Virus record (IMG/VR): IMGVR_UViG_3300047195_000664
Span: 1 to 62,403 of that record
Reading direction: 5' to 3' (one strand)
Origin: a virus
Taxonomy: Duplodnaviria; Caudoviricetes
Length of the DNA: 62,403 nucleotides
How positions within the stretch are numbered: the first letter of the stretch is position 1; every line of letters starts with the position of its first letter. The translations under genes were made by a program, and so were the position numbers. The notes under the pieces were generated by a model. The model did no database searches and was not told the origin of the DNA. It saw only the letters and a list, made by a program, of their open reading frames with translations. Of the stretch, positions 1 through 62,403 are shown piece after piece.

Positions 1-172
1 GTTGCCACAGAACACAACATATAGTTACAATATTTCACTGCCTCTGAACTATACGGCAACAGATAATGTGGCAGTCAGTCAATGCAAATATAATCTGGAT
101 GGGGGAACTAACATTACTTTAGCGAACTGTGCTAATGCAACGTTTAATGCCACAGGTGGCTTTCACAAACTA
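1..172. repeat. Terminal direct repeat, left copy (circular/permuted genome overlap)
   Basis: 1-172 equals 62232-62403 except G46 vs A62277 (synonymous CTG/CTA). Confidence 0.95.
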
Positions 173-1945
173 TATCTTTTTGCCAACGACACATCAGGCA
201 ATAATGCAACTGTTAATGTCAATTTCACAGTTTCTGCCACGATAATTTCAAACTGTTCTGATTTGACAGGAGCAGGGCTGACATATTATTTAGGTAATGA
301 TATAATCAATTCATCTGTTTCCAAATGTATAAATATTTCATCAGATAATATTACTTTTGACTGTCAAGGACACCTAATAGATGGAGATGATTCTGCTTGG
401 GACGGGATTTATATTAAAAGAACTGGAGAAAACGCCAATATAATTGTGAAGAATTGTATATTAACTGATTGGAATGACGCTGGTATTTTTTCTTCATATG
501 TTAATAATATTACTTTGAGCAATATAACTGTAAATTCTTCGCAAAGAGGCTTTTATTTTACATATTCTGACTCAAATATAATTTCTGATGCAAGAGCAGA
601 TTCTAATTCGTGGGGAGGTCTTTATTCAGAGAATTCAAACATCTTCACCATTAATAATTCAATATTTATTAATAATGGTTTTTTTGATATAGCTATGGAT
701 ACTTCTATAGCCAATGATGATTGCGATTATACCTTTATAAATGTTACAGGAACAGACAACAAGCCTATAATCTTTTACAATAATACAGTGACTATCAACG
801 GATGGAATAATAATGTAAGCGAAATAATCCTCTGCAAAGCTGATAATTCTATTATTAATAATGTAACATTGCAAAGAACTAGTACTAAGACTAATGGCAT
901 TTTAGTGGTAGCTACAAGTTCTGCAAATATATCAAATATCAGTACAACCAATATTTTTGCTGTAAAGCTGGTTAAATCAAAATCTAATAATATATCAAAG
1001 ATTACAGGAAATTCAAATGTTTTTGGTGTATGGCTTGAATATTCTGATTATAATGTTGTAACTAATGCATCTGTAAGTTCTTCTAATATTGCGGTTGAGA
1101 CCTTTGGAGGTAATTATAATAATGTATCAGAAGTAGTTTCCAACAATAACAATTACTGTTTAATAGTCTTTGCAGGTTCAAGCAATAATACATATCACGA
1201 TATTAAATGTTATGGTAGTAAAGATTATGATATTGATTATAATGACGCTAACAACAACATATTTTATAATAATTTGTTCAATAGTTCAGTTAATGTACAC
1301 TTTTATAATAACCTGACATACAGTTATTGGAACACTACTCAACAATCAGGCACAAGAATATATTCAAATGGAGTTCAGATAGGGGGAAATTATTATACGA
1401 ACGAAACCAATAACGGCTATTCAGATATATGCAATGATACTAATACAGATGGATTTTGTGATAACCCTTATGATGTGTCTGCTAAAAATAACTGCACGGC
1501 AGGAGTAACTTGTGGTAATAATACTGATTATCTGCCTCTGAGCAATAAGTATGCTTTAGGAAATGTGGATATAAACTGGTCATTTGGAACAGGAATAACT
1601 AAAGTTTCATATCGTTATGATGATGGAGGAACTCCTCCTACTCCAACAAATCCTTTGATAGTTAATGCTACAGGACAAACAACTTCAATATACTTATTCA
1701 ATGTTACAAATAATGGAACATTAGCTGGAAGTTTACAAATGAGAATAAATATAACACGAGAAAATGTGACAGATGAATGTTTTGTAAATGCGTATGGCGC
1801 AAGTGGAGTTAATCTCTCAACAAGCTTTAGTGTTTTAAATTCTAGTTTAGCGGCACAAACTAGCAACTATATATGGTGTAGAAGGTGGTACAATTCAAGT
1901 AGTTTTGATATCATTAGTGTAGGGTACCAATTCAGAATAACTTAG
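2..1945 (+). CDS. C-terminal part of giant surface glycoprotein (Ig-like repeat plus NosD/CASH-type beta-helix); continues from 56275-62403
   Basis: In frame with the open frame at the window end across the overlap; ITFDCQGH and GGNYY beta-helix motifs; dense NxS/T sequons. Confidence 0.85.
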   Translation: MPQNTTYSYNISLPLNYTATDNVAVSQCKYNLDGGTNITLANCANATFNATGGFHKLYLFANDTSGNNATVNVNFTVSATIISNCSDLTGAGLTYYLGNDIINSSVSKCINISSDNITFDCQGHLIDGDDSAWDGIYIKRTGENANIIVKNCILTDWNDAGIFSSYVNNITLSNITVNSSQRGFYFTYSDSNIISDARADSNSWGGLYSENSNIFTINNSIFINNGFFDIAMDTSIANDDCDYTFINVTGTDNKPIIFYNNTVTINGWNNNVSEIILCKADNSIINNVTLQRTSTKTNGILVVATSSANISNISTTNIFAVKLVKSKSNNISKITGNSNVFGVWLEYSDYNVVTNASVSSSNIAVETFGGNYNNVSEVVSNNNNYCLIVFAGSSNNTYHDIKCYGSKDYDIDYNDANNNIFYNNLFNSSVNVHFYNNLTYSYWNTTQQSGTRIYSNGVQIGGNYYTNETNNGYSDICNDTNTDGFCDNPYDVSAKNNCTAGVTCGNNTDYLPLSNKYALGNVDINWSFGTGITKVSYRYDDGGTPPTPTNPLIVNATGQTTSIYLFNVTNNGTLAGSLQMRINITRENVTDECFVNAYGASGVNLSTSFSVLNSSLAAQTSNYIWCRRWYNSSSFDIISVGYQFRIT

Positions 1946-1953
1946 GTGACAAT

Positions 1954-3372
1954 ATGCCAGACACTCCTATTATTCCAGTAGAAGAAATTATTGTAAGGCG
2001 AAAGACCTTTTCAGCTGATGCCTTATTACAAAAAACGTTCACTAAAACGTTTACTTCTGATGCTGTACTCCAAAAATCTTATACTAAAACATTTGTCTCA
2101 GATGCTATACTTCTTAAAACATATACTAAAACATTTACAGTAGATGCCTTGTTGATAAAAACATTTACTAAAACTACTACAGCTGATGCAGTGTTAAAGA
2201 GTACTTCAACAAAAACACTTACTTCAGATGCCTTACTTATTAAAACATATACTAAAACGTTTACTTCTGATGCTGTACTCCAAAAATCTTATACTAAAAC
2301 ATTTACAGTAGATGCGATACTTGTTAATGTACAAACCAAAACAACTATTGTTGATGCTATACTCGTAAATAGATTAACAAAAACACTTACTTCTGATACG
2401 ATTCTTGTTAATAGATTAACTAAAACTTTCATTTCTGATGCTATATTAAAAGCTACCTCAATTAAAACGTTTACCGTTGATGCTATACTCGTAAATAGAT
2501 TAACAAAAGAACTTACTTCTGACGCAATTCTTAAAGCAACTTCAACTAAAACGTTTACTTCTGACGCAATACTTATAAACGTATTTACAAAAACCTTTTT
2601 GGTAGATGCATTACTCATGAAAACCTTTACAAAAACTTTCACTATAGATGCTATACTCGTAAACAGATTAACCAAAACTTTTGCGGTTGACGCAATAATA
2701 CAATTAGTACCATATAAACCCTTTATTATAAATGCAATATTAAAAGGAACGTTAACTAAGTCCTTTATAATCGATGCTGTGTTACAGAAAACTTATACAA
2801 AAACTTTCATAACTGACGCTATACTTACTCATTTATACATAAAAGAATTAACTGTTGATGCAATACTTAAAGCGACATCGACTAAAACACTCACATCTGA
2901 TGCTGTACTCAAAGCAACGTTAACTAAAACTTTTATCGTTGATGCAAATCTAATGAAAGTCGCAACCAAAACCTTTTTAACTGATGCTATATTACAAAAA
3001 ACCTATACTAAAGGATTAGCAGTTGATGCAATAATTATACGACAACTTACTAAAACTCTTATAGCTGATGCTATGTTACAGAAAGCTTACACTAAAACAT
3101 TTAACAGCGATGCTATGTTGATGAAACAATTTACTAAAGACTTTATTACCAACGCTCTATTACGATATGTACAAACAAAAGAATTTACCATCGATGCCAT
3201 TTTATTATTTACAGGCAAAACGTTTACAGCTGATGCACTCTTAGTATCACCAGAACTATTTTCATATCCATTTGTTGATATATTTAAGTATTGTACAAGC
3301 ATTAATGTACCAGATTATCTTACAAATTGCCAAACTTTTAAATATTTAGTCAAGGTAAATATTACTGAATAA
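1954..3372 (+). CDS. Tandem 14-aa repeat protein (about 30 x KTFTxDAxLxKxxT), probably structural/fibrous
   Basis: 42-bp periodicity; GGTGA RBS upstream; located in tail module. Confidence 0.85.
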   Translation: MPDTPIIPVEEIIVRRKTFSADALLQKTFTKTFTSDAVLQKSYTKTFVSDAILLKTYTKTFTVDALLIKTFTKTTTADAVLKSTSTKTLTSDALLIKTYTKTFTSDAVLQKSYTKTFTVDAILVNVQTKTTIVDAILVNRLTKTLTSDTILVNRLTKTFISDAILKATSIKTFTVDAILVNRLTKELTSDAILKATSTKTFTSDAILINVFTKTFLVDALLMKTFTKTFTIDAILVNRLTKTFAVDAIIQLVPYKPFIINAILKGTLTKSFIIDAVLQKTYTKTFITDAILTHLYIKELTVDAILKATSTKTLTSDAVLKATLTKTFIVDANLMKVATKTFLTDAILQKTYTKGLAVDAIIIRQLTKTLIADAMLQKAYTKTFNSDAMLMKQFTKDFITNALLRYVQTKEFTIDAILLFTGKTFTADALLVSPELFSYPFVDIFKYCTSINVPDYLTNCQTFKYLVKVNITE

Positions 3373-3388
3373 TATTAACCGAATTGAG

Positions 3389-3694
3389 GTGGAAATAATG
3401 AAGGAATTCGTTATCGGAGACACAATCAAATTTTATGTAGAAATAAGAACATATGATGATGTTCTAATAGACCCTACAGTAATTAGTTTAAAAATCTATG
3501 ACGCATCAGACGCGCTAAAAGCCACTTTAACACCAGTAAAGAGTGTAACTGGTAAATATTCAATTGAGTGGACAATTAATATTGCAACTGCACAAATTAT
3601 ATATGCAAAATTAGAATATACTGCAGGTGGATACGAACACGTGTCTTCACATAAATTTGAAATAGTAACATATAAAACTGGCGCAGAAACGTAG
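3389..3694 (+). CDS. BppU-like Ig-fold tail/baseplate adaptor
   Basis: GDT...DP...KIYD...TGKY pattern typical of BppU N-terminal domains; tail module position. Confidence 0.55.
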   Translation: MEIMKEFVIGDTIKFYVEIRTYDDVLIDPTVISLKIYDASDALKATLTPVKSVTGKYSIEWTINIATAQIIYAKLEYTAGGYEHVSSHKFEIVTYKTGAET

Positions 3695-3702
3695 GTGAGT
3701 AA

Positions 3703-6700
3703 ATGGGAACGAAAATAAATGTTGGAGTGCTAGTGTTAGTGATATTAGCTAGTTATACTTATATCACAATGAATGATGTTAGATTAAAGGTAAATTCTGC
3801 TAGCACGACCTTTTATATTAATGAAAATGGTACATGGACTGCTAAAGCATATGAATATGCTAATCTTTATAACGGAACTAAATTAGTAAAAAAGATAAAT
3901 ACTGATATCATAACTGATGTAAATAATACGGCGAAAACTGTTACAATAAGGAGAATTATTCAATATAATAATACTCAAGGTACTTCGCTTATAGACACTT
4001 ATTTCTTTAATGGTAATATAAATAACGTGGAATTATTTCCTATTTATCATACTATTGAAGTCATGAATGGTACGGGTCTTATACTTAAATATGATGTTAA
4101 GAAACTTGCATATTTTGGACCTACAGTTAATGTGATTTCTCCTCAAAGTTTTGGAAAGATGAAGATAACATGGCAGGATGGTTATTACTATAGTAAACTA
4201 TCTAGCGCAGGAACTCTAACTGTAAAATATAAAGTAAATTCAAGTTATAATGTATATAATGTCAGGGTGTTTGACCCATTAGTAAATACTACATTAGCTC
4301 AAGCTTTGGAGGATTCTTATGTATATAGTATTTATTGTCAATATTTGAAGTTTAACATTTCAAGTTCTCTTTATAGGCCGACGGGGGCTAAACTATTTTA
4401 TTATGGTCAGTCTGAGAGTGGTGGAATAGAAGAGCCGAATCTTACTATAAGTAGAATAACAAATAGTTGGAATGAAAGTTTGGATGCTACACAACTTAAT
4501 ACTTTGGTCACAACAGGTTCGTGGATAGTTAACGGTTATCCTAGAGTTACTTCTACTTGGAATAATATAACTATAACAAGCGCTGTTCAGTCATGTTGGG
4601 ATGCAAATCAGAAAGAAAATTGTTCTATAAAATTAACTCCAGGTTCATGTACGTGTGGTGCATCAAAAGGTAGTATAGAGGCTATAAGATTTGGAGATGC
4701 TGATTGTGGCATAAGTGAATTCTTTTCTTCTGCTGATAGAACAGACGCAACATATTATTGGAGAGTCGAGCTCGAATATTCTACTCTTTCAGAAAATGAT
4801 ACAGTAACATATTTATATTTAAATGGTGTTCAGAGCAATAGATATTATGAACTAGGTACAGTAGCTAATATTAAAGCCAACGTAACTAATTCCACAGGTC
4901 AAGTTATGACTAATGCTCCAATATGTTTGGATATTAATCAAACTGGATTAACAAAAGTAAACACAACTTGTGCAAACGGAACGGTTGAATATAATTATAC
5001 TACAGCAGGATGGAAAGAAACTTTTTCAGACAATACAACAGAGAAACTATTAGAGTATAATACAACGTCCGCTGAACAGAATCTTACAGTAAATTTAACT
5101 ATGAACAAATATGATTTAATTAATAATGTAACTCTTAATCTAACAGGAATTGTTATAAGTAAAAATAAAGACCAAGAAGATTATAATCATACACAAGACA
5201 ACTCTCCATATGGGGGTTGTATATATGGAAGTGTAAATGAAACAATCGATGAAAATTGGACTACATTCTGTCAAGGATGGTCAAACTGGGCGTTTGGTCC
5301 TCATTACACATATTCTATTTATGAAATATATAATGTATCTTCTTCGTGGAAAAATCTAACATGGGAATATTCGATAAGTATGCAGGGAAGTGGACATCAT
5401 AAAATTTATTGTTGGGACTTTATTATTAATGATTGGTATTTAATGATTGATAACACAGGTTCTGGAACATTTAACCAACCAATTTCGTCCAATTGTTATT
5501 CTAACAATACTAATTTAACGATTTATACTCAAGGTTCACAAATGGGAGATAGCACACCAAACTATTATTGGGAAGGCAGGTTAAATTGGCAAACAGACCC
5601 AACAAACATAAAAATTTATATAAATAATACTTTAGATAAATCATTTGTGTCGTTAACACCAAGTGGAACTCTAACTACATTTAGTACCGGTGAAACATTA
5701 ACACAATTAACGTATTCAGCGACTGGAGCACAGAAAGTATATTTAAGATTACTAAAAACTGCTAATGTAACAGGAGCTAAAATTAATATACAAGGAACTG
5801 AAACCTCGACTTCATTTACTCCAGGTGGAAGTGTAATAGATTATTGGGTTGGAGATATATGTGGCCAAGATATGAAAGCACAATCAATGAATATTACATA
5901 TAATTGGACATTATATGCAATAGGTAGTTTAATTTTTGATGATTTGTATCCTGGAACTTGTATGTACCCGAGTACCTATGACCCATCTAACTGGATTAAT
6001 GTAACAATATATACACAGAATATTACAAATCCTACAGGTTCACCGCTTACTTATATACAAGGTAATGGTAGTAATGCAAGTTGTTATAATTCAGAAACAT
6101 ATCATTACTCGTTATATACGAATATATCATTGAATGGAAGTCAACTATATTGGTTTAAGTTTTCAAGAGCTTTTTGTACGGGAAATACAATATATGGTTA
6201 TACGGATACTAATCCCACAGGTAAAACTGTAGTATCTGATGATGGAGGAAGTACGTGGACACCATGGTCATCATCTGAAATAAGACCAATTTATTATTAT
6301 TATGTATATCCACATTCAGTTACTGTGGATACAGGAGATGATGGAGTTAATGAATGGTCGTATGGCAGTAAATTTAATACAACAGTGAACGTAAATTTAA
6401 ATGCAACATCAATAAATAGCTATCTTGAATCTTGCACATCAGATTCAAATGGATATTGTTTAGTTCCCATAAAATTTGTTATACAAAGCCCAGGTAAACT
6501 TACAATATCAGAAATAGAAGTAAATTATACACAAGCTATCAATCCAATAAACTTAAATGGTGTATTATTACAGGCATTTATACAAAATAGTACATCCAAC
6601 CAAGTAACTATACCATTAAAAATCAGTTCACAACAAACAGGGAAGATAAATGTAACTAGTTTAAGAATAAATTATAATGGGACAGATACGATTACAGTTT

Positions 6701-7152
6701 TTGCACATCATGATGGAAACTCCACATATAATAAGAGTAATAGTACACAAATAATTAATATAGTTTATTCTGGTTATGATATTAGCTTGCCAAAGTCAAT
6801 AGCCTATCCAATATTTGTACCTACCACAAATATTAGTAAAAACGTTACACCAACAGGACAAACAAGTAGTAAGCCAATATTTAATATTACGAGAAACGCA
6901 TACGACCAACCTTTCATTTTCTATTTAAGTGTAGAAAATGCTCCAGTATGTGTAAACTTAACTATGAGTAATACATCTACTAAAGGCACTACAATACTAA
7001 ATACTACTAACCAAACAATATTGACTTGCTCGGTAAATCCAGGAACTTATTGTGGGGGAAATTGGCAATGGGCTGATTATAATTGTGCACCAGGTACTAT
7101 GGCTTATTGGTTCAACTACACTTATTATACCAAATGCACGTCTTGTGTGTGA
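3703..7152 (+). CDS. Large secreted/membrane-anchored glycoprotein with DNRLRE-like domain (adhesin-like)
   Basis: N-terminal hydrophobic segment VGVLVLVILA; YLKFNIS...AKLF...SWNE motif; dense NxS/T; paired Cys. Confidence 0.7.
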   Translation: MGTKINVGVLVLVILASYTYITMNDVRLKVNSASTTFYINENGTWTAKAYEYANLYNGTKLVKKINTDIITDVNNTAKTVTIRRIIQYNNTQGTSLIDTYFFNGNINNVELFPIYHTIEVMNGTGLILKYDVKKLAYFGPTVNVISPQSFGKMKITWQDGYYYSKLSSAGTLTVKYKVNSSYNVYNVRVFDPLVNTTLAQALEDSYVYSIYCQYLKFNISSSLYRPTGAKLFYYGQSESGGIEEPNLTISRITNSWNESLDATQLNTLVTTGSWIVNGYPRVTSTWNNITITSAVQSCWDANQKENCSIKLTPGSCTCGASKGSIEAIRFGDADCGISEFFSSADRTDATYYWRVELEYSTLSENDTVTYLYLNGVQSNRYYELGTVANIKANVTNSTGQVMTNAPICLDINQTGLTKVNTTCANGTVEYNYTTAGWKETFSDNTTEKLLEYNTTSAEQNLTVNLTMNKYDLINNVTLNLTGIVISKNKDQEDYNHTQDNSPYGGCIYGSVNETIDENWTTFCQGWSNWAFGPHYTYSIYEIYNVSSSWKNLTWEYSISMQGSGHHKIYCWDFIINDWYLMIDNTGSGTFNQPISSNCYSNNTNLTIYTQGSQMGDSTPNYYWEGRLNWQTDPTNIKIYINNTLDKSFVSLTPSGTLTTFSTGETLTQLTYSATGAQKVYLRLLKTANVTGAKINIQGTETSTSFTPGGSVIDYWVGDICGQDMKAQSMNITYNWTLYAIGSLIFDDLYPGTCMYPSTYDPSNWINVTIYTQNITNPTGSPLTYIQGNGSNASCYNSETYHYSLYTNISLNGSQLYWFKFSRAFCTGNTIYGYTDTNPTGKTVVSDDGGSTWTPWSSSEIRPIYYYYVYPHSVTVDTGDDGVNEWSYGSKFNTTVNVNLNATSINSYLESCTSDSNGYCLVPIKFVIQSPGKLTISEIEVNYTQAINPINLNGVLLQAFIQNSTSNQVTIPLKISSQQTGKINVTSLRINYNGTDTITVFAHHDGNSTYNKSNSTQIINIVYSGYDISLPKSIAYPIFVPTTNISKNVTPTGQTSSKPIFNITRNAYDQPFIFYLSVENAPVCVNLTMSNTSTKGTTILNTTNQTILTCSVNPGTYCGGNWQWADYNCAPGTMAYWFNYTYYTKCTSCV

Positions 7153-7158
7153 ACTACT

Positions 7159-7515
7159 ATGAAACCTCCAGAGGATAAACATGATTATTATTTAAGTGAG
7201 TTGATTAGAAATCTTTATCAAATTGAAGAAGACCCAAGACAAATTAAATGGATAATGAAAGACGGCATATGGTTACCAGAAAGAGGAAACACAAAAAGAG
7301 GGTCGTTATGTGATTTGATATTAGTGTATCACGATGGATTTGGTGTACCAATCGAACTTAAAGGAAGTATGGAGAAAAAACAAAAAGCAAAAGACCAACT
7401 AGATTGGAGTAGAAGATTTATTATAGATGAACTTCATTTACCTGTACCATATGGTAAGTTTGTATGCTATAAAAAAGGTTGTGCGTATCATGTTGAAAAA
7501 TTTGAATACAGGTGA
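7159..7515 (+). CDS. PD-(D/E)XK nuclease-like protein
   Basis: CDLILV...PIELKG...AKDQL motif. Confidence 0.55.
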   Translation: MKPPEDKHDYYLSELIRNLYQIEEDPRQIKWIMKDGIWLPERGNTKRGSLCDLILVYHDGFGVPIELKGSMEKKQKAKDQLDWSRRFIIDELHLPVPYGKFVCYKKGCAYHVEKFEYR

Positions 7516-7521
7516 TAAAAA

Positions 7522-9039
7522 ATGCCAGTAGGTACCTTAGGTAAAAAACCTGGAATAATTATTATTCCACTTAAGCAATACACTCCTGTTAAACAGGTCA
7601 TTATTAATGGTGTTGACGTAAGCGAAGATGCTATTTCTTCAAGGGTTGATTTAGGTGTAACTACTGCTACTAGTGCAGTTAATATTATATTGGATAATAA
7701 TGATGGTAAATATACGAAAGAATTTGCCATAGGAAATATAATTAAATGTTATGCTGATTTTACTAGTGGCACAACAAAAATTTTTGAAGGGCGCTTATAT
7801 ACGCCAACTTATAATTTAGATTTGGCTAGGGGCCATATATTTAATATATTGGGTAAATGTTATGGCGCTGATACACTAAATATTATAGTTACAAAACAAT
7901 ATACTACTGATACAGCTATCTCCACGATATTTATTGAGTTACTAGATGAGTATATGCGTGTTGCTCCTTTTAATCATAGTTCAGATAATAGCAATATTGC
8001 AACAATCTCAACTACAGCAAAGCCAACATGGAATGGGGTCTCCTTATGGAAATGTTTTCAAGATTTAGTATTAGCTACACAAGATACGTATCATTTTTAT
8101 TGTGACTTTGATAAAATATGGCATTTATTCGAAAAAGGTACAAGAATAGATTCAACAGAAGCAATAATATATGGAGACAATTTGGTTGGTCTTGGTGTAA
8201 CAGATGGTGACTTAAATAATTTATTTAATAAAGAAATTGTATATGGACAAGAAATAGAAACTATTCCAATAATGAAAGTAAAAGAAGATACTAGTAACCA
8301 AACATTATATGGTGTGATAAGGGCAAAAGTCATAACAGACAATAATTTAACTACCACAGACGAACTTAATATAAAAGCAATAAATTTATTAGCAGTTGAT
8401 ACCACTCTCGAACAAAGTGGAAGCGCCGAGGTGTATGGATTACCATTATTGAAACCCGGGTATCAAATTCTTATTGTAGATATGTATTGTAATGTGTCTA
8501 CGATGAAAGATATAATTAATGTTACTCACACCATTGATAGTGGTGGTTTTAGAACACATGTTCAATTCGAGGAAGAAGAAAAGGGTGTAGTCCAACTATT
8601 TAAGAGTAGTATACAAAGAGAACAAGAGAGCGCAAACATTAAGAATAAATATGCAATGGAGAATTCACATATTGTTGCTTTTGATGGAGATAATATTGCA
8701 GATTACTCTACTGACTTTAGTGATACTACTGTTTGGGATAGTAATCTAATGTTATCATTAGGTAAATCAACAGGATATATTATTACAAACATGCACACAG
8801 CTGATAAAAATGTAACCGCGTTTACAGTAATAGTTGTTGGCTCTAACTTAGCATCAGACGAAGGAGAATCTTGGGTCGATGTAGAAGTATCTTGTGATAA
8901 TGGCGCAGTGTGGGATGACGTTCTTACAATTAATGATACACTACATACACCTTCTTCTTCAGGGAAAAAAATTAAAATCAAGATAACAATAACAAGTCTA
9001 ACTACTAAAATACGGGCAATAGGGGTTTTATATAAGTAA
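7522..9039 (+). CDS. Baseplate hub / tail-tip protein
   Basis: ILDNNDG...IFEG, FYCDFDKIWH, GLPLLKPG...VTHTI pattern of gp27/Tal-like hubs. Confidence 0.65.
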   Translation: MPVGTLGKKPGIIIIPLKQYTPVKQVIINGVDVSEDAISSRVDLGVTTATSAVNIILDNNDGKYTKEFAIGNIIKCYADFTSGTTKIFEGRLYTPTYNLDLARGHIFNILGKCYGADTLNIIVTKQYTTDTAISTIFIELLDEYMRVAPFNHSSDNSNIATISTTAKPTWNGVSLWKCFQDLVLATQDTYHFYCDFDKIWHLFEKGTRIDSTEAIIYGDNLVGLGVTDGDLNNLFNKEIVYGQEIETIPIMKVKEDTSNQTLYGVIRAKVITDNNLTTTDELNIKAINLLAVDTTLEQSGSAEVYGLPLLKPGYQILIVDMYCNVSTMKDIINVTHTIDSGGFRTHVQFEEEEKGVVQLFKSSIQREQESANIKNKYAMENSHIVAFDGDNIADYSTDFSDTTVWDSNLMLSLGKSTGYIITNMHTADKNVTAFTVIVVGSNLASDEGESWVDVEVSCDNGAVWDDVLTINDTLHTPSSSGKKIKIKITITSLTTKIRAIGVLYK

Positions 9040-9046
9040 TAGCTGA

Positions 9047-9100
9047 TATAACATATATCTTCCACCATATAAATATATATATATGGGCGGAAGGGATATT
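9047..9100 (+). promoter_or_regulatory. Promoter: operator (TATAA-CATATATC-TTCCA), 11 bp, TATA box, GC/GG element
   Basis: Matches the repeated promoter architecture; precedes the holin-like gene. Confidence 0.65.
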
Positions 9101-9107
9101 ATAGTAG

Positions 9108-9392
9108 GTGATATCACAGATGTGGGAAACTATTTTAGCGAGTCTACCCATAGCGGCAATAGCAGCCATCATTGCAGGTGCAATTAGAGCAGTTGCAGGA
9201 TGGATTGAGAATGCAGCAAAAGACGGAAAGATAGAATCCTGGGAATGGAAACAACTAGGTGGTACAATGATAAAGTATTTCTCAGGTATTCTTCTACTGA
9301 GTACAGGACTAGATGCTGGCCCTGCAGTAGCAACAATGTTTGGTCTTGACGTAGGCACGTCCGCTATAAAATCTTTAGGAAACAAAAAATAA
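9108..9392 (+). CDS. Small membrane protein, holin-like
   Basis: 2-3 hydrophobic helices, basic C-terminus, last gene of the plus arm. Confidence 0.5.
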   Translation: MISQMWETILASLPIAAIAAIIAGAIRAVAGWIENAAKDGKIESWEWKQLGGTMIKYFSGILLLSTGLDAGPAVATMFGLDVGTSAIKSLGNKK

Positions 9393-9398
9393 AAGGGT

Positions 9399-9441
9399 AA
9401 AAGCGAAAGAAGAATGAAGAAGAGCTTTTGTTTTTTTTATT
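9399..9441 (+). terminator. Terminator (AAAAGC/GCTTTT stem plus T-rich tract) at the convergence of the two arms
   Basis: Long oligo-T after the last plus-strand gene. Confidence 0.55.
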
Positions 9442-9630
9442 TCTTATTTTTAGGAACTCCTTTGCTTTGTGGGAACTCCTTTAAATGGGTTACCTATTTA
9501 AAGGATTGCCTTTATTTCAAAAGAGTTGCTTATAACAAGAAGATATTAACTACAAAATTCATTACTCTTCCACATAAACTCTCGGTAGTCTTAATAGAGT
9601 TAAGTTAAAGCACCTCTTAATTTTCCCTAT

Positions 9631-10461
9631 CTAAGAAAATTTTAAAAGAATTTCCCGTAGTCTTTCGCCAATACCAACTATACCTATAATATCTTCTTCT
9701 TTCAACGGTTGTTTTTCCTTATTAGTTAAAATAATGTCAACGTGTTCGCATATCTTAAGCGCCCTATCGTAGCTTATTTGAGGTAGGCACATTAACATTT
9801 TAAACTTAATATCCTCATCCGTTAACTTATCGCGCACTTTCATTACACTCGTATCCATAATACTAGGTACCTTTCCATCAAAAGATTTATCCATAATTTT
9901 ACATATAAGCTTTGCCATTTGTGTATCGTTGTCAACTTGAATTATTTTAACATTATACCTAACAGATATAGACGCCAACGCACCAAGATGATGCTCTACT
10001 GTCCAACCTTGGAGGTGTGGCAAGAATTGTATGTTTTTGAAACTACCACTAATAATAAGATAACACTTTTCATAATTTTCTTGCATTTGTAATAACTGTG
10101 TCCATAATCTACCACTTCTAACAGAACCTATAAAATCTTCTATTGTCTTGCGTTCAATAACAACATTACTCTTTACGAAGTCACCAACGGGTAACGCTTC
10201 TACTTGGTACTCTATATTTTCCTTAGTTAACATTCTTTGTAGTTTATCTTCGTGTACATCTACGAATAACGTACCTGCCGTTATAGTATTTGCTGTTACA
10301 ATTTTTATATTATGTATATTTTGTAAATGGTCTAACAAAACTGCTTCGCTTGCTTGAGCTACCCAATTTTCATTACAAGTTTTACACTCTATACAACATT
10401 GTTCATTCATTCTAAAATACTCTAATAACTGCTCTGGAATATTACATATCATTCTTATCAC
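9631..10461 (-). CDS. ERCC4/XPF-family structure-specific nuclease with N-terminal Zn finger and HhH
   Basis: VDVHE, LPVGDF, IERKTIEDFIGSVRSGRL motifs. Confidence 0.9.
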   Translation of the reverse strand: MIRMICNIPEQLLEYFRMNEQCCIECKTCNENWVAQASEAVLLDHLQNIHNIKIVTANTITAGTLFVDVHEDKLQRMLTKENIEYQVEALPVGDFVKSNVVIERKTIEDFIGSVRSGRLWTQLLQMQENYEKCYLIISGSFKNIQFLPHLQGWTVEHHLGALASISVRYNVKIIQVDNDTQMAKLICKIMDKSFDGKVPSIMDTSVMKVRDKLTDEDIKFKMLMCLPQISYDRALKICEHVDIILTNKEKQPLKEEDIIGIVGIGERLREILLKFS

Positions 10462-10465
10462 CCAA

Positions 10466-10540
10466 TAGCGAGGACTGGATTTGAACCAATGACCTCCTGC
10501 TTATGAGGCAGGCGGGAACTCCTGGCTTCCCCACCTCGCT
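10466..10540 (-). tRNA. tRNA-Met(CAT), archaeal initiator-like (A1:U72), no encoded CCA
   Basis: Full cloverleaf AGCGAGG...CTCATAA...GTTCAAATC...CCTCGCT-A. Confidence 0.9.
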
Positions 10541-11032
10541 TTACCACTTATCCTTTTTCTTCTTAATAGTTAATATTATACTATCCTTTCCTTCTTTTCT
10601 ATCAAACTCTACTCCCTTTTTATGTAAGTATGTTGTACAATCTCGTATATATTTTTCCATGATGTCTCCTACGATATTTTGTCTTCTTGGTATCCATATA
10701 AATTTTACTTTTAATCGCTTAAAATCAACCAATCCTCGAACGTACTCTACCTTCTCTAACATTTTAGAGTCGACTACGTTCCATATTCCTCTGATTTGAT
10801 TTACTACTAACTTACTATCAGAATATATTACAACATTCGAATCGGTTTCCACAGCTTCTAGTGCTTTTATTACTGCCCAATATTCTGCCTCATTACTTGT
10901 TATTCCTTCTCTTGAAAAAATTCGACCTTTGTTACTACCAGCTATTGCACCGCTCTCTATATGGTAACCATAGTGGCATAATCCATTTTTGGCTTCCCCC
11001 GAACCATCAACATATACTTTTATTTCGACCAT
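10541..11032 (-). CDS. rnhA: Ribonuclease HI
   Basis: YVDGS, TSNEAEY, YSDSKLVVNQ, WIPRRQN motifs. Confidence 0.92.
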   Translation of the reverse strand: MVEIKVYVDGSGEAKNGLCHYGYHIESGAIAGSNKGRIFSREGITSNEAEYWAVIKALEAVETDSNVVIYSDSKLVVNQIRGIWNVVDSKMLEKVEYVRGLVDFKRLKVKFIWIPRRQNIVGDIMEKYIRDCTTYLHKKGVEFDRKEGKDSIILTIKKKKDKW

Positions 11033-11235
11033 TTTTTACCACACACTGGACAGTTGATACAATCATAATATGCTGTAAATCCACATTCGCATACGTTTTG
11101 TTTTCCATATACTTTCTTATGTTTGCTCTTAAATTTAGTTGCCTCTTTTAACTTTTCTACATCTTCGTTTGTCAATCTATACACAATATCACCCAATGTA
11201 CGGCGGAGTAAATAAAGCATCTTTGTCGCTAACAA
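11020..11235 (-). CDS. Small Zn-ribbon protein
   Basis: CECG and CPVCG pairs; true start may be downstream. Confidence 0.5.
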   Translation of the reverse strand: MLATKMLYLLRRTLGDIVYRLTNEDVEKLKEATKFKSKHKKVYGKQNVCECGFTAYYDCINCPVCGKKWSK

Positions 11236-11479
11236 GAAAATCCCACCTCACTATTTTTTTTTCTCTCTTATCTCTAATCACGGTTAACAACGCGCCTTTT
11301 TTAATAAAATAAAAAATATCCTCAAGTTTACTGGTGTTATACACAAAAGACATAAAAACATGAGCATCAATTATCATAGGGCTTTTTAATGAATACATAT
11401 TTCCAGCTTTTAATTTTTCAATATCTCCTATTTCATCGTTTAGTACACTATTGATAAAATGCAACATATCTTCTACCAT
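11189..11479 (-). CDS. Hypothetical protein
   Basis: GAGGT RBS, coupled to the primase gene. Confidence 0.6.
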   Translation of the reverse strand: MVEDMLHFINSVLNDEIGDIEKLKAGNMYSLKSPMIIDAHVFMSFVYNTSKLEDIFYFIKKGALLTVIRDKREKKIVRWDFLVSDKDALFTPPYIG

Positions 11480-12447
11480 ATTTTTACCTCTTTTTTATAG
11501 AAACTATACTTTTTGTCCTCTTTACTAATGCAGTATCCCTCTCTCTCCAAAAGTTCCCAATTTGGAAAGAACAAATCATCTCTTGTGTATAGATAATCGA
11601 ATTGTCTTTCTTCAAATACTGAGTGTTTAAATTTCTCGGGTGTCCAATATCTTTTCGCAATCATTATAGATATCGATTTGGGGAAGCCAGCTTCTCTCAT
11701 GGCTAATATTGTAAGATACCTATCACGCCAACCACACCTACAAGAAACCAATAAACTAATTATAAATTGTGGTAACTTATTTACTAAATCGGCACACTCT
11801 TCTGTTGCTTTAACTTCAGGAACGTCTTCTGGTTCTGTATAGTACCTCTCGGGTATATGTCCTGTAATGCGAACATCTAACATTTTGTCTCCGAATAAAC
11901 ATCCATCATAAGTTCTAGGTGACATTGCTTGTTTTCTTAAGTTATCATATGATAAGTCGAAGTCTGGTTCCATAAGCGGAATACAATACCTTTGTCGTTT
12001 AGGATTCCATGTGTTTGGAATACGACTAATGCGTGCTATATCACCTATAACATGTAGGTCAACTTTAATTTTAGTAGTTTTTATAATATTTTCTTGTACC
12101 CACCTTAACTTTTCTTTTTTGTTTCCTGTGAGAGGTGCTATTGGTATATAAACATGAACTCCTCCGCCACTGAAGTTTATATAATGGAACACATTATTTT
12201 GGTTTTCTACTAACCAGTTATGTAATCTTTTTGCATCTTCCCAACATTGTGAACTATCCAAATCAAAATATATTTTATCTACAACACTTTCCGAATATGC
12301 ATGGTGTGTAGGTACAGAATATATTGTAGTGTAACAATCAATTAACCCGTTATATTTATTAATTAAAGTCACAAATGTTTTTCTATCTGGAACAAAAACT
12401 CTCTTTTTTCCAAACTCGCGTGGGAAAGTATCGAATAGTTTAAACAT
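11473..12447 (-). CDS. priS: Archaeo-eukaryotic primase catalytic subunit with C-terminal helical domain (compact PriS-PriL-like fusion)
   Basis: YFDLD, FSGGGVHVY, DIARISRIPN AEP motifs. Confidence 0.85.
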   Translation of the reverse strand: MFKLFDTFPREFGKKRVFVPDRKTFVTLINKYNGLIDCYTTIYSVPTHHAYSESVVDKIYFDLDSSQCWEDAKRLHNWLVENQNNVFHYINFSGGGVHVYIPIAPLTGNKKEKLRWVQENIIKTTKIKVDLHVIGDIARISRIPNTWNPKRQRYCIPLMEPDFDLSYDNLRKQAMSPRTYDGCLFGDKMLDVRITGHIPERYYTEPEDVPEVKATEECADLVNKLPQFIISLLVSCRCGWRDRYLTILAMREAGFPKSISIMIAKRYWTPEKFKHSVFEERQFDYLYTRDDLFFPNWELLEREGYCISKEDKKYSFYKKEVKIW

Positions 12448-12548
12448 AGTTTATCACCTCAGGGTGACATTTTAAACAAACTTCGCCTTTTTTAAGGATA
12501 GCACCACATCCAGCACACTCATAATCATTTTTCCCTACCATCTCACTC

Positions 12549-13298
12549 TTATCGATTGGCATTTGCGCTCGCCTCCAATTTTTGACACACTCCTCTATAG
12601 GGGCACCAATAACATTTAGCTTCTGGATTCTTTTCAAATTCTTCGTCGTCTATCTTTTTTCGAATTACTTCAACCTTTGCTAATGCCTCTTTGATGTGGT
12701 GTTCATTAAGTTTTATTTTAAATACTTTTCGTTCATCTACCCCAATTATTCCAATACTAATAGGGCTATCTCCATAATATTTTTGGTCAATTAAACTAAA
12801 TTTACCAATAAATGCTTCTTTGAACATGTGAGCATATAATGCTAACTCAAAAATGTGTGGTTTAATACTTTTCGCGTTTCCTGTTTTATAATCATATACT
12901 TCATATACTTTGTCTTCTAAATTATAGTCCACTCTGTCAATTATACCTTTTAGTGTTCTAGTTTCTATTGTTACTTCAGTGAGTAAAGGTAGTGTATAAT
13001 TTGGACGGCTATATCTTATAATCTCATAATCAACAAGATTTGTTAAAGGAATCTTATGTTCTTCATATTTCGGTCCCGCGGCTATTTTCATTGTTCTTCT
13101 CATTATATCAGGTGTTATTATTGCCGGAGTTATTTTATTTTTATGTAGGTCATTAAAGAACGTTTCTATGATTTTGTGTACTTCCCATCCTCTTTTCATT
13201 GCTGGAACTGAAGGTCGCGGTAGTTCCATAATATATTCGAACTTAAACTTCCTTGGACAAAACTCATAGCACAATATTTTGGATTTTCCTAATTTCAC
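12549..13298 (-). CDS. Cas4/RecB-like PD-(D/E)XK exonuclease with Fe-S cysteines
   Basis: FCPRKF, GIIDRVD, DYKTG, CYWCPYRGVC. Confidence 0.85.
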   Translation of the reverse strand: MKLGKSKILCYEFCPRKFKFEYIMELPRPSVPAMKRGWEVHKIIETFFNDLHKNKITPAIITPDIMRRTMKIAAGPKYEEHKIPLTNLVDYEIIRYSRPNYTLPLLTEVTIETRTLKGIIDRVDYNLEDKVYEVYDYKTGNAKSIKPHIFELALYAHMFKEAFIGKFSLIDQKYYGDSPISIGIIGVDERKVFKIKLNEHHIKEALAKVEVIRKKIDDEEFEKNPEAKCYWCPYRGVCQKLEASANANR

Positions 13299-15607
13299 TT
13301 AAACCACCTTTGCATTCCTTCTTGGTCTGAAAATTCATCCCATCCCATCGCATCATATATTCTATCTATATTATTTTTAACTGTTCGCTTAAACATCTTA
13401 TTCCAATCAATTATAACTTCAGGCGGATTTCTAATATAACATACTTCTTTTGTTGGCGGTTTGCCTATTACTTCTTTAACATATAAAAACTTTATTTTGT
13501 CGCCGCCTCTAATTTGTTCTCCTAAATATTTATTTGCATATTGTGCACCGCGTATATAGGGATTAGTAACTCTATATAAATTAAAATCTTTTTTAATTCC
13601 TCTTGGTATCGCAACTAAATCTAAGTCTTTTATTTTCATTATTTCTTCTCTTTTCTTTTTGATGTATGTGTCTACTTCTACTTTATTTTTTTTTGCTAGT
13701 ATCATTTCAAAAACAGTTACTTGTATTTCTTTTCCTACAATATTAAAATCGCTTCTTTTCTTTTCGAATCCTTTTATATATAATTCTTTTGCTGGTTTGT
13801 CATCTACCCACACCAAATTTCCTGCATATCTCTTTTTTGCTTTGGTAAAAATTATTTCCGAAAATATTTTTTCAAACGCCATCTTTATAAAATTATTCTT
13901 TGGTGACCCAAATTGTTGAACAAAAGTGTCGAAGCTTTCGTTTAGTTTATTTACTAGTACCTCTTGTATTTTTAAAATTTCTTGTGTATTAGTTAATTTC
14001 GTTTCAACAAATAATGAATCAGTGTCAGCATATATTACTTTATGTCCTTCTTTTCCTATAATTTTTTCCGAGTAATTAATAAGTTCTCTTCCGCACCATG
14101 TTATACTATCTGCTAGTTTTGGATTGAAAAATCTAAAGTTCTCATCATTATTTGCGCCATATAGTGCGTTTATTAAGAACTTTAGTGCGAACTGAACACT
14201 AAAGTATGCATTATATTCATAACTACCATATTCATATTTTTTCATTTCTTTTTGAAACTCTATTCGTGTAGCTATTAAATTTTCTAATATTGCCGAATAT
14301 AAACCTTGTTTACTACTATCAAATGAAACGCCGTTTCCTAATTTAATATCACCCTTTTTACCTTCGCATATTGTTTCGTAGCTAATATTAAACTGCTGTA
14401 TAATTGATGGATATGTGCTTTTTAAGTCCATTACAAAAACACCTGTATGAACACCTGGTGATGTGCTCTTTACAAATCCTCCTCCAACTTTCTTACCTAA
14501 TGCTATTGCTAACCTTTCGCGCTCTTCTCTGTCTGGTTTGGTTGGTAAAACTTCTCCTCTTTTTTGTGCTTCACGCAATAAACACACATCTATCATTTGT
14601 CCCATCCATCTTGTAAATCCCCAAATACTTCCTGTCGCGCGACGAAGAGCATCGTAATAATCAATTATCATTCTTTTTTCATCAATCATTTTTACTAACT
14701 TTACATCATCGGAGCAGTATCTAATAAGTTCTGGAATATCTTCCCACATTTTCATTAAGTCGGGCTGTACTTTTTTTATTCCTAATTCTTTTTCAGCAAT
14801 ATACTCTAAACTATATGAAGGTAACTCTGCTAAATCTAAGCCACGATACCCCTTATATAAATCTAATATAACTCGACCTTTAACAGTTATTTGGCTACTT
14901 TTAAAACCTCTTTTTTGTTCTTGTTTTACTGCAACATAATCAAATGGACTAAGTTCTTTAATGAAAGATAAACGAAGTCTTCTACATCTATTAATAATAT
15001 ATGGCAAATCGTAAACATCACAATTCCAACCTGTCATAATGTCAGGATTGGTTTCTCTAATAAACTTAACAAAAGTTAATAACATCTTTTCTTCATTATT
15101 AAAATAGTAATTAGAACGTTCATCACTTTTTTCTACTTTCTCTTCTAAGTCTTTTCTCCACACGAAAGAAATATGTTTCTTTAGGAAATTATCATAACAC
15201 GATATTATAATGATTGGTTCGGGTGCATTTTCAGAGTCTAAGCATTTATTTGATACTTCTATATCGAAACAACAAACGCGTAATGGTTCTTTAGGAATTG
15301 GAACGCTTACTCTATCAATTAAATATCTTTGTGTATATGGTATATCTGCTTCATAAGTTTTTTCATAGTTCTTTTTTACTTGCGGAACGTCAGCGGGAGT
15401 TTCTACAAAAACTTTGCATTTATTATTATCATAGAAATAAGGCCTAAAGTCAGTAACTTGTTCTACCTTTAAATTTCCTTCTTTATCTCTACTCCTAATT
15501 ACGAGACCTGTTCTACCCATTTGTTCAATATGAATCATTCTTTCACCGATTCTATTTTCTTTTTTAATTTTTGTAGTTTGTTCCACATTAAAAACGACCA
15601 TACACAC
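13295..15607 (-). CDS. polB: Family B DNA polymerase (real start probably MIHIEQ near 15538)
   Basis: FDIE exonuclease motif, DLKSTYPSII, KFLINALYG, YADTDS, KKRY. Confidence 0.97.
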   Translation of the reverse strand: MCMVVFNVEQTTKIKKENRIGERMIHIEQMGRTGLVIRSRDKEGNLKVEQVTDFRPYFYDNNKCKVFVETPADVPQVKKNYEKTYEADIPYTQRYLIDRVSVPIPKEPLRVCCFDIEVSNKCLDSENAPEPIIIISCYDNFLKKHISFVWRKDLEEKVEKSDERSNYYFNNEEKMLLTFVKFIRETNPDIMTGWNCDVYDLPYIINRCRRLRLSFIKELSPFDYVAVKQEQKRGFKSSQITVKGRVILDLYKGYRGLDLAELPSYSLEYIAEKELGIKKVQPDLMKMWEDIPELIRYCSDDVKLVKMIDEKRMIIDYYDALRRATGSIWGFTRWMGQMIDVCLLREAQKRGEVLPTKPDREERERLAIALGKKVGGGFVKSTSPGVHTGVFVMDLKSTYPSIIQQFNISYETICEGKKGDIKLGNGVSFDSSKQGLYSAILENLIATRIEFQKEMKKYEYGSYEYNAYFSVQFALKFLINALYGANNDENFRFFNPKLADSITWCGRELINYSEKIIGKEGHKVIYADTDSLFVETKLTNTQEILKIQEVLVNKLNESFDTFVQQFGSPKNNFIKMAFEKIFSEIIFTKAKKRYAGNLVWVDDKPAKELYIKGFEKKRSDFNIVGKEIQVTVFEMILAKKNKVEVDTYIKKKREEIMKIKDLDLVAIPRGIKKDFNLYRVTNPYIRGAQYANKYLGEQIRGGDKIKFLYVKEVIGKPPTKEVCYIRNPPEVIIDWNKMFKRTVKNNIDRIYDAMGWDEFSDQEGMQRWFK

Positions 15608-15744
15608 ATATCCACAATTTCTTCTTCTATTTCTTTTGGTAGGTCGTGATGAAGATATGCATCTTCCCCATACGATGCTTCTCCTTTCGCTATTCTTTCT
15701 CGCATCTTCCCTACGAACTCATCTAATTTTTTTATGTCTTTCAT
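15535..15744 (-). CDS. All-alpha NTP pyrophosphohydrolase-like protein (MazG-type)
   Basis: R...G...YG...EIEEEIVD acidic helix pattern. Confidence 0.45.
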   Translation of the reverse strand: MKDIKKLDEFVGKMRERIAKGEASYGEDAYLHHDLPKEIEEEIVDMCVWSFLMWNKLQKLKKKIESVKE

Positions 15745-16265
15745 AGTAACAACGACCTCATAAATTCTTCTTTGGGAAACTTGCCCGGCTCTGATACTAA
15801 GAATACACCTCTTACTTCATTTGTTACCATATCTGAAGTTTTCTTTTTTACTCCTCTGCAAGCCATGCACTGATGTTTTCCAATTAATACTACCATCGAA
15901 CCTTTAGGTTTTATTTTTTCTTCGAGCTCCTCTATAATTTGATATGCCATAACTTCTTGTGTATTTGGTCTTGCCGCATATTTATCAACAAGTCTCGCTA
16001 ACTTGCTTGCGCCTGCTCGCCATTCATTTGGTATATAACCCACATGTGCTACACCTTCAAAAGGTAATAAATGATGTGAGCAAAGACTTGTAAATTCTAT
16101 ATTTCTTAATATCACCATTCCTGTTGTCGTTGGATTTTTATTTGGAAATATTGTAAAGTTGAAGTCATGCCTTTTCTTTAGCTCTTCATAAAATCTTTGT
16201 ACGCGCCCCGGGGTATTAGCTAATTCTTCTTCATTAAATAATTCATCTGGTAACTCAATTTTCAT
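15741..16265 (-). CDS. folE: GTP cyclohydrolase I
   Basis: TPGRV, SLCSHHLLPF, SKLARL, HQCMACRGV. Confidence 0.95.
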   Translation of the reverse strand: MKIELPDELFNEEELANTPGRVQRFYEELKKRHDFNFTIFPNKNPTTTGMVILRNIEFTSLCSHHLLPFEGVAHVGYIPNEWRAGASKLARLVDKYAARPNTQEVMAYQIIEELEEKIKPKGSMVVLIGKHQCMACRGVKKKTSDMVTNEVRGVFLVSEPGKFPKEEFMRSLLL

Positions 16266-16983
16266 TCTGCATGACCTCCTTCAAAATTTTAATATTCCTT
16301 AGAGCGAGCTCTTTATTAATAACCCTTTCGAAATAGTTTTTGGGTCTTTTGACGTCCTCGAAATTTTCTTTATCAATTTCAATATTTAACATAGCTAACT
16401 TCCAAGGTATTGTGCTATCTACAGATTGTCCATATCTGGCTAATGCTGGTAAATCTCGCCAATCGTCTAATGCTAAAAAGTGTATTGGTTTTTGTGTGTA
16501 GGGCGACATTAATCTCATAAACTCTACTCTTTTCATTTTTGTCCATCTTGATAACATTCTATCAGGAACACACACAATATCTATTTTCTCCATTATATTT
16601 AGTTCTTTGAAAGCGATTGCCGCATGTGTAAAATTCTTTCCTACAACAACTGCCATTATTTTCATATCTTCAGGAACAACTTCACACATTTTATCTAATA
16701 ACTTATAATAGTCTAATGCGTCATGAGAGTCGTAAAATGTATCAGGTAATATTATATAATTAGCTCTAATCTCTTTAGCTTTATCTATGAGTTCATCTAT
16801 TGTAGGGGTTTTTTGCAACTCAAAGAACCCGTTATCTAATATCTTAGTTGCGTTTCTTAGTTGTTTAATCTTTTTAGTATATTCATTATCACCAATTAAA
16901 TGTGATAAAAATAAGTGTGTATCGCTCATCCATAACTCTCTGTCGTTAATGTGTGCTGTCGGAAGAATGTTTACAAATTTCAT
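16255..16983 (-). CDS. TGT-like TIM-barrel protein, putative DNA 7-deazaguanine transglycosylase (DpdA-like)
   Basis: ILDNGFFE, ILPD, IHFLA, SVDST motifs; lies between queC and folE. Confidence 0.6.
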   Translation of the reverse strand: MKFVNILPTAHINDRELWMSDTHLFLSHLIGDNEYTKKIKQLRNATKILDNGFFELQKTPTIDELIDKAKEIRANYIILPDTFYDSHDALDYYKLLDKMCEVVPEDMKIMAVVVGKNFTHAAIAFKELNIMEKIDIVCVPDRMLSRWTKMKRVEFMRLMSPYTQKPIHFLALDDWRDLPALARYGQSVDSTIPWKLAMLNIEIDKENFEDVKRPKNYFERVINKELALRNIKILKEVMQNEN

Positions 16984-16987
16984 ATCA

Positions 16988-17275
16988 TCACCTCGCTAAT
17001 GTTATGTTTTGATTCCTTCCTCTCCATTCTTCCATTGTGTCTCCTTTTTTTAATATCTCCTTCGGAAAATCTGCTCCTCTTATAACAAGTGCTATTATAA
17101 GTTCTGCAATTACACATGGTTCACCAAGGCAATTGTTAGGATTTTTATACACCGCTTTTAAACATCCTTTGAGTGACATCCAATCGGTTATCTCGCTCTC
17201 CTTAACCTTTATTTCCGCGATACATCTATTAAATGGAATTCCTTCCCATTTATTTAGTGTATTGATTGAGCACAT
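16988..17275 (-). CDS. Hypothetical protein
   Basis: Fills the operon between queC and the dpdA-like gene. Confidence 0.5.
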   Translation of the reverse strand: MCSINTLNKWEGIPFNRCIAEIKVKESEITDWMSLKGCLKAVYKNPNNCLGEPCVIAELIIALVIRGADFPKEILKKGDTMEEWRGRNQNITLAR

Positions 17276-17951
17276 CTACCGCTTCCTCCCATTCTTTACC
17301 TGTTAGAGCAGGGTCTTTTAAATCATTTTTTACAAAAGCTTCTGTTCTTTCTATACATGTTCCGCATTTTAAACAAGGTCTTCCGTTTTGTGGATTATAA
17401 CAACTCCAAGTTAACTCAAGGGGTGCGTTTAAGTTTTTTCCTAGTTGTACAACATCCGCTTTCGTTAAACTTATAAATGGTGCTCTAAGAATAACTGCTC
17501 CTTCGGTACTTTTAAATATAGCTTCTTTCATTGCCGCTACAAACTCTGGGCGGCAATCTGGGTATATAGTTTTGTCATTGGTGTGTGCCGCATAATCTAC
17601 ATATTTGGCACCAATTGTAACTGCCCATCCTGTTGCTAATGACAACATAATCATATTCCTGTTGGGAACGATAGTAGACTTCTGAGATTCGTCCGAATAA
17701 TGTCCTTCAGGTATGGATTCATCTCCTGATAATGAACCTTTTCGTATTAGTTCATTGATAGACTTTATGTTCACAACTTTGTGATTTATCCCTAGTTTTT
17801 TTGCAATCTTTTTTGCTCTCGTAATTTCTATATCGTGACGTTGTCCATAGTTAAATGTTAACGCATTTACTTCATATCCTGTTTTTATTAATTGACAAAC
17901 CATAGTCACGGAGTCAATACCTCCTGACATTATTGCTACAACTTTACCCAT
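17250..17951 (-). CDS. queC: 7-cyano-7-deazaguanine synthase
   Basis: SGGIDS, FNYGQRH, VPNRNMIML, YPDCRPEF, TWSCY, CLKCGTC. Confidence 0.97.
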   Translation of the reverse strand: MGKVVAIMSGGIDSVTMVCQLIKTGYEVNALTFNYGQRHDIEITRAKKIAKKLGINHKVVNIKSINELIRKGSLSGDESIPEGHYSDESQKSTIVPNRNMIMLSLATGWAVTIGAKYVDYAAHTNDKTIYPDCRPEFVAAMKEAIFKSTEGAVILRAPFISLTKADVVQLGKNLNAPLELTWSCYNPQNGRPCLKCGTCIERTEAFVKNDLKDPALTGKEWEEAVDVLNQYTK

Positions 17952-18008
17952 TTGCCCACCTCTTATTTTTTTAAAATTAGGGAAAATTAAGGGATGTTTT
18001 TAATATCA

Positions 18009-18138
18009 CACATATTTCATATGTGTTCATATTGTTGTTTGCGTGAAAGTTATGGAACTCTCGGCTCCTTTGGAAGATTTTTGATTGGATAATCTAATAT
18101 AAAAACCTTCCAAAAACTCCTGCAACTCCTAACTATCA
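18009..18138 (-). ncRNA. Intergenic structured RNA (95-nt rod plus small hairpin) between queD and queC
   Basis: UUUUUGGAAGGUUUUU/AAAAAUCUUCCAAAGG and outer helices with G-U pairs on the minus strand. Confidence 0.55.
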
Positions 18139-18153
18139 TTTCTCCATTACTTT

Positions 18154-18633
18154 TTAAACTTCCGCAAAGGCGTTCTTATTTTCCCACACTTTAATTGATA
18201 CTGTGTATCCTGGTACTATACTTCTCTTTAGTTCTGAACGTATATATTCTGCTAATATTTCTGCTGTAGTGTTTTCTATTGGTAGCATAGCGAATTCTTC
18301 TAGTACACCAATCACTTCTAAATCTCCGCATACTCTTTTTGCAGATACAGCAATACTATTATCATTATTAGCTACCACAATATTTTTATTTTTCATAGGT
18401 ATAAGTATCTTATGGTCTAACTCTTTGAGAATATTACTCAATAAACTCTTAATTTGTGAAAAGTCAACTACTATTCCATTAAAGCTTAACGAGCCTTCTA
18501 TTGTGACGTCTACATCCCAATTATGTCCGTGTAGATGTGAACACTTTTCATGCCAAGGCAAAAAATGCGTTGCACTAAAACTTTCTCCTATTCTAGATAC
18601 TTTAACTTTATCAGTTGTTCCCATATCAAACAC
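18154..18633 (-). CDS. queD: 6-carboxy-5,6,7,8-tetrahydropterin synthase
   Basis: FSATHFL, CSHLHGHNW, VDF, LDHK, TTAE, VWE. Confidence 0.95.
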   Translation of the reverse strand: MFDMGTTDKVKVSRIGESFSATHFLPWHEKCSHLHGHNWDVDVTIEGSLSFNGIVVDFSQIKSLLSNILKELDHKILIPMKNKNIVVANNDNSIAVSAKRVCGDLEVIGVLEEFAMLPIENTTAEILAEYIRSELKRSIVPGYTVSIKVWENKNAFAEV

Positions 18634-18635
18634 CT

Positions 18636-19154
18636 CTATACTAGACTTCTTAGTCTCCTTTTTATCTCAGCTAAATTTTCTTCTATTTCATCAATTAAAT
18701 CAGTCATGCTTTTATCATAATCTATAGATTTTCCTTTGCTCTTAGGAAGCGATTTTCGTTTGTGTATTTTTTCCTTATCTTCTATTATCTGTCGTAATGA
18801 TTTTTTATCCAATAATTTTTCTTTGGTTATTGGTCCATTATTTTCCTCTTCGTTGTTTTCTTCTGTTTCTTTTTTCATATCATCCTCCTCTTTTATTGCT
18901 TTTCCATATCCATATCTTCGGCGTAGTTTGTCTGTAGCAACATATTTTTTATGTGGTACATTTCTTGCTGTACATACACCTAATGATACTTTAATGAGAT
19001 TCGCAACATACATATTACTAAGTGTTTGGTGCACTTTTTCTATATCATCGTCATTAAGATTAAACATAGAGATAATATCGTGTTCACAATAGTAGCGGGG
19101 ACTCTTTGCGAATACTCGCTCTATTTTTGCCCTAAACTCAGTTGTCATTACCAA
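18636..19154 (-). CDS. Putative winged-helix DNA-binding protein with charged tail
   Basis: N-terminal wHTH-like pattern; C-terminal coiled coil. Confidence 0.5.
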   Translation of the reverse strand: MVMTTEFRAKIERVFAKSPRYYCEHDIISMFNLNDDDIEKVHQTLSNMYVANLIKVSLGVCTARNVPHKKYVATDKLRRRYGYGKAIKEEDDMKKETEENNEEENNGPITKEKLLDKKSLRQIIEDKEKIHKRKSLPKSKGKSIDYDKSMTDLIDEIEENLAEIKRRLRSLV

Positions 19155-19615
19155 AACCTCTTTCCTTCAGTAGGTGCATATATTAAATCTATTCCTAGTT
19201 TTTTCGCGTATTTCTCGTCTGCTCCTACAAATTTCAGAACTTGTCTCAAGAATATCTTGTGTGCGAGCAACTTATTTAATAGTGGTGTCATCTGCTTTAG
19301 TTCATTATTTGTCCAATGATAGTATTTTTGTATATCTTCAAATAATTCCGTGTACTCAGATTTACCTTCAGTTGGCTTACGTATGTAATGAAAGTATGGT
19401 ACTTTTTGTGGTGGAATAAGAGCCATGTAAAGAAGCTCAAGCATTTTCTTATCTAACCAAAATATATATCTGTCCATCCTTTCTGCTATTTGTCTAATGT
19501 CTTTCTTAAACGAAAAACTTATGAAGCGGTTAACAAGATACGGAGACCACGAAGAATCAAGTTCGCCTTCCTTTGTGAATATTGTTTTTAGTTGAGCATA
19601 TAGTGTTTGAGTCAT
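19148..19615 (-). CDS. Clamp-loader accessory subunit (T4 gp62-like)
   Basis: WSPYLVNRFIS...IPPQK...YIRK pattern; follows the loader ATPase. Confidence 0.65.
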   Translation of the reverse strand: MTQTLYAQLKTIFTKEGELDSSWSPYLVNRFISFSFKKDIRQIAERMDRYIFWLDKKMLELLYMALIPPQKVPYFHYIRKPTEGKSEYTELFEDIQKYYHWTNNELKQMTPLLNKLLAHKIFLRQVLKFVGADEKYAKKLGIDLIYAPTEGKRFW

Positions 19616-19619
19616 TTAA

Positions 19620-20525
19620 TCACTTTTTTATGAATCTTAATATGAATGCGAACAACTGTATTTCAGGGTCTGCTCCTGTTCTTATTCTATAATCTGCTTC
19701 TGCGAGCTCCCAAAATGATTCGGGATTGTACGAATCGCTATCTTTTAACATATTTTCTAATGTTCTTTTTAATAATTCAGTGGGGTCTAAACTATTTTCA
19801 ATAACAAATCTGCGGGTATCGTGTGGGTTTCCTGTTTTTAATAGGTCGTAAAATTGGTCAGCGAGTTCCGTTCTTGTTTTTACATATTGTTCGTTTATAC
19901 CTATCGATGCTAAACTTTGTAGTTCATTTATCATACTACGCATGTCTGGGTAATATATATCTATTATTTTTTTTAGCGCGGGAACCTCATACACTACGCT
20001 TTCGCTTTCGCAAATAAATTTTAAACGTTCGAGTATTTTTTCTTTAGGTAGCTCTGTAACTCTAAAAACTTTACATCTCGATAATATGGGTTCTATTATT
20101 TTTGTCTCGTCGTTTGCTGTCAATAAAAATTTACAATTAGACGAATATTTTTCCATTAAAAATCTTAGCGCGTCTTGACTTGCGGACAACATTCCATCGA
20201 ATTCATCCATTATCACTAACCTAGGTGTATCCATTTTTAGCTTTTGCGTAATAACGAAATCTTTTACTTTGTCCCTAATTGTCTCTAATTTTCTCTCGTC
20301 AGATGAATTAAGAACCATTATATCTGAGGAAGGACATTTTATTTCATTCTTTATAGCATGCGCGAAAGTTGTCTTACCTGTTCCAGGAGACCTACCAACA
20401 AATAAGAAGTGTGGCATTTCAAGCGGCTTTTTAATAAGTTCACTAAGTTCCTTTTTTATATCTTCTTGCCCTACAATTTCATTAATTGTCTTGGGCCTAT
20501 AGGTTTCGCTCCATACAAGTTTCAT
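19620..20525 (-). CDS. rfcS: Clamp-loader AAA+ subunit (RFC small / gp44-like)
   Basis: WSETYRP, PGTGKTT, LNSSDER, MDEFD, ILSRC. Confidence 0.93.
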   Translation of the reverse strand: MKLVWSETYRPKTINEIVGQEDIKKELSELIKKPLEMPHFLFVGRSPGTGKTTFAHAIKNEIKCPSSDIMVLNSSDERKLETIRDKVKDFVITQKLKMDTPRLVIMDEFDGMLSASQDALRFLMEKYSSNCKFLLTANDETKIIEPILSRCKVFRVTELPKEKILERLKFICESESVVYEVPALKKIIDIYYPDMRSMINELQSLASIGINEQYVKTRTELADQFYDLLKTGNPHDTRRFVIENSLDPTELLKRTLENMLKDSDSYNPESFWELAEADYRIRTGADPEIQLFAFILRFIKK

Positions 20526-21259
20526 TCTTCCTCATCTCCTCCTTCTTTCCTTATCATAACATAATATTCCGTATAAATTATTTTGTCTCCCTTTTCTGTA
20601 ATCTTCATTGGTAAATCCTCTCCTAAATGCATTAAAATAAAATCATCTGTTAGCGCTTTTATAATATGTCTAAAATAATCTGCGCCAACAAATATACTTA
20701 CATCATTAAACTCTCCTTGGTCATCTTTTATTGCGACTGTTTTTGTTATTGTATCTGTATCTCCAGATGTAAATGATAACATTTTATCTTTTAGTTCTAT
20801 TTTTATAGCTGATGATTCTTCTTTAAATAATCTACTATCTGCGGCGACTTCTTTTAAATCATCAACTTTAACCAAAATATATGTGTTGTATTTTGGTTCT
20901 TCAGACATTTTAGCAGCCTCTATAAATCCTTTCTCAGCTAACATAAACTTAGCTTTTTTTCCTTCTTCAGAAAGAGTCATAACATTATCAATCACATCTA
21001 AGGTAATTTCGCTCTTAAACTTATCAACAACTCCTCTTATAAATTCTAATTTTTTTACTCCTATTTCACCTATAGCTTTATAGTTGCTAAACATACTACT
21101 GCTAAGCTTAGAACAAACAAAACACACCATTCCGCCTGGCATCATTGCACTACATTCTACTTCGTTAGCGCGAAAATTTAATATTACGCTGTCATATATA
21201 GTATTGTCGAGAGCGATTTTATCCAAGAAATCTAATAACTTCTTTTTCATTATTTGCAT
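20522..21259 (-). CDS. pcn: Sliding clamp (PCNA-like)
   Basis: 245 aa two-domain clamp pattern; adjacent to the loader. Confidence 0.7.
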   Translation of the reverse strand: MQIMKKKLLDFLDKIALDNTIYDSVILNFRANEVECSAMMPGGMVCFVCSKLSSSMFSNYKAIGEIGVKKLEFIRGVVDKFKSEITLDVIDNVMTLSEEGKKAKFMLAEKGFIEAAKMSEEPKYNTYILVKVDDLKEVAADSRLFKEESSAIKIELKDKMLSFTSGDTDTITKTVAIKDDQGEFNDVSIFVGADYFRHIIKALTDDFILMHLGEDLPMKITEKGDKIIYTEYYVMIRKEGGDEEE

Positions 21260-21274
21260 ACTATTCCCTCTGTG

Positions 21275-21346
21275 TAGTCATTACTAATTCTCGACCTACA
21301 AGTCTTCACGAGGAAGACTGTATAAGAAGAGAACTTTTAGTGACTA
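21275..21346 (-). ncRNA. BHB-closed hairpin (canonical bulge-helix-bulge; predicted 53-nt excised RNA)
   Basis: UAGUCA-CUAA-AAG-UUCUC ... GAGAA-UUAG-UAA-UGACUA. Confidence 0.75.
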
Positions 21347-22207
21347 TTTGAGACCATCGAATAAATTCTTTATATCCCAAACTGCCTTCCCATTATTAAC
21401 TGTTGCAAAAACAGTTTCTGTTCCTTCTTTCGCCAAACTATACTTAGACTTATCAATAATGGCAGTAAATGTAGTTAATTTTCCATCTGCCGATTGTGTT
21501 TTTTTACAAATTATTCTTTGATATATTAGTTGATTTATCTTTTGTTTTACTGCAGGGTCTTTTATTGCTGGATTTTTTGTTCCTTGTAAAATTAAATCTT
21601 CGTGCCCAATATAAAACTTGTCTATTGGGGTAAGTTTCATTTGCTCGAATATTTCTGTCATTGTTTTTGCACGATTAATCCAATACCTTAATTGAACCCC
21701 ACCATCTGCTGTTAGATTTTTATCTATTCTCATAGTGTATTCTGCATATTTTAGAAGGGTTGATATTCCATCTAATACTATCGCAGAAAACTCGTTGCTG
21801 TGGTCGTTCACATACTTTATTATTGCTTTGACTTTCGAAATAGTTTTTGGATAATCTATTATAACGTCTTTCGCTGTCATTTCTACTTCAAGTGGATTTA
21901 TTACTATTATATTCTTTTTGTCCTTGAAAAAACTATTTTTTAATGGAGTATCACCGCCATCCACGTCTATAAAGACACTATTTTTCGTTTGTTTACTACA
22001 ATAGTCCATTACTATTCCTGATTTACCTGTTCCATCCGTTCCTAATATTAAACAATTGAAACAAGGTTGTTCTACTGCGATATTTTGCGCGTCGTCAATC
22101 ATTTTTTTAATTTCTACGTCGCTAAAAAGTTTTCCTTTACTTTCGCTCTCCTTTGATGAAGTTTTTGTAACATCTTCATCATTTCCAGTTGGCCAATCAT
22201 TAGCCAT
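21344..22207 (-). CDS. Sak4-like / AAA_24 ATPase (recombination)
   Basis: GTDGTGKS, FIDVDGG, IVLDGIS, IGHE. Confidence 0.75.
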   Translation of the reverse strand: MANDWPTGNDEDVTKTSSKESESKGKLFSDVEIKKMIDDAQNIAVEQPCFNCLILGTDGTGKSGIVMDYCSKQTKNSVFIDVDGGDTPLKNSFFKDKKNIIVINPLEVEMTAKDVIIDYPKTISKVKAIIKYVNDHSNEFSAIVLDGISTLLKYAEYTMRIDKNLTADGGVQLRYWINRAKTMTEIFEQMKLTPIDKFYIGHEDLILQGTKNPAIKDPAVKQKINQLIYQRIICKKTQSADGKLTTFTAIIDKSKYSLAKEGTETVFATVNNGKAVWDIKNLFDGLK

Positions 22208-22474
22208 TTATTCCACCTCCTTCATTTCCTTCAACTCTACTTCTCTTTCTATTTTATTGTTTACATATACTGTTTCGTCTTTCTTAATTACTTTTACTAT
22301 CCATTCACGAACAACAGTAGTTTTCTCTATTTTAAACCCCCATTTTCTCGCGTGATGCTCAATAGTTGAATAGCTCAACCCTGTTAACTTGTGAGCATCA
22401 ACTAAGGGAACTCCAGTCCTCCTTCTATTAAGGAGGCTTTTTAGCTCAGCAAGTTTTCCAGGGTCGGCTACCAT
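22208..22474 (-). CDS. Small HTH protein
   Basis: LVDAHKLTGLSYSTIEHH HTH-like. Confidence 0.5.
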   Translation of the reverse strand: MVADPGKLAELKSLLNRRRTGVPLVDAHKLTGLSYSTIEHHARKWGFKIEKTTVVREWIVKVIKKDETVYVNNKIEREVELKEMKEVE

Positions 22475-23532
22475 TTATGAACTACCTCTTCTTCAGATAT
22501 TTCGGGTTTATTTGATGGCACTGAGTTTCTAAAAATTTTGGGTGTATAAATACCCAATACATTTATATTTTTACCTCTGTCTGTTATGTTAGGTTGTCCT
22601 ACAACATATATTTCGCTTCTTTCAGGAAAATCAATTTTAATGTGGTCTGAAACAAAACAAGTCATTGGAGGTACTATATTACCTTGCGCGTCTACAAACT
22701 CTACTGTTTCGTCTTCTATTCTAATAATTTGTGAACCTGTTGACGCCATCATTGGAACAATTTCCGTTACTAGTGCTTTTATTATTGCAAATCTCTCAAA
22801 TTCTTGGTGTTGCTGAACAAAGGTGTCTATTTGGCTTAAGGTTATTATATGGTTCTTGAATAGTTTTATGTATAAACCTTTTATTTGTTCGTCATTTAGC
22901 TCTTCGCCGATTGTGTTGATTTGTAGTTTTCCTGCGTCATTAAATCTAACTAGTTCCGATGTTGACGACTCTAATTTTAGCGCTGGGAAGTTTACTTGTA
23001 TATTTGTTGGTATAATTACCTTTGTGTTCTCTCCTCTCACACGAAAATACATAGGTATCCATTCTTCAGTTTCATTTTCTTGCTTTACTTTTACAGCACC
23101 CACAACCAATCTTTGGATATCATTTTTAGGCATTGGTTTTCCTAGTTTTTTCTTAGCCCACTCAGGCATTTTTTCTAGTTCTTTTTCAGTAGCAAAAAAC
23201 AAAGGCTCTCCGTTCACATCGGTTATTTTTTGTCTAATAGCAGAATCTCTATCTTTTTTAAAGAGTTCCATTGCCGCCCTACGTTTAGCAGCAATCAAAT
23301 CCATAGGTGAGTTTGCACCAATAAATATACCTTCGTATATTGCTCCCCTACTTGATAACTCCTTTCTATACATAGCTGTTAATCTATTTGTTGCTATTGC
23401 TTTTCGTGTTTCCTCTGGTATATTTTTGTCTAATGATTCAAACTCCTTATTGAGTTCAATTTTTAGTTCTTCTTCTGTTTTACCAGTTTTATTTGAAATC
23501 GCCTGTAAAATATTCGTTTGCATTTTTTTCAC
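22468..23532 (-). CDS. Putative single-stranded DNA-binding protein (RPA-like, OB folds)
   Basis: N-terminal helical ISNKTGKTEEEL typical of archaeal RPA; IRIEDET...VVGQ...INVLGIY OB fold; next to Sak4-like gene. Confidence 0.55.
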   Translation of the reverse strand: MKKMQTNILQAISNKTGKTEEELKIELNKEFESLDKNIPEETRKAIATNRLTAMYRKELSSRGAIYEGIFIGANSPMDLIAAKRRAAMELFKKDRDSAIRQKITDVNGEPLFFATEKELEKMPEWAKKKLGKPMPKNDIQRLVVGAVKVKQENETEEWIPMYFRVRGENTKVIIPTNIQVNFPALKLESSTSELVRFNDAGKLQINTIGEELNDEQIKGLYIKLFKNHIITLSQIDTFVQQHQEFERFAIIKALVTEIVPMMASTGSQIIRIEDETVEFVDAQGNIVPPMTCFVSDHIKIDFPERSEIYVVGQPNITDRGKNINVLGIYTPKIFRNSVPSNKPEISEEEVVHKW

Positions 23533-23616
23533 CTACTCTCCCTCTTCGGATTCTTCATCTTCTTCGACAGCAAACTCATCATCGTCTTCTTCATCTTGAT
23601 ATTTAAATTGGTCCAT
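23533..23616 (-). CDS. 27-aa highly acidic peptide (not in ORF track)
   Basis: GGAGG RBS, ATG, MDQFKYQDEEDDDEFAVEEDEESEEGE, stop abuts the next start. Confidence 0.65.
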   Translation of the reverse strand: MDQFKYQDEEDDDEFAVEEDEESEEGE

Positions 23617-23839
23617 TTGAAACCGCCTCCACTTCCATTTTAGATTTAGCCGCCTCGGCTAATACGCTCTCTTTTGTAGTTATAGCGTCTTTTTTTCTTC
23701 TGATAGTAAGAACTGTTCCACTATCTTTAACTTCAAAATGTTCAGAAAGAACATCTATTACTTCTTTCCATATTTTTTGGTTACCAGCACTTCTTGATTT
23801 ATATATCATTAGGTAATCTTTTTCCGCCATATTAAACAC
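23603..23839 (-). CDS. Hypothetical protein
   Basis: RBS and operon packing. Confidence 0.6.
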   Translation of the reverse strand: MFNMAEKDYLMIYKSRSAGNQKIWKEVIDVLSEHFEVKDSGTVLTIRRKKDAITTKESVLAEAAKSKMEVEAVSNGPI

Positions 23840-24016
23840 CTACTCTACTTCTTCAACAGTTACTTTGACTTTTTTAATATCGCTGTCTCCGGTAAACCAT
23901 TTTTGGAGATATATTGACCCCATTACTGGAGGTTTTCCTTCACCCGGAACTTCCTTGAATCTAAGTGTATTCTTAGTGTCCTTATCCTTTTCAAAAACTA
24001 CTTCAAGCTTTTTCAT
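23840..24016 (-). CDS. 58-aa beta-rich small viral protein (not in ORF track)
   Basis: GAGGTGA RBS; MKKLEVVFEKDKDTKNTLRFKE...GSIYLQK. Confidence 0.7.
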   Translation of the reverse strand: MKKLEVVFEKDKDTKNTLRFKEVPGEGKPPVMGSIYLQKWFTGDSDIKKVKVTVEEVE

Positions 24017-24017
24017 T

Positions 24018-24398
24018 TTAGCTCACCTCGCCTTTTATAAGCGTCACCATACTTCGTGCCGCTCTAAACTTATTATTATAATAATCTAAGTCTGTCTTAT
24101 TTTGAATCTGTTGCTTCTTTAAGTCAAGAATTGACGTCATAATTTTAATATACTCTTCGTTATGAGATAATGTCTCTGAAACAGCTGCTCTTCTTGAGTC
24201 TTCGTTTGTATACATCTTTTTACCACTGTCATCGTGTTCATTTATCACTATTGATGTAGTACTTAGTTCTATTGATACTCGAAGTTGTTCAAGAGCTTCT
24301 AATCCGAGTGCCGTTGTAAAAGTAGCGATTTCAGCCTCTTTTATTTTATTTGGCAACTCCTTCAAATCCTTTAGAATTTCTTCCTCCATTTTATCCAC
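24018..24398 (-). CDS. Coiled-coil hypothetical protein
   Basis: GAGGTGG RBS; YTNEDSRRAA motif; first gene after the promoter. Confidence 0.65.
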   Translation of the reverse strand: MDKMEEEILKDLKELPNKIKEAEIATFTTALGLEALEQLRVSIELSTTSIVINEHDDSGKKMYTNEDSRRAAVSETLSHNEEYIKIMTSILDLKKQQIQNKTDLDYYNNKFRAARSMVTLIKGEVS

Positions 24399-24437
24399 CT
24401 CTTCCTTTTATGTAGCGATTAAAATTTAAATTTAAAT

Positions 24438-24487
24438 TTCCCCCTGCTTGTTTAAATACTTTTTAATGTTGTAAGATATATTTTTGA
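24438..24487 (-). promoter_or_regulatory. Promoter: operator TGTAA-GATATATT-TT (24470-24487), 11 bp, TATTTAAA, GCAGGGG
   Basis: Repeated architecture. Confidence 0.75.
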
Positions 24488-26070
24488 AGATATGTGTTCA
24501 AAGCGCGATGTAAATCAAATACCTCACCGAGTTTCTCTTTGGCTTTCATGGTCTCAAAAATATATTGTTCAAACCCATTTGCTACCATATTAAATACTTT
24601 TAGTTGCTCTTTTGAAGTTACCCTGTAACATCTATCAATACGTTGGCTCAAGCGCGCCGGATTCCAAGTCATATCAAAATTGATAATTGTCGACACAAAT
24701 GGCATATCGACACCATAATTAAACGCGTCTGTTGCTACCAAAAACTTAAATTCGTCTCTGAATTTCGTAATAATTTCTTCTTTATTTTTAGTTTTTCCCG
24801 ACCCTATTATTACATCTTTACCAAGTTGTTGCGCGATGAAAGGTGTCATTTTTCTATATTTAGTAAAGATTACAACCTTTCCTCCATCTAATTCATCTAT
24901 GATGTGTTGCAAATCGCTTAGTTTAGCCGACTCTGACTTAGTAACTTCTATATTAACAAGACTTTTAGCATTTGAAAGTTTTATTAAATCCGTCGAATCT
25001 TCTACCATTTGTAATAATGTGAATTTTTGTATCGCTGTTCCTGTGTTATTATAATAATCTTTTTCAATTGCCTTCTCAATTTGCGCTCTTACCTCAAGCT
25101 GATATGGTGTTAAATCAATTAATCTATCATATATAACTTTTGGCGGGAAGTGTGCAACATCCTGCCTTTTGCGCCTAATTGCAATTGTTAAAAAATTCTT
25201 CATAAAGTCGTCCACATTCTTATAGTTCAATAGTATCTTAAATCCAAACTGCATTCCAAAGTTACAATATTTTGTGTAAAAGTCTGCTTTTGACATCCAA
25301 CCTGGCTGTATAATATTTCCTAACGTAAACGCATCTTCTAATTTGTTTTCTATTGGTGTACCAGTTAATCCATACAATAGACTCGGAGATAATTGTTGTA
25401 CATACTTTGTTCGTTTAGCTTTTGGATTTTTTAGGTATGTCATCTCATCCAATAATATTATTTGCCATTTTGTTAGGTTATAAATATCCCAAAAGTCCCT
25501 TAATATTTGTTCGTAATTAATAATAAATACTTGAGGCTTCTTCTCATATAGAAACTTTCTTTCTTCTGGGTACCCTTTTATTATTACCGCGTCACGGTTA
25601 AACCATTTTTTAATTTCTCGTTGCCATTGCCATTTTATTGAGGAAGGACAACATACACATACTCTCTCTACTGAACCTTGCCTTAAAAAATAATCAGCAA
25701 TCGCAAACGTCTCTAGGGTTTTGCCCAAACCACATTCATCGGTTACTAATAATTTTTTTTGCATGATTCCTCTTACAGCGCACGTAATCTGATAATCATA
25801 TAAGAAAGAGTACTTCTCTTTAATATACTTTGTCAACAATATATTCGCTTGAAGCACTTCTCTTGCTTGATTTCTAACTTCAAGAAGAACACACGAAATA
25901 TCAAAGCCCAACACTTGTAACTTGTAAAGGTTATTCGTTGTATATGGTATTTCCCAATATTTAAATAATGGATTCCACTTCCTGCCCACAATTTGTTTTA
26001 TTTCATATATTAATTGTGGGTCGTAATCAAAAGCAACAACTAGTTTATCCTCTTGTAGGTGCACGCCCAT
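24463..26070 (-). CDS. SNF2-family helicase with N-terminal HARP-like domain
   Basis: DECGLGKT, INYE, LDE, LTGTPIEN, WNPARLSQRIDR. Confidence 0.9.
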   Translation of the reverse strand: MGVHLQEDKLVVAFDYDPQLIYEIKQIVGRKWNPLFKYWEIPYTTNNLYKLQVLGFDISCVLLEVRNQAREVLQANILLTKYIKEKYSFLYDYQITCAVRGIMQKKLLVTDECGLGKTLETFAIADYFLRQGSVERVCVCCPSSIKWQWQREIKKWFNRDAVIIKGYPEERKFLYEKKPQVFIINYEQILRDFWDIYNLTKWQIILLDEMTYLKNPKAKRTKYVQQLSPSLLYGLTGTPIENKLEDAFTLGNIIQPGWMSKADFYTKYCNFGMQFGFKILLNYKNVDDFMKNFLTIAIRRKRQDVAHFPPKVIYDRLIDLTPYQLEVRAQIEKAIEKDYYNNTGTAIQKFTLLQMVEDSTDLIKLSNAKSLVNIEVTKSESAKLSDLQHIIDELDGGKVVIFTKYRKMTPFIAQQLGKDVIIGSGKTKNKEEIITKFRDEFKFLVATDAFNYGVDMPFVSTIINFDMTWNPARLSQRIDRCYRVTSKEQLKVFNMVANGFEQYIFETMKAKEKLGEVFDLHRALNTYLQKYILQH

Positions 26071-26071
26071 T

Positions 26072-26455
26072 TTATCTCCTCTTTACACCAACCAAAGCTT
26101 CAAAGAAACTTCCTTTAGACTCTTTTACTTTTCTTGCTGTGGGCAATAAGTTTTTTTGTTTTCTGTGTATGTGTTCTTTTGGTTTTCTTTTAAGCACCAA
26201 GTTCCTCTTACATCTTGGACAAACTATTCCGCCTGCCTTGTTAAGTGGCATTATGGTAGCAATTTGCGCGTGTAATGACGCTGGCGAACAAAGCTTCTCA
26301 AAAACAATCATTACCTCAGGGGATAATGTCTTTTTATTATCTAGAACACAGGTTTTTAGTTCGTCTATTGCCCATTTTAATTCACGAACTTCTCGTCTTA
26401 GCTCTTGTGGCTTGGGAGGAGCTTCAATTTCTCCTACAACTCCTTTAAATTCCAT
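26072..26455 (-). CDS. Hypothetical protein
   Basis: GGAGG RBS; CPRC. Confidence 0.55.
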   Translation of the reverse strand: MEFKGVVGEIEAPPKPQELRREVRELKWAIDELKTCVLDNKKTLSPEVMIVFEKLCSPASLHAQIATIMPLNKAGGIVCPRCKRNLVLKRKPKEHIHRKQKNLLPTARKVKESKGSFFEALVGVKRR

Positions 26456-26583
26456 ATATCCTTACCTCCTTTTTTATTTCGTCTTTTTGTGTATTTTACA
26501 ATTGGGATTGGTATCTTTTATTAAACGGTCTCTTGTAAAGCCAATCCTTCTACATCCACATGGTAATTTTATATTGTGCACAT

Positions 26584-27243
26584 TTAAACACCTCTCTTCT
26601 TACCCCATAACCAAACATGCAATCTCATCGTAAAACGCCAATTTCTTTCTTTACAAATTTCTACAATCCATTTTGCGTTTCTTTCCATCTTGTCTTCTGT
26701 TTTACCTTCTGGCATTAACATTATTTTGTTTTGGACAAGATGATATTTCTCTATCAGGGCGTCTATTTCATATATATCGCTTTTTTGAGACACCACAAAC
26801 TTAAAGAATGCGTGTCTTCTCGGTGCGTTAAAATAACTATAGTGTACTATCTTTTTAACATTCTTCGAGTTTGATAATTTAGGTGACACGTTCCATAAAT
26901 CTACACCATTCGATAAGTTATAGTTGTGTGGTTCTATTGTTCCGTTTGTTTCTACTTCTACATAATACCCCGCTAATTTTAATTGGCCAACAAGTGAACT
27001 TACCTCTTCTGCTTGTAATAGAGGCTCGCCGCCCGTAATTACTACATGCTTGCATGGATATTTCATTATTTCAACAAGTAGCTCGCCTATAGTCATTGTA
27101 ACTCCAGCTTTATATTCGTTTGCATATTTAGTGTCGCAGAAACTACAGTTCAGATTACATCCTGCTAAGCGTAAAAATACAGCTGGCTTTCCAGCATTAA
27201 TGCCTTCGCCTTGCACACTATAAAATATCTCGCTTACTTTCAT
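26584..27243 (-). CDS. queE: 7-carboxy-7-deazaguanine synthase (radical SAM)
   Basis: EIFYSVQGEG, CNLNCSFCDT, TGGEP, ETNG, SPK. Confidence 0.96.
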   Translation of the reverse strand: MKVSEIFYSVQGEGINAGKPAVFLRLAGCNLNCSFCDTKYANEYKAGVTMTIGELLVEIMKYPCKHVVITGGEPLLQAEEVSSLVGQLKLAGYYVEVETNGTIEPHNYNLSNGVDLWNVSPKLSNSKNVKKIVHYSYFNAPRRHAFFKFVVSQKSDIYEIDALIEKYHLVQNKIMLMPEGKTEDKMERNAKWIVEICKERNWRFTMRLHVWLWGKKRGV

Positions 27244-27676
27244 CTTCCTTCACCTCGGGCTTTTTGATTATACTCAAAAATTTAATATTATTTTCAGTTC
27301 TCTCTTCTTCTAATATTGTTCCTATTAGATAATTAATTAGTCGTAGTGTTCTGTTTTGTCCAAGAGGCCACTCTCCGTGCTTTCTTTTTTCCATTAGCGT
27401 TTGTATTAATTCTTGTTGTTTAATTTTACGGTCACCAATAATATTAATAATGATGTTGGCGCCTTCTTCACTTTGTCCTCTTAGAACTGGATTGGTGCGT
27501 ACTGCCCTTTGTATGTTTTCACACACTTCAATAATGGATTTACATCTACCAATTGTCGCTTGACAAACACCAAAAATCTTATTAGCGTCAAATTGTTCTA
27601 GGTCTACTACTACATCTGATAAATTCATTACATCTTCTTTTAGCTTTTTTAACTCATCCATAGCCATTATTATCAC
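27218..27676 (-). CDS. Protein with C-terminal wHTH homologous to the MCM-like ATPase C-terminus
   Basis: GEWPLGQNRTLRLI vs GKWDLGFNRTLQLI. Confidence 0.65.
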   Translation of the reverse strand: MIIMAMDELKKLKEDVMNLSDVVVDLEQFDANKIFGVCQATIGRCKSIIEVCENIQRAVRTNPVLRGQSEEGANIIINIIGDRKIKQQELIQTLMEKRKHGEWPLGQNRTLRLINYLIGTILEEERTENNIKFLSIIKKPEVKEDESKRDIL

Positions 27677-27704
27677 CCTTAATTATCCCCGCGACGAATA
27701 GCCT

Positions 27705-27780
27705 CCTAACCGTGATTGGGAATCGAGCCCTATACCACATAGCGAAGCTATGCTGTTCTACCACTTAAACTACACGTCAG
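27705..27780 (-). ncRNA. Degenerate tRNA-like RNA (nominal anticodon UUC, self-paired loop)
   Basis: Canonical D arm TAGTTTAAGTGGTAGAAC; aberrant T loop CTCGATT; bulged acceptor stem. Confidence 0.65.
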
Positions 27781-27782
27781 CT

Positions 27783-28079
27783 TTAGGGACAAGGGCATTG
27801 GTGTTCACGATAGTATCTGTTTGCGTACTTAAGATTCTCTTTTAAGATTATATCTTTAATTTTTCCAAAGAGACAATTCTCGCTACAAAAGTGGTCGTTT
27901 ACAATTGCTAATGTGTTCTGTGCATTTACCTTAATATTACACGAATATATAAAAATCCATCCTTGTTCGTATGGGAAAGGATGTGGTACGCTCGTACTTT
28001 TATTATATATTCTATCTTCTTTTGGTTCGCTTTCTTTACCACATTGCGCGCACCTAAACTTTGACATCGCTACTTTCAT
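27783..28079 (-). CDS. Zn-binding (TRASH/MYM-like) protein
   Basis: CAQCG...HFCSENC. Confidence 0.6.
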   Translation of the reverse strand: MKVAMSKFRCAQCGKESEPKEDRIYNKSTSVPHPFPYEQGWIFIYSCNIKVNAQNTLAIVNDHFCSENCLFGKIKDIILKENLKYANRYYREHQCPCP

Positions 28080-28332
28080 TTGACGTCACCTCGTCTACTG
28101 ATTTATTTATTTCTCTTGCTACTTTTTCTAAGTCAGTCTTTTTAACTCTGTCCTCTCTAAGGAAAGGACCTACCATCCACCAAGGCTTCTTCTTACAGAT
28201 TTTGCCGATATATGTTGAGCTTACACTATGTAGCCCGGCAAGCTCTCTAAATGATAGCTTGTCTTTAAAGTGCCCCAGCCAAATCTGTTTGTACATGCTC
28301 TTGGGTATCTTCTCTGGTATTTTCTTTACCAT
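28054..28332 (-). CDS. HTH DNA-binding protein
   Basis: LSFRELAGLHSVSSTYIGKI. Confidence 0.6.
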   Translation of the reverse strand: MVKKIPEKIPKSMYKQIWLGHFKDKLSFRELAGLHSVSSTYIGKICKKKPWWMVGPFLREDRVKKTDLEKVAREINKSVDEVTSNESSDVKV

Positions 28333-28600
28333 TTATCTTCACCTCATTTTTCTTGAATATTTTATATGAACAAACTAAAATGCTATATTGTTCATATTCA
28401 AGTTTGAATCCTTTCATTGTAATTTCATCAAAACCGTAAGTTCTCGCTATTTCAAGGTCTTCTGGAGTAAGTAAAACTTCCTCTAACTTCTTTTTATGTC
28501 GTGACCAGTGAACTTCTGGTGGCACATAATTTTCTCGCTTAACTAATATTGGCGCCTCTGTTTTTTCGCCTTGCATAAAAACGTCGCTTGATATTGTCAT
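28265..28600 (-). CDS. Hypothetical protein
   Basis: Operon packing. Confidence 0.55.
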   Translation of the reverse strand: MTISSDVFMQGEKTEAPILVKRENYVPPEVHWSRHKKKLEEVLLTPEDLEIARTYGFDEITMKGFKLEYEQYSILVCSYKIFKKNEVKINGKENTREDTQEHVQTDLAGAL

Positions 28601-28604
28601 ATTA

Positions 28605-28790
28605 TCACTCTCCTAATGAATTTATAAAAAAACAAAAAGCAACAAAACTACACACAAGCCCTATTGGCATGCCTAAAGTATCGGTTTTATCAAGCCACAT
28701 ACGTACTTCAATTAGTGTAACAGCTAATAATATCATAAATATTGTCGTAAAAATCTTCGCCTTAAGTGGTATATGCCTCATATTAAACAA
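28605..28790 (-). CDS. Small two-TM membrane protein
   Basis: Two hydrophobic helices. Confidence 0.55.
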   Translation of the reverse strand: MFNMRHIPLKAKIFTTIFMILLAVTLIEVRMWLDKTDTLGMPIGLVCSFVAFCFFINSLGE

Positions 28791-29037
28791 CCTCTTTTCT
28801 TACTGGCATTAAAATAGAAGAGCCGTCCATATCCTTTCCTATGTGCCAATCAAAATCCAGAGTATTAATCCAGAAAGCTTTATTTGCCAGAGAGCCAAAT
28901 TTTCGTGTTTGTAATATAACCTTATTTTTTATAATATCACAACAATTTGCTTCTCCCACACATATTGTTTTTTCTTCAAGTACTTCTATTGTGTTTTCTT
29001 CTTTCTTTCCTATTATAATTAATCGTTTCAAATCCAT
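28783..29037 (-). CDS. Hypothetical protein
   Basis: GGAGG RBS. Confidence 0.6.
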   Translation of the reverse strand: MDLKRLIIIGKKEENTIEVLEEKTICVGEANCCDIIKNKVILQTRKFGSLANKAFWINTLDFDWHIGKDMDGSSILMPVRKEVV

Positions 29038-29409
29038 TTAATCCTCCTCCTTTAATATTCTTTTCATTTTTTCAAGTAGTAAACTTTCGTCCTTAATTTG
29101 AACTGTTGGCACCCATTCACCATTATCTTTCTTATCAACAACATAAGTGTGCTCAATTACAGTATCTATGAGCAAGTGGAGTTTATCCTCTTTTTCATGG
29201 CTTTCGAGTTTTTCAAAATAACTCGACATACACAATAAACTATCGCATAATATATCCGCCTTTTTCCCTTTGGTTAGCGCTGGAAATACACTACACTTTT
29301 CTTGTGTTGTCTTGTTGCCGCACTCTACACAAACTAACTTGTCGTCAGTTATTTCTAAACACTGCAACATTATTTTCTTCAATTCTGGATTTAATTGAAC
29401 AAACTCCAT
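29038..29409 (-). CDS. Zn-binding hypothetical protein
   Basis: CVECG...LCDSLLC. Confidence 0.6.
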   Translation of the reverse strand: MEFVQLNPELKKIMLQCLEITDDKLVCVECGNKTTQEKCSVFPALTKGKKADILCDSLLCMSSYFEKLESHEKEDKLHLLIDTVIEHTYVVDKKDNGEWVPTVQIKDESLLLEKMKRILKEED

Positions 29410-29414
29410 TTAGC

Positions 29415-29576
29415 TCACCTCATTATTTTTAGACACTTTAGGTGAATATGAGATAGTCCGCCATAGTTGTTCGCATATGCAACACACTTTTTTTCTTTTT
29501 GTATTATTTTACTACATCTTTTACAAATTGCTCTGCCGCTTGCTTTCTCTACAAATGGCGCTCCTTTATGATACAT
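29415..29576 (-). CDS. Stand-alone PARP-type zinc finger (53 aa, not in ORF track)
   Basis: EKASGRAICKRCSKIIQK...HIHLKC. Confidence 0.6.
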   Translation of the reverse strand: MYHKGAPFVEKASGRAICKRCSKIIQKEKKCVAYANNYGGLSHIHLKCLKIMR

Positions 29577-29581
29577 TTCAC

Positions 29582-29746
29582 TCACCTGTTTTTATATCTA
29601 TTTATTACCTTTAGCACTTCATATCCGTCTTCTTGTGCTAAAACTATGAAGGCACATTTCAGAACTTCTTTTATTTGTGCTATATTAACTTGTTCTCTTA
29701 GGCCTTCTATCTTCGATATTTCTACCGCTATCTTATTTAGATTCAT
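29582..29746 (-). CDS. Small HU-like/helical DNA-binding protein (start reassigned to MNLNK)
   Basis: AGGTGA RBS; MNLNKIAVEISKIEG...IAQIKEVL. Confidence 0.5.
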   Translation of the reverse strand: MNLNKIAVEISKIEGLREQVNIAQIKEVLKCAFIVLAQEDGYEVLKVINRYKNR

Positions 29747-30446
29747 TCTTTTCACCTTTTTCCTCTCTAATTGTGGCCACCAGGTCACAAAAGTGCAACT
29801 TCGCGCCCAGTTCATTTGGCATTCCTTTAAATCCACTCCATCCGCCATGATGGAACTGTAGCGCGTTTATTTGGTCTGGTAATAATTGAACATTGTATTC
29901 ACACAACATTATGATAGTATTTAATATGTGGTCTGTATTAGGTTCTTTAAAGATAACCTTATCTCCTTCCCAACCATATGTCCTTGCTTTACCAATATCA
30001 TGTGTTGCCGCCAAAAACTGCAACTCTTTATCATTAGGGAAGAACTCTTTTGCTACCTTTAATGTGTTATCGAGATGTTTAAGTAATCCACCTTTAGTGT
30101 TTAAATGATGCTTCTCTGAGGCTGGTGCATCGTGTAATTCTTCAAGGAAATATTGTAATACGCCTTCTACTTGTTTTTCTTCTTCTTGTTTTTCTTCTTC
30201 TTGTTTTTCTTCTTCTTCATTCTTCTTCATATAACCTATTATAAATGCAAGAGCTTGATTTCTGTTATAAAAGTCCATATCTAATTTATCTCTTTCACTT
30301 GTCCAACCCAAATCATCTATCACTCTTACTCTGTAAATATACTTTTTGTTTTCCTTTGTTTCAAATACAGCAATTGCAATATTCTCAACTTTTCTTTTAT
30401 GTTTCCATGTATTTAATGATGTTCGTTTCCAATCTTTTAATGCCAT
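29733..30446 (-). CDS. HD-domain phosphohydrolase (YhaM-like) fused to an N-terminal small domain via EEEKQ repeats
   Basis: PAS.KHH...GGLLKH, THDIGK, DH, FHHG, CD. Confidence 0.85.
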   Translation of the reverse strand: MALKDWKRTSLNTWKHKRKVENIAIAVFETKENKKYIYRVRVIDDLGWTSERDKLDMDFYNRNQALAFIIGYMKKNEEEEKQEEEKQEEEKQVEGVLQYFLEELHDAPASEKHHLNTKGGLLKHLDNTLKVAKEFFPNDKELQFLAATHDIGKARTYGWEGDKVIFKEPNTDHILNTIIMLCEYNVQLLPDQINALQFHHGGWSGFKGMPNELGAKLHFCDLVATIREEKGEKNESK

Positions 30447-30464
30447 TTATTTCACCTCATTAAT

Positions 30465-30543
30465 ATTAACAGGGCAACACGCCACACTGTTCAGAGTAAC
30501 ATACTCAGCTCTCACGAACCGCAGCACTTGTTGCCTTTCTGCT
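30465..30543 (-). ncRNA. BHB/BHL-closed structured RNA (predicted 70-nt excised RNA)
   Basis: GCAG-AAA-GGCAACA ... UGUUGCC-CUGU-UAA; internal GGUUC-GUGA-GAGCU GNRA hairpin. Confidence 0.7.
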
Positions 30544-30659
30544 TCGTTCACTGACTTATGCTTAAACCACATCAGTGAACATCTAACCCACTTATGTAAG
30601 GAGGTTAAATTCTATACACACTTGGGGTTGTGGTCAAACTCATATGAACTTTCATTCAC

Positions 30660-30795
30660 ATGAAATGCCTGGCACACGAGGCTTTGTGTTTATGACATGC
30701 TATAGATTATCACAAACACTTTACAAACTACCGCTTGTATAACATTTCGCCTGCAGATTTATCCACCGGGGACTCCGGCGTGCCTTTAGGCTCAT
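30660..30795 (-). ncRNA. BHB-closed structured RNA (canonical; predicted 121-nt excised RNA)
   Basis: AUGA-GCCU-AAA-GGCAC ... GUGCC-AGGC-AUU-UCAU; internal hairpins with G-U pairs. Confidence 0.75.
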
Positions 30796-30986
30796 TTTTC
30801 ATCATCTAATATTACAAATAATCCATTAGTTGCTATTAGGAACTCGTCTAGTCTTCCCATCTCTTCCAATACTCCATGCTGGTCGTTTATACTTTTAGTC
30901 CTATTGAAATCGTTTTCTAGTTCACTTCTTCTTACCTTAACAAGATATCGTACAAGCTCCATTGCGCTGAATGATATTCTTTTCAT
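30792..30986 (-). CDS. Hypothetical protein
   Basis: GGAGG RBS. Confidence 0.55.
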   Translation of the reverse strand: MKRISFSAMELVRYLVKVRRSELENDFNRTKSINDQHGVLEEMGRLDEFLIATNGLFVILDDEK

Positions 30987-31405
30987 TCTAATCCCTCCTT
31001 CTCATCCATAAAAATTGTTTCAATATCCTCGAAAAATTTTATGTGTTCTTGTTTCTGGAAAATATAAACTGTGGCATTATCTAATACTAATCTATAAAGA
31101 CCAATAGTTTTGTCTTTATTTACTGCCCAACCCATTTCTTTTATTAGCGCTTTAGGGATTGCTATTCCACTACCATTACCACCTCTAAGATAACTATCAT
31201 CAATTTGCTCCTTATTGAAAGTTACTTTTAATATTCCCAACTCCTTATTATATGTGTAAGTAGCATACATTCCTTCTACTATACTTGGAATTGGCATCTT
31301 TCTTCCGCTGCTCCCCAGTTTCGCAAAAAAAGATAGGTGTGGTACTGATAAAACAACATTCCTATCACAATACTTTTTCCAAGGCGCCATTTTTATCTTT
31401 TGCAT
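30983..31405 (-). CDS. AbrB/SpoVT-like DNA-binding protein
   Basis: GIAIPKALIKEMGW and a second IP motif. Confidence 0.45.
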   Translation of the reverse strand: MQKIKMAPWKKYCDRNVVLSVPHLSFFAKLGSSGRKMPIPSIVEGMYATYTYNKELGILKVTFNKEQIDDSYLRGGNGSGIAIPKALIKEMGWAVNKDKTIGLYRLVLDNATVYIFQKQEHIKFFEDIETIFMDEKEGLE

Positions 31406-31530
31406 TTTATCACCTCATATAATTTCCATTTTCGCCATTCTTTCCAACATTAATTTGCCTGTTTTGGTGTTATAATCTATTTCATGTCTAACTACATTCC
31501 AACTTGCTGGACCGTGTAGTTCGTCGACAT

Positions 31531-31854
31531 CTACAATAATCGGGTTTGTTTCCTCGCCCTTGGTAGTCTTACGAAGGTCTTATAAAACCTTATTTTCAGG
31601 GCGTCGTAATCTTTATCATGTTCTTTTGGTATGCTGTCTTCGAAATCATCATGTATCGCGTTTAAATCGCCGTTAGTACCTAATACATACTTTAATGTAC
31701 AAATTTCTGTTGCCATTATAATTCTTATAAGGTCACGTTCCATATTATCGTTTCTAACGGCGAGATTTTCTGGTTTGCCAAATACTCGTGCGAAGACTTC
31801 TTTTGATAATCTTAAGCCTTCTTCAATTTCTGCTTGTGGGCGCATTTTTATCAC
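31531..31854 (-). CDS. Hypothetical protein
   Basis: Operon packing; possible frameshifted C-terminus. Confidence 0.5.
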   Translation of the reverse strand: MIKMRPQAEIEEGLRLSKEVFARVFGKPENLAVRNDNMERDLIRIIMATEICTLKYVLGTNGDLNAIHDDFEDSIPKEHDKDYDALKIRFYKTFVRLPRARKQTRLL

Positions 31855-32165
31855 TTAATTCTATGTTCAAACGGCTCACGCATGGTTAGTGCGCATGTTT
31901 GGTTTATAAAGTTTTGTGTAGTGTCCCTAAATATTTGTGCTTGTGACTCTAAATCTAATAATAAATTCACAATTTCTCCTTTTGTCATTTTTATGATAAA
32001 TTCTTCTTCAGTAGGTACTACTCTTTTAATTTCCATATTATCGCCCCTTTTCAAATTCCTTGCCACAAAAGCCACAAAATATAATACCATGACTTTTAAT
32101 AACCTCTCCTTTAAACCCGTCGCCACAGTAATGAATTCTTGGTTGGATGCGTATTTTTTTCTTTT

Positions 32166-32306
32166 TCATAATATTACCTCTTTTGGTATTCTTGCAGGGA
32201 CTACCTTTGTGATATTGCATGTGTCGCAACATCTTCCTTTTGCTATTGGTTCTGCGTTGTTACCATAACCATTGTAATTCTTTTTGCAAATTACACATTT
32301 TTTCAT
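32166..32306 (-). CDS. 46-aa Cys-rich viral Zn-finger protein (not in ORF track)
   Basis: CVICK...GYGNNAEP...GRCCDTCN...VVPAR. Confidence 0.65.
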   Translation of the reverse strand: MKKCVICKKNYNGYGNNAEPIAKGRCCDTCNITKVVPARIPKEVIL

Positions 32307-33389
32307 TTTAATTCACTTCTACCTATACTTATAGGAATATAAGTCTTTTAAAAAAACATATGCCCATCATAATATAATCTAATCATCCCATTCTTTTGCT
32401 CTATCACCCAAGCCTGTAATGAATCGTGCACCACAACTTGTGCATTTAAAAAGGTCGCCGTTAAGTTTGCCGTGGAATTTAATTGAGATAACCTTGATTC
32501 CAGTCTCTAAGCAAATAACATTAGGACTTCCGCATTCGCTACATTGGATATGAACCATTGTTAATCACTCAAACCCATCTCTTTTCTTAATTCATATTTT
32601 TCGTGCCGTCTTTTTATCTCTCTTGATACCATAGATTTGACAACATTAATACCGAAACCATTAAATGCTGTGTTAAAAAATTCCCAGCGTAAAATAATAT
32701 CTAGCGCCTTCTCTACTTCTTCTATTTTCTTTCTATCCATATTAGTTATCTCTTTCTCCCAATCACCTAATGTTATTGTTGCCATAATAATTACCCTTTT
32801 AATATTAGTGGAATACATTCGCCACAATAATAATTGGCTTGATAGTCTTTGTAATAGTTTGGATAATGTAATATTGTCCCGCATTTAGAGCATCTTCTTT
32901 TGCTATGCGTATTCTTCCGCGCCTCTTCGTTCATGGCTTCGATGCGTGCTTTTATTTGTTCTTGTGTTGGTAACATAATAATCATTCCGTAATACCTTGC
33001 TCCTTTAAAAACTTACCAAGACAATCTCTACACGATTTACATTGTGTCACATGAGCTATGGTAAGTATATATCTCGTTGAATCATCTTCATTTAGTTCTA
33101 TTTTCATAATACTACACCTTCTCTATACTTATAACCTTTATTCCAGTGTCGCTACCGTAGGCTTCTTGCATTAAATCGATTAAGCTTCCAGTTCCTACAA
33201 AACTATGGAATGCGCTGTCTTCGTCGATTTCTATTGTTACGGTTACTATTTCTTTCATAATTAATCACCTTGGTTTTCTATTATCATAATTTGTTCCTTT
33301 TTCACCTTCTATACATTCTTCACACAGCTTTCCGCTGCGTATTGGAACTCCGCATCTTTTACATTTTGGCATATTCTTTACCTCCTTTT

Positions 33390-33547
33390 GAGCTATTGGA
33401 TATAGCAGGACAACGAACTATCCGCTTCGTTTGCAAGACGAATCTTTGCGGACAATACCACCAACTCAAAATCGCTGATGACATCGTTTGCGGCGCCCAT
33501 TTAGAAACACAATTTCGTCACCGTTGTCTTTCTGCTCCCAATAACCC
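33390..33547 (-). ncRNA. BHB-closed structured RNA (predicted 127-nt excised RNA) directly after the origin-proximal promoter
   Basis: GGGUUAUUGGG-A-GCAG-AAA-GACAACGG ... UCGUUGUC-CUGC-UAU-A-UCCAAUAGCUC. Confidence 0.78.
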
Positions 33548-33569
33548 GATTGGTATGTTTAATTAACTA

Positions 33570-33623
33570 TATTATCCTTGCGCTACTTTAAATACTTTTA
33601 TATTGTATAATATATAGATTTTA
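33570..33623 (-). promoter_or_regulatory. Promoter: operator (33606-33623), 11 bp, TATTTAAAGTAGCGCAAGG
   Basis: 15-nt identity with the promoter at 36919. Confidence 0.75.
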
Positions 33624-34038
33624 AAAACGAATGAGTTTTTTAAGAGCATCATTTTAAGCGTTGTTTAAGAGATACGCAAGGAAAGGTTAAAAAATCATGA
33701 GTTTTTACATCTTTTTAAAATATAGCTTGAAATATAGGGTGGTAGTGGAGGAAAGGTATATAGGGACGGACCGACTAATAGACACAGGAAGAGGGTCAGG
33801 GACGAAAGGGAAAAGATATAATATGTAATATAATCATGTATATATATATATTATTCTTATTATCTTTCTCTCTTTCCCCGTCGTCCTCTACCTCCGTCCC
33901 TGGCTCCGTTCACCACCCTATTTATTAAGCGATATATTTAAAAAGATGTAAAATCCTATCGGTTTTCAGCATACGATATGGAAGCTCTTAAACAACTCTT
34001 AAAATGATGAAATCAAAAAACTCATAAGAAATTAAAAT
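33618..34038. repeat. ~420-bp imperfect palindrome with AT-rich centre; putative replication origin
   Basis: Symmetric blocks about centre 33828; GGGACG motifs; (TA)n core. Confidence 0.8.
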
Positions 34039-34100
34039 GCTTAAAAAAGGATAAAGCGCCCGTCTTCAAATCACGGGCAAAAAATAATATGTTCTCTCTT

Positions 34101-34352
34101 CTACTTGGTTTTCACAACAAGCATGTAGAATTTCTCGCCGTTAACAACACGGCTTTCTAACTTCTTTTGCCTGTACTCAAGGTAGTTGAGTATATTCTTA
34201 ATTTTCTCAACTCCTGCGAATGCTGTCAGTTCCTTCAAGCTGTAACCGGTATCAGGTTTCATGTTTGTTATAATCTTTGGGCCCACACCAGAACCGCCTG
34301 CGATTCTTGCTCTCTTTGCTCCTTTTAAGAAGTCGTTTTTGTTTATTGGCAT
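34101..34352 (-). CDS. Small winged-helix protein (paralog family MxIxKxxF)
   Basis: GYSLKELT...ILNYL...KLESR.V...FY wHTH pattern. Confidence 0.7.
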   Translation of the reverse strand: MPINKNDFLKGAKRARIAGGSGVGPKIITNMKPDTGYSLKELTAFAGVEKIKNILNYLEYRQKKLESRVVNGEKFYMLVVKTK

Positions 34353-34451
34353 AATCTTTTCACCTTATCGCTCTTTGTCCCATCATATGAAGGTCAGGGC
34401 TCAAACATAATATCTCCGTCAGCTTGCGCCAACGATGATTATGATTTATAA

Positions 34452-34505
34452 TATTATCCCCTGCACACTTTATATATGTTTTTATGTTACAACCTATATG
34501 TTTAA
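34452..34505 (-). promoter_or_regulatory. Promoter: operator (34488-34505), 11 bp, TATATAAA, GCAGGGG
   Basis: Repeated architecture. Confidence 0.72.
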
Positions 34506-34688
34506 GGATATAAATAAAAAAAGCAAAATCCTGTCGTCGCGTCGTTAGTCATTATTTCTTTTTTGCGCCGCAAACTAATTTGCCCAATCCGTATGCTCCC
34601 ATTAATAGGAGGACTAAAACTAATACACAAGCTCCTAAGTCTCCTACTAATCCGAGCAACTTGGCTAATGTGGACATTAGTTCCTCTA

Positions 34689-34898
34689 TCATAGTTTTTC
34701 ACCTCCATTACTCTTTAGTACTCTCATTACTCTCGTGGCACGATAGTAACTGACATTAAATTGTTCCATTATTAATTTTGTCGTGAACTTAATATATGTT
34801 CTCCAGTTACTTAATGTCTCGAGAATTGTTTCTTCGCTTACTGGTTGCTTCGGTATGTCAAGCGAGCCAATCATGAATTCATCTTTACTAATTGTCAT
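34689..34898 (-). CDS. Small HTH protein (MTISKDEF paralog; FtsK-gamma-like HTH)
   Basis: LIMEQFNVSYYRATRVM. Confidence 0.55.
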   Translation of the reverse strand: MTISKDEFMIGSLDIPKQPVSEETILETLSNWRTYIKFTTKLIMEQFNVSYYRATRVMRVLKSNGGEKL

Positions 34899-34899
34899 A

Positions 34900-35265
34900 T
34901 TACTCGCTCTCCTTAGTCATGTTCGGGTCTATTAATACTCCGCAACCTCTACATCTTCCTGTCTTCGTATCTACTCTACAAGTGTGTCCGCAAAAAACGT
35001 CGCAAATCTTTGGTATTGGTAAATAGTCGCGCATACACACTTCTCCACATTTTTCACATTTATATCTTACCCAAACTCTCTTGTGTAATGATGTGTAGTC
35101 TATTTTGTTACTCAAGCTTAATATGTGGCGCCTTATTATAGTTGTGATTAATTCAAGTTGGCGCCCATCTTGCTCAAATGTTTCGATTGTTCGGGTAGGC
35201 GTGTCTTCTATAAATGCTTGCTTCGCTCCGTCCCACTTAATATTGGTCAAGTCTTCGTCTTCCAT
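34900..35265 (-). CDS. Cys-rich Zn-binding hypothetical protein
   Basis: Multiple CxxC. Confidence 0.55.
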   Translation of the reverse strand: MEDEDLTNIKWDGAKQAFIEDTPTRTIETFEQDGRQLELITTIIRRHILSLSNKIDYTSLHKRVWVRYKCEKCGEVCMRDYLPIPKICDVFCGHTCRVDTKTGRCRGCGVLIDPNMTKESE

Positions 35266-35595
35266 CTTTTCTTACCTCCATTTTATTCAAGAGACTAAAA
35301 TTGATAACACAAAACGTCTCCGATTCTTTTCAATAATAATTTACCGTCAACAACTAATCGTTCTATTTCATGCTTGTTGTTAATTTCGGTAAATTCAGTG
35401 ATTCCTTTTTCATTTTTCCAACTTACTACGATTTTCATAATGTCACCCTTTTTGGAGTATATTTATTCATGAAACACTCTTCGCATAGGCCTTTGTCTAA
35501 GTTCGCTTGTGTTCCACAATCTTTACAAGTTCCTATTTTGCCATAGGAAAGGTCACATAATACTTTACAGCCAGTTGGTGTTTCTCTCATTTGTG

Positions 35596-35931
35596 TCATT
35601 CTTCATCACCCTTATATCCAAACTTTCTTGCTAATTCTAATCTTTGTTTTGCTCCTTCTTCTAAGTCTTTTGGGTCTATTTTATCTAAGTCTCCTCCCCA
35701 ATTCATTCCATCAGCAAACTCATCTTCTATTTTCTTTTCATCAATAAGTCTTGTTTGTGTGATGATAATATATCTTTTCATGAACTCGTCTAATTCACTA
35801 CCATCTATTCCATAGTTACTTTTGGCGAGTTCTCTTATTTTCTCTTTTACTTCTTCTTCTTTTTCTCTTTTTAAAAAACCAATGTTCTCTCTACAACTTG
35901 GGCTAAAATCTCCCACTATAAATACTTTCAT
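35596..35931 (-). CDS. Hypothetical protein
   Basis: AGGTGA RBS; first gene after the promoter. Confidence 0.65.
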   Translation of the reverse strand: MKVFIVGDFSPSCRENIGFLKREKEEEVKEKIRELAKSNYGIDGSELDEFMKRYIIITQTRLIDEKKIEDEFADGMNWGGDLDKIDPKDLEEGAKQRLELARKFGYKGDEE

Positions 35932-35969
35932 CTTTTGTCACCTTTTTTCGTTTTATATAGTAAACCCGA

Positions 35970-36025
35970 TATTATTTCCCTTTTGCCTATAATATACTTT
36001 TAGGTGTTGGGATATATAGGTTACA
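35970..36025 (-). promoter_or_regulatory. Promoter: operator (36008-36025), 11 bp, TATA-like box
   Basis: TGGGA-TATATAGG-TTACA. Confidence 0.6.
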
Positions 36026-36238
36026 TCCGTGAGATCGCGCCTCACTTCAATTTTGTTCTCGTAAACTAATACGCGTTTCGTTTATTTGTCTCTCAAAACT
36101 AATATGTTTCGGTTATCGTATGTTTACTTTCTTTCTCCCTATGTTTATAGTCTCTTTCCATAGGGAGCCATAGGGCCTTTGGTTTCTCCTTATCTTATGT
36201 CGCCTCTAACCTATATCTTAGAGGCGCTAGGTGGGACC

Positions 36239-36285
36239 AAAAAAAAAGGTTGGAAGATATATCTTACATCAACTATCTTCCAACT
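36239..36285 (-). terminator. Hairpin plus T9 terminator after the wHTH gene; overlaps an operator copy
   Basis: GTTGGAAGATA/TATCTTCCAAC stem followed by a T-run on the minus strand. Confidence 0.65.
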
Positions 36286-36291
36286 TATATT

Positions 36292-36543
36292 TTACAATCT
36301 CATGAAATAAGGGACATTATTCACACTTCTTTTTTCTATCTTGCTATCTCTCATTAGATTGTTTAAAGCTTGTTTGATTTTCTTTATTCCATTTTCTTTT
36401 TGTGCAAGTCCATTTGTGTTTTTTGTTATCTCTTCAAAGTTTACTGCTTTGTCTTTTGGGATTGCATATAAAATCAATCCTCTAAAACTTGTTCCTTTCA
36501 CATGCTTGCTTCCTTTCATGAACTCTTCTTTCGTTATTGACAT
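36292..36543 (-). CDS. Small winged-helix protein (MSITKEEF), first gene of the minus arm; candidate regulator
   Basis: AVNFEEI...IKQALNNL...KIEKR.V...YF; paralog of 34101-34352. Confidence 0.7.
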   Translation of the reverse strand: MSITKEEFMKGSKHVKGTSFRGLILYAIPKDKAVNFEEITKNTNGLAQKENGIKKIKQALNNLMRDSKIEKRSVNNVPYFMRL

Positions 36544-36674
36544 ATCTATTTCACCTTATCCATTTATAAACATCTTTCTCCTATCCTATGATTTCGAACA
36601 TCTATCCAACAACATAGATGTCATATGTTATTAGACATTTCGACAACACAAATGAACATTCATTCACTTGCAAG

Positions 36675-36946
36675 TATATATTCCCCCGCAACCTATTTAA
36701 AGCCATGGGGGCCTGTCGTGCCTATAAACTATATCTTCCAAGACCGCAAAGTACATATAGGGGGCCGGCAACATGGAGCTTATAACCTATAGCTTGTGTA
36801 CTGGTGATTCTGAAAGCGGGGTTACAGGCTCTATATTTAACCAAGCCATGTCAAAAGACCAAAGTATCGAAAATAGACCACTTATATCCTCTAAGATATA
36901 TTTTAAACTTACTAAACATATTTAAAGTAGCGCGGGGAAATATATA
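36675..36946. promoter_or_regulatory. Divergent promoter/switch region with operator copies at 36723, 36781 and 36890
   Basis: Back-to-back TTTAAA-N-GCGGGG promoters; strand switch of the genome. Confidence 0.75.
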
Positions 36947-36958
36947 GAATCCTTACTG

Positions 36959-37729
36959 GTGTATAACATGAAAAAATGGTTATTAATAGTTCTTTTTGGG
37001 TTTATTCTATCTCTTGGAAGTATTGGTTTCGCGTACTACCCTTCATGCAACTCACTTTGTGAATATTATTCATATGAATCAGGCACATGTTTATATTCTT
37101 GTTGTTCAAGTCAGGTTAATATAGGGCACGATAGTTGCCTTGGTGGCAAGTATTGTTGTTGTACGCCGTTTCCGCCCACAACTACTACCAGCACAACTAC
37201 GACGACAACAACTACAGAGCCGCCCACAACAACCACGACAACTGTAGAAACAACTACAACCACCGAGGAAACGACAACTACCACAACAACAACCATGCCT
37301 GAAGAGACGACTACTACAATAGAAACAACAACAACAACCATTCCTGAGGAAACTACTACAACAACGATAGAAGAAGTAACTACAACTACTGCCCCTTCTG
37401 AAAGCGGGTATGCGCCTTATAGTTTTCATTGTGTTAATTTTGGTGGATATTGTACAGAAGATTGGGACTGCTGTAACGCGCTAAAATGTGTAAATAGAAT
37501 TTGTGGCGCGGCACCTACTACAACTGTTACAACAACTATCGAAGTTACGACGACACTTGAAGTTACTACAACAACCATCGAAGACATAACAACAGAAGAA
37601 ACAATAATAGAAAACGAAGATGAAGAACCACCTGAAGAAGATAATTCATTATTATACATTGGTGCTGGAGTTATCAGCGCCGGTGCTATTGGTACTGGCA
37701 TATATTACAAGAAGAAAAAGAAATCATAA
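36959..37729 (+). CDS. Secreted, C-terminally anchored Cys-rich / Thr-rich mucin-like membrane protein
   Basis: Signal peptide, two Cys-rich knots, poly-Thr tracts, TM helix plus KKKKK. Confidence 0.85.
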   Translation: MYNMKKWLLIVLFGFILSLGSIGFAYYPSCNSLCEYYSYESGTCLYSCCSSQVNIGHDSCLGGKYCCCTPFPPTTTTSTTTTTTTTEPPTTTTTTVETTTTTEETTTTTTTTMPEETTTTIETTTTTIPEETTTTTIEEVTTTTAPSESGYAPYSFHCVNFGGYCTEDWDCCNALKCVNRICGAAPTTTVTTTIEVTTTLEVTTTTIEDITTEETIIENEDEEPPEEDNSLLYIGAGVISAGAIGTGIYYKKKKKS

Positions 37730-37781
37730 TCGCCCTCTTATGGAATAAGAGGAGTATATAAGGAAGTATGGAGGTTTTCTT

Positions 37782-37988
37782 ATGGATAAGGAAGGAAAGT
37801 TATATTTGGTCATCTACTATGATGACTTAGAAATGAAGCGCACAAAACATTTGCGGCTAATTGCTCGCGAGGGCACTTTGTTAAAATTCTTTAACGAGCA
37901 GACAGGGCTCGAAGAATGGATTCATGAAAACTCTATAAGGAGAATGCAGGAAATAAAGGAAGATGGTGATAAGGATGGCAGACGATGA
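37782..37988 (+). CDS. Small beta-barrel (Sm/SH3-like) protein
   Basis: GGAGG RBS; beta-rich pattern ending WIHENSIRRM. Confidence 0.55.
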   Translation: MDKEGKLYLVIYYDDLEMKRTKHLRLIAREGTLLKFFNEQTGLEEWIHENSIRRMQEIKEDGDKDGRR

Positions 37989-39288
37989 AAATGAAGATAT
38001 GGGGCCGATGGATAATAATGTGGAGCAAACTGACGACAAAATGTTATTAATGGACAAACTTTGGAAAGTATGGAAAGACTATATTGATTATTATGTAGTA
38101 GAGAACCGTGAATTAAAAACAATTTTGTTTCACACAGTATTAGGTGCAATTTTGCGATATAAAGGATACTCATATATTGAGTCGGCGAAGCAGAAGTCAA
38201 TGCGACAACACATATTTATGGTGCAAGATTCTGGAACGGGCAAAACACAATTAATGACAGCTCTTACAGATTTGATATCGTATTTAGGAATACCTTGTCG
38301 AAGAACAATAAAAGATAATGAGGCGGCACTTACAGGTACGGTTTATCGTGATGTTGGTTCTGGTAAAACAATAAAAAGAAAAGGTGCTTTAGCGGATTTA
38401 TACTCGTTGTGCTGGGATGAAGGGAGTGTATTGCTCAAGTCTTCGGCATACATGGATATTGTAACAGATGTTATGCAAGGTGTTATGGATGAACCGGGTA
38501 TTGTTTCAAAAGGTATGAGGCTGGGGACGGTTGAGTACCCTTCGCCAGCAACAATTATTGCAGGGTCATACATGTTCGATGCTTTCGAAACGACGCTTGT
38601 AACCAAGGGATTCTTACAAAGGATGTTTATTTTCTTTAAGATTTTTAGCGAACGTGAGAAAAGGAACATAAGAATTGGTGTAAATTTGCTCAAGAATGCA
38701 CAAAATGTTGAGAAGATTGAGAGAATCAAAGAAGAATTTCGCAAATTAGTTGATAAAATTCCTATTTTAGTGGACAAAAATATTGTTTTTAATATGGATG
38801 ACGTCAAAAGATTCGACAATGTGTTAGAAGACGTATACAAAAAATACATCGAATATCAATTTGTGGGCGAGAAACAGAAAGTTTTGGAAACTTTTTTTAA
38901 CAGACTACATACAATTATTGATAAAGTAGCGGCACAGCGCGCGATAATTAATGGAAAAACTGAGGTAGAGTTCGAAGACATGGAGTTCGGTTTAGAAATC
39001 AGTAAGTATCACCTAACTTCGCTACTAGAGTTATTCGATTACCTATACTCGGGCAAAATATTGACGTATAAAGATGAGCGCGAACAGATAATCGCGGCAA
39101 AAGTAAAGGCAAATGGTGGGGAAATCTTGCAAGTTGAGCTAATAAATCAGCTTTTAGAGCTGAAAAAGGTAGGAAAATGGGATTTAGGATTCAACAGGAC
39201 ACTGCAGCTCATTAGAAATATGATTTCTGAGCATAAGGTTGCGCAGACGACCAGTGACAAGAAACAGAAGATTATTTTATTGAAGTAG
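37963..39288 (+). CDS. mcm: MCM-like AAA+ ATPase (short N-terminus, C-terminal wHTH)
   Basis: QDSGTGKT, AALTG, LCWDE, QGVMD, GFLQR. Confidence 0.65.
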   Translation: MVIRMADDENEDMGPMDNNVEQTDDKMLLMDKLWKVWKDYIDYYVVENRELKTILFHTVLGAILRYKGYSYIESAKQKSMRQHIFMVQDSGTGKTQLMTALTDLISYLGIPCRRTIKDNEAALTGTVYRDVGSGKTIKRKGALADLYSLCWDEGSVLLKSSAYMDIVTDVMQGVMDEPGIVSKGMRLGTVEYPSPATIIAGSYMFDAFETTLVTKGFLQRMFIFFKIFSEREKRNIRIGVNLLKNAQNVEKIERIKEEFRKLVDKIPILVDKNIVFNMDDVKRFDNVLEDVYKKYIEYQFVGEKQKVLETFFNRLHTIIDKVAAQRAIINGKTEVEFEDMEFGLEISKYHLTSLLELFDYLYSGKILTYKDEREQIIAAKVKANGGEILQVELINQLLELKKVGKWDLGFNRTLQLIRNMISEHKVAQTTSDKKQKIILLK

Positions 39289-39292
39289 TTCT

Positions 39293-39345
39293 TCTAAAAT
39301 ATATCTTAGAAACGAACAATATATATAAAGTTGGCACGGTAATAA
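39293..39345 (+). promoter_or_regulatory. Late promoter: operator TCTAA-AATATATC-TTAGA, 11 bp, TATATAAA
   Basis: Repeated architecture; upstream of the packaging genes. Confidence 0.75.
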
Positions 39346-39354
39346 TATTAACAT

Positions 39355-39936
39355 ATGTTGCCTGAAATAGAAAAGAAATTAGAATGGGACTATAATGTTC
39401 CACGTTGCTATGCTTTTAAGATAAAAGAGGACGAAAATTGTTCTATTTGTCGAAATGCTATCGTTTCAAAATGGTTATCTCCTTTTCTCATATCAGATAT
39501 ACCATACGATAAGATAATTTCCATTTTGAAAAATGAGTTTAATTTTGATGTCACTGAAAATATTCTCACAGACCATAAAAACCACATTGAAGCTACTTAC
39601 ACAGGGGATGATGCAATAAAGAAAAAAGCAATGGAGGATATTGCTACAATCGAAGCTGATTTGGTCGGCAAAACGAACGAAGAGATGGTTATTGAGTCGG
39701 CGATTCGTTCTCTTTATGCCAGGAAATTATTTTATGAAAAAACAGGTACGTATGATAGAGAGTATCGTGAGATTTTAGCGGAACTTAATAAATGGGTAAC
39801 TTTAAAGGCTAAAATGAAAGATAAGATTGTTGACCAAACAGTGCGCGTGTCGCTCAGTGACATTATAAATTTAAATATTGGTGGTAAAAATGAGCGACCA
39901 AATGACGACACTACAGGAACTAAAAGCAGCAATTAA
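39355..39936 (+). CDS. Putative terminase small subunit
   Basis: CSIC...HKNH plus helical region, immediately upstream of terL. Confidence 0.55.
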   Translation: MLPEIEKKLEWDYNVPRCYAFKIKEDENCSICRNAIVSKWLSPFLISDIPYDKIISILKNEFNFDVTENILTDHKNHIEATYTGDDAIKKKAMEDIATIEADLVGKTNEEMVIESAIRSLYARKLFYEKTGTYDREYREILAELNKWVTLKAKMKDKIVDQTVRVSLSDIINLNIGGKNERPNDDTTGTKSSN

Positions 39937-41464
39937 CAACGATGTTGTTAAAGCTGTCGAAGCTATTTTTCGTGTGCGTGATACCACAGGTAAACTTCAT
40001 GATTATAAAATGGTTGAACCTCACCAAAAATTAATAAGAACTGGATTATTGGGAGACAACACAAAACGTTCTCGTATAATTAATAAGGGGAGACAAGGAG
40101 GATTTACTACTTTTGTTGCAGTAGAGGACCTTGTGATTGCTCAATTAATGCCATATACTTGGCAATATTATATAGCTACAAAAGAAGACCAAGCAAAAAA
40201 ATGGTTAGAGAGAGTTGAAAGGTTGGCGAAAGATTCGAGAGTTTGGTTTGATGGTTCGAGAATAATCGACATAGATGAAACTCATTCTTCACAATTAGAA
40301 AAGGTTATAAAACATTTTCCAAAAGAAATGGGAAAGGAGATGGAGAACTCGTATATTTGTGGTTTGGCTGCAAGTCCTGGTGGTATTCGTGGTGAGTCTG
40401 CTATTAATATTACTATCGATGAAATTGCTCATATGATACAGCGAGTTAATCAGCAACGAGAAGTTTTTGATGCTATCACTTCGTTTATTGCGTCGGGTGG
40501 ACAAATGACTGCGCAGTCTACTCCTTTAGTTACTACTGATTTGTTTTGGGATATGTATACTAGTGCCGAGCAAAAGTTGTTGTCTCCTTTTTATTTCCCC
40601 AATATTGAAAATTGGCGAGATTTAGATTTGCATAGGGATTTGAGAGAGCAAACTTTAGTAATACCTTATCCTTGGTTAGATGTTTTTGAATTAGAAAAGA
40701 AAAGAAGGGATGACTTAGACCACTTTAAACAAGAATGTCTTGGCATTCCGGCGGATGTTATATATAGATTTATTCCACCAGAACTTTTAAGTCCAAGAAT
40801 AATAAGTGTAAAGAAGTTTAAAGATGATATGTGTGGTTACTTTAAGATATCAATTGACCCAGCGCAAATGCGAGATATTAGTGCGGTTACTGTAGGAGAG
40901 ATGATAGAAGATGTTTGGTGGGAAAGGTGGGTTGGTGAACTTACTGGTTCATACCCAGAACAAAAAAGACAGCTCGAGGAGTATTGTTTGCGTTATAGAC
41001 CCATTGAAATGATAATAGATAACACGGGACCTGGAATTGGTTTGGCTGATATTATTGAAGACGACTCACTAATGCCTTCTTTGAGAAGAATAAACTTTCA
41101 GTCTTATGTCGAGTTAAAGTCTAAAAAGATGAGAATAACAGAATATATGGCATTAGAGTTTAAAAAAATGCTAATAAACGAAAAGTACAATTTAATACCA
41201 CACTCTTTAGCAGAGAATCATTGTCTAAGAATAGAAAAAATTGCGACTGAAGCAGGAGCAACAAGATATACTGGCAAGCGTGGAGGTAAAAGAGACGACT
41301 ATTTTTGGTCAAAAGCTATGCTAGCAGTTTCTCTTGAAAACATTCATGGAAAAATACATGGTACTTTTGTACCAGCTTTTGCTGAGAAAGGAAGAACAGA
41401 AATGTTTCCACAATTTTCTGAAACAGGTAGAGATAGTGGAAGCGGACATGTAATAATAGGATAG
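39878..41464 (+). CDS. terL: Terminase large subunit
   Basis: NKGRQGGFTT, ITIDE, STP, SIDPA...D, IIDNTGPG, DDYFWS. Confidence 0.93.
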   Translation: MVVKMSDQMTTLQELKAAINNDVVKAVEAIFRVRDTTGKLHDYKMVEPHQKLIRTGLLGDNTKRSRIINKGRQGGFTTFVAVEDLVIAQLMPYTWQYYIATKEDQAKKWLERVERLAKDSRVWFDGSRIIDIDETHSSQLEKVIKHFPKEMGKEMENSYICGLAASPGGIRGESAINITIDEIAHMIQRVNQQREVFDAITSFIASGGQMTAQSTPLVTTDLFWDMYTSAEQKLLSPFYFPNIENWRDLDLHRDLREQTLVIPYPWLDVFELEKKRRDDLDHFKQECLGIPADVIYRFIPPELLSPRIISVKKFKDDMCGYFKISIDPAQMRDISAVTVGEMIEDVWWERWVGELTGSYPEQKRQLEEYCLRYRPIEMIIDNTGPGIGLADIIEDDSLMPSLRRINFQSYVELKSKKMRITEYMALEFKKMLINEKYNLIPHSLAENHCLRIEKIATEAGATRYTGKRGGKRDDYFWSKAMLAVSLENIHGKIHGTFVPAFAEKGRTEMFPQFSETGRDSGSGHVIIG

Positions 41465-41474
41465 GTGATAAAAA

Positions 41475-43004
41475 ATGGTAGATGAAGTAAAAGGAGAAGA
41501 AAATAAGGTTCCTGAGATAATTCAGGGGGCAGAAGATTTAATAACAAAAAGCTACTTTATGGCTCAAGCGTTAACTTCTTTAGAGAATGTGAAGAGTCCT
41601 ACGGGAACCGCTCCTTCTGAAGATGCGGCGACTACGGGGTTATATACTGGTGATGATAGAAGCGTAAGAGTTACTATAACAAGAGATGATGCTGGTTGTA
41701 AATGGGCTTATGAAAATGATATTTCTGTTTATACAGCAATCCAAAAAATTGCTGAATTGAATAGAGGATTTGATATTCTTGTAAATGATAAGATTAAGCT
41801 TGCAGATACAAAAAGAGAAAAAGCTGTGCAACTAATACAAAAAAGAACGGAATATCTTCCAAATATTGTAAAGTCTATTGTAACGAACAAAATGTTACAT
41901 GCTTGGGCTCCGGAAAAAAAGGTTATTGATAAAGGTGATATTGTTGGTTTAGTAACATTAGACCCAGAAGAATGTAAACCAATTAGAGATTTGACAACTG
42001 GTGAATTGGGTGGAAAAATTGGAAGAGGTTTAGACCCTGAAAATGAAAATAAGGAAGTGGCACTAATACAATATGGTAATATTCCCCAATATTCAAATAC
42101 AGGTACTGTAAATTATAATCCGAAGTATTTTTACTTTTCTCGTGAGGAAATAATACCATTTAATATAGATGACAGAGGTAAGTTTATTGGAACATCTCCT
42201 GTAAAAAGAGTTCTTCGTTTAGTTGAGATAAAATTAACGTTACAGAATATAGTTGAAATGATAATTAGAAGGTTTGGTCCGCAGATATACTTTATGGTAG
42301 GTAATGAAAACTATAATTTGTCCACAACAGAGTTACCTGCATCATATTTAAGAACCTCTGCAGGAGCACCAATTGATAGAGCAACAGCGAGAGCAAAGTT
42401 TAAAACAGATATGTTTACTAAAATTGATACTGCAATTAAAGAGTGGGTTGAGGGTAAAACATTAGCACTATTATTAGAGTATGGTGTATCAGTAAACACA
42501 TTAAATCCATCAGCAAATTTACCAAATTATGGCAACTATATCAATCTACTATCCAATTATATAAAGAATGGAATATTAGGTGTATTTGTAACAGGTCGTG
42601 TTGATATAACTTCAGCGGCAATGCAAGAGATGACAAGCAGAGAACTAAAGGATGCAGCTGAGATAGAATATAATTCTATTGCTGTAAGGCTTAATGACGA
42701 GTTTATTAATCCAATACTTGTAGCAAATGGATATCCAGCAGATTGTGTCTATTTACAACCAAAAGATATAGACAAGACAGATGAATTTGATGATGCAAGA
42801 ATTGAAGAAATGAAAGCAAGAGCAGTATTACATTACGCACAAGCAAGAGTTATTCCGCCAGAGTATTTGCAGAAAAGGTGGGATTTAGACATAAAAGAAG
42901 AAGATAAAGGAGGTGAAATACCTCCTACACCACCAGGAGCACCTCCGGAAGCACCTCCGGAAGCACCTCCTGAAAATACACAGAATCCACCAAACGAGGA
43001 ATAA
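41475..43004 (+). CDS. Portal protein
   Basis: Follows terL; GTSPV motif; Pro-rich PPEA tail. Confidence 0.8.
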   Translation: MVDEVKGEENKVPEIIQGAEDLITKSYFMAQALTSLENVKSPTGTAPSEDAATTGLYTGDDRSVRVTITRDDAGCKWAYENDISVYTAIQKIAELNRGFDILVNDKIKLADTKREKAVQLIQKRTEYLPNIVKSIVTNKMLHAWAPEKKVIDKGDIVGLVTLDPEECKPIRDLTTGELGGKIGRGLDPENENKEVALIQYGNIPQYSNTGTVNYNPKYFYFSREEIIPFNIDDRGKFIGTSPVKRVLRLVEIKLTLQNIVEMIIRRFGPQIYFMVGNENYNLSTTELPASYLRTSAGAPIDRATARAKFKTDMFTKIDTAIKEWVEGKTLALLLEYGVSVNTLNPSANLPNYGNYINLLSNYIKNGILGVFVTGRVDITSAAMQEMTSRELKDAAEIEYNSIAVRLNDEFINPILVANGYPADCVYLQPKDIDKTDEFDDARIEEMKARAVLHYAQARVIPPEYLQKRWDLDIKEEDKGGEIPPTPPGAPPEAPPEAPPENTQNPPNEE

Positions 43005-43007
43005 ATA

Positions 43008-43457
43008 ATGATAAAATTTAAATCGGATTTCACACAAGGTAAACGGTTAGCATATAATGCTAGAGAACTTGTTACAAAAAAACGAGCTAAAGGAGTAGAA
43101 GCAGTACAAATATATACTCATACTTTTATTTTTAATGCAAAAGAATTTTGCCCAAAAAGAACAGGACGGTTAGCTAATAGTATTGGAAATCCAGCAGCAG
43201 AAGGTATTCTTGAACTTAGTCCAGGAGGATTGTCTGTAACTATTGGAACAAGTGTACCTTATGCACAACCAGTAGAAACTGGAGTTGGTTCATATATTAT
43301 TAGGGCCAAATATAAGAGGTTAAAATTTAGAGATACGAGTGGAAAATATGTTTATCCACAACAAGTTATACACCCCGCAAAAGAAGGGAAGTGGTATATG
43401 TTAAGAGCACACATAGAAGCAGAAAAAGCAGTAAATGTTTTTATGTCAGTATCGTAG
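43008..43457 (+). CDS. HK97 gp10-like head/tail completion protein
   Basis: CPKRTGRLANSI...GTSVPYAQPVETG...VIHP. Confidence 0.75.
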   Translation: MIKFKSDFTQGKRLAYNARELVTKKRAKGVEAVQIYTHTFIFNAKEFCPKRTGRLANSIGNPAAEGILELSPGGLSVTIGTSVPYAQPVETGVGSYIIRAKYKRLKFRDTSGKYVYPQQVIHPAKEGKWYMLRAHIEAEKAVNVFMSVS

Positions 43458-43723
43458 GTGAAAAAATGCTAATAGGATTCAGCCGAAACATATTCATAAT
43501 AACTAAAGTTAAGAAGGATAGTAATGGGTGTCCAACTATTACGTTGCCCCGCAAATATTCTAAAGAAATGGATTTGAGTAAAACGTATTTTATAACAATA
43601 AACGAAGTGGAAAACATTGATACTTCTCGTGGAAAAATTGTTGGTGAAATGCCCAATGTTTCGAAGAAAAGTAATGGTATTCGTCAAGAAGAAATATTAG
43701 AAGAATCTCAAGAAAGCGAGTAA
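43391..43723 (+). CDS. AbrB-like small DNA-binding protein (start likely near 43466)
   Basis: TITLPRKYSKEMDL. Confidence 0.45.
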   Translation: MVYVKSTHRSRKSSKCFYVSIVGEKMLIGFSRNIFIITKVKKDSNGCPTITLPRKYSKEMDLSKTYFITINEVENIDTSRGKIVGEMPNVSKKSNGIRQEEILEESQESE

Positions 43724-43873
43724 ATTTGCTTCTAAAAATTAAATTTAAATTCTAATTTCTACCTGTTACACTAATTTCCCTTAAATTACCCGTGAAATAA
43801 TATTATAAGTATATATATGTTTGAAGTGGATAAAGAATGTAGATTGATTTAACTTTGCTAAACATAGGTTGAG

Positions 43874-45166
43874 GTGAGCGTTGTGCCAATGCATCCGGAT
43901 TTTCAAAAGGTATATAATAACTTTATAAAACAATATGGTCCTAGTAAGGGAAAAAATGTTTATTATAGTTGGCTGAACAAAAACAAACTAGATGATAAAA
44001 AACCAATGCCAAAGGGATTTAGTCCAAAAAGTGAAAAAGAAATTTATGCTGAGGTTATTGGTGGTTCTGTTTCTTTCTATACAACGCCAAGTATACAGAT
44101 ACTTGAAGCCGAAGGCAAAAAATTTGTTAGGCTATCAGGGATATTAATGAATACAAAATATAATGCAAACAGTTGGCGTGTTGGTTCTAGTGAATTACAA
44201 AATGTCGCGAATACAGTGAGTGGTACAGCAATAAAAATACAACACTCATATAGTGATTGGGAAATAGTTGGTACAGGTAAAAGTGGGATAGTAGAAGGTT
44301 CTGAAGTAAAATACTCTTTAGATATTACCGACCCAAAGGCAGTAGAAAAATTCGAAACAAAAACATGGAATTCAGAGAATATGGGTGTAAGTCCTAGTTT
44401 AGATTTTCAGTCTGTAACTTGCACCATTTGTGATGAAACAATCATGAAAGGAGAGGAACACAAACATATGATGGGTGCAACATATAAAGACAAGTTGTGC
44501 CAGTATGATGTGCATGGTGTTAGTACAAAAGAAATATCTCTTACGTCAAATCCTGCATATGCTCCGGCTGGTGCAGGAACAATAGATAATATTACTCCAT
44601 TTTTTGCTTCATTAAGCAAAATATTAAATGATGGGGTGAGAGCAGAAAAGGGTGATTCAATGGAAGAAGATATGGTGAATAAGCTCCTTGCAGAAAAAGA
44701 GGAGAAGATATCAACCCTGACCGCCCAAACAGAGGAAAGCAAAAAATCAATAGAAGCCTCTAAAAAAGAGGTCGAAGCATTGAAAGCAGAAACAGATTCT
44801 GTCAAGAAAGAACTTGATGCTTCTAAAAAAGAAGCAGAAAGTGTGAAGGCAGAATTTATAAAGGTCAAGGCTGAACTTGACGACTACGTTACTAAAGAGA
44901 GAACAGCTGAACTTGAAAAGAGGGTAACTGACAAAGAAATAATCGCAGAAATAGTTGGTAAGAAGTTATCCAAAGAAGAGTTCGGTGCTGAAATAAAGAA
45001 AATAGATAAATTAATATTAAGCACAAAGAGTAACGTGGGTGCTGGTAGTGCTCCTATAGACCCAAGTGCTTCTAAGAAAACGCCTGACCAAGAGTTTGAG
45101 GCTGAGTGGGGTATGAAAGAAATCGACCTACTTAAAGATGTAGTAGGCGGAGGTAGAGGTGATTAA
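43874..45166 (+). CDS. Prohead protease fused to coiled-coil scaffold
   Basis: IQH, VSPS, EISLTSNPAY; C-terminal heptads; precedes capsid genes. Confidence 0.8.
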   Translation: MSVVPMHPDFQKVYNNFIKQYGPSKGKNVYYSWLNKNKLDDKKPMPKGFSPKSEKEIYAEVIGGSVSFYTTPSIQILEAEGKKFVRLSGILMNTKYNANSWRVGSSELQNVANTVSGTAIKIQHSYSDWEIVGTGKSGIVEGSEVKYSLDITDPKAVEKFETKTWNSENMGVSPSLDFQSVTCTICDETIMKGEEHKHMMGATYKDKLCQYDVHGVSTKEISLTSNPAYAPAGAGTIDNITPFFASLSKILNDGVRAEKGDSMEEDMVNKLLAEKEEKISTLTAQTEESKKSIEASKKEVEALKAETDSVKKELDASKKEAESVKAEFIKVKAELDDYVTKERTAELEKRVTDKEIIAEIVGKKLSKEEFGAEIKKIDKLILSTKSNVGAGSAPIDPSASKKTPDQEFEAEWGMKEIDLLKDVVGGGRGD

Positions 45167-45617
45167 TATGACAGCACTAGATGGTAAAACACCAAGAAAT
45201 ATGCCTGCGACAGCAGCAAAGTCAGACTTTGACCAGGAAGGGCTAATACTTATGAAAAATTCGAGTGCAAATTCCCTGGAACTAGCAGCGGCAGTTACAG
45301 ATTCGCCTGTAGCAATTTTAGACCAAGCAGTTGTTGACGCAACTGGTACTGTTAGAGCAACAAGGACTGGTGAAAAAGTAGGTGTTTTCTTGTTAGGTTG
45401 TGGTGCAATAGTTAACGTCGCATGTATGACAGGGAAAACATTTACAATTGGGCAAGCTGTTTACGTAGGGCAAACAGCAGACGACGACGGTCACGCAAGT
45501 GATAGCAGTGCTAACTCAGCAAAGAAAATTGGACATTATGCTGGTGACGGCGTAGTAACAAGCTCAACAGGACAACTAATACCAGTAATACTGGACATTC
45601 CAGTATTGTCGGCTTAA
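45159..45617 (+). CDS. Capsid decoration/cement protein
   Basis: Position between scaffold and MCP; TIGQAVY...DG motif. Confidence 0.6.
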   Translation: MINMTALDGKTPRNMPATAAKSDFDQEGLILMKNSSANSLELAAAVTDSPVAILDQAVVDATGTVRATRTGEKVGVFLLGCGAIVNVACMTGKTFTIGQAVYVGQTADDDGHASDSSANSAKKIGHYAGDGVVTSSTGQLIPVILDIPVLSA

Positions 45618-45628
45618 GGTGATGAAAA

Positions 45629-46552
45629 ATGGCAACAGGAGAATTTGGAAATGTAGATGTGCCTAAGAAGGCAATACAAGCTCAGGGTATAATATATCAA
45701 GCATCAACAATGATGTCAGTCGCGGCTAAAGCAGGTATTCCGATTATACCAGTAACAGAAATGGATGTAAAGTGGGATATTGTTAAAGGTGTGGTTGGAA
45801 AAGATGATGTAGCTGTTGACGCGTATATTGACCCAAGTAAATTAGAGTACAAACCGATAAGTACTAAACTAAAATGGAGCAACTATACATATATGATTTT
45901 AGAAGGTGCTAAGTTATCGGCTAGAGACCCAAAAAGCTTGTGGAAAGATAGTTTGATGGCAGCGTCTGAGTTCTTTGCGGCAATAAGAGATTATAGAGCA
46001 CTCACTGCTTTAGTAGCAGGTGCAGGAAATTCAGGTGCAGCTACAGATACATGGGATGCAGCAGGCGCAGATGTAGAAGTGGATATTGTAACAGCAATTA
46101 ATAAAATAGCTGAAGAGTCCAATATACAGAGTGGTGAAAAAATATCTGTTGTTATTCCAGCAAAAGTGGGCTTTGAAGTTCAAAAGTTAACTCTCATAAA
46201 CAACATACAGAGAACAATCAAAGATTACTTGGAAAAGAGTTTCCAGTTGGAAATAATACCGTTTAGACCATTTATTGACACAACAGGTACTGCACAGTTT
46301 GATGCTCTGTCAACAAATGCATTAGTGTTTGTTCAGGGGCAGAAGACAGCTATGGGATTAGAGTATTCCTTAGCAGAAGCTACAAGACGTGGTATAATAA
46401 CTGTAGAACATTCTAGAGTACACGGTCGTGGTGACATGTATACTCAGAAGATGTGTACAGGTGCTCTAGTAACGTGGGATGGTATTCAAACATATAGCGA
46501 AACAGTACCATTAACAGCAAGAATCTACAAAATAACGGGCGTAACAAGTTAA
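45629..46552 (+). CDS. Major capsid protein (HK97 fold)
   Basis: Size, position, TWD...DIVTAI motif, ends YKITGV; T-rich terminator follows. Confidence 0.8.
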   Translation: MATGEFGNVDVPKKAIQAQGIIYQASTMMSVAAKAGIPIIPVTEMDVKWDIVKGVVGKDDVAVDAYIDPSKLEYKPISTKLKWSNYTYMILEGAKLSARDPKSLWKDSLMAASEFFAAIRDYRALTALVAGAGNSGAATDTWDAAGADVEVDIVTAINKIAEESNIQSGEKISVVIPAKVGFEVQKLTLINNIQRTIKDYLEKSFQLEIIPFRPFIDTTGTAQFDALSTNALVFVQGQKTAMGLEYSLAEATRRGIITVEHSRVHGRGDMYTQKMCTGALVTWDGIQTYSETVPLTARIYKITGVTS

Positions 46553-46609
46553 ACTATTTTTTGTTTTTTTTCTTTTTTACACACGAATCTTATGATGAGG
46601 TGAAAGGAA

Positions 46610-47170
46610 ATGTATGATATAAAGAAAAGAATAACAACTATAAAAGCACATTTAGGAACTATAACAGGAGAAGAACATGGTGTTGATATAGTGAATACAG
46701 GAACACTATCTTCTGGGGATTCTATTGTTGGATTGAATATAGTTACAACACCAGCAGGAACAGCAGGAACTTGGGCTTCAGGAATATATGCAAAGGTAGT
46801 ACAAGGAACAACTAAGCGTGTAAATGGTTACCTTTCAGTAGCGGAATTGGAACTATCTATAGCCGGAACATATAACCCATCAGATTTGGCTGTATTGGTA
46901 TTGAATTCAACGATAACTAATACAGCTTTAGTAAACTGTACACATAAGGGATACATTTGGCTTAGAGATTATGGTACAGATGGTGGAGCAGCATTAGGGT
47001 CAACGTCAATGCCTAACTTATTTATCTTCATGGACCAAACAATAGGTGCAGACACTGATGGAGCGTCTCTCTTAGCAGCAAACACAATAGCATCGTCAAC
47101 ACATACAATAAGGTTTGTGGTTGGTACTACACCATACTATATAATGTGCGCTAATGTAACACATAACTAG
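46610..47170 (+). CDS. Putative virion structural protein (head fibre-like)
   Basis: Gly/Thr-rich beta composition after MCP. Confidence 0.5.
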   Translation: MYDIKKRITTIKAHLGTITGEEHGVDIVNTGTLSSGDSIVGLNIVTTPAGTAGTWASGIYAKVVQGTTKRVNGYLSVAELELSIAGTYNPSDLAVLVLNSTITNTALVNCTHKGYIWLRDYGTDGGAALGSTSMPNLFIFMDQTIGADTDGASLLAANTIASSTHTIRFVVGTTPYYIMCANVTHN

Positions 47171-47221
47171 GTTTGATGTCTTTTTTCTTTTTTTATTTCT
47201 ACTTAATAAAAGAGGTATATT

Positions 47222-47545
47222 ATGAGGAAAATGGAAACAGTTAATTGGATGGTAAGAAATGTAGAAGGTAAAGAAGAAAAAGAAAATATAGTTAGACTTC
47301 TATTCGTGCTTCTACATAATAAAAGACCTGAAGAAATACCAAGAGGATTAGAAAAATTTAGATTAATGAGTAGAGTTGGCGAAGCATTTGAAAAAGCCGA
47401 CGAAACTAATATTTTGGAGTTAGAAGATGGAGATTATCTATTCTTAAAAGATATGGTAGAAAAAGATATTCCGAGTGTTTGGGCTATGAACTCAAAACTT
47501 GCAACTCAAGTTGAAAAGTTTCTAGCTCTTGAAAAAGAAAAATAG
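47222..47545 (+). CDS. Hypothetical protein (fibre chaperone-like)
   Basis: GAGGT RBS; helical. Confidence 0.5.
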   Translation: MRKMETVNWMVRNVEGKEEKENIVRLLFVLLHNKRPEEIPRGLEKFRLMSRVGEAFEKADETNILELEDGDYLFLKDMVEKDIPSVWAMNSKLATQVEKFLALEKEK

Positions 47546-47554
47546 GGTGATAAT

Positions 47555-47923
47555 ATGGTAGATGTAGATAAACATAAGAAAGTTATAAAGCACACTGTTA
47601 CAGTTATAACAAGTGCAGGAGGTGCTTTTTCACAAACTATAGCAGTTTTTGGTACAATTGAAAAAGTTTGGTTAGACCTCGGAACATTAAGTACACCAGA
47701 TATTGATATTACAGATGCTACAACAGGTGAAACTATACTTAGTTACGATGGTGCTGCAAGTGACACATTAGATTATCCTATGAGAGTCGCTGATGGAACA
47801 GATGGTGCTACATTAACTGTTGATAAAATATATACAAAAATCAGTGCAGATAGAATAACAGTGGCAGTTTCGGGTGGTGGAGATACACTGAGCGGAATAA
47901 TTTATATTTGGGTGAGCAAATGA
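47555..47923 (+). CDS. Putative virion beta-sandwich protein
   Basis: GGTGA RBS; beta-rich. Confidence 0.5.
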   Translation: MVDVDKHKKVIKHTVTVITSAGGAFSQTIAVFGTIEKVWLDLGTLSTPDIDITDATTGETILSYDGAASDTLDYPMRVADGTDGATLTVDKIYTKISADRITVAVSGGGDTLSGIIYIWVSK

Positions 47924-48198
47924 GCTCAAGCAATATTAATTGGTATAAGTTTGTTGGAAACGCGGGTATTGCTTTTTTCACAACTCTTTCAGGAATGTTA
48001 AGTGTTGAGGCTCTTACTGCAACTATATTACCGCTTAACATAACAGTAGCTGTTGCGTTTGTATCTGCAGGCATTCAAGGAGGATTGTCATTTTGTAAAG
48101 AATTATCGACGGTAGAGTCAAAGAAAACTGTTAAGAAGAAGGGGTATGTTAATAATCCACTTAGTCATAGGTTATTAGATATCATAACATTTTGGTGA
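47908..48198 (+). CDS. Small two-TM membrane protein (holin-like)
   Basis: Two hydrophobic segments, basic tail. Confidence 0.45.
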   Translation: MGEQMSSSNINWYKFVGNAGIAFFTTLSGMLSVEALTATILPLNITVAVAFVSAGIQGGLSFCKELSTVESKKTVKKKGYVNNPLSHRLLDIITFW

Positions 48199-48204
48199 GA
48201 GATT

Positions 48205-48609
48205 ATGACGAATTATATCACAGCGGCTGAATTCACAGCGATTACAAGCGTGACTTGGGAACAGGCAGGCGAAGTTAATTCAATTTCCACAACTATAAGG
48301 GACGCAAAAGTTACAAGAGCACAACGAGAGTTCGAAAAAGAGGTTACTAGAATATTTACTGGCGCTGAAAGTGATTATGATTTGGCACAAGAGGCAGTCG
48401 CTTTCTTGGCAGCTCACCTTATCGCTCTAAGAGACCTGCCTCTAGTGTCAGATACAGCACATATTTCACCTTTCCTTAATGAATATAAAAGGAAAGTTGC
48501 ATTACTAAAATCGTCACAAACAGCATATCAAGAAAAAATTTGGGAACCATCGTTTGTAATAATTGATGTAAACGACGACGCTAACGAAAACAGATACGCA
48601 CAAGAATAG
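48205..48609 (+). CDS. Head-tail adaptor protein
   Basis: MTNYITAAEF...AVAFLAAHLI gp6/gp15-like pattern. Confidence 0.65.
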   Translation: MTNYITAAEFTAITSVTWEQAGEVNSISTTIRDAKVTRAQREFEKEVTRIFTGAESDYDLAQEAVAFLAAHLIALRDLPLVSDTAHISPFLNEYKRKVALLKSSQTAYQEKIWEPSFVIIDVNDDANENRYAQE

Positions 48610-48642
48610 CCTTGTGTATAATACCAATTGAGGTAGAGAAAT

Positions 48643-49101
48643 ATGGATTTTTTTAATTTGGGTATAGCAATTAGAGATGACTTACGAGACCATATACAAG
48701 ACCCTATTTCTAGACCAAAGCCTTCACAATGGATACATTACGATAATCCTGATAATGTCGGTAAAACTCCTGTTATTTATGTTGAGAGAGTTCCTAGTGC
48801 AACAATCAACCTCGATATAGTTGGGTCAGGAGAACAAAGGCCTATACTTAATTTTAGAGTCCATATTATAATTGATATTAATGACCATGGTGTAGTAGAT
48901 GATACTCCAATATCGGGTAACGAGTTACTTGATAAAGTAACTACAAAGGTTTATGATTTTTTAGAAGATAAGAGTTTTATTATTAGTAGTTCGACAAGTA
49001 GCACAACATACTATATCAAATGTACTAACATTGGCGGACAATATCCTATAGGTAATATTAAAAAAGCGGTAACTTTAGGTTATGAGGTGTGGCAATCATG
49101 A
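48643..49101 (+). CDS. Tail terminator-like protein
   Basis: AIRDDL...PVIYV...FRVHI pattern and position. Confidence 0.55.
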   Translation: MDFFNLGIAIRDDLRDHIQDPISRPKPSQWIHYDNPDNVGKTPVIYVERVPSATINLDIVGSGEQRPILNFRVHIIIDINDHGVVDDTPISGNELLDKVTTKVYDFLEDKSFIISSSTSSTTYYIKCTNIGGQYPIGNIKKAVTLGYEVWQS

Positions 49102-50279
49102 AAAAAATATTGTTTGTTGGTGACGGCCTTTGGACTCCTAGTGGCTTCGGAACAGTTATGCGCAACTTAATTAGTGGACTAAAAAGCGAATATAAAGTTG
49201 CTTTACAGAGTTGGCAGTTTGTAGGTAATAAAACTGAATTTGATGGCGTATCTATATATCCTTCTTATTTACATTTGTTTGGTAAAGACGTTTTACCATA
49301 CGTGATAGAAGATTTTGAACCTGATACTATGATAACACTTGGAGATTATTGGATGTTAAATTATTTAACAGCGGAACCGTTTAGAAATAAATTAAGAGAG
49401 AAAAATATAAAATGGATTTGGTATATACCTATAGATAGTGAAATGATTCCTCCTCATTTTATGCCATTATTAAAAAGTCCAGATGTTTTAGTTACCATGG
49501 CAAAATTTGCGCACGAAATGGCAAAGAAGGAAGGAATAAATAATGTTTATATTCCACACGGAGTAGACTTATCTCTATATAGAAGAGAATCAGACGAAGA
49601 AAGAGAAAAATGTAGAGAAGAAGAGGGATATAATGGTAAATTTGTAATTGGATGTGTCAATCGAAATCAGGATAGAAAACAATTACCAAGGTTAGTAGAG
49701 GCATTTGCTAAATTTGCTAAAGATAAAGATGATGTTATCTTACACTTTCACTGCGACCCATATGATGTAGCGAATTTAGCGGCAGGATATAATAATGATT
49801 CTTATCCACTATTAGTAAATGCAATTGGGCATTTTGGTGTTGCTGAAAAGGTTCATTTTTCGAGACAAATGAGGTCGTTTATTAATGGTGCTAATTTTGA
49901 CGAGATGCGCAAAATTTATAATTTATTTAATATAACCGCGAGTTCGACGTCAGGTGAAGGGTTTGGATTATCTACGATAGAAAGTATTGCTTGTGGTGTT
50001 CCAATTGTTATAACAGACTATACAAGTTCTAAGGAATTAGTTTTAAACGGGGGAAATAATAATGGTTTATTAGTTGATGTTAAAACATGTATGTTTGGAG
50101 GTTATGGTACTATGCGAGCAATAGTTGATATAGATGATATGGTAGCAAAGTTTCAATATTTATACGACCATCCAGAAGAAGTAAAGAAAATGAGTGATAA
50201 TTGTTTAAATTTCGCTAAACAATATGCTTGGAGTAAGATTATTCCAATGTGGAAAGAGGTGATTGAAGATGAAAAGTGA
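49089..50279 (+). CDS. GT4-family (GT-B) glycosyltransferase
   Basis: SGFG, IPHGVD, NRNQDRK, GEGFGLSTIESIACGVP. Confidence 0.92.
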   Translation: MAIMKKILFVGDGLWTPSGFGTVMRNLISGLKSEYKVALQSWQFVGNKTEFDGVSIYPSYLHLFGKDVLPYVIEDFEPDTMITLGDYWMLNYLTAEPFRNKLREKNIKWIWYIPIDSEMIPPHFMPLLKSPDVLVTMAKFAHEMAKKEGINNVYIPHGVDLSLYRRESDEEREKCREEEGYNGKFVIGCVNRNQDRKQLPRLVEAFAKFAKDKDDVILHFHCDPYDVANLAAGYNNDSYPLLVNAIGHFGVAEKVHFSRQMRSFINGANFDEMRKIYNLFNITASSTSGEGFGLSTIESIACGVPIVITDYTSSKELVLNGGNNNGLLVDVKTCMFGGYGTMRAIVDIDDMVAKFQYLYDHPEEVKKMSDNCLNFAKQYAWSKIIPMWKEVIEDEK

Positions 50280-50943
50280 AGAAGAATATTTTGCACAAAG
50301 AGATAGTGATATACAAAGCAATTGGGGTACAAACGAATTAATTGCTTTTTTTAATGAAATAGACGATGCTCGAACAATAAAAGACAATCCAAAAGTATTA
50401 GAAGTTGGTTGTGGTTCTGGAATGGGAATGATAAGATTAAAAGAAACATGGAAAGAACACAATCAAACTGACTTAAATATAAAAGGATTGGATATTAGTG
50501 ACTACGCAGTTGATGTTTGCAAAAAGCGTGGACTAGATGCTATTGTGGGAAATGCCGAAGAGTTACCATTTGAAAAAGATGAGTTTGATATTATAATAGG
50601 TCAACATGTATTAGAGCATACAGATATGGAAAAAACATTAAATGATTCTTTACGAGTAGCAAAGAAAGCAATTTTCATAATACCAATCGGTCCTTCGATA
50701 GATAATAATGATAGATTAAGCGATTTTGAGGAAACAAAAGATTATCAAAAAAGATTTTATCACACAAGAATAATAACCGATGAATCGTTGGAAGAGTTAC
50801 TTAAGAAGGTTCCAAACGAACGACACAAAGTTATTAAAGATATTGTGAAATATATATATAGTGGAGTAGAACATAAAAATTATATGATAGTCTTATATAG
50901 ACAAATTAAAAAAATAAAAGAGGTGAAGAAAGATGACAGTTAA
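50263..50943 (+). CDS. Class I SAM-dependent methyltransferase
   Basis: VLEVGCGSG, GLDIS, GNAEELPF, HVLEH. Confidence 0.9.
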   Translation: MKMKSEEEYFAQRDSDIQSNWGTNELIAFFNEIDDARTIKDNPKVLEVGCGSGMGMIRLKETWKEHNQTDLNIKGLDISDYAVDVCKKRGLDAIVGNAEELPFEKDEFDIIIGQHVLEHTDMEKTLNDSLRVAKKAIFIIPIGPSIDNNDRLSDFEETKDYQKRFYHTRIITDESLEELLKKVPNERHKVIKDIVKYIYSGVEHKNYMIVLYRQIKKIKEVKKDDS

Positions 50944-51316
50944 CACAGGAGTAGTAGGTCAGATAACTGTTAGTGGTACAGTCCTCTCTGGTACAGGTGC
51001 GTCAGGTATGGAAGCATCTATAACAATAGGTAAAGATAGAGAATATTTCTTACCTGTTGGTACAGATGTGAAAGAAAACGTTACAGGAATGAGAAACGTT
51101 GAAGGTACAGTAAAAAGAAAGTGGATTAGTGGAGATACGCTATTCCAAAGTTTGCTAACCAACGACACCGATTTCGAGGTAACAATTGCAATAAGTGGTG
51201 CAGGAACCTCTATTACGGCAAGTGGTTGTAGAGCAGGTCAGATAGTAAGAAGAGTTGCGCCTGGAACAGAAGTGATGGTAGAGGAAATGACCTTTGTAGG
51301 TAGAAATTGGTATTAA
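50933..51316 (+). CDS. Tail tube (major tail) protein
   Basis: GMRNVEGTVKRKW; upstream of chaperone and tape measure genes. Confidence 0.7.
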   Translation: MTVNTGVVGQITVSGTVLSGTGASGMEASITIGKDREYFLPVGTDVKENVTGMRNVEGTVKRKWISGDTLFQSLLTNDTDFEVTIAISGAGTSITASGCRAGQIVRRVAPGTEVMVEEMTFVGRNWY

Positions 51317-51381
51317 GATTTTTATTTTTTTTAACCAATTTCATCTACTCACAATTGAGTGAGTAAAAATAACACAATGGG

Positions 51382-51771
51382 GTGAAAGAAATGGGATATC
51401 TTGAGAAAAAGTTTATTTTGCATGAACGAGGAGCACAGGGGCAATTGCTTCCTGTAGACTATGATTGCGAAATATTAGGAGGAACAATATCTATAGTTCC
51501 TGCAACAAGAGGAGAAATATTAGAAACAATACAAAAGGCACGAAGTATGGGTATTGATGATAACAAACATAGGGCTGTGTGGGAAGAGTTTGTTATACAG
51601 CATTTGGAAATACCTAAGTTAACAAAAGAAGATTTTTTAAATATGAAATTAATACCAAAACCAGAAGACCCAAAGAAACATATAGATATTATAGATGTAT
51701 TAATGGACGCCATTAATGCAGTGAGTGGTATTGATACTCCTGAGAAAGGGGAGGAAGAACTAAAAAAATGA
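51382..51771 (+). CDS. Tail assembly chaperone
   Basis: Position; ends in slippery A AAA AAA. Confidence 0.7.
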   Translation: MKEMGYLEKKFILHERGAQGQLLPVDYDCEILGGTISIVPATRGEILETIQKARSMGIDDNKHRAVWEEFVIQHLEIPKLTKEDFLNMKLIPKPEDPKKHIDIIDVLMDAINAVSGIDTPEKGEEELKK

Positions 51772-51941
51772 TGACGGAATTGCAAAAGGTAGATAACATA
51801 CAAAAGGAATTATCAGTTCAGTCTTTTTTGCATTCGAAAGGATACACCTACTTTACAATTCCATACATAACATATAAAGAAATTAAGCAGTTAATAGACG
51901 GAGATATAATAATTAAAGAGGCCCAAACTAAAGAGGGATAA
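51768..51941 (+). CDS. -1 frame extension of the tail assembly chaperone (57 aa; not in ORF track)
   Basis: Open -1 frame from the slippery site to just before the tape measure gene. Confidence 0.7.
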   Translation: MMTELQKVDNIQKELSVQSFLHSKGYTYFTIPYITYKEIKQLIDGDIIIKEAQTKEG

Positions 51942-51949
51942 GGAGTGAT

Positions 51950-54562
51950 GTGAGCATGACGATATATACAGACAAGTATCAAATCGTAGAAGAAGGCTTT
52001 GACAATATCTACAGAAAGTTCGATATGCTTGGTTATAAAGTGCAACAAGCTTCTACTACTTATGGTACCCTTGGTAAATCAGTAGAGGAAACTACTAAAA
52101 GAATGCAAGGACAACACGGAATAACAGGAAGATTAAATATTGGTTTATCTGAAACAATAAAGACTGGTATGTTAATGAGTATCGGTTGGCAAGCTATCAA
52201 TACTGTAATGACAACTGGTATGGAAATAGCAAATCGCATGATAACAGGATATATTGAATTAGAAGCATCACTGAAGTCAATTGAAGTTGTGGCTCGTGCT
52301 ACCGGAAGAAGTTATGGAGAAGTTATGTATCTAATGGAGAAAAATACGGATGAATTTATGTCTATGACAGCATTAGCTCCTGGTGTAATGAGATTATTAT
52401 CGACTTCGCTTACTACAGAACAGATGGATAAATTTATACAAGCAGTTAAAGATGGTTCTGCTGCAATGGGTTATCAAGCAGCAGAACAATTGCCACTTAT
52501 TACGCGTGGTTTTAAACAACTAACAGCTAATATTTTAGATAATATTGGTGTTACCGTTTATTTATCTAAAATAAGACGTTCGGCGGCTACGGAGTTGGGT
52601 ATTTCTGTTGACGCTTTAACAGAAGCACAAATTCATCAGGAATTATATAATGAAATGATTGCACAAACATCAAAGTACACAGGATTGTATGAAGCTCAAA
52701 CTACAACAGCGGCAGGAGCTATTGCGGGATTGACTACAGAGTTTACCAAATTAACAGAGGCGATATCTAAAGGCAATATTCCAATAATTAAAGAATTTGT
52801 TGGTGGATTAACATATGTAGTTCAATCAATGAGAATAGTTAGCGAATCATTTGAAGGAATGGAAAAATATAATTTAGGATTTGTATCTGGGGTTTATAAT
52901 ACTATACAGACATTTGATGATTTTATTCCACTATTAGCTGAATATAGTTTAATTATGCAAGAAGGTAAAGGTAGTACTAAAGAATATAATTACTATTTAC
53001 AGATGTTAGCAGATATTAGTGGTAAAACTACTGAAGAAATCCAAAAATTAGTTGAGGAACAAAAAACCGAATTAAAAATGTCTCTCGCTCTAACTCAAAC
53101 AGGAGAAGATTTTGCTGATACAATACAACTGATGTATGGTAACATTTCGGAATGGAGTAATGAAGTTGCAAAAACTAAACCAATTTTAGATAATGTATCA
53201 AAATCAACACGCGATATGTTAAAAAATATGTTTCCAACAATAGACGCTTATACAACATTTGATGATGTTTTAGGTATCACGGAAAATAAGTTAGGCCTTT
53301 TACCAAAAGCGTTAAAAGAAGCGCAAGAAGCATATACTTATCATGAGAAAGCTTTAAATGAAAACGAGACAGCAATACGAGATGCGAATGATGAAATTGC
53401 ATATATGACTTCGGGCTTAGTAAGAATGGAGGACGAATTGGGAAATATTACATACACATATGATGAAAATTATATGAGTTTAGATAAATTAACAGAACAA
53501 ATTGATGTCTTTACTAGGGGAACAGATGATGCTATTATGGGAATAAGTGGTTTTACTCACTCCTTAGAAGCTTCTGGTCAATTAATTAAAAGTTACCAAT
53601 CACAAATAGAAGAGTTACAAAGAGCATTGCATCCTGAGTCATTTGATACGCTAGCAGACAAATATTCTGACGCTAAAAGAGAACTAGAAGATTTGCCTGC
53701 TCAAATAGATAGAGCGCGTGAAGCCCAAGAAAAAGCCTCTCAAGCAGTTAAAGAAAAAAGAGTAGAACCTTCTGTTTTTGTTAGATTACTAGAAGATGAA
53801 GCAACTGCAAGAGAAGAACTTGCCAGATTAGAAGGAGAGTACGCTACAAAACAAGAAGAAGAATTAACATTACGACAGCAGGTAGAAGCCGAAATATCTA
53901 ATTTGACAACAAAATTAAATGAAGAACAAAGTTACTATGATATAATTAAAGGTAAAGTTGAAGATTTAACAGCTGCCAAAAACACATTGAATGAAACTGT
54001 TCAAACACAAAGAAATAACATTGATGCGTGGAATAGAGAAAATGTCTACCATAGAGAACAAATAGGATTAAATAAAGATAAAATTGCTGATTTAGGAGAT
54101 ACAATTGATATAACTACCAAAAGTTTACAAGATTTCACAACAGAACTTGAGAAAGAGCGAATAATAAATATTTCAGTTAATGTTAAAGCAGAAACGGCAA
54201 AAAGAGAACTTGATGATGTTATTAGTAAAATACAAACCATTAATAATATAATGGGAGGAGGATATAAAATTGGAACTCCTGGTAGCTTTTTAAGTTGGGG
54301 ACTCGAATTTATAAAAAATTTGGTTAAAGGAAAAGCACAATTTGGTATTCCTAATGTTCCAGAAGCTGGATTATATATGTTGCATCCAAACGAACGTGTA
54401 TTAACGGCATCAGAAAATCGTTCATATACTAATAATAATAGTAGTAGTGTTATGAATTTTTCAAATGGCGCAATTATAATTCAGGCGGGTAACAGAAGTG
54501 GTGAAGATTTACTACGAGAAATATCTAGTGCAGCAATGTACCAATTAAATAGGAGGAGCTAA
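51950..54562 (+). CDS. Tape measure protein
   Basis: 870 aa helical/coiled coil; ILDNIG and C-terminal LHPNERVL motifs. Confidence 0.9.
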   Translation: MSMTIYTDKYQIVEEGFDNIYRKFDMLGYKVQQASTTYGTLGKSVEETTKRMQGQHGITGRLNIGLSETIKTGMLMSIGWQAINTVMTTGMEIANRMITGYIELEASLKSIEVVARATGRSYGEVMYLMEKNTDEFMSMTALAPGVMRLLSTSLTTEQMDKFIQAVKDGSAAMGYQAAEQLPLITRGFKQLTANILDNIGVTVYLSKIRRSAATELGISVDALTEAQIHQELYNEMIAQTSKYTGLYEAQTTTAAGAIAGLTTEFTKLTEAISKGNIPIIKEFVGGLTYVVQSMRIVSESFEGMEKYNLGFVSGVYNTIQTFDDFIPLLAEYSLIMQEGKGSTKEYNYYLQMLADISGKTTEEIQKLVEEQKTELKMSLALTQTGEDFADTIQLMYGNISEWSNEVAKTKPILDNVSKSTRDMLKNMFPTIDAYTTFDDVLGITENKLGLLPKALKEAQEAYTYHEKALNENETAIRDANDEIAYMTSGLVRMEDELGNITYTYDENYMSLDKLTEQIDVFTRGTDDAIMGISGFTHSLEASGQLIKSYQSQIEELQRALHPESFDTLADKYSDAKRELEDLPAQIDRAREAQEKASQAVKEKRVEPSVFVRLLEDEATAREELARLEGEYATKQEEELTLRQQVEAEISNLTTKLNEEQSYYDIIKGKVEDLTAAKNTLNETVQTQRNNIDAWNRENVYHREQIGLNKDKIADLGDTIDITTKSLQDFTTELEKERIINISVNVKAETAKRELDDVISKIQTINNIMGGGYKIGTPGSFLSWGLEFIKNLVKGKAQFGIPNVPEAGLYMLHPNERVLTASENRSYTNNNSSSVMNFSNGAIIIQAGNRSGEDLLREISSAAMYQLNRRS

Positions 54563-54563
54563 T

Positions 54564-54908
54564 ATGATAACAACTGTTGTGCTTGGTTCAGTAACAATAA
54601 AATGTAATGTAGTTGATAAGCAGATTGTACCCAAAATTGCAGTAATAGAGATACCAGGGCGAGAAGGAGATTTAGTTCAAAATTTAGGAAATAGTTCTAA
54701 AGCAGTAAGATTACAAGGCATATTAACAGGTACAAGTAAAGATACAGACAAATCAACATTAGAAGGATATAAAGGTACGACACAAACATATACAGACACA
54801 GACGAATCATTTACTATGATAGTAACACGTGTAAACATTCCAACAATCGGAGGACAACCGAATCATTACACGTTTACAATAGAAGGTCGAAAATACGACC
54901 AAACATAA
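54564..54908 (+). CDS. Distal tail (Dit-like) protein
   Basis: IPGREGDLVQNLG...VRLQG after TMP. Confidence 0.7.
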   Translation: MITTVVLGSVTIKCNVVDKQIVPKIAVIEIPGREGDLVQNLGNSSKAVRLQGILTGTSKDTDKSTLEGYKGTTQTYTDTDESFTMIVTRVNIPTIGGQPNHYTFTIEGRKYDQT

Positions 54909-54928
54909 AAAGTAAGAGGTGAAGAAAA

Positions 54929-55501
54929 ATGGTAGCAGACCTAAGTGTCTATTTTGACTTTGGGGGGACAGATGCGACACCGGGAACGCAGCAAGATACG
55001 GATGGTTTAGGACCACCTAACATGAGATTTAAACAAGCAGATGATGCCACAATAAATACATCAAATCCTATACCAATTCCAGCAGCGGGTTCAAGCTTTT
55101 CAAGATGGAAACAAATATATCTTAAGTGTGATACAGCACCAGGTACACAGATAGATAATATAAAATTCTACTCAGATGGTGGTGGCTTTGGTACTGGTAT
55201 AACGCTTAATGTAGGGAATCAGTTTCCAACGAAGAATAGTGGGACAAATTCGGGGTATCAAGTAGCAGATGTAAGCGCAACAATGATTGGTGGGCATACG
55301 GGTATATCAACACAAACTGATGTATTTACACTAACATCAGGTGCACCATTAAGTGGGCCAACAATATCGGAATCTGGTAACATAATAAATGCGCAAAACG
55401 AGACTACAAATTACTTAGTACTACAGATGGTAGTAGTAAATACAGCGTCGCCAGGTGACCTTGCAAACGAAACACTAACGTTCCAATATGATGAAATATA
55501 A
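54929..55501 (+). CDS. Putative virion structural/appendage protein
   Basis: Strong RBS; beta-rich; ends ETLTFQYDEI. Confidence 0.55.
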   Translation: MVADLSVYFDFGGTDATPGTQQDTDGLGPPNMRFKQADDATINTSNPIPIPAAGSSFSRWKQIYLKCDTAPGTQIDNIKFYSDGGGFGTGITLNVGNQFPTKNSGTNSGYQVADVSATMIGGHTGISTQTDVFTLTSGAPLSGPTISESGNIINAQNETTNYLVLQMVVVNTASPGDLANETLTFQYDEI

Positions 55502-55534
55502 AACTAATACAATAGAGTAGGAGGTGTCAATACA

Positions 55535-56086
55535 ATGACTGATATAAGATGGAGAGCAATATATAGTGATGGCTCTTATTTAGAGCAATTTAATAAAGAC
55601 GGTAAAGAGAATAAATATCAAGATATTGATAGAAGTAGGCTTGTTTCTTTCGAATTATTTGAGACAAATAACTTTTGTGTTAATTGTAAAACAAAGTTAT
55701 TAGAGATGTTTTTACGTAAAGATAATGGTGGGTACTACGATACTATTTTTAAATATTGCCCTAATTGTAGTGGGGTATGGAAAACAAAAGAACAACCAAT
55801 TTTTAAAATACATTTAGAATCAGGGCAAAGATTAATATGTAGAAGAAGAACAGGTAAAAGAGTTAAAATCTCTAATGTTATGGAATGTAAAGAAGTAGGA
55901 GAATTAGATGTAGAAGGAGAATATTATTTTTATATAGTAGGATGGCAACAAACAATTGAAGGTAAAAATGTTCAAGCTATTGCATATATATTTGAAGACG
56001 GACATATAGAATTGGCAGGTAATTGGAAAAACAATCATAAATTATTTTATGCGCCCAATTTGCTTCCTGAAGAGAGCGGAGAGTAG
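55535..56086 (+). CDS. Conserved viral hypothetical protein with inserted Zn ribbon
   Basis: WRAIYSDGSYLEQF...YIVGWQ; CVNC/CPNC. Confidence 0.6.
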   Translation: MTDIRWRAIYSDGSYLEQFNKDGKENKYQDIDRSRLVSFELFETNNFCVNCKTKLLEMFLRKDNGGYYDTIFKYCPNCSGVWKTKEQPIFKIHLESGQRLICRRRTGKRVKISNVMECKEVGELDVEGEYYFYIVGWQQTIEGKNVQAIAYIFEDGHIELAGNWKNNHKLFYAPNLLPEESGE

Positions 56087-56285
56087 TATGGATGAACAAC
56101 TACCTAAGTGTTGTGATTGTGGCAAAAAAGAACTTGTACATCAAGGAGAAAGATATGATGTAATGATAGCGCGTGATGTTCCTTGGTATAAGTGTAAAAG
56201 TTGTGGAGCAGAATATGAAAGTCACATTTGGTATGGTGGTAGCGGTTCGTGGTATTTAACAAAGAGGCAAGATAGTGGTAACTAA
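56049..56285 (+). CDS. Small Zn-ribbon protein (start likely MDEQ at 56088)
   Basis: CCDCG and CKSCG. Confidence 0.55.
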   Translation: MRPICFLKRAESSMDEQLPKCCDCGKKELVHQGERYDVMIARDVPWYKCKSCGAEYESHIWYGGSGSWYLTKRQDSGN

Positions 56286-59200
56286 ACGGTTAGTTAAATC
56301 AAAAACAAAGTGGAGATTATGGATTTTCGCTACAACTATTACTCTCGCCACTTTATTAGGTTATCTAGAAACGCAAGGAATACAGACATGGCATTCTGGG
56401 GATATGGTATGTGGTGGAAAAATTATTTGCGATGGGCTGTTTGATATAAATGTGCCTATAAAAATGTCGAATTACTTAGGCGAAAGTATTAATATTACAG
56501 AACTTTGTTTTGGCAAAAATATAAATATAGTAGTGGATAATGTTTATAATCTCTCTATTTATAAAGCAGATAAGCGGTATGGTGTAAATAACCCGAATCG
56601 CTGGAAACCTTTTAATTTTACCGGAAACTGTCTTCCAATAGGTAATAATTCGTTTAAGATAAACGCTACAAAGGACGAATTCTCTATAGTAAAATGGGCA
56701 GTATCTAATACAAATATTGACCCTTACTGGTACGGAATTGAAAAAGTAACAACATGTATTCGTACCGAAGGAACTACAGATTGTAAAAATGATGACGGAA
56801 CTCGTACTTTGAGCATAGGTCAGGCAAACGTATGGGACGGAAAAGAATGGGTAGATGGTGACCGATTGTCTGAAATAGTAAATGTGTCATATTCAGACGG
56901 AACTATCAACATTTCGTCTTCTTATTTTTCGTATATTATAGATGTCAGCATAAATGATGGAGAAAAGGATTACAAGTTAAAAGACTTTCCTGTAAAGTCA
57001 GCATTGAATATAATAGATGACAAATCAGCCATGGAGTTTGCTTTAAACATATCAGATATTCCAAAAGCAGTTGAAGGCAAACTATCCCATATAAATTTTG
57101 CACATAAAAAATCAGGAGATTTAAAGAATATTGAAATAGCTTATTCAGATTTGACAAGAAGCGGCTATGAACTTTCTGAAGGAAAAGATGTCATTCAAAT
57201 AGGCAATTTACAAGCTAAATTGTCTTCTGGTAGCTTATACTTAGACCCATTGGTCACTTTAGGCAATGGCAATGTAACCGCTGATACTACATTAAATGCA
57301 TCTGCATCAGCTACATATGGTGACTATGGTCTTATGGTAACCATGACAGCACATTGGGTAAGTGCAACAAACAGGAAGACTCCAATACTTAAAGTGGGTA
57401 TAAGCAGTTTGCCTGCTAATGCAACTATTACAGAAGCACGTCTTTTTTTGAGGGTTGCAGACAGTAATTTAGATTCAGGTGAAACATTCAATTACGATGT
57501 TCATCATGTTTATAATCAGTCTTCATACAATATAGGCGGGGCAGAATGGACAGAAGGAAACGTTGCTCCAACTTCTTCTTGTACCGTTAATGGTGGTGCT
57601 GCATCTGGAACTGAAATTTACTGGGGCAATATGCCTACAACATCTAGTCAGATGAACCTCACTTACGAATCAAGGGTAACATCTGCTGATGGAGGTGTAG
57701 CTGCTCATTGGAATAATTGGAGTATAATTAAAATGCTACAAACAGAATACAATTCAGGCGGGAAGAACTTAACAATATTGTTAAACGTTACACGAGGTGC
57801 TGGTTCTCCAGATAACTCAGACTGTGCAACTATAGACTCAGCAGAAGCCGCAACTGCTACTAGCAGACCATTCATAAATATAACATACACGACACCTGAC
57901 ATTACAAATCCAACATATTCTTTGAACTCAACGAATTCAACGTACGCAGGATTTTCTACAAAGTTTTCTTTATACTGGCAAGATACAGTTGGTTTAAGCG
58001 GATATAATTTCAGTTTCTGCAACGGAAGCTGGATAGGTAGTGTATGTACTGCTGGATGGATAAATGATACTTGGGTAGCAATGACAGGTACTGGCAACTG
58101 GTCTAATGTAACCAAGTCGGTCAATTCAACAATCGGTTCTATAATAGCTTGGTGCGTAAAAGCTAACGATACGTCAAACAACTGGAATACAAGTTCATGC
58201 AACAATCCATTTAATTATACAACACAAGAAGCACCATATCCGCCAACAATAGTCAACCAGCAATCTTATACCAACTGGTCTGCTGGATTAGGATTCAATG
58301 TAACAGCGACTGCAGATGATGGTAATGGTTTAGATGATATTACTAATTGCTATCTATTTAGCAAAAGGAAATACGATAACTATGGAGTGCAATATACCTA
58401 TACTAATAAAACAGGAGTATACAATTCAGGAAACGGAAACTGTACGTCAAATATTTCTACATCAGATGGTAGCATAGTTGTTATGACAAATAATACTGGT
58501 ATTACAGACAGTGTATATAATGGTGGATTATTAAAAGATGAAATAAATGACATCATTTGGATGTGTTCACAATATATACGTATTACCAAAATTAATGCTA
58601 CAACTGGAGAAGTAATAGCAATAGCTTATCCAACAGGTGGCAGTTGTACAAGATTGGTTCAAGACGATAATTTTCTTTATGTTGGTGATAGTGATGGGAG
58701 ATTGATAAAACTAAACAAAACAGATATGAGTTTCACAGAGACCGCAACTGGTATGAATGTAAAAAATCCTTCTCTTGAAATAGATGATGTGGGTGATGAC
58801 CGAGGCATATATTATATGAACAGTAGCGGTACTGGGAAGTATATGATAAAAGTAAACGCATCTAATATAACTCAGCAATTGTGGCAAATCGATACTGGGG
58901 CAACTGCTGTACAAGATATTGCAACTAATGATAATATTCCTGCCGTATATACAGCCGGGCAACTTAATGTAGTCAAGAAAATTAACAAAACAGACGGTGC
59001 TATTGATTGCACTGTTGCAGACCCAGGAGACTCTTCATCATCGGCTGAATACGATTCATGGTTGGGAAACTTGTGGGTAGGAGGTTATTATGAAAGATTA
59101 CGCTACATCAATGTTACAAGTTGTGCTACTTTACAAACGGCTACTCTTGGGCCGTCTGGTGATGCTATATTTGATGTGCGAGTAGATGCTGATTTCGTAT

Positions 59201-62200
59201 ATACATTTGCATATATAAGTACTGGTGGTAGAATACGACAATTTAATAAAACTAAATTTGTTAGTGGTAATTTCACAAATGAATGGAATTATTCATTTGC
59301 TTATGATATTCGGGCAGGCTATGTAGATTCTAGTTATGTTTACTTTGTTCCTATTAACTCACCATTAACTGTATATAAATTCTTTAAAAGTTCTACTAAT
59401 TATACTGTTGGCGAGAACATAACAACGAAAATGCGTTTCGTAGATTCTACAAGCCAAATTGTTGAAACTACAAATGGTTCAAAAATTATACCTCCGGTAA
59501 GTGAAGTAGGGCCAGATATAACTCCGCCGACATTAGCAATTCAATTACCAGAAAATACAACTTATGGTTATAATATAAGCTTGCCACTAAACTATACTGC
59601 GTCAGATGTTTCTGGGGTAAGTCAATGTTGGTATAACCTTGATGGCGGTTCTAACACAACTATAACAAGCTGTGCAAATACGACCTTTAATACGAGTATA
59701 GGTTCGCATAGATTATATTTGTTTGTCAATGACACATTAGGAAATAACGCAACAGCGAATGTGAACTTTACGATTGACTTTTTTATAGAATGTAATAATC
59801 TTACAGTAGCTGGGAAGACATATTATCTAGGAAGTAATATAACTAATTTAACGACTACCAAATGTATAATTATTAGTAATGATAATATAACTCTTGATTG
59901 CCAAGGAAATATTATTAGAGGTGCTGGAACTGCTTCAACTAGTGGTATTTATATAGATTCACGTAGAAATATATTAGTAAGAAACTGTTATGTATCTACT
60001 TGGGGAAGTGGAATTACACCTAATTCTAATACTAACCTTACTTTTATAAATAATTTTATTAATGGAACAGAATATGGATTCAATTTCTATTATAGCCCCA
60101 ATAATATTATTATAAATAATACAATTAATAATACTGCTTATTCTATCAATTTTCTGAGTGGATTTAATAGTACACTTGTTAATAATACTATATTTCATTT
60201 CTTAAATAAACAAAGTGGACTTATTATAACGGGAACTTCGATAAATGATTTTAGAGGGAGTATAAATGAAAGTAATACTGTAAATAGTCTTCCAATATAT
60301 TACATAGATGGTGTAATAAGGCAGTGCCAAAATAATACAATTTATACAAATGGGAGTTTATATAGCACGATGGTATTTGTAGGATGTTCAAATATTACTG
60401 TTAGGGATTCATCACCAGTAGACAGTATAATATTTGCAGTTACTACAGGGTCACGTTTACTTAATTTAAACCTAAGTAATGTAGATATAGGATTAAGTTT
60501 ACAGGCGAATTCTAATTATAATACTATAATAAATGTTACAAATAATTATGATATAAATGGATACCAGATTGTAGGAAGTAGTTTAAATAATTTTACAAAC
60601 TGTACTGCTATTAATAACAACTGGGCTATTAGATTAGATTCTACTTCTAATAATAATAGATTTATAGATGGCATTATCAATAGTAGTACTCAATATGGTA
60701 TACTAATTAGTGCAGGCAATAATAATATTTTTGAAAATATCTCCATATTAAATTCAGTTACTTATGACTATTATCTATCAAACACAAATAATTTTACTAA
60801 TACCGACTTTAAATCTGCACGAAAAATATATTTTAGTAGTGATTCTTGGTTTAATTATAAAAATACATCTGATAGTAGTATTTGGTTGAAAAATAGGTTA
60901 TCTGATGTTAAAACAGTTATTAGGACTATAAATAGCTGGTCTAATTTAAATTTAACTTGGAATGAAAGTATAACTTCTGGTACTACAATAGCATATTACA
61001 ATATTACAGGATTACTACCAAATACCAATTATGAAGTTTATAATTTTTCAGTTTTAGCATATACAATAACAACAGATGCAAATGGGGATTTGAATTTTAC
61101 TATAAACTTGAATACAACAGCAAGGATAATACAAGTTAATAGTACAATTACATCTGATACAACCTCACCAACTCTGATAATAAGTCTACCTGCAAACACA
61201 ACCTATAATTATAATACAAGTTTACCGCTAAATTATACAGCAACTGATAATGTGAATATAAGTCAATGTAAGTTCAATCTGGATAATGGTGCAAATACTA
61301 CTTTAACAAACTGTGTAAACGCAACGTTCAATACAAGTGAGGGTTCGCATAGATTATATCTATTCGCTAATGATACAGTAAATAATAACGCTACTGCAAA
61401 TGTAAATTTTAGCATAGATATGATGGCACCAGTAAAGCCAGTTATTCAGTCACCTACAAACATAACATATAATACAACTTCAGTAAATCTCAATTATACT
61501 GTGCCGTCAGACAGAGACCAATGTAAATATGAACTAGATTGGTCTAATACTACATCTGCCACTTGTGCAAATCAAACAATGTCGAGTTTAAGTCAAGGTT
61601 CTCATAATGTGGCAGTTTGGATAAATGATTCGGTTAATAACTGGAATGTATCAACGAGAGTTTACTTTAGTGTAGATTCGATAAATCCAGTAGTATTAAT
61701 AACAATTCCGACAAACACGACTTATAACTATAAGCCAACTTTGAACTTCACCGTTAGTGATGCAGGTGGATTAGACAAGTGTTGGTATATAAATAAAACA
61801 GGTCAAACTAACCAAATAACTAGTTGCTTGAATGTGTCGTCAAGTTTATTCAATGTTACAGAAGGTTGGAACAATATTACAGTATATGTGAACGATACAG
61901 TGGGAAACATGAACTCAAGTGCAGTTAATTTCACGTATGATGTAACATACCCGACCATAACGATACAGATACCTACGAACACAACATACGGATATAAACC
62001 CACGCTTAATTTCACAGTCACAGATAATGGTGCAATAAGTCAATGCTGGTATATCAATAAAACAGGTCAAACTAATAAAATAACTAACTGTGCTAATGTA
62101 ACCTCAGTTTTATTTAACGTAACTGAAGGATGGAATAACATTACGGTTTATGTAAATGATACGGTAAATAATACAAATTCAAGTTCTATAAACTTTACTT

Positions 62201-62403
62201 ACGATATGACTGCACCGACACTGGCAATTCAGTTGCCACAGAACACAACATATAGTTACAATATTTCACTGCCTCTAAACTATACGGCAACAGATAATGT
62301 GGCAGTCAGTCAATGCAAATATAATCTGGATGGGGGAACTAACATTACTTTAGCGAACTGTGCTAATGCAACGTTTAATGCCACAGGTGGCTTTCACAAA
62401 CTA
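56275..62403 (+). CDS. Giant surface glycoprotein, N-terminal ~2000 aa (signal/TM, DNRLRE-like, beta-propeller-like, beta-helix, Ig-like repeats); joins 2-1945 for ~2630 aa
   Basis: GTG start MVTKRLVKSKTKWRLWIFATTITLATLLG; frame appears open to the end (absent from the track because it has no stop); in frame with ORF 2-1945. Confidence 0.85.
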   Translation, partial: MVTKRLVKSKTKWRLWIFATTITLATLLGYLETQGIQTWHSGDMVCGGKIICDGLFDINVPIKMSNYLGESINITELCFGKNINIVVDNVYNLSIYKADKRYGVNNPNRWKPFNFTGNCLPIGNNSFKINATKDEFSIVKWAVSNTNIDPYWYGIEKVTTCIRTEGTTDCKNDDGTRTLSIGQANVWDGKEWVDGDRLSEIVNVSYSDGTINISSSYFSYIIDVSINDGEKDYKLKDFPVKSALNIIDDKSAMEFALNISDIPKAVEGKLSHINFAHKKSGDLKNIEIAYSDLTRSGYELSEGKDVIQIGNLQAKLSSGSLYLDPLVTLGNGNVTADTTLNASASATYGDYGLMVTMTAHWVSATNRKTPILKVGISSLPANATITEARLFLRVADSNLDSGETFNYDVHHVYNQSSYNIGGAEWTEGNVAPTSSCTVNGGAASGTEIYWGNMPTTSSQMNLTYESRVTSADGGVAAHWNNWSIIKMLQTEYNSGGKNLTILLNVTRGAGSPDNSDCATIDSAEAATATSRPFINITYTTPDITNPTYSLNSTNSTYAGFSTKFSLYWQDTVGLSGYNFSFCNGSWIGSVCTAGWINDTWVAMTGTGNWSNVTKSVNSTIGSIIAWCVKANDTSNNWNTSSCNNPFNYTTQEAPYPPTIVNQQSYTNWSAGLGFNVTATADDGNGLDDITNCYLFSKRKYDNYGVQYTYTNKTGVYNSGNGNCTSNISTSDGSIVVMTNNTGITDSVYNGGLLKDEINDIIWMCSQYIRITKINATTGEVIAIAYPTGGSCTRLVQDDNFLYVGDSDGRLIKLNKTDMSFTETATGMNVKNPSLEIDDVGDDRGIYYMNSSGTGKYMIKVNASNITQQLWQIDTGATAVQDIATNDNIPAVYTAGQLNVVKKINKTDGAIDCTVADPGDSSSSAEYDSWLGNLWVGGYYERLRYINVTSCATLQTATLGPSGDAIFDVRVDADFVYTFAYISTGGRIRQFNKTKFVSGNFTNEWNYSFAYDIRAGYVDSSYVYFVPINSPLTVYKFFKSSTNYTVGENITTKMRFVDSTSQIVETTNGSKIIPPVSEVGPDITPPTLAIQLPENTTYGYNISLPLNYTASDVSGVSQCWYNLDGGSNTTITSCANTTFNTSIGSHRLYLFVNDTLGNNATANVNFTIDFFIECNNLTVAGKTYYLGSNITNLTTTKCIIISNDNITLDCQGNIIRGAGTASTSGIYIDSRRNILVRNCYVSTWGSGITPNSNTNLTFINNFINGTEYGFNFYYSPNNIIINNTINNTAYSINFLSGFNSTLVNNTIFHFLNKQSGLIITGTSINDFRGSINESNTVNSLPIYYIDGVIRQCQNNTIYTNGSLYSTMVFVGCSNITVRDSSPVDSIIFAVTTGSRLLNLNLSNVDIGLSLQANSNYNTIINVTNNYDINGYQIVGSSLNNFTNCTAINNNWAIRLDSTSNNNRFIDGIINSSTQYGILISAGNNNIFENISILNSVTYDYYLSNTNNFTNTDFKSARKIYFSSDSWFNYKNTSDSSIWLKNRLSDVKTVIRTINSWSNLNLTWNESITSGTTIAYYNITGLLPNTNYEVYNFSVLAYTITTDANGDLNFTINLNTTARIIQVNSTITSDTTSPTLIISLPANTTYNYNTSLPLNYTATDNVNISQCKFNLDNGANTTLTNCVNATFNTSEGSHRLYLFANDTVNNNATANVNFSIDMMAPVKPVIQSPTNITYNTTSVNLNYTVPSDRDQCKYELDWSNTTSATCANQTMSSLSQGSHNVAVWINDSVNNWNVSTRVYFSVDSINPVVLITIPTNTTYNYKPTLNFTVSDAGGLDKCWYINKTGQTNQITSCLNVSSSLFNVTEGWNNITVYVNDTVGNMNSSAVNFTYDVTYPTITIQIPTNTTYGYKPTLNFTVTDNGAISQCWYINKTGQTNKITNCANVTSVLFNVTEGWNNITVYVNDTVNNTNSSSINFTYDMTAPTLAIQLPQNTTYSYNISLPLNYTATDNVAVSQCKYNLDGGTNITLANCANATFNATGGFHKL
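62232..62403. repeat. Terminal direct repeat, right copy
   Basis: Matches 1-172 with one mismatch. Confidence 0.95.

Follow-up and report, generated by a model that had tools for sequence, protein, structure and literature searches.

A putative BHB-bounded RNA in the leader of a viral transcript and its analogues in related viruses

The known substrates of the archaeal splicing endonuclease, as enumerated in PMC7714728, are tRNA introns, rRNA processing stems, the cbf5 intron, and a single intron in a Haloferax 5'-UTR. The last of these, the bulge-helix-bulge (BHB) intron in the 5'-UTR of Haloferax volcanii HVO_1309, is described in that paper as a cellular intron of 46 nt that is conserved in haloarchaea, circular in vivo, and cut by the recombinant splicing endonuclease (PMC7714728); gene regulation upon endA repression is listed in its Supplementary Table 1. 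According to the same source, the BHB of archaeal pre-rRNA is located in a long helix formed by the 16S and 23S flanks, and circular intermediates occur (PMC7714728). The cbf5 pre-mRNA intron of Crenarchaeota is described as lying inside the coding sequence, where its removal restores the frame (PMC2738675), and broad-specificity endonucleases of the (alpha-beta)2 and epsilon2 types are reported to accept relaxed sites of the hBH and HBh' forms (PMC4090602, PMC3239211). A full-text literature search, in which mostly titles and abstracts were returned, yielded no paper on a BHB element in the transcript of an archaeal virus.

The window analyzed here is the whole of the IMG/VR record IMGVR_UViG_3300047195_000664, which comprises 62,403 bases and has a completeness estimate of 82%. 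A hairpin on its minus strand, here called E1, is read by us, with slightly less than an even chance of being right, as a substrate of the host splicing endonuclease (EndA) that would release a 127-nt RNA in the manner of the Haloferax HVO_1309 5'-UTR intron. Set beside the systems above as the cited papers describe them, E1 resembles the HVO_1309 intron in being a BHB-bounded piece of a 5'-UTR (for E1 a putative one, its transcription start being predicted from the TATA motif) ahead of a protein-gene start codon, and differs in being 127 nt long, branched, viral, without a homologue, with a preferred central helix of 5 bp, and known from sequence and folding. It shares with the pre-rRNA stems a long stem (11 + 4 + 8 bp) in which a BHB closes a structured RNA, whereas its interior is 127 nt and located in an mRNA leader. 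The 4-bp helix between 3-nt bulges that E1 would have in its less preferred register is that of tRNA introns, to whose relaxed forms the half-motifs described below (E2, those of L015, and G001 7774) may be likened, but the viral elements stand in a non-tRNA context and their 5' bulge is nearly always AAA. Like the cbf5 intron, E1 would be a BHB-type intron of a protein-coding transcript, but it lies in the leader and involves no change of frame. If cleavage holds, E1 is a viral leader-borne BHB-bounded RNA and possibly belongs to a family.

Architecture of E1 and its place in the transcript

The coordinates of E1, of its neighbors, and of the related elements are collected in Table 1. A BHB-bounded RNA had been proposed at this position in a first-pass annotation, and reading and folding of the sequence confirmed the fold, its location on the minus strand, and its BHB-like geometry and polarity. 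Two 3-nt bulges on opposite strands, with helices h and h' on both sides, are present, as expected of a BHB; the 5'-strand bulge is located between the central and inner helices and the 3'-strand bulge between the central and outer helices. This polarity is that of a true BHB, since in pre-tRNA the 5' strand of the central helix (the anticodon side) belongs to the 5' exon under the rule given in PMC4090602.

Table 1. Positions of E1, its flanking signals, and related elements in the window and in relatives
Feature	Position	Strand	Details and basis
E1, whole BHB-bounded element, 158-nt hairpin	33547-33390	minus	read and folded
E1 outer helix, 11 bp, three G.U	33547-33537 with 33400-33390	minus	MFE and centroid; pair probabilities 0.94-0.99
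E1 mismatch	A33536 opposite A33401	minus	4-bp register
E1 central helix GCAG/CUGC	33535-33532 with 33408-33405	minus	possible fifth pair A33536-U33404
E1 5' bulge AAA	33531-33529	minus	unpaired in MFE and centroid; predicted 5' cut 33530/33529
E1 3' bulge UAU, 4-bp register	33404-33402	minus	predicted 3' cut between 33403 and 33402
E1 3' bulge AUA, 5-bp register	33403-33401	minus	folding
E1 inner helix, 8 bp	33528-33521 with 33416-33409	minus	MFE
Predicted excised RNA, 127 nt, multibranched interior	33529-33403	minus	coordinates computed; excision predicted
Promoter-like BRE/TATA motif, AAAAG + TATTTAAA	whole 33599-33584; AAAAG-TATTTAAA 33599-33587; TATTTAAA 33594-33587	minus	read from sequence; putative transcription start
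GGAGG + ATG + 35-aa CxxC...CxxC ORF	GGAGG 33385-33381; ATG 33372; whole 33265-33385	minus	sequence and ORF list
Terminator-like GC hairpin + T-run, end of upstream unit	34078-34043	minus	read from sequence
Second BHB, strict geometry	30795-30660	minus	AUGA-GCCU-AAA-GGCACGC ... GUGUGCC-AGGC-AUU-UCAU
E2, paralogue of the E1 bulged arm	30543-30468	minus	AGCAG-AAA-GGCAAC ... GUUGCC-CUGUU
G003 analogue	17856-18034	sense	-19.1 kcal/mol; between small ORF and GGUGA-AUG
G001 analogue, full hBHBh', 8-bp outer helix	12614-12738	sense	~25 nt past TTTATAAA box
L015 analogues, two copies	6626-6756 and 6920-7004	sense	one in leader, one between genes
G001 analogue, half-motif	7774-7687	sense	between stop codon and AUG

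Two details of the proposed structure stood in part. The pairs of the GCAG/CUGC helix, which had been given as 4 bp, do form, but in the free RNA the A33536-U33404 pair is added to them (P = 0.97), so that the preferred register has a central helix of 5 bp and the bulge AUA; adopting the canonical 4-bp register takes +2.4 kcal/mol. Among the helices proposed for the interior, UCCGC/GCGGA and UUCGU/ACGAA were found in the centroid, but GGUGAC/GUCAUC was absent from both the MFE and the centroid folds, in which GUCAUC is taken up by a helix of 13-14 bp (MFE/centroid). Folded as a circle, the 127-nt interior has an energy of -28.8 kcal/mol.

The signals that had been placed around the hairpin were found where they had been put, with the TATA box 40 nt ahead of the hairpin and the GGAGG RBS just behind it, beginning four bases past its end. 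The 35-aa Zn-ribbon ORF that follows this RBS has a weak match to a double-zinc-ribbon Pfam family (E = 0.0026, below the curated cut-off). The promoter motif, of which the copy ahead of E1 is the exact form, has 10 matches at no more than 3 mismatches in the window versus 6.0 expected by chance, a count that is weak evidence by itself, and some of the matches precede other transcription units. In the relative L002, the same 18 bases (7904-7887) are followed by a short leader, an RBS, and an ATG directly, and judged by this arrangement E1 has the appearance of ~160 nt inserted into a leader that is short without it. The terminator-like site closes the upstream unit, so E1 would come first in its own transcript, in agreement with the earlier statement that it is the first thing transcribed. 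Between that site and the promoter motif is a large inverted repeat with an AT-rich center (33740-33945); the repeat is real, but the origin-flanking position that the first-pass annotation gave to the promoter is not supported, the cumulative GC-skew minimum and the strand switch being located elsewhere, at 36-38 kb.

In the proposed mechanism, transcription from the BRE/TATA motif would begin ~13-18 nt ahead of the stem, and the leader RNA would fold into the 158-nt hairpin. Both 3-nt bulges would be recognized by host EndA, which would cut past the second base of each (33530/33529 and 33403/33402), as predicted from the rule for tRNA introns in PMC4090602; the exons would then be ligated by host RtcB into a short hairpin leader, and the 127-nt interior would become a circle, a mode of action like that of the pre-rRNA processing stems and the HVO_1309 5'-UTR intron. 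Excision of the 127 nt leaves the predicted accessibility of the RBS unchanged, and masking of the RBS by E1 was rejected on this ground. Because this accessibility is unaffected by the element, the product of importance would probably be the RNA that is excised, or the 5' end that processing creates, rather than control of the RBS.

Related hairpins in the virus and its relatives

A structured non-coding stretch of ~350 nt (30446-30793; z = -5.77, 0/100 shuffles) is located three kilobases downstream of E1 in the same operon and holds both a second BHB and E2, a paralogue of the bulged arm of E1. The second BHB consists of a 4-bp outer helix, the central helix GCCU/AGGC, bulges AAA and AUU, and a 7-bp inner helix; at -18.1 kcal/mol it ranks second in the window and lies beyond all 20 shuffles, and its outer helix is missing from the MFE fold. 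E2 is followed by GAGGUGA and the ATG of an HD-domain gene. The arms of E1 and E2 are alike nearly letter for letter (common consensus AGCAG-AAA-GRCAAC ... GUUGYC-CUGYU; common stretches AGCAGAAAGRCAAC and GUUGYCCUGYU), with one compensatory change from A-U to G-C and one change from G-C to G.U, and the likeness runs on through the 3' flank to the RBS. E2 was rejected as a full BHB because it has no outer helix, and for the same reason it corresponds to the HBh' form as that is described in PMC4090602. A further AAA-bulged hairpin, E0 (35395-35338), has a 9-bp lower helix and no second bulge. The window site at 21346-21275 has the strict BHB pattern, yet this is not its MFE fold, and it was considered weak.

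Relatives were found through their AAA+ protein (43-57% identity) on contigs of 54-68 kb. Scanned for the strict 3-4-3 geometry, 366 kb of these relatives yielded 35 distinct hits of -10 kcal/mol or below, versus 13 and 14 in two shuffles, and 11 hits of -14 kcal/mol or below, versus 1 and 2. When near-duplicates were left out (333-kb set), 14 of the 31 strict hits fell outside ORFs of at least 70 aa, where only 11% of the bases are located. The clearest analogues occupy leaders or intergenic positions, and each of them lies on the sense strand (Table 1). That of G003 is ~4.7 kb from the AAA+ gene and on the other strand, as is E1, and the two copies in L015 read GGCG-AAA-CAGCAGG ... CUGCUG-CGCC-AAA. 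Between G003 and strain L018 the interior is identical at 160/160 positions inside a block that is 90% identical, which indicates that it is more constrained than the adjoining genes, and of the changes in the arms one (C to U) leaves a G.U pair in place and one disrupts an inner pair. An exact scan of the viral contig collection with the G003 interior returned G003 itself only. The outer helices of most analogues are 2-4 bp only. Three other sites were set aside: L010 2624-2565, where the strict pattern is contradicted by its own MFE fold, was considered weak, and the hits at L010 2386-2325 and L008 197-508 were discounted as palindromic and low-complexity sequence. Taken from the paralogues in the virus and the analogues in its relatives, a functional BHB-type element is plausible.

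AAA occupies the 5' bulge in 13 of 88 helices at -13 kcal/mol or below, versus a triplet frequency of 4.3%; the corresponding counts were 5/47, 2/44, 0/44, and 1/40 in shuffles and 4/83 for 3' bulges of the real sequences. A sequence-specific protein distinct from EndA could underlie this preference. The AAA-bulged hairpin would then serve as a translational operator, antitermination signal, packaging signal, or similar site that is bound by an RNA-binding protein of the virus or the host and left uncut by EndA, and the second bulge of E1 would be incidental. Besides the AAA excess, such a site would account for the arm sequence that E1 and E2 have in common beyond their shape, for the lack of a second bulge in E2 and E0, for the 5-bp register preferred by E1, and for the position of every instance just ahead of an RBS or start codon. 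It is nevertheless unlikely in our judgment, since, of the 10 instances read, 6 have a lower helix of exactly 4 bp with a closing mismatch and 4 have one of 4 or 5 bp, the long outer helices of E1 and of G001 12614 are exactly one 3-nt bulge away, and the arms vary by virus (GGCG, GCCU, GACU, CUGC), unlike what one sequence-specific protein would require. A K-turn, which is the site of L7Ae, has a 3-nt bulge that is followed by tandem sheared G.A and A.G pairs. E1 was rejected as such a motif because past its AAA bulge G33528 and A33527 form Watson-Crick pairs with C33409 and U33410.

Chance tests, decoy geometries, and searches for known RNAs

The 168-nt stretch containing E1 has an MFE of -54.5 kcal/mol versus a shuffle mean of -40.8 (sd 3.95; z = -3.46), and an equally stable fold was obtained in 1 of 200 shuffles. 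The fold, in whose outer helix three pairs are G.U, is specific to the gene strand, as the opposite strand folds to -38.4 kcal/mol only. E1 is tied for second in stability among 2964 windows of 168 nt on both strands, and its GC content is 46% versus about 33% overall (rank 12 of 3113). In a BHB scan based on pair counts, E1 scored 19, the top of 699 hits; this statistic is not decisive, as block shuffles reached a score of at least 19 in 2 of 6 cases. Scoring by energy gives a decisive test, which puts the BHB of E1 far outside chance: E1 is the best BHB-shaped motif of the window at -25.9 kcal/mol, with the runner-up at -18.1 kcal/mol, and the best motif per shuffled window ranged from -9.7 to -16.7 kcal/mol, so that 0/20 shuffles reached E1.

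Across the family, decoys occur almost as often as the strict geometry. At thresholds of -10, -12, -14, and -16 kcal/mol, the strict geometry gave 31, 19, 9, and 5 hits, decoys with 2-nt bulges 31, 18, 11, and 5, decoys with a 3-bp helix 33, 18, 8, and 3, and a mirror decoy 21, 8, 4, and 1, where 7 of its 21 hits represent canonical hits read on the opposite strand. Nor are 3-nt gaps clearly favored on the 3' strand across the family: among 441 helices such a gap was found 77 times versus 50-68 for other gaps, and in 8 of 26 helices with AAA bulges.

These decoy counts favor a further explanation, that E1 is a structured leader or an independent small RNA of another kind (a 5' stabilizer against exonucleases, a ligand or temperature sensor, or the remnant of an inserted element) whose BHB likeness has no function. 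A very stable stem dominates near the 5' end of the transcript, as this explanation would have it, and there are other structured non-coding stretches in the window, at 30440-30800 (z = -5.77) and 36100-36310 (z = -4.87). We consider it rather unlikely, given that the BHB energy of E1 is far beyond chance, that BHB-closed inserts recur in relatives at like positions, that no Rfam family, riboswitches included, is matched, and that RBS accessibility is independent of E1; a repeated mobile element is further opposed by the presence of E1 as a single copy in the record, without repeat flanks.

An Rfam search had been suggested as a check in the first-pass annotation, and E1 matched no family. At the gathering threshold only a tRNA (10466-10540) passed in the whole window, and in E-value mode the region 33300-33650 gave two matches only (E = 8.8 and 9.1). 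Exact-pattern scans of the viral contig collection with the 5' arm of E1 and with an inner hairpin gave 0 and 0 matches, and blastn of 32900-34400 against 50,697 phage records gave none. A covariance model built from E1 (R1), run over 25 sources, returned E1 itself and one match of 13.9 bits, which was rejected as a homologue because it is located inside a 265-aa ORF of L025; counterparts of R1 were found in 0/3 whole related records and in none of 24 related loci.

Several classes of RNA were examined in turn. C/D box sRNAs are often excised through a BHB in archaea and carry a C box (RUGAUGA) close to the 5' end and a D box (CUGA) close to the 3' end, which form a K-turn. E1 was rejected as a member of this class, as its minus strand contains neither UGAUGA nor CUGA, only GUGACGA, and in Rfam E-value mode the C/D family gave only the match with E = 9.1, which is outside E1. 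An H/ACA RNA was ruled out by reading the sequence. Intrinsic terminators and attenuators consist of a GC hairpin followed by a U run, and E1 was rejected as one of these because AAAAGGAGG comes after its 3' arm.

That E1 is no functional RNA, but a chance fold or coding sequence (plus strand 33270-33566; minus strand 33393-33500 and 33359-33484), is very improbable: ORFs of 98, 35, and 41 aa do overlap it and the pair-count score was equaled in 2/6 shuffles, but its BHB energy was reached in 0/20, its GC content stands well apart at 46% versus 33%, the inner minus-strand ORFs have no RBS and no Pfam family at or above the cut-off, and the plus-strand ORF is antisense to the RBS-preceded Zn-ribbon ORF. 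Conservation of this plus-strand ORF as a protein had been named as one of the observations that would count against the RNA. The search for it returned 0 Pfam families and, when proteins of 53-172 aa were compared, 0 homologues with E <= 0.01.

The virus, its host, and processing by host enzymes

PHROGs identified a large terminase and a major head protein in the virus, and Pfam a family-B DNA polymerase, an SNF2 helicase, an ERCC4 nuclease, an MCM-like AAA+ protein, RNase H, a PD-(D/E)XK nuclease, a clamp loader, and a clamp; the virus also has 7-deazaguanine genes (GTP cyclohydrolase I, QueC, QueD, and a radical-SAM QueE-like protein). Among 50,697 phage records searched, the large terminase matched haloarchaeal tailed viruses only (10/10 records, 24% identity). 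The 3' 22-mer of the viral tRNA-Met (10466-10540) was found in archaeal genomes only (7/7 matches), where identity over the whole tRNA was 48-64 of 75; its 3' half is matched about equally by Methanomicrobium, Micrarchaeota, Aenigmatarchaeota, and one more archaeon. On the basis of the terminase and 22-mer matches an archaeal tailed virus was assumed, and an archaeal host is likely. Searches of the viral contig collection for close relatives by single proteins (the 121-aa ORF, the HD protein, PolB, and SNF2) returned none, and the AAA+ alignment gave no match when searched against genome contigs.

Genes for EndA and RtcB were each found in 0/4 records (the virus and three relatives; controls were positive in 4 and 10 of 14 genomes), so the host would have to provide both enzymes. 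Cleavage of E1 by EndA is weakened by this result, the preferred 5-bp register, the lack of a homologue of E1, decoys that are nearly as frequent, an AAA bias more sequence-specific than known EndA enzymes need, the short outer helices of the analogues, the unclear preference for a 3-nt gap, and the absence of a gain in RBS accessibility. Cleavage by EndA is favored, on the other side, by the hBHBh' geometry and polarity of E1, its standing against the 20 shuffles, its strand specificity, and its insert-like position; by E2, the BHB at 30795-30660, the analogues in relatives, the excess of strict hits over shuffles and the share of them outside ORFs, and the identity of the G003 and L018 interiors; and by the precedent of HVO_1309 together with the likely archaeal host.

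A wider reading extends this to the lineage: archaeal tailed viruses of 60-70 kb would use the tRNA-splicing endonuclease and ligase of the host for mRNA processing, and varied, lineage-specific structured RNAs closed by BHB or HBh' motifs, mostly AAA-bulged and located in leaders or between genes, would be excised from polycistronic transcripts and probably circularized. We regard this as possible but on the doubtful side. Cleavage of E1 and its analogues, if it occurs, would mean that viruses exploit the host splicing-endonuclease pathway; it would also bring viral circular RNAs into archaeal biology and provide compact natural BHB cassettes with varied cargo. The lineage-wide reading, if true, would add processed mRNAs and stable circular RNAs of viral origin, together with the first BHB 'introns' of viruses and an archaeal counterpart of the RNase III sites of phage T7. 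In T7 early mRNA, bulged hairpins past promoters and between genes are cut by RNase III, the nuclease that processes host rRNA; the analogy is one of logic only, as enzyme, fold, and domain of life differ from those of E1.

Three DNA runs were compared at the locus. One of these (X3) has no coverage of E1, and another (X2, a second DNA sample) is identical to the record over 33297-33447 and 33463-33613. The labels of the sequencing runs give freshwater sediment as the habitat.

Structured elements in the window

Coordinates of the features considered here are collected in the table below. The non-coding stretch before the HD-domain gene has very strong structure, folding at -119.3 kcal/mol (z = -5.77), a value matched by 0 of 100 shuffles, and contains a strict bulge-helix-bulge (BHB) motif, several hairpins and E2, the paralogue of the bulged arm of the main 158-nt BHB-type hairpin, E1. 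Base pairing is possible between its segment ACCUCCUUA and the HD gene's RBS region, UAAUGAGGU. The AAA-bulged hairpin, which shares CAAC/GUUG with both E1 and E2, lies within a doubtful 47-aa ORF, and an AAGGAGG RBS is located 40 nt downstream of it. Among antisense folds in the window, that of the GT-rich stretch is the most stable (-55.8 kcal/mol); this stretch also yields several BHB-like matches that are due to chance.

Features of the window and of related viral sequences
Feature	Sequence and position	Strand	Setting or structure
tRNA-Met (CAU)	window 10466-10540	minus	ERCC4-nuclease ORF directly after
GTP cyclohydrolase I	window 15741-16265	minus	
QueC	window 17250-17951	minus	
QueD-like PTPS	window 18154-18633	minus	
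Radical-SAM (QueE-like) protein	window 26584-27243	minus	
Structured non-coding stretch, ~350 nt	window 30446-30793	minus	between 64-aa ORF and HD-domain gene
Large imperfect inverted repeat	window 33740-33945; flanks to ~33700 and ~33990		G-rich and C-rich arms, AT-rich centre
AAA-bulged hairpin	window 35338-35395	minus	9-bp lower helix; inner helix UUAACAAC/GUUGUUGA
Highly structured intergenic stretch	window 36100-36310	plus	divergent region
GT-rich repetitive stretch	window 37120-37290		within 256-aa ORF 36959-37729
Structured RNA, ~180 nt	L033 (G003) 17856-18034; L018 5873-6206		between two small ORFs
Two copies, same BHB arms	L015 6626-6756 and 6920-7004		either side of 62-aa Zn-finger-like ORF

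Inverted repeat and divergent region

The large inverted repeat was proposed as a putative origin in the first-pass annotation; the GC-skew minimum is located away from it, at 36-38 kb. One contig of the DNA sequencing run X3 links opposite strands at two points, 33637/34041 and 33672/33966. Within the divergent region, the intergenic stretch folds at -59.5 kcal/mol (z = -4.87; matched by 0 of 200 shuffles) and includes three clean hairpins, one of which is followed by an A-run.

Structured RNAs in related viruses

The 160-nt interior of the structured RNA in G003 was identical in its second strain, L018, and the surroundings differed by 10%. This RNA had no Rfam match, and further copies were not found in viral_contigs. 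For L015, the arrangement of the two copies suggests a possible alternative excision, because the upstream copy's 5' arm may be able to form a helix with the 3' arm of the downstream copy, and such cross-pairing would skip the 62-aa ORF.

7-Deazaguanine genes and viral tRNA

GTP cyclohydrolase I, QueC, the QueD-like PTPS and the QueE-like radical-SAM protein constitute a preQ0/7-deazaguanine pathway, which serves DNA modification in some viruses. The initial base of the viral tRNA-Met is an A able to pair with U72, and matches to its 3' 22-mer were confined to archaeal genomes (Methanomicrobium, Micrarchaeota, Aenigmatarchaeota and one further archaeon).

Follow-up and report, generated by a model that had tools for sequence, protein, structure and literature searches.

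What does a 421-nt, non-coding quasi-palindrome do in the genome of a tailed virus that encodes replication proteins of its own? The window analysed here is the whole of the virus record IMGVR_UViG_3300047195_000664, a stretch of 62,403 bp (linear class, ~33% G+C, 82% complete by estimate). An earlier note, made from the sequence alone, had described a palindrome of mirrored blocks at 33618-34038 and had proposed that it serves as a bidirectional replication origin. We followed up this proposal and take the element to be the virus's own bidirectional DNA replication origin with a probability of roughly 0.5. Its parts are as follows.

33618-34038, no strand: the whole quasi-palindrome, 421 nt, non-coding, centred on 33828
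33618-33719, plus strand: left outer arm, with ATTTTAA, ATGAGTTTTTT, CATCATTTTAAG-N-GTTGTTTAAGAG and TTTTACATCTTTTTAAA; its T5-T6 runs (at 33636, 33702 and 33712) read centreward, and it carries the direct repeats D4 and D14
33937-34038, minus strand: right outer arm, the mirror of the left arm, with internal repeats D1; TATTTAAA reads outward
33734-33810, plus strand: left inner tract, purine-rich on the plus strand (0.70-0.80 per 30 nt), beginning with ATAGGGTGGT and containing two GGGACG
33811-33870, no strand: A/T core, candidate unwinding element, 87% A+T
33871-33921, plus strand: right inner tract, pyrimidine-rich on the plus strand (purine 0.13-0.23), closing with the mirrored ATAGGGTGGT and containing one GGGACG on the minus strand
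33618-33624 and 34032-34038: mirror pair of ATTTTAA
33631-33641 and 34015-34025: mirror pair of ATGAGTTTTTT
33647-33671 and 33985-34009: mirror pair of CATCATTTTAAG-N-GTTGTTTAAGAG
33703-33719 and 33937-33953: mirror pair of TTTTACATCTTTTTAAA
33734-33743 and 33912-33921: mirror pair of ATAGGGTGGT, 1 nt off register

The block symmetry about position 33828 proved to be real, and each of the blocks that the earlier note had named, including the one offset by 1 nt, was found in its place. The inverted-repeat check that it had suggested returned the arms 33618-33719 and 33937-34038, which are 102 nt long, 73% complementary and have 74 of 102 positions matching in mirror register. When the same arm geometry was applied to 61,083 other positions of the window, the mean was 27.3 matches (sd 4.7) and the maximum 50, placing the element at a z of 9.9. 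The element matched its own reverse complement with an E-value of 1e-26, and of 3e-34 over the full 421 nt. The two sites of the 25-nt CATCATTTTAAG-N-GTTGTTTAAGAG block are the only ones in the window with up to three mismatches, and none of 100 shuffled sequences contained any. The spacers 33672-33702 and 33954-33984 were, as described, equal in length (31 nt each) and unlike in sequence (13 of 31 positions match). The GGGACG motifs said to face the A/T core are also present, at 33763(+), 33799(+) and 33895(-); these are three of the eight copies in the window. Counted per 25 nt from the outer end inward, the in-register matches were 19, 21, 13, 19, 9, 5, 5 and 7. Strong mirror symmetry is thus confined to the outer ~100 nt of each arm, and the inner ~110 nt per side are loosely alike, with gaps; in-register matching there drops to chance level, and a gapped alignment still connects the inner parts. 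A single open reading frame of at least 40 amino acids lies within the element (33697-33828, 43 aa), and its ATG is missing from the mirror arm.

The blocks are single-copy, without further copies elsewhere in the window. An exact search for the main block gave no match in viral_contigs or genome_contigs, and blastn of 33400-34100 against the phage collection gave none either. As to assemblies, the contigs of run X2 leave a gap over 33614-33847, an observation that, coming from contigs alone, carries no evidential weight.

The element occupies a ~700-bp intergenic gap with leftward genes on both sides. Two features border it.

33582-33595, minus strand: TATA motif RTATTTAAASWAGC, resembling a promoter, directed leftward and 22 nt beyond the left arm; one of three exact matches in the window
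34043-34084, minus strand: terminator-like stop just 3' of a small gene for a winged-helix protein, with two T6 runs around a GCCCGT/ACGGGC hairpin; read from the sequence and uncalled by the consensus terminator scan

With the T6-hairpin-T6 arrangement on the right and the promoter-like motif on the left, the element is bracketed by an apparent stop and an apparent restart of leftward transcription. Judged from these motifs, it looks as if it were set apart from the flanking transcription units.

The gene content of the window bears on what kind of virus this is. Leftward genes occupy the stretch between about 36.5 kb and 9.6 kb; rightward genes fill 36.96 kb to the end, together with 1-9 kb. 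The leftward block contains replication genes (family B DNA polymerase [PolB], an AAA+ clamp loader, a clamp-like protein and RNase H), nuclease genes (an ERCC4 nuclease and a PD-(D/E)XK nuclease), PHROG matches to a primase-like protein and a SNF2-type helicase (24463-26070), and genes for QueC, a PTPS/QueD-like protein, a radical-SAM protein and GTP cyclohydrolase I. The rightward block begins with a 441-aa ATPase, followed by the terminase and structural genes. In the phage collection, the best E-values of PolB were to haloarchaeal tailed viruses (2e-59 and 4e-51), as were 10 of the 13 records matched by the large terminase. Hairpin-less T runs lie 3' of several genes of the window. The TATA-like motif RTATTTAAASWAGC occurs exactly three times, at 24446(-), 33582(-) and 36918(+), always in intergenic DNA and oriented with the surrounding gene block. 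The promoter scan showed no enrichment of sigma-70-type promoters (10 against 10.2 expected, and 85 against 76.9 expected), and the consensus terminator scan found no hairpin terminator in the locus, where 1.3 were expected. The haloarchaeal matches of PolB and terminase, the hairpin-less T runs, the TATA-like motifs and the lack of sigma-70 enrichment make this contig a probable archaeal tailed virus.

To see whether the element recurs, loci of related viruses were needed. Single-protein searches with the helicase (the 441-aa ATPase) and the terminase found no related loci, and a scan of genome_contigs with the helicase alignment likewise found no relatives. A large protein set, by contrast, contained 38 homologues of the 441-aa ATPase, among them relatives known as proteins only (P0002-P0005, 56-57% identity), and an alignment of 24 of the 38 retrieved 5 viral and 21 metagenomic loci. 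All of these were compared with their own reverse complements by blastn, revealing palindromes of 372-593 nt (E 3e-23 to 2e-71) in five of them: L002, L004, L018, L008 and L012. L022, an identical match on an equally long contig, was counted with L004, and the identical matches of L014 with L003. The palindrome lies upstream of the ATPase gene in every case, by 3.7 kb in L002, 5.4 kb in L004, 4.7 kb in L018, 2.1 kb in L008 and 2.6 kb in L012, compared with 3.9 kb in the window. Of the closer relatives (ATPase identity 42-55%), 10 distinct ones extend 2 kb or more upstream: five have a large palindrome, one (L003) has a palindrome of 166 nt and four have none; in these last, L010, L015, L016 and L019, the upstream span searched was 2.5-3.1 kb in three and 8 kb in L015. 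No palindrome was found in three distant loci (29-32% identity).

Between viruses, the palindromes cannot be aligned in sequence; their build is common to all. The outer arms consist of repeated T-rich words of the TTTTA type and keep mirror register over ~50-175 nt, the inner part is looser, and the centre is A/T-rich. Reading inward, the inner part is purine-rich in the window, L002 and L008. L002 has the same TACTTTAAATACTT to the left of its palindrome as the window. An exact search with a block of L008 gave no match; one with a block of L002 returned its own contig and an unrelated phage contig, L029, a match that we discarded as due to chance. In five distinct palindromes, 31 T-runs read inward and 14 outward; it is possible that inward T-runs block transcription, an idea too weak to build on.

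In size and terminal inverted repeats, the element also resembles a MITE, and an excerpt of a report on a haloarchaeal tailed virus mentions a 489-bp palindrome-associated element (bioRxiv 10.1101/2022.10.18.512658). The element could accordingly be a mobile element of the MITE/PATE type or, alternatively, a chance inverted duplication devoid of function. Several results run against both. MITEs are recognised by multiple copies, but the element is present once in the window, and its diagnostic block is absent from viral_contigs and genome_contigs. Moreover, six viruses, the helicases of the other five being 43-55% identical to that of the window, have it at the same relative position with its sequence turned over, and in one pair of viruses it is under purifying selection (see below). 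We consider the mobile-element reading close to refuted, and this whole class of explanations extremely improbable.

The two closest loci, L004 and L018, which are 92-97% identical across their aligned segments, allowed a comparison of substitution levels. Their palindromes differ at 14 of 593 nt, with no difference in the central 272 nt, whereas the 300-nt coding flanks have 28 and 29 differences (57 of 600). The palindrome and its central 272 nt are therefore more conserved than the flanks (Fisher p 1e-7 and 3e-10, respectively) and than the other aligned segments (355 differences in 7148 nt; p 0.0025 and 3e-6). On this comparison of sequences, the palindrome is under purifying selection in L004/L018, the one close pair. 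The left-arm words of L004 are closer to each other than to their mirror partners, and one L018 word has the right-arm form, which suggests exchange between repeats in the arms of these two viruses.

A long inverted repeat might also act as RNA, through a gene or a pair of genes for non-coding RNA. The products would be convergent small RNAs, rich in purines, that start behind the TATA-like blocks, or else a single long hairpin with imperfect pairing. The full 421 nt does fold as a hairpin (RNA z -12.7 on the plus strand and -11.1 on the minus strand), but the fold is as strong for DNA (z -13.2), a consequence of the inverted repeat. Taken by themselves, the inner parts form weak folds (z -3.0 and -1.9 for the inner 168 nt of the window; -2.5 and -1.3 in L004), with no clear strand preference, and the arm spacers are unpaired yet kept in length, for which a stem has no need. 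The identical centres of L004 and L018, and the succession of TATA-like boxes and purine-rich tracts in the window, L002 and L008, would suit RNA genes. At the gathering score, Rfam returned no family for the element, its sole match in the window being a tRNA-Met; within 33300-34200 there were only sub-threshold matches resembling microRNA precursors (up to 27.6 bits against cut-offs of 47-135), such as any hairpin yields. Because the inner part folds weakly and the spacers keep their length rather than pairing, a hairpin RNA is unlikely, and we give RNA-gene readings in general little credence. These results uphold the suggestion of the earlier note that the blocks form an array acting as DNA and not a selected RNA hairpin.

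If the element is an origin, it should contain a site where the duplex opens easily. We ranked duplex stability by summed nearest-neighbour stacking energies (table of SantaLucia 1998). By this ranking, 33815-33854 is the least stable of the 62,363 40-mers of the window, and 33811-33870 the least stable of its 62,343 60-mers; both coincide with the point about which the element is symmetric. Next in rank among the 40-mers comes the promoter motif by the left edge. The least stable 40-mer also falls inside the palindrome in the loci of L004 (21 kb), L018 (17 kb) and L012 (4.9 kb), while regions less stable than the palindrome number 4 in the 21 kb of L002 and 7 in the 8.6 kb of L008. In all six viruses, the stability minimum within the palindrome lies no more than about 40 bp from its centre. 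An A/T-rich, easily unwound region, as expected of an origin, is therefore present according to this ranking. One observation argues against the origin reading: in L004/L018, the centre is more conserved than a plain unwinding element requires.

We then considered which proteins could act on such a site. Three genes of the window are relevant.

34101-34352, minus strand: gene for an 83-aa winged-helix protein, separated at its 3' end from the palindrome by 63 nt; candidate arm binder
36292-36543, minus strand: an 83-aa paralogue of the winged-helix family, with BLASTP matches in L008 (748-1005, E 5e-16) and L002 (4257-4559, E 1e-11)
37963-39288, plus strand: MCM-fold AAA+ ATPase, 441 aa, candidate replicative helicase with a winged-helix-like C-terminal end

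In a Foldseek search of the PDB, the top matches of the AF2 model of the 441-aa ATPase (pLDDT 87.7) were MCM subunits without exception (E 5e-13, TMq 0.53), and the C-terminal unit of the ATPase was modelled as helix-strand-helix-helix-strand-strand, an order resembling a winged helix. At the sequence level, Pfam MCM scored below the cut-off, PHROGs matched the helicase end (the C-terminal parts) of primase-helicases, and a PDB sequence search with the helicase profile yielded nothing useful. Its structural neighbours in the Atlas are viral clusters, and the rows include MCM clusters. The 83-aa protein encoded beside the palindrome was modelled as H-H-E-H-H-E-E (pLDDT 78), with Sso10a-2 and winged helices of the ArsR/MarR type as top Foldseek matches (E about 0.01, TMq 0.62). 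The window encodes two or three paralogues of this family, which is represented in every relative examined. A family gene follows the palindrome on its right within 400 nt in four of the six viruses (window, L002, L008 and L012). The distance is 1.1-1.3 kb in L004 and L018, where another small ORF adjoins the left arm. Pfam gave nothing for the five ORFs flanking the palindrome and PHROGs nothing for the three ORFs of the winged-helix family; for this family and the neighbouring ORFs of the relatives, Pfam gave sub-threshold winged-helix matches only.

An Orc1/Cdc6 gene, which the earlier note had not been able to discern, was not detected in the contig: the best score of TIGR02928 was 12.7 bits against a cut-off of 181.3, and PF09079 had no match. 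The virus encodes a replisome of its own, comprising PolB, the clamp loader, the clamp-like protein, RNase H, the primase-like protein and the MCM-fold helicase, and this implies a dedicated start site.

Nucleotide skew, which had been proposed as a check on the origin, did not point to the element. The minimum of the cumulative GC skew is at ~36-37 kb, where gene direction flips, and there is no inflection at 33.8 kb. Third-position skew does differ between same-strand genes to the right and left of the element (GC3 -0.02 against +0.17; AT3 +0.33 against +0.18), but gene by gene the change sets in near 31.5 kb, some 2 kb left of the element, and the GC3 value is within the scatter of blocks (12.7% of them as low), so that third-position skew does not place an origin here. 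As whole-window skew tracks gene direction and the third-position shift begins left of the element, we rejected skew as evidence on the origin. The bidirectional-origin proposal of the earlier note has accordingly fared unevenly: the A/T core, the recurrence in five relatives, the winged-helix gene and the MCM-fold helicase speak for it, and the GC-skew minimum lies elsewhere.

TATA-like boxes in the arms, the palindrome of L003 and the missing skew signal at the site make a promoter and operator hub the main rival. According to this explanation, the innermost blocks are the TATA boxes of two promoters, which point outward or inward, the remaining blocks being operators of small winged-helix regulators, so that the hub switches the short leftward operon (36.5-34.1 kb) against the long leftward replication operon; in a variant, an outward promoter in the right arm could produce antisense RNA over the winged-helix gene. 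The right-arm TATTTAAA is indeed the octamer of the three exact promoter-like motifs and faces outward, and the left arm has TATTTTAAA; TATATATAA-like boxes are found at the equivalent arm position in L002 and L012. The element is situated between two transcription units, and among the proteins closest in fold to the 83-aa protein, transcription regulators (ArsR, MarR and HlyU types) predominate. In L003, the 166-nt palindrome (8027-8192) lies exactly between divergent genes and has similar TATA-like boxes in mirror orientation; from its sequence, it looks like a pair of promoters. The flanking genes are, however, co-oriented in all six viruses with a large palindrome, so that a symmetric element of 370-590 nt would have no divergent genes to serve. 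Furthermore, the clear leftward promoter-like motif is outside the palindrome, the blocks are at no other intergenic region of the window, and a hub does not need an extreme melting minimum at its exact centre. We regard the hub as possible but doubtful as an explanation of the element, while noting that it may coexist with origin function. Were it correct, the element would be an ordinary regulatory region, though an unusually symmetric one.

Long palindromes with A/T centres can extrude cruciforms, and nucleases of the ERCC4 and PD-(D/E)XK types are among the viral gene products. The element might therefore be a DNA site of another kind: a packaging site (pac/cos), a site of recombination or resolution, or a cruciform target of the viral ERCC4 or Cas4-like nucleases. 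The terminase genes share a genome half with it, but the distance is 5.3 kb to the ORF just upstream of the terminase (39355-39936) and 5.8 kb to the large terminase gene. Tyrosine and serine recombinases and telomere resolvases (PF00589, PF00239 and PF16684), one of which an attP or telomere-resolution site would require as its cognate enzyme, had no match in the 82%-complete contig. A single contig of run X1 passes through the element uninterrupted and no joints were reported, although contigs cannot reveal DNA ends. A role of this kind appears improbable to us.

The origin reading fits best for the following reasons. Mirrored, register-keeping arrays surround the most meltable point of the genome; the element is single-copy, with its place and build kept and its sequence not; it is under purifying selection in the sole close pair; a gene for a DNA-binding protein adjoins it; and the virus brings a helicase and a replisome of its own. 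We infer that a sequence-specific protein is bound by the arrays of short T-rich blocks, which, being mirrored, would place it in opposite orientations to the left and right of the 40-60-bp A/T core, the candidate binder being the adjacent 83-aa winged-helix protein or the winged-helix end of the MCM-fold helicase. Binding would bend and melt the core, the MCM-fold helicase would be loaded there in both directions, and the primase-like protein, PolB, the clamp and the clamp loader would then take over.

A bolder version, which we think unlikely, would give an uncultivated lineage of archaeal-type tailed viruses its first defined replicator: a mirrored array of 370-590 nt, a truncated MCM-fold helicase and a small initiator with a winged helix would together form a self-contained unit that dispenses with Orc1/Cdc6. 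The inward purine-rich tracts would then be zones where purine-rich primer RNAs or R-loops form on pyrimidine templates and are extended over the core into two leading strands. In the portions of the literature returned by a full-text search, no palindromic origin of such kind was found described for archaeal tailed viruses. The element may bear on how virus-encoded MCM-like helicases locate their start site without Orc1/Cdc6. Being compact, conserved, single-copy and adjoined by a candidate binder, it offers a concrete object for footprinting, melting and replication mapping; it is possibly usable as a vector origin, and it can serve as a marker of this virus group in metagenomes.

How does the element compare with known systems? 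Divergent archaeal promoter pairs share its mirror-oriented TATA-like boxes, as seen at 8027-8192 of L003, but they span ~150 nt, whereas the large palindromes span 370-590 nt, lie between co-oriented genes and have extra blocks and inner purine/pyrimidine tracts. Iteron-type origins, such as lambda ori and P4 ori/crr, have repeated binding sites by an A/T-rich region, and a protein encoded by the replicon co-evolves with their specificity. Most iterons are arranged as direct repeats, often in or beside the initiator gene, whereas the arrays of the element are mirrored around the core.

Archaeal chromosomal origins, as outlined in excerpts of PMC4010727, have an A/T-rich region with repeats on either side and an initiator gene next to it, and both repeats and gene diverge between replicons; oriC3 of Sulfolobus adjoins the gene of the winged-helix initiator WhiP (whiP), an instance of replicator-initiator pairing. 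To the extent that these excerpts describe it, archaeal oriC shares with the element a meltable A/T core between inverted arrays of repeats, G-rich elements where these arrays face the core, an adjacent DNA-binding gene, and strong divergence of repeat sequence and neighbour gene between replicons (PMC4010727). The likeness to archaeal ORB/DUE origins that the earlier note had drawn thus stands for the meltable A/T region and the conserved inverted repeats flanking it, and fails for the adjacent cdc6/orc1 or whiP gene, in place of which there is only a winged-helix gene. The 83-aa neighbour is likened to WhiP by layout, not by homology (WhiP/Cdt1). The T-rich blocks of 10-25 nt, the two mirrored arms of ~100-175 nt and the tailed-virus replicon are further differences, and here too the comparison is one of layout, not of an ORB consensus.

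Among viral origins, HSV oriS/oriL has inverted initiator boxes around an A/T-rich spacer of critical length, which initiator dimers bend and destabilise, according to excerpts of PMC12543377; it is on this layout of a palindromic viral origin, with inverted boxes around an A/T spacer, that the likeness to the element rests (PMC12543377). The HSV origins use few short boxes and UL9, an SF2 helicase, as initiator, whereas the element has multi-block arms of ~100-175 nt and an MCM-fold candidate helicase, and there is no sequence or protein homology between the two systems. In its layout, then, the element appears to resemble both archaeal origins and HSV oriS, a resemblance that we draw as an analogy and not as membership of either class.

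The window contains only three exact matches to the promoter-like TATA motif RTATTTAAASWAGC:

24446–24459, minus strand
33582–33595, minus strand
36918–36931, plus strand

All three copies are intergenic and oriented in the same direction as the gene block to which they belong, and each has a G-rich and an A/T-rich stretch downstream. These sites are likely to be the strongest promoters and are perhaps early-acting. In the divergent intergenic region at 36544–36958, several more TATA-like boxes occur on the plus strand, each followed by GGGGG/CCCCC; they may represent small transcription units or regulator sites. A large palindrome is absent from this region.

A second palindrome of the window was found where the rightward and leftward gene blocks converge:

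9426–9557, 133 nt, 70.7% self-complementary (E 7e-14)

It is preceded by a long T-run and includes CCTTTAAATGG / CCTATTTAAAGG; the element may serve as a bidirectional stop or as a terminus-region site. At the other end of the leftward block, the small genes that this block carries from roughly 31.5 kb on (31531–36543) have a GC3 skew below, and an AT3 skew above, that of the remaining leftward block. Gene age, expression class and replication are candidate causes of this shift.

Several other genes and ORFs of the window are as follows:

15741–18633 and 26584–27243, genes for GTP cyclohydrolase I, QueC, a PTPS/QueD-like protein and a radical-SAM (QueE-like) protein
16255–16983, a 242-aa ORF among these genes, with no Pfam match
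36959–37729, a 256-aa protein that has a signal-like N-terminus, a hydrophobic anchor at its C-terminus, modules rich in cysteine and long linkers rich in threonine; no Pfam match

The first set constitutes a 7-deazaguanine precursor pathway, and its presence in the window suggests that the viral DNA contains modified guanines. The ORF at 27218–27676 possibly represents a free-standing copy of the winged-helix end of the MCM-fold helicase encoded at 37963–39288. Three freshwater-sediment metagenome runs (X1–X3), from three studies, have contigs with near-identical sequence of this virus, corresponding to window positions 32500–35500; the window probably derives from one of these runs.

Among the loci retrieved with the ATPase alignment, L015 and L027 proved to be parts of one 66,963-bp metagenome contig. 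Their MCM-fold ATPases are 49% and 32% identical, respectively, to that of the window; this virus therefore has two diverged copies of the ATPase. A large palindrome was not found within the sequence of these two loci that was examined.

Palindromes and associated repeats were seen in other related loci. L003 has the following features:

8027–8192, a palindrome of 166 nt in which TATTTAAA / TATATAG boxes mirror each other, with divergent genes on either side
8549–8812, plus strand, a gene of the winged-helix family

In L002, the interval that separates the palindrome from the winged-helix gene (6330–6480) carries a further repeat array beside the palindrome, in which GTTTAGTGACAAAACTAAT occurs twice and ATGGGCG five times. 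Comparison of the two arms of the L004 palindrome (4066–4200 versus 4465–4600) revealed that words repeated within one arm, ending in TTTTAATGG on the left and in TTTACACGG on the right, resemble each other more than they resemble their mirror partners. One left-arm word of L018 (2728–2745) has the right-arm form, a pattern that suggests conversion between repeats.
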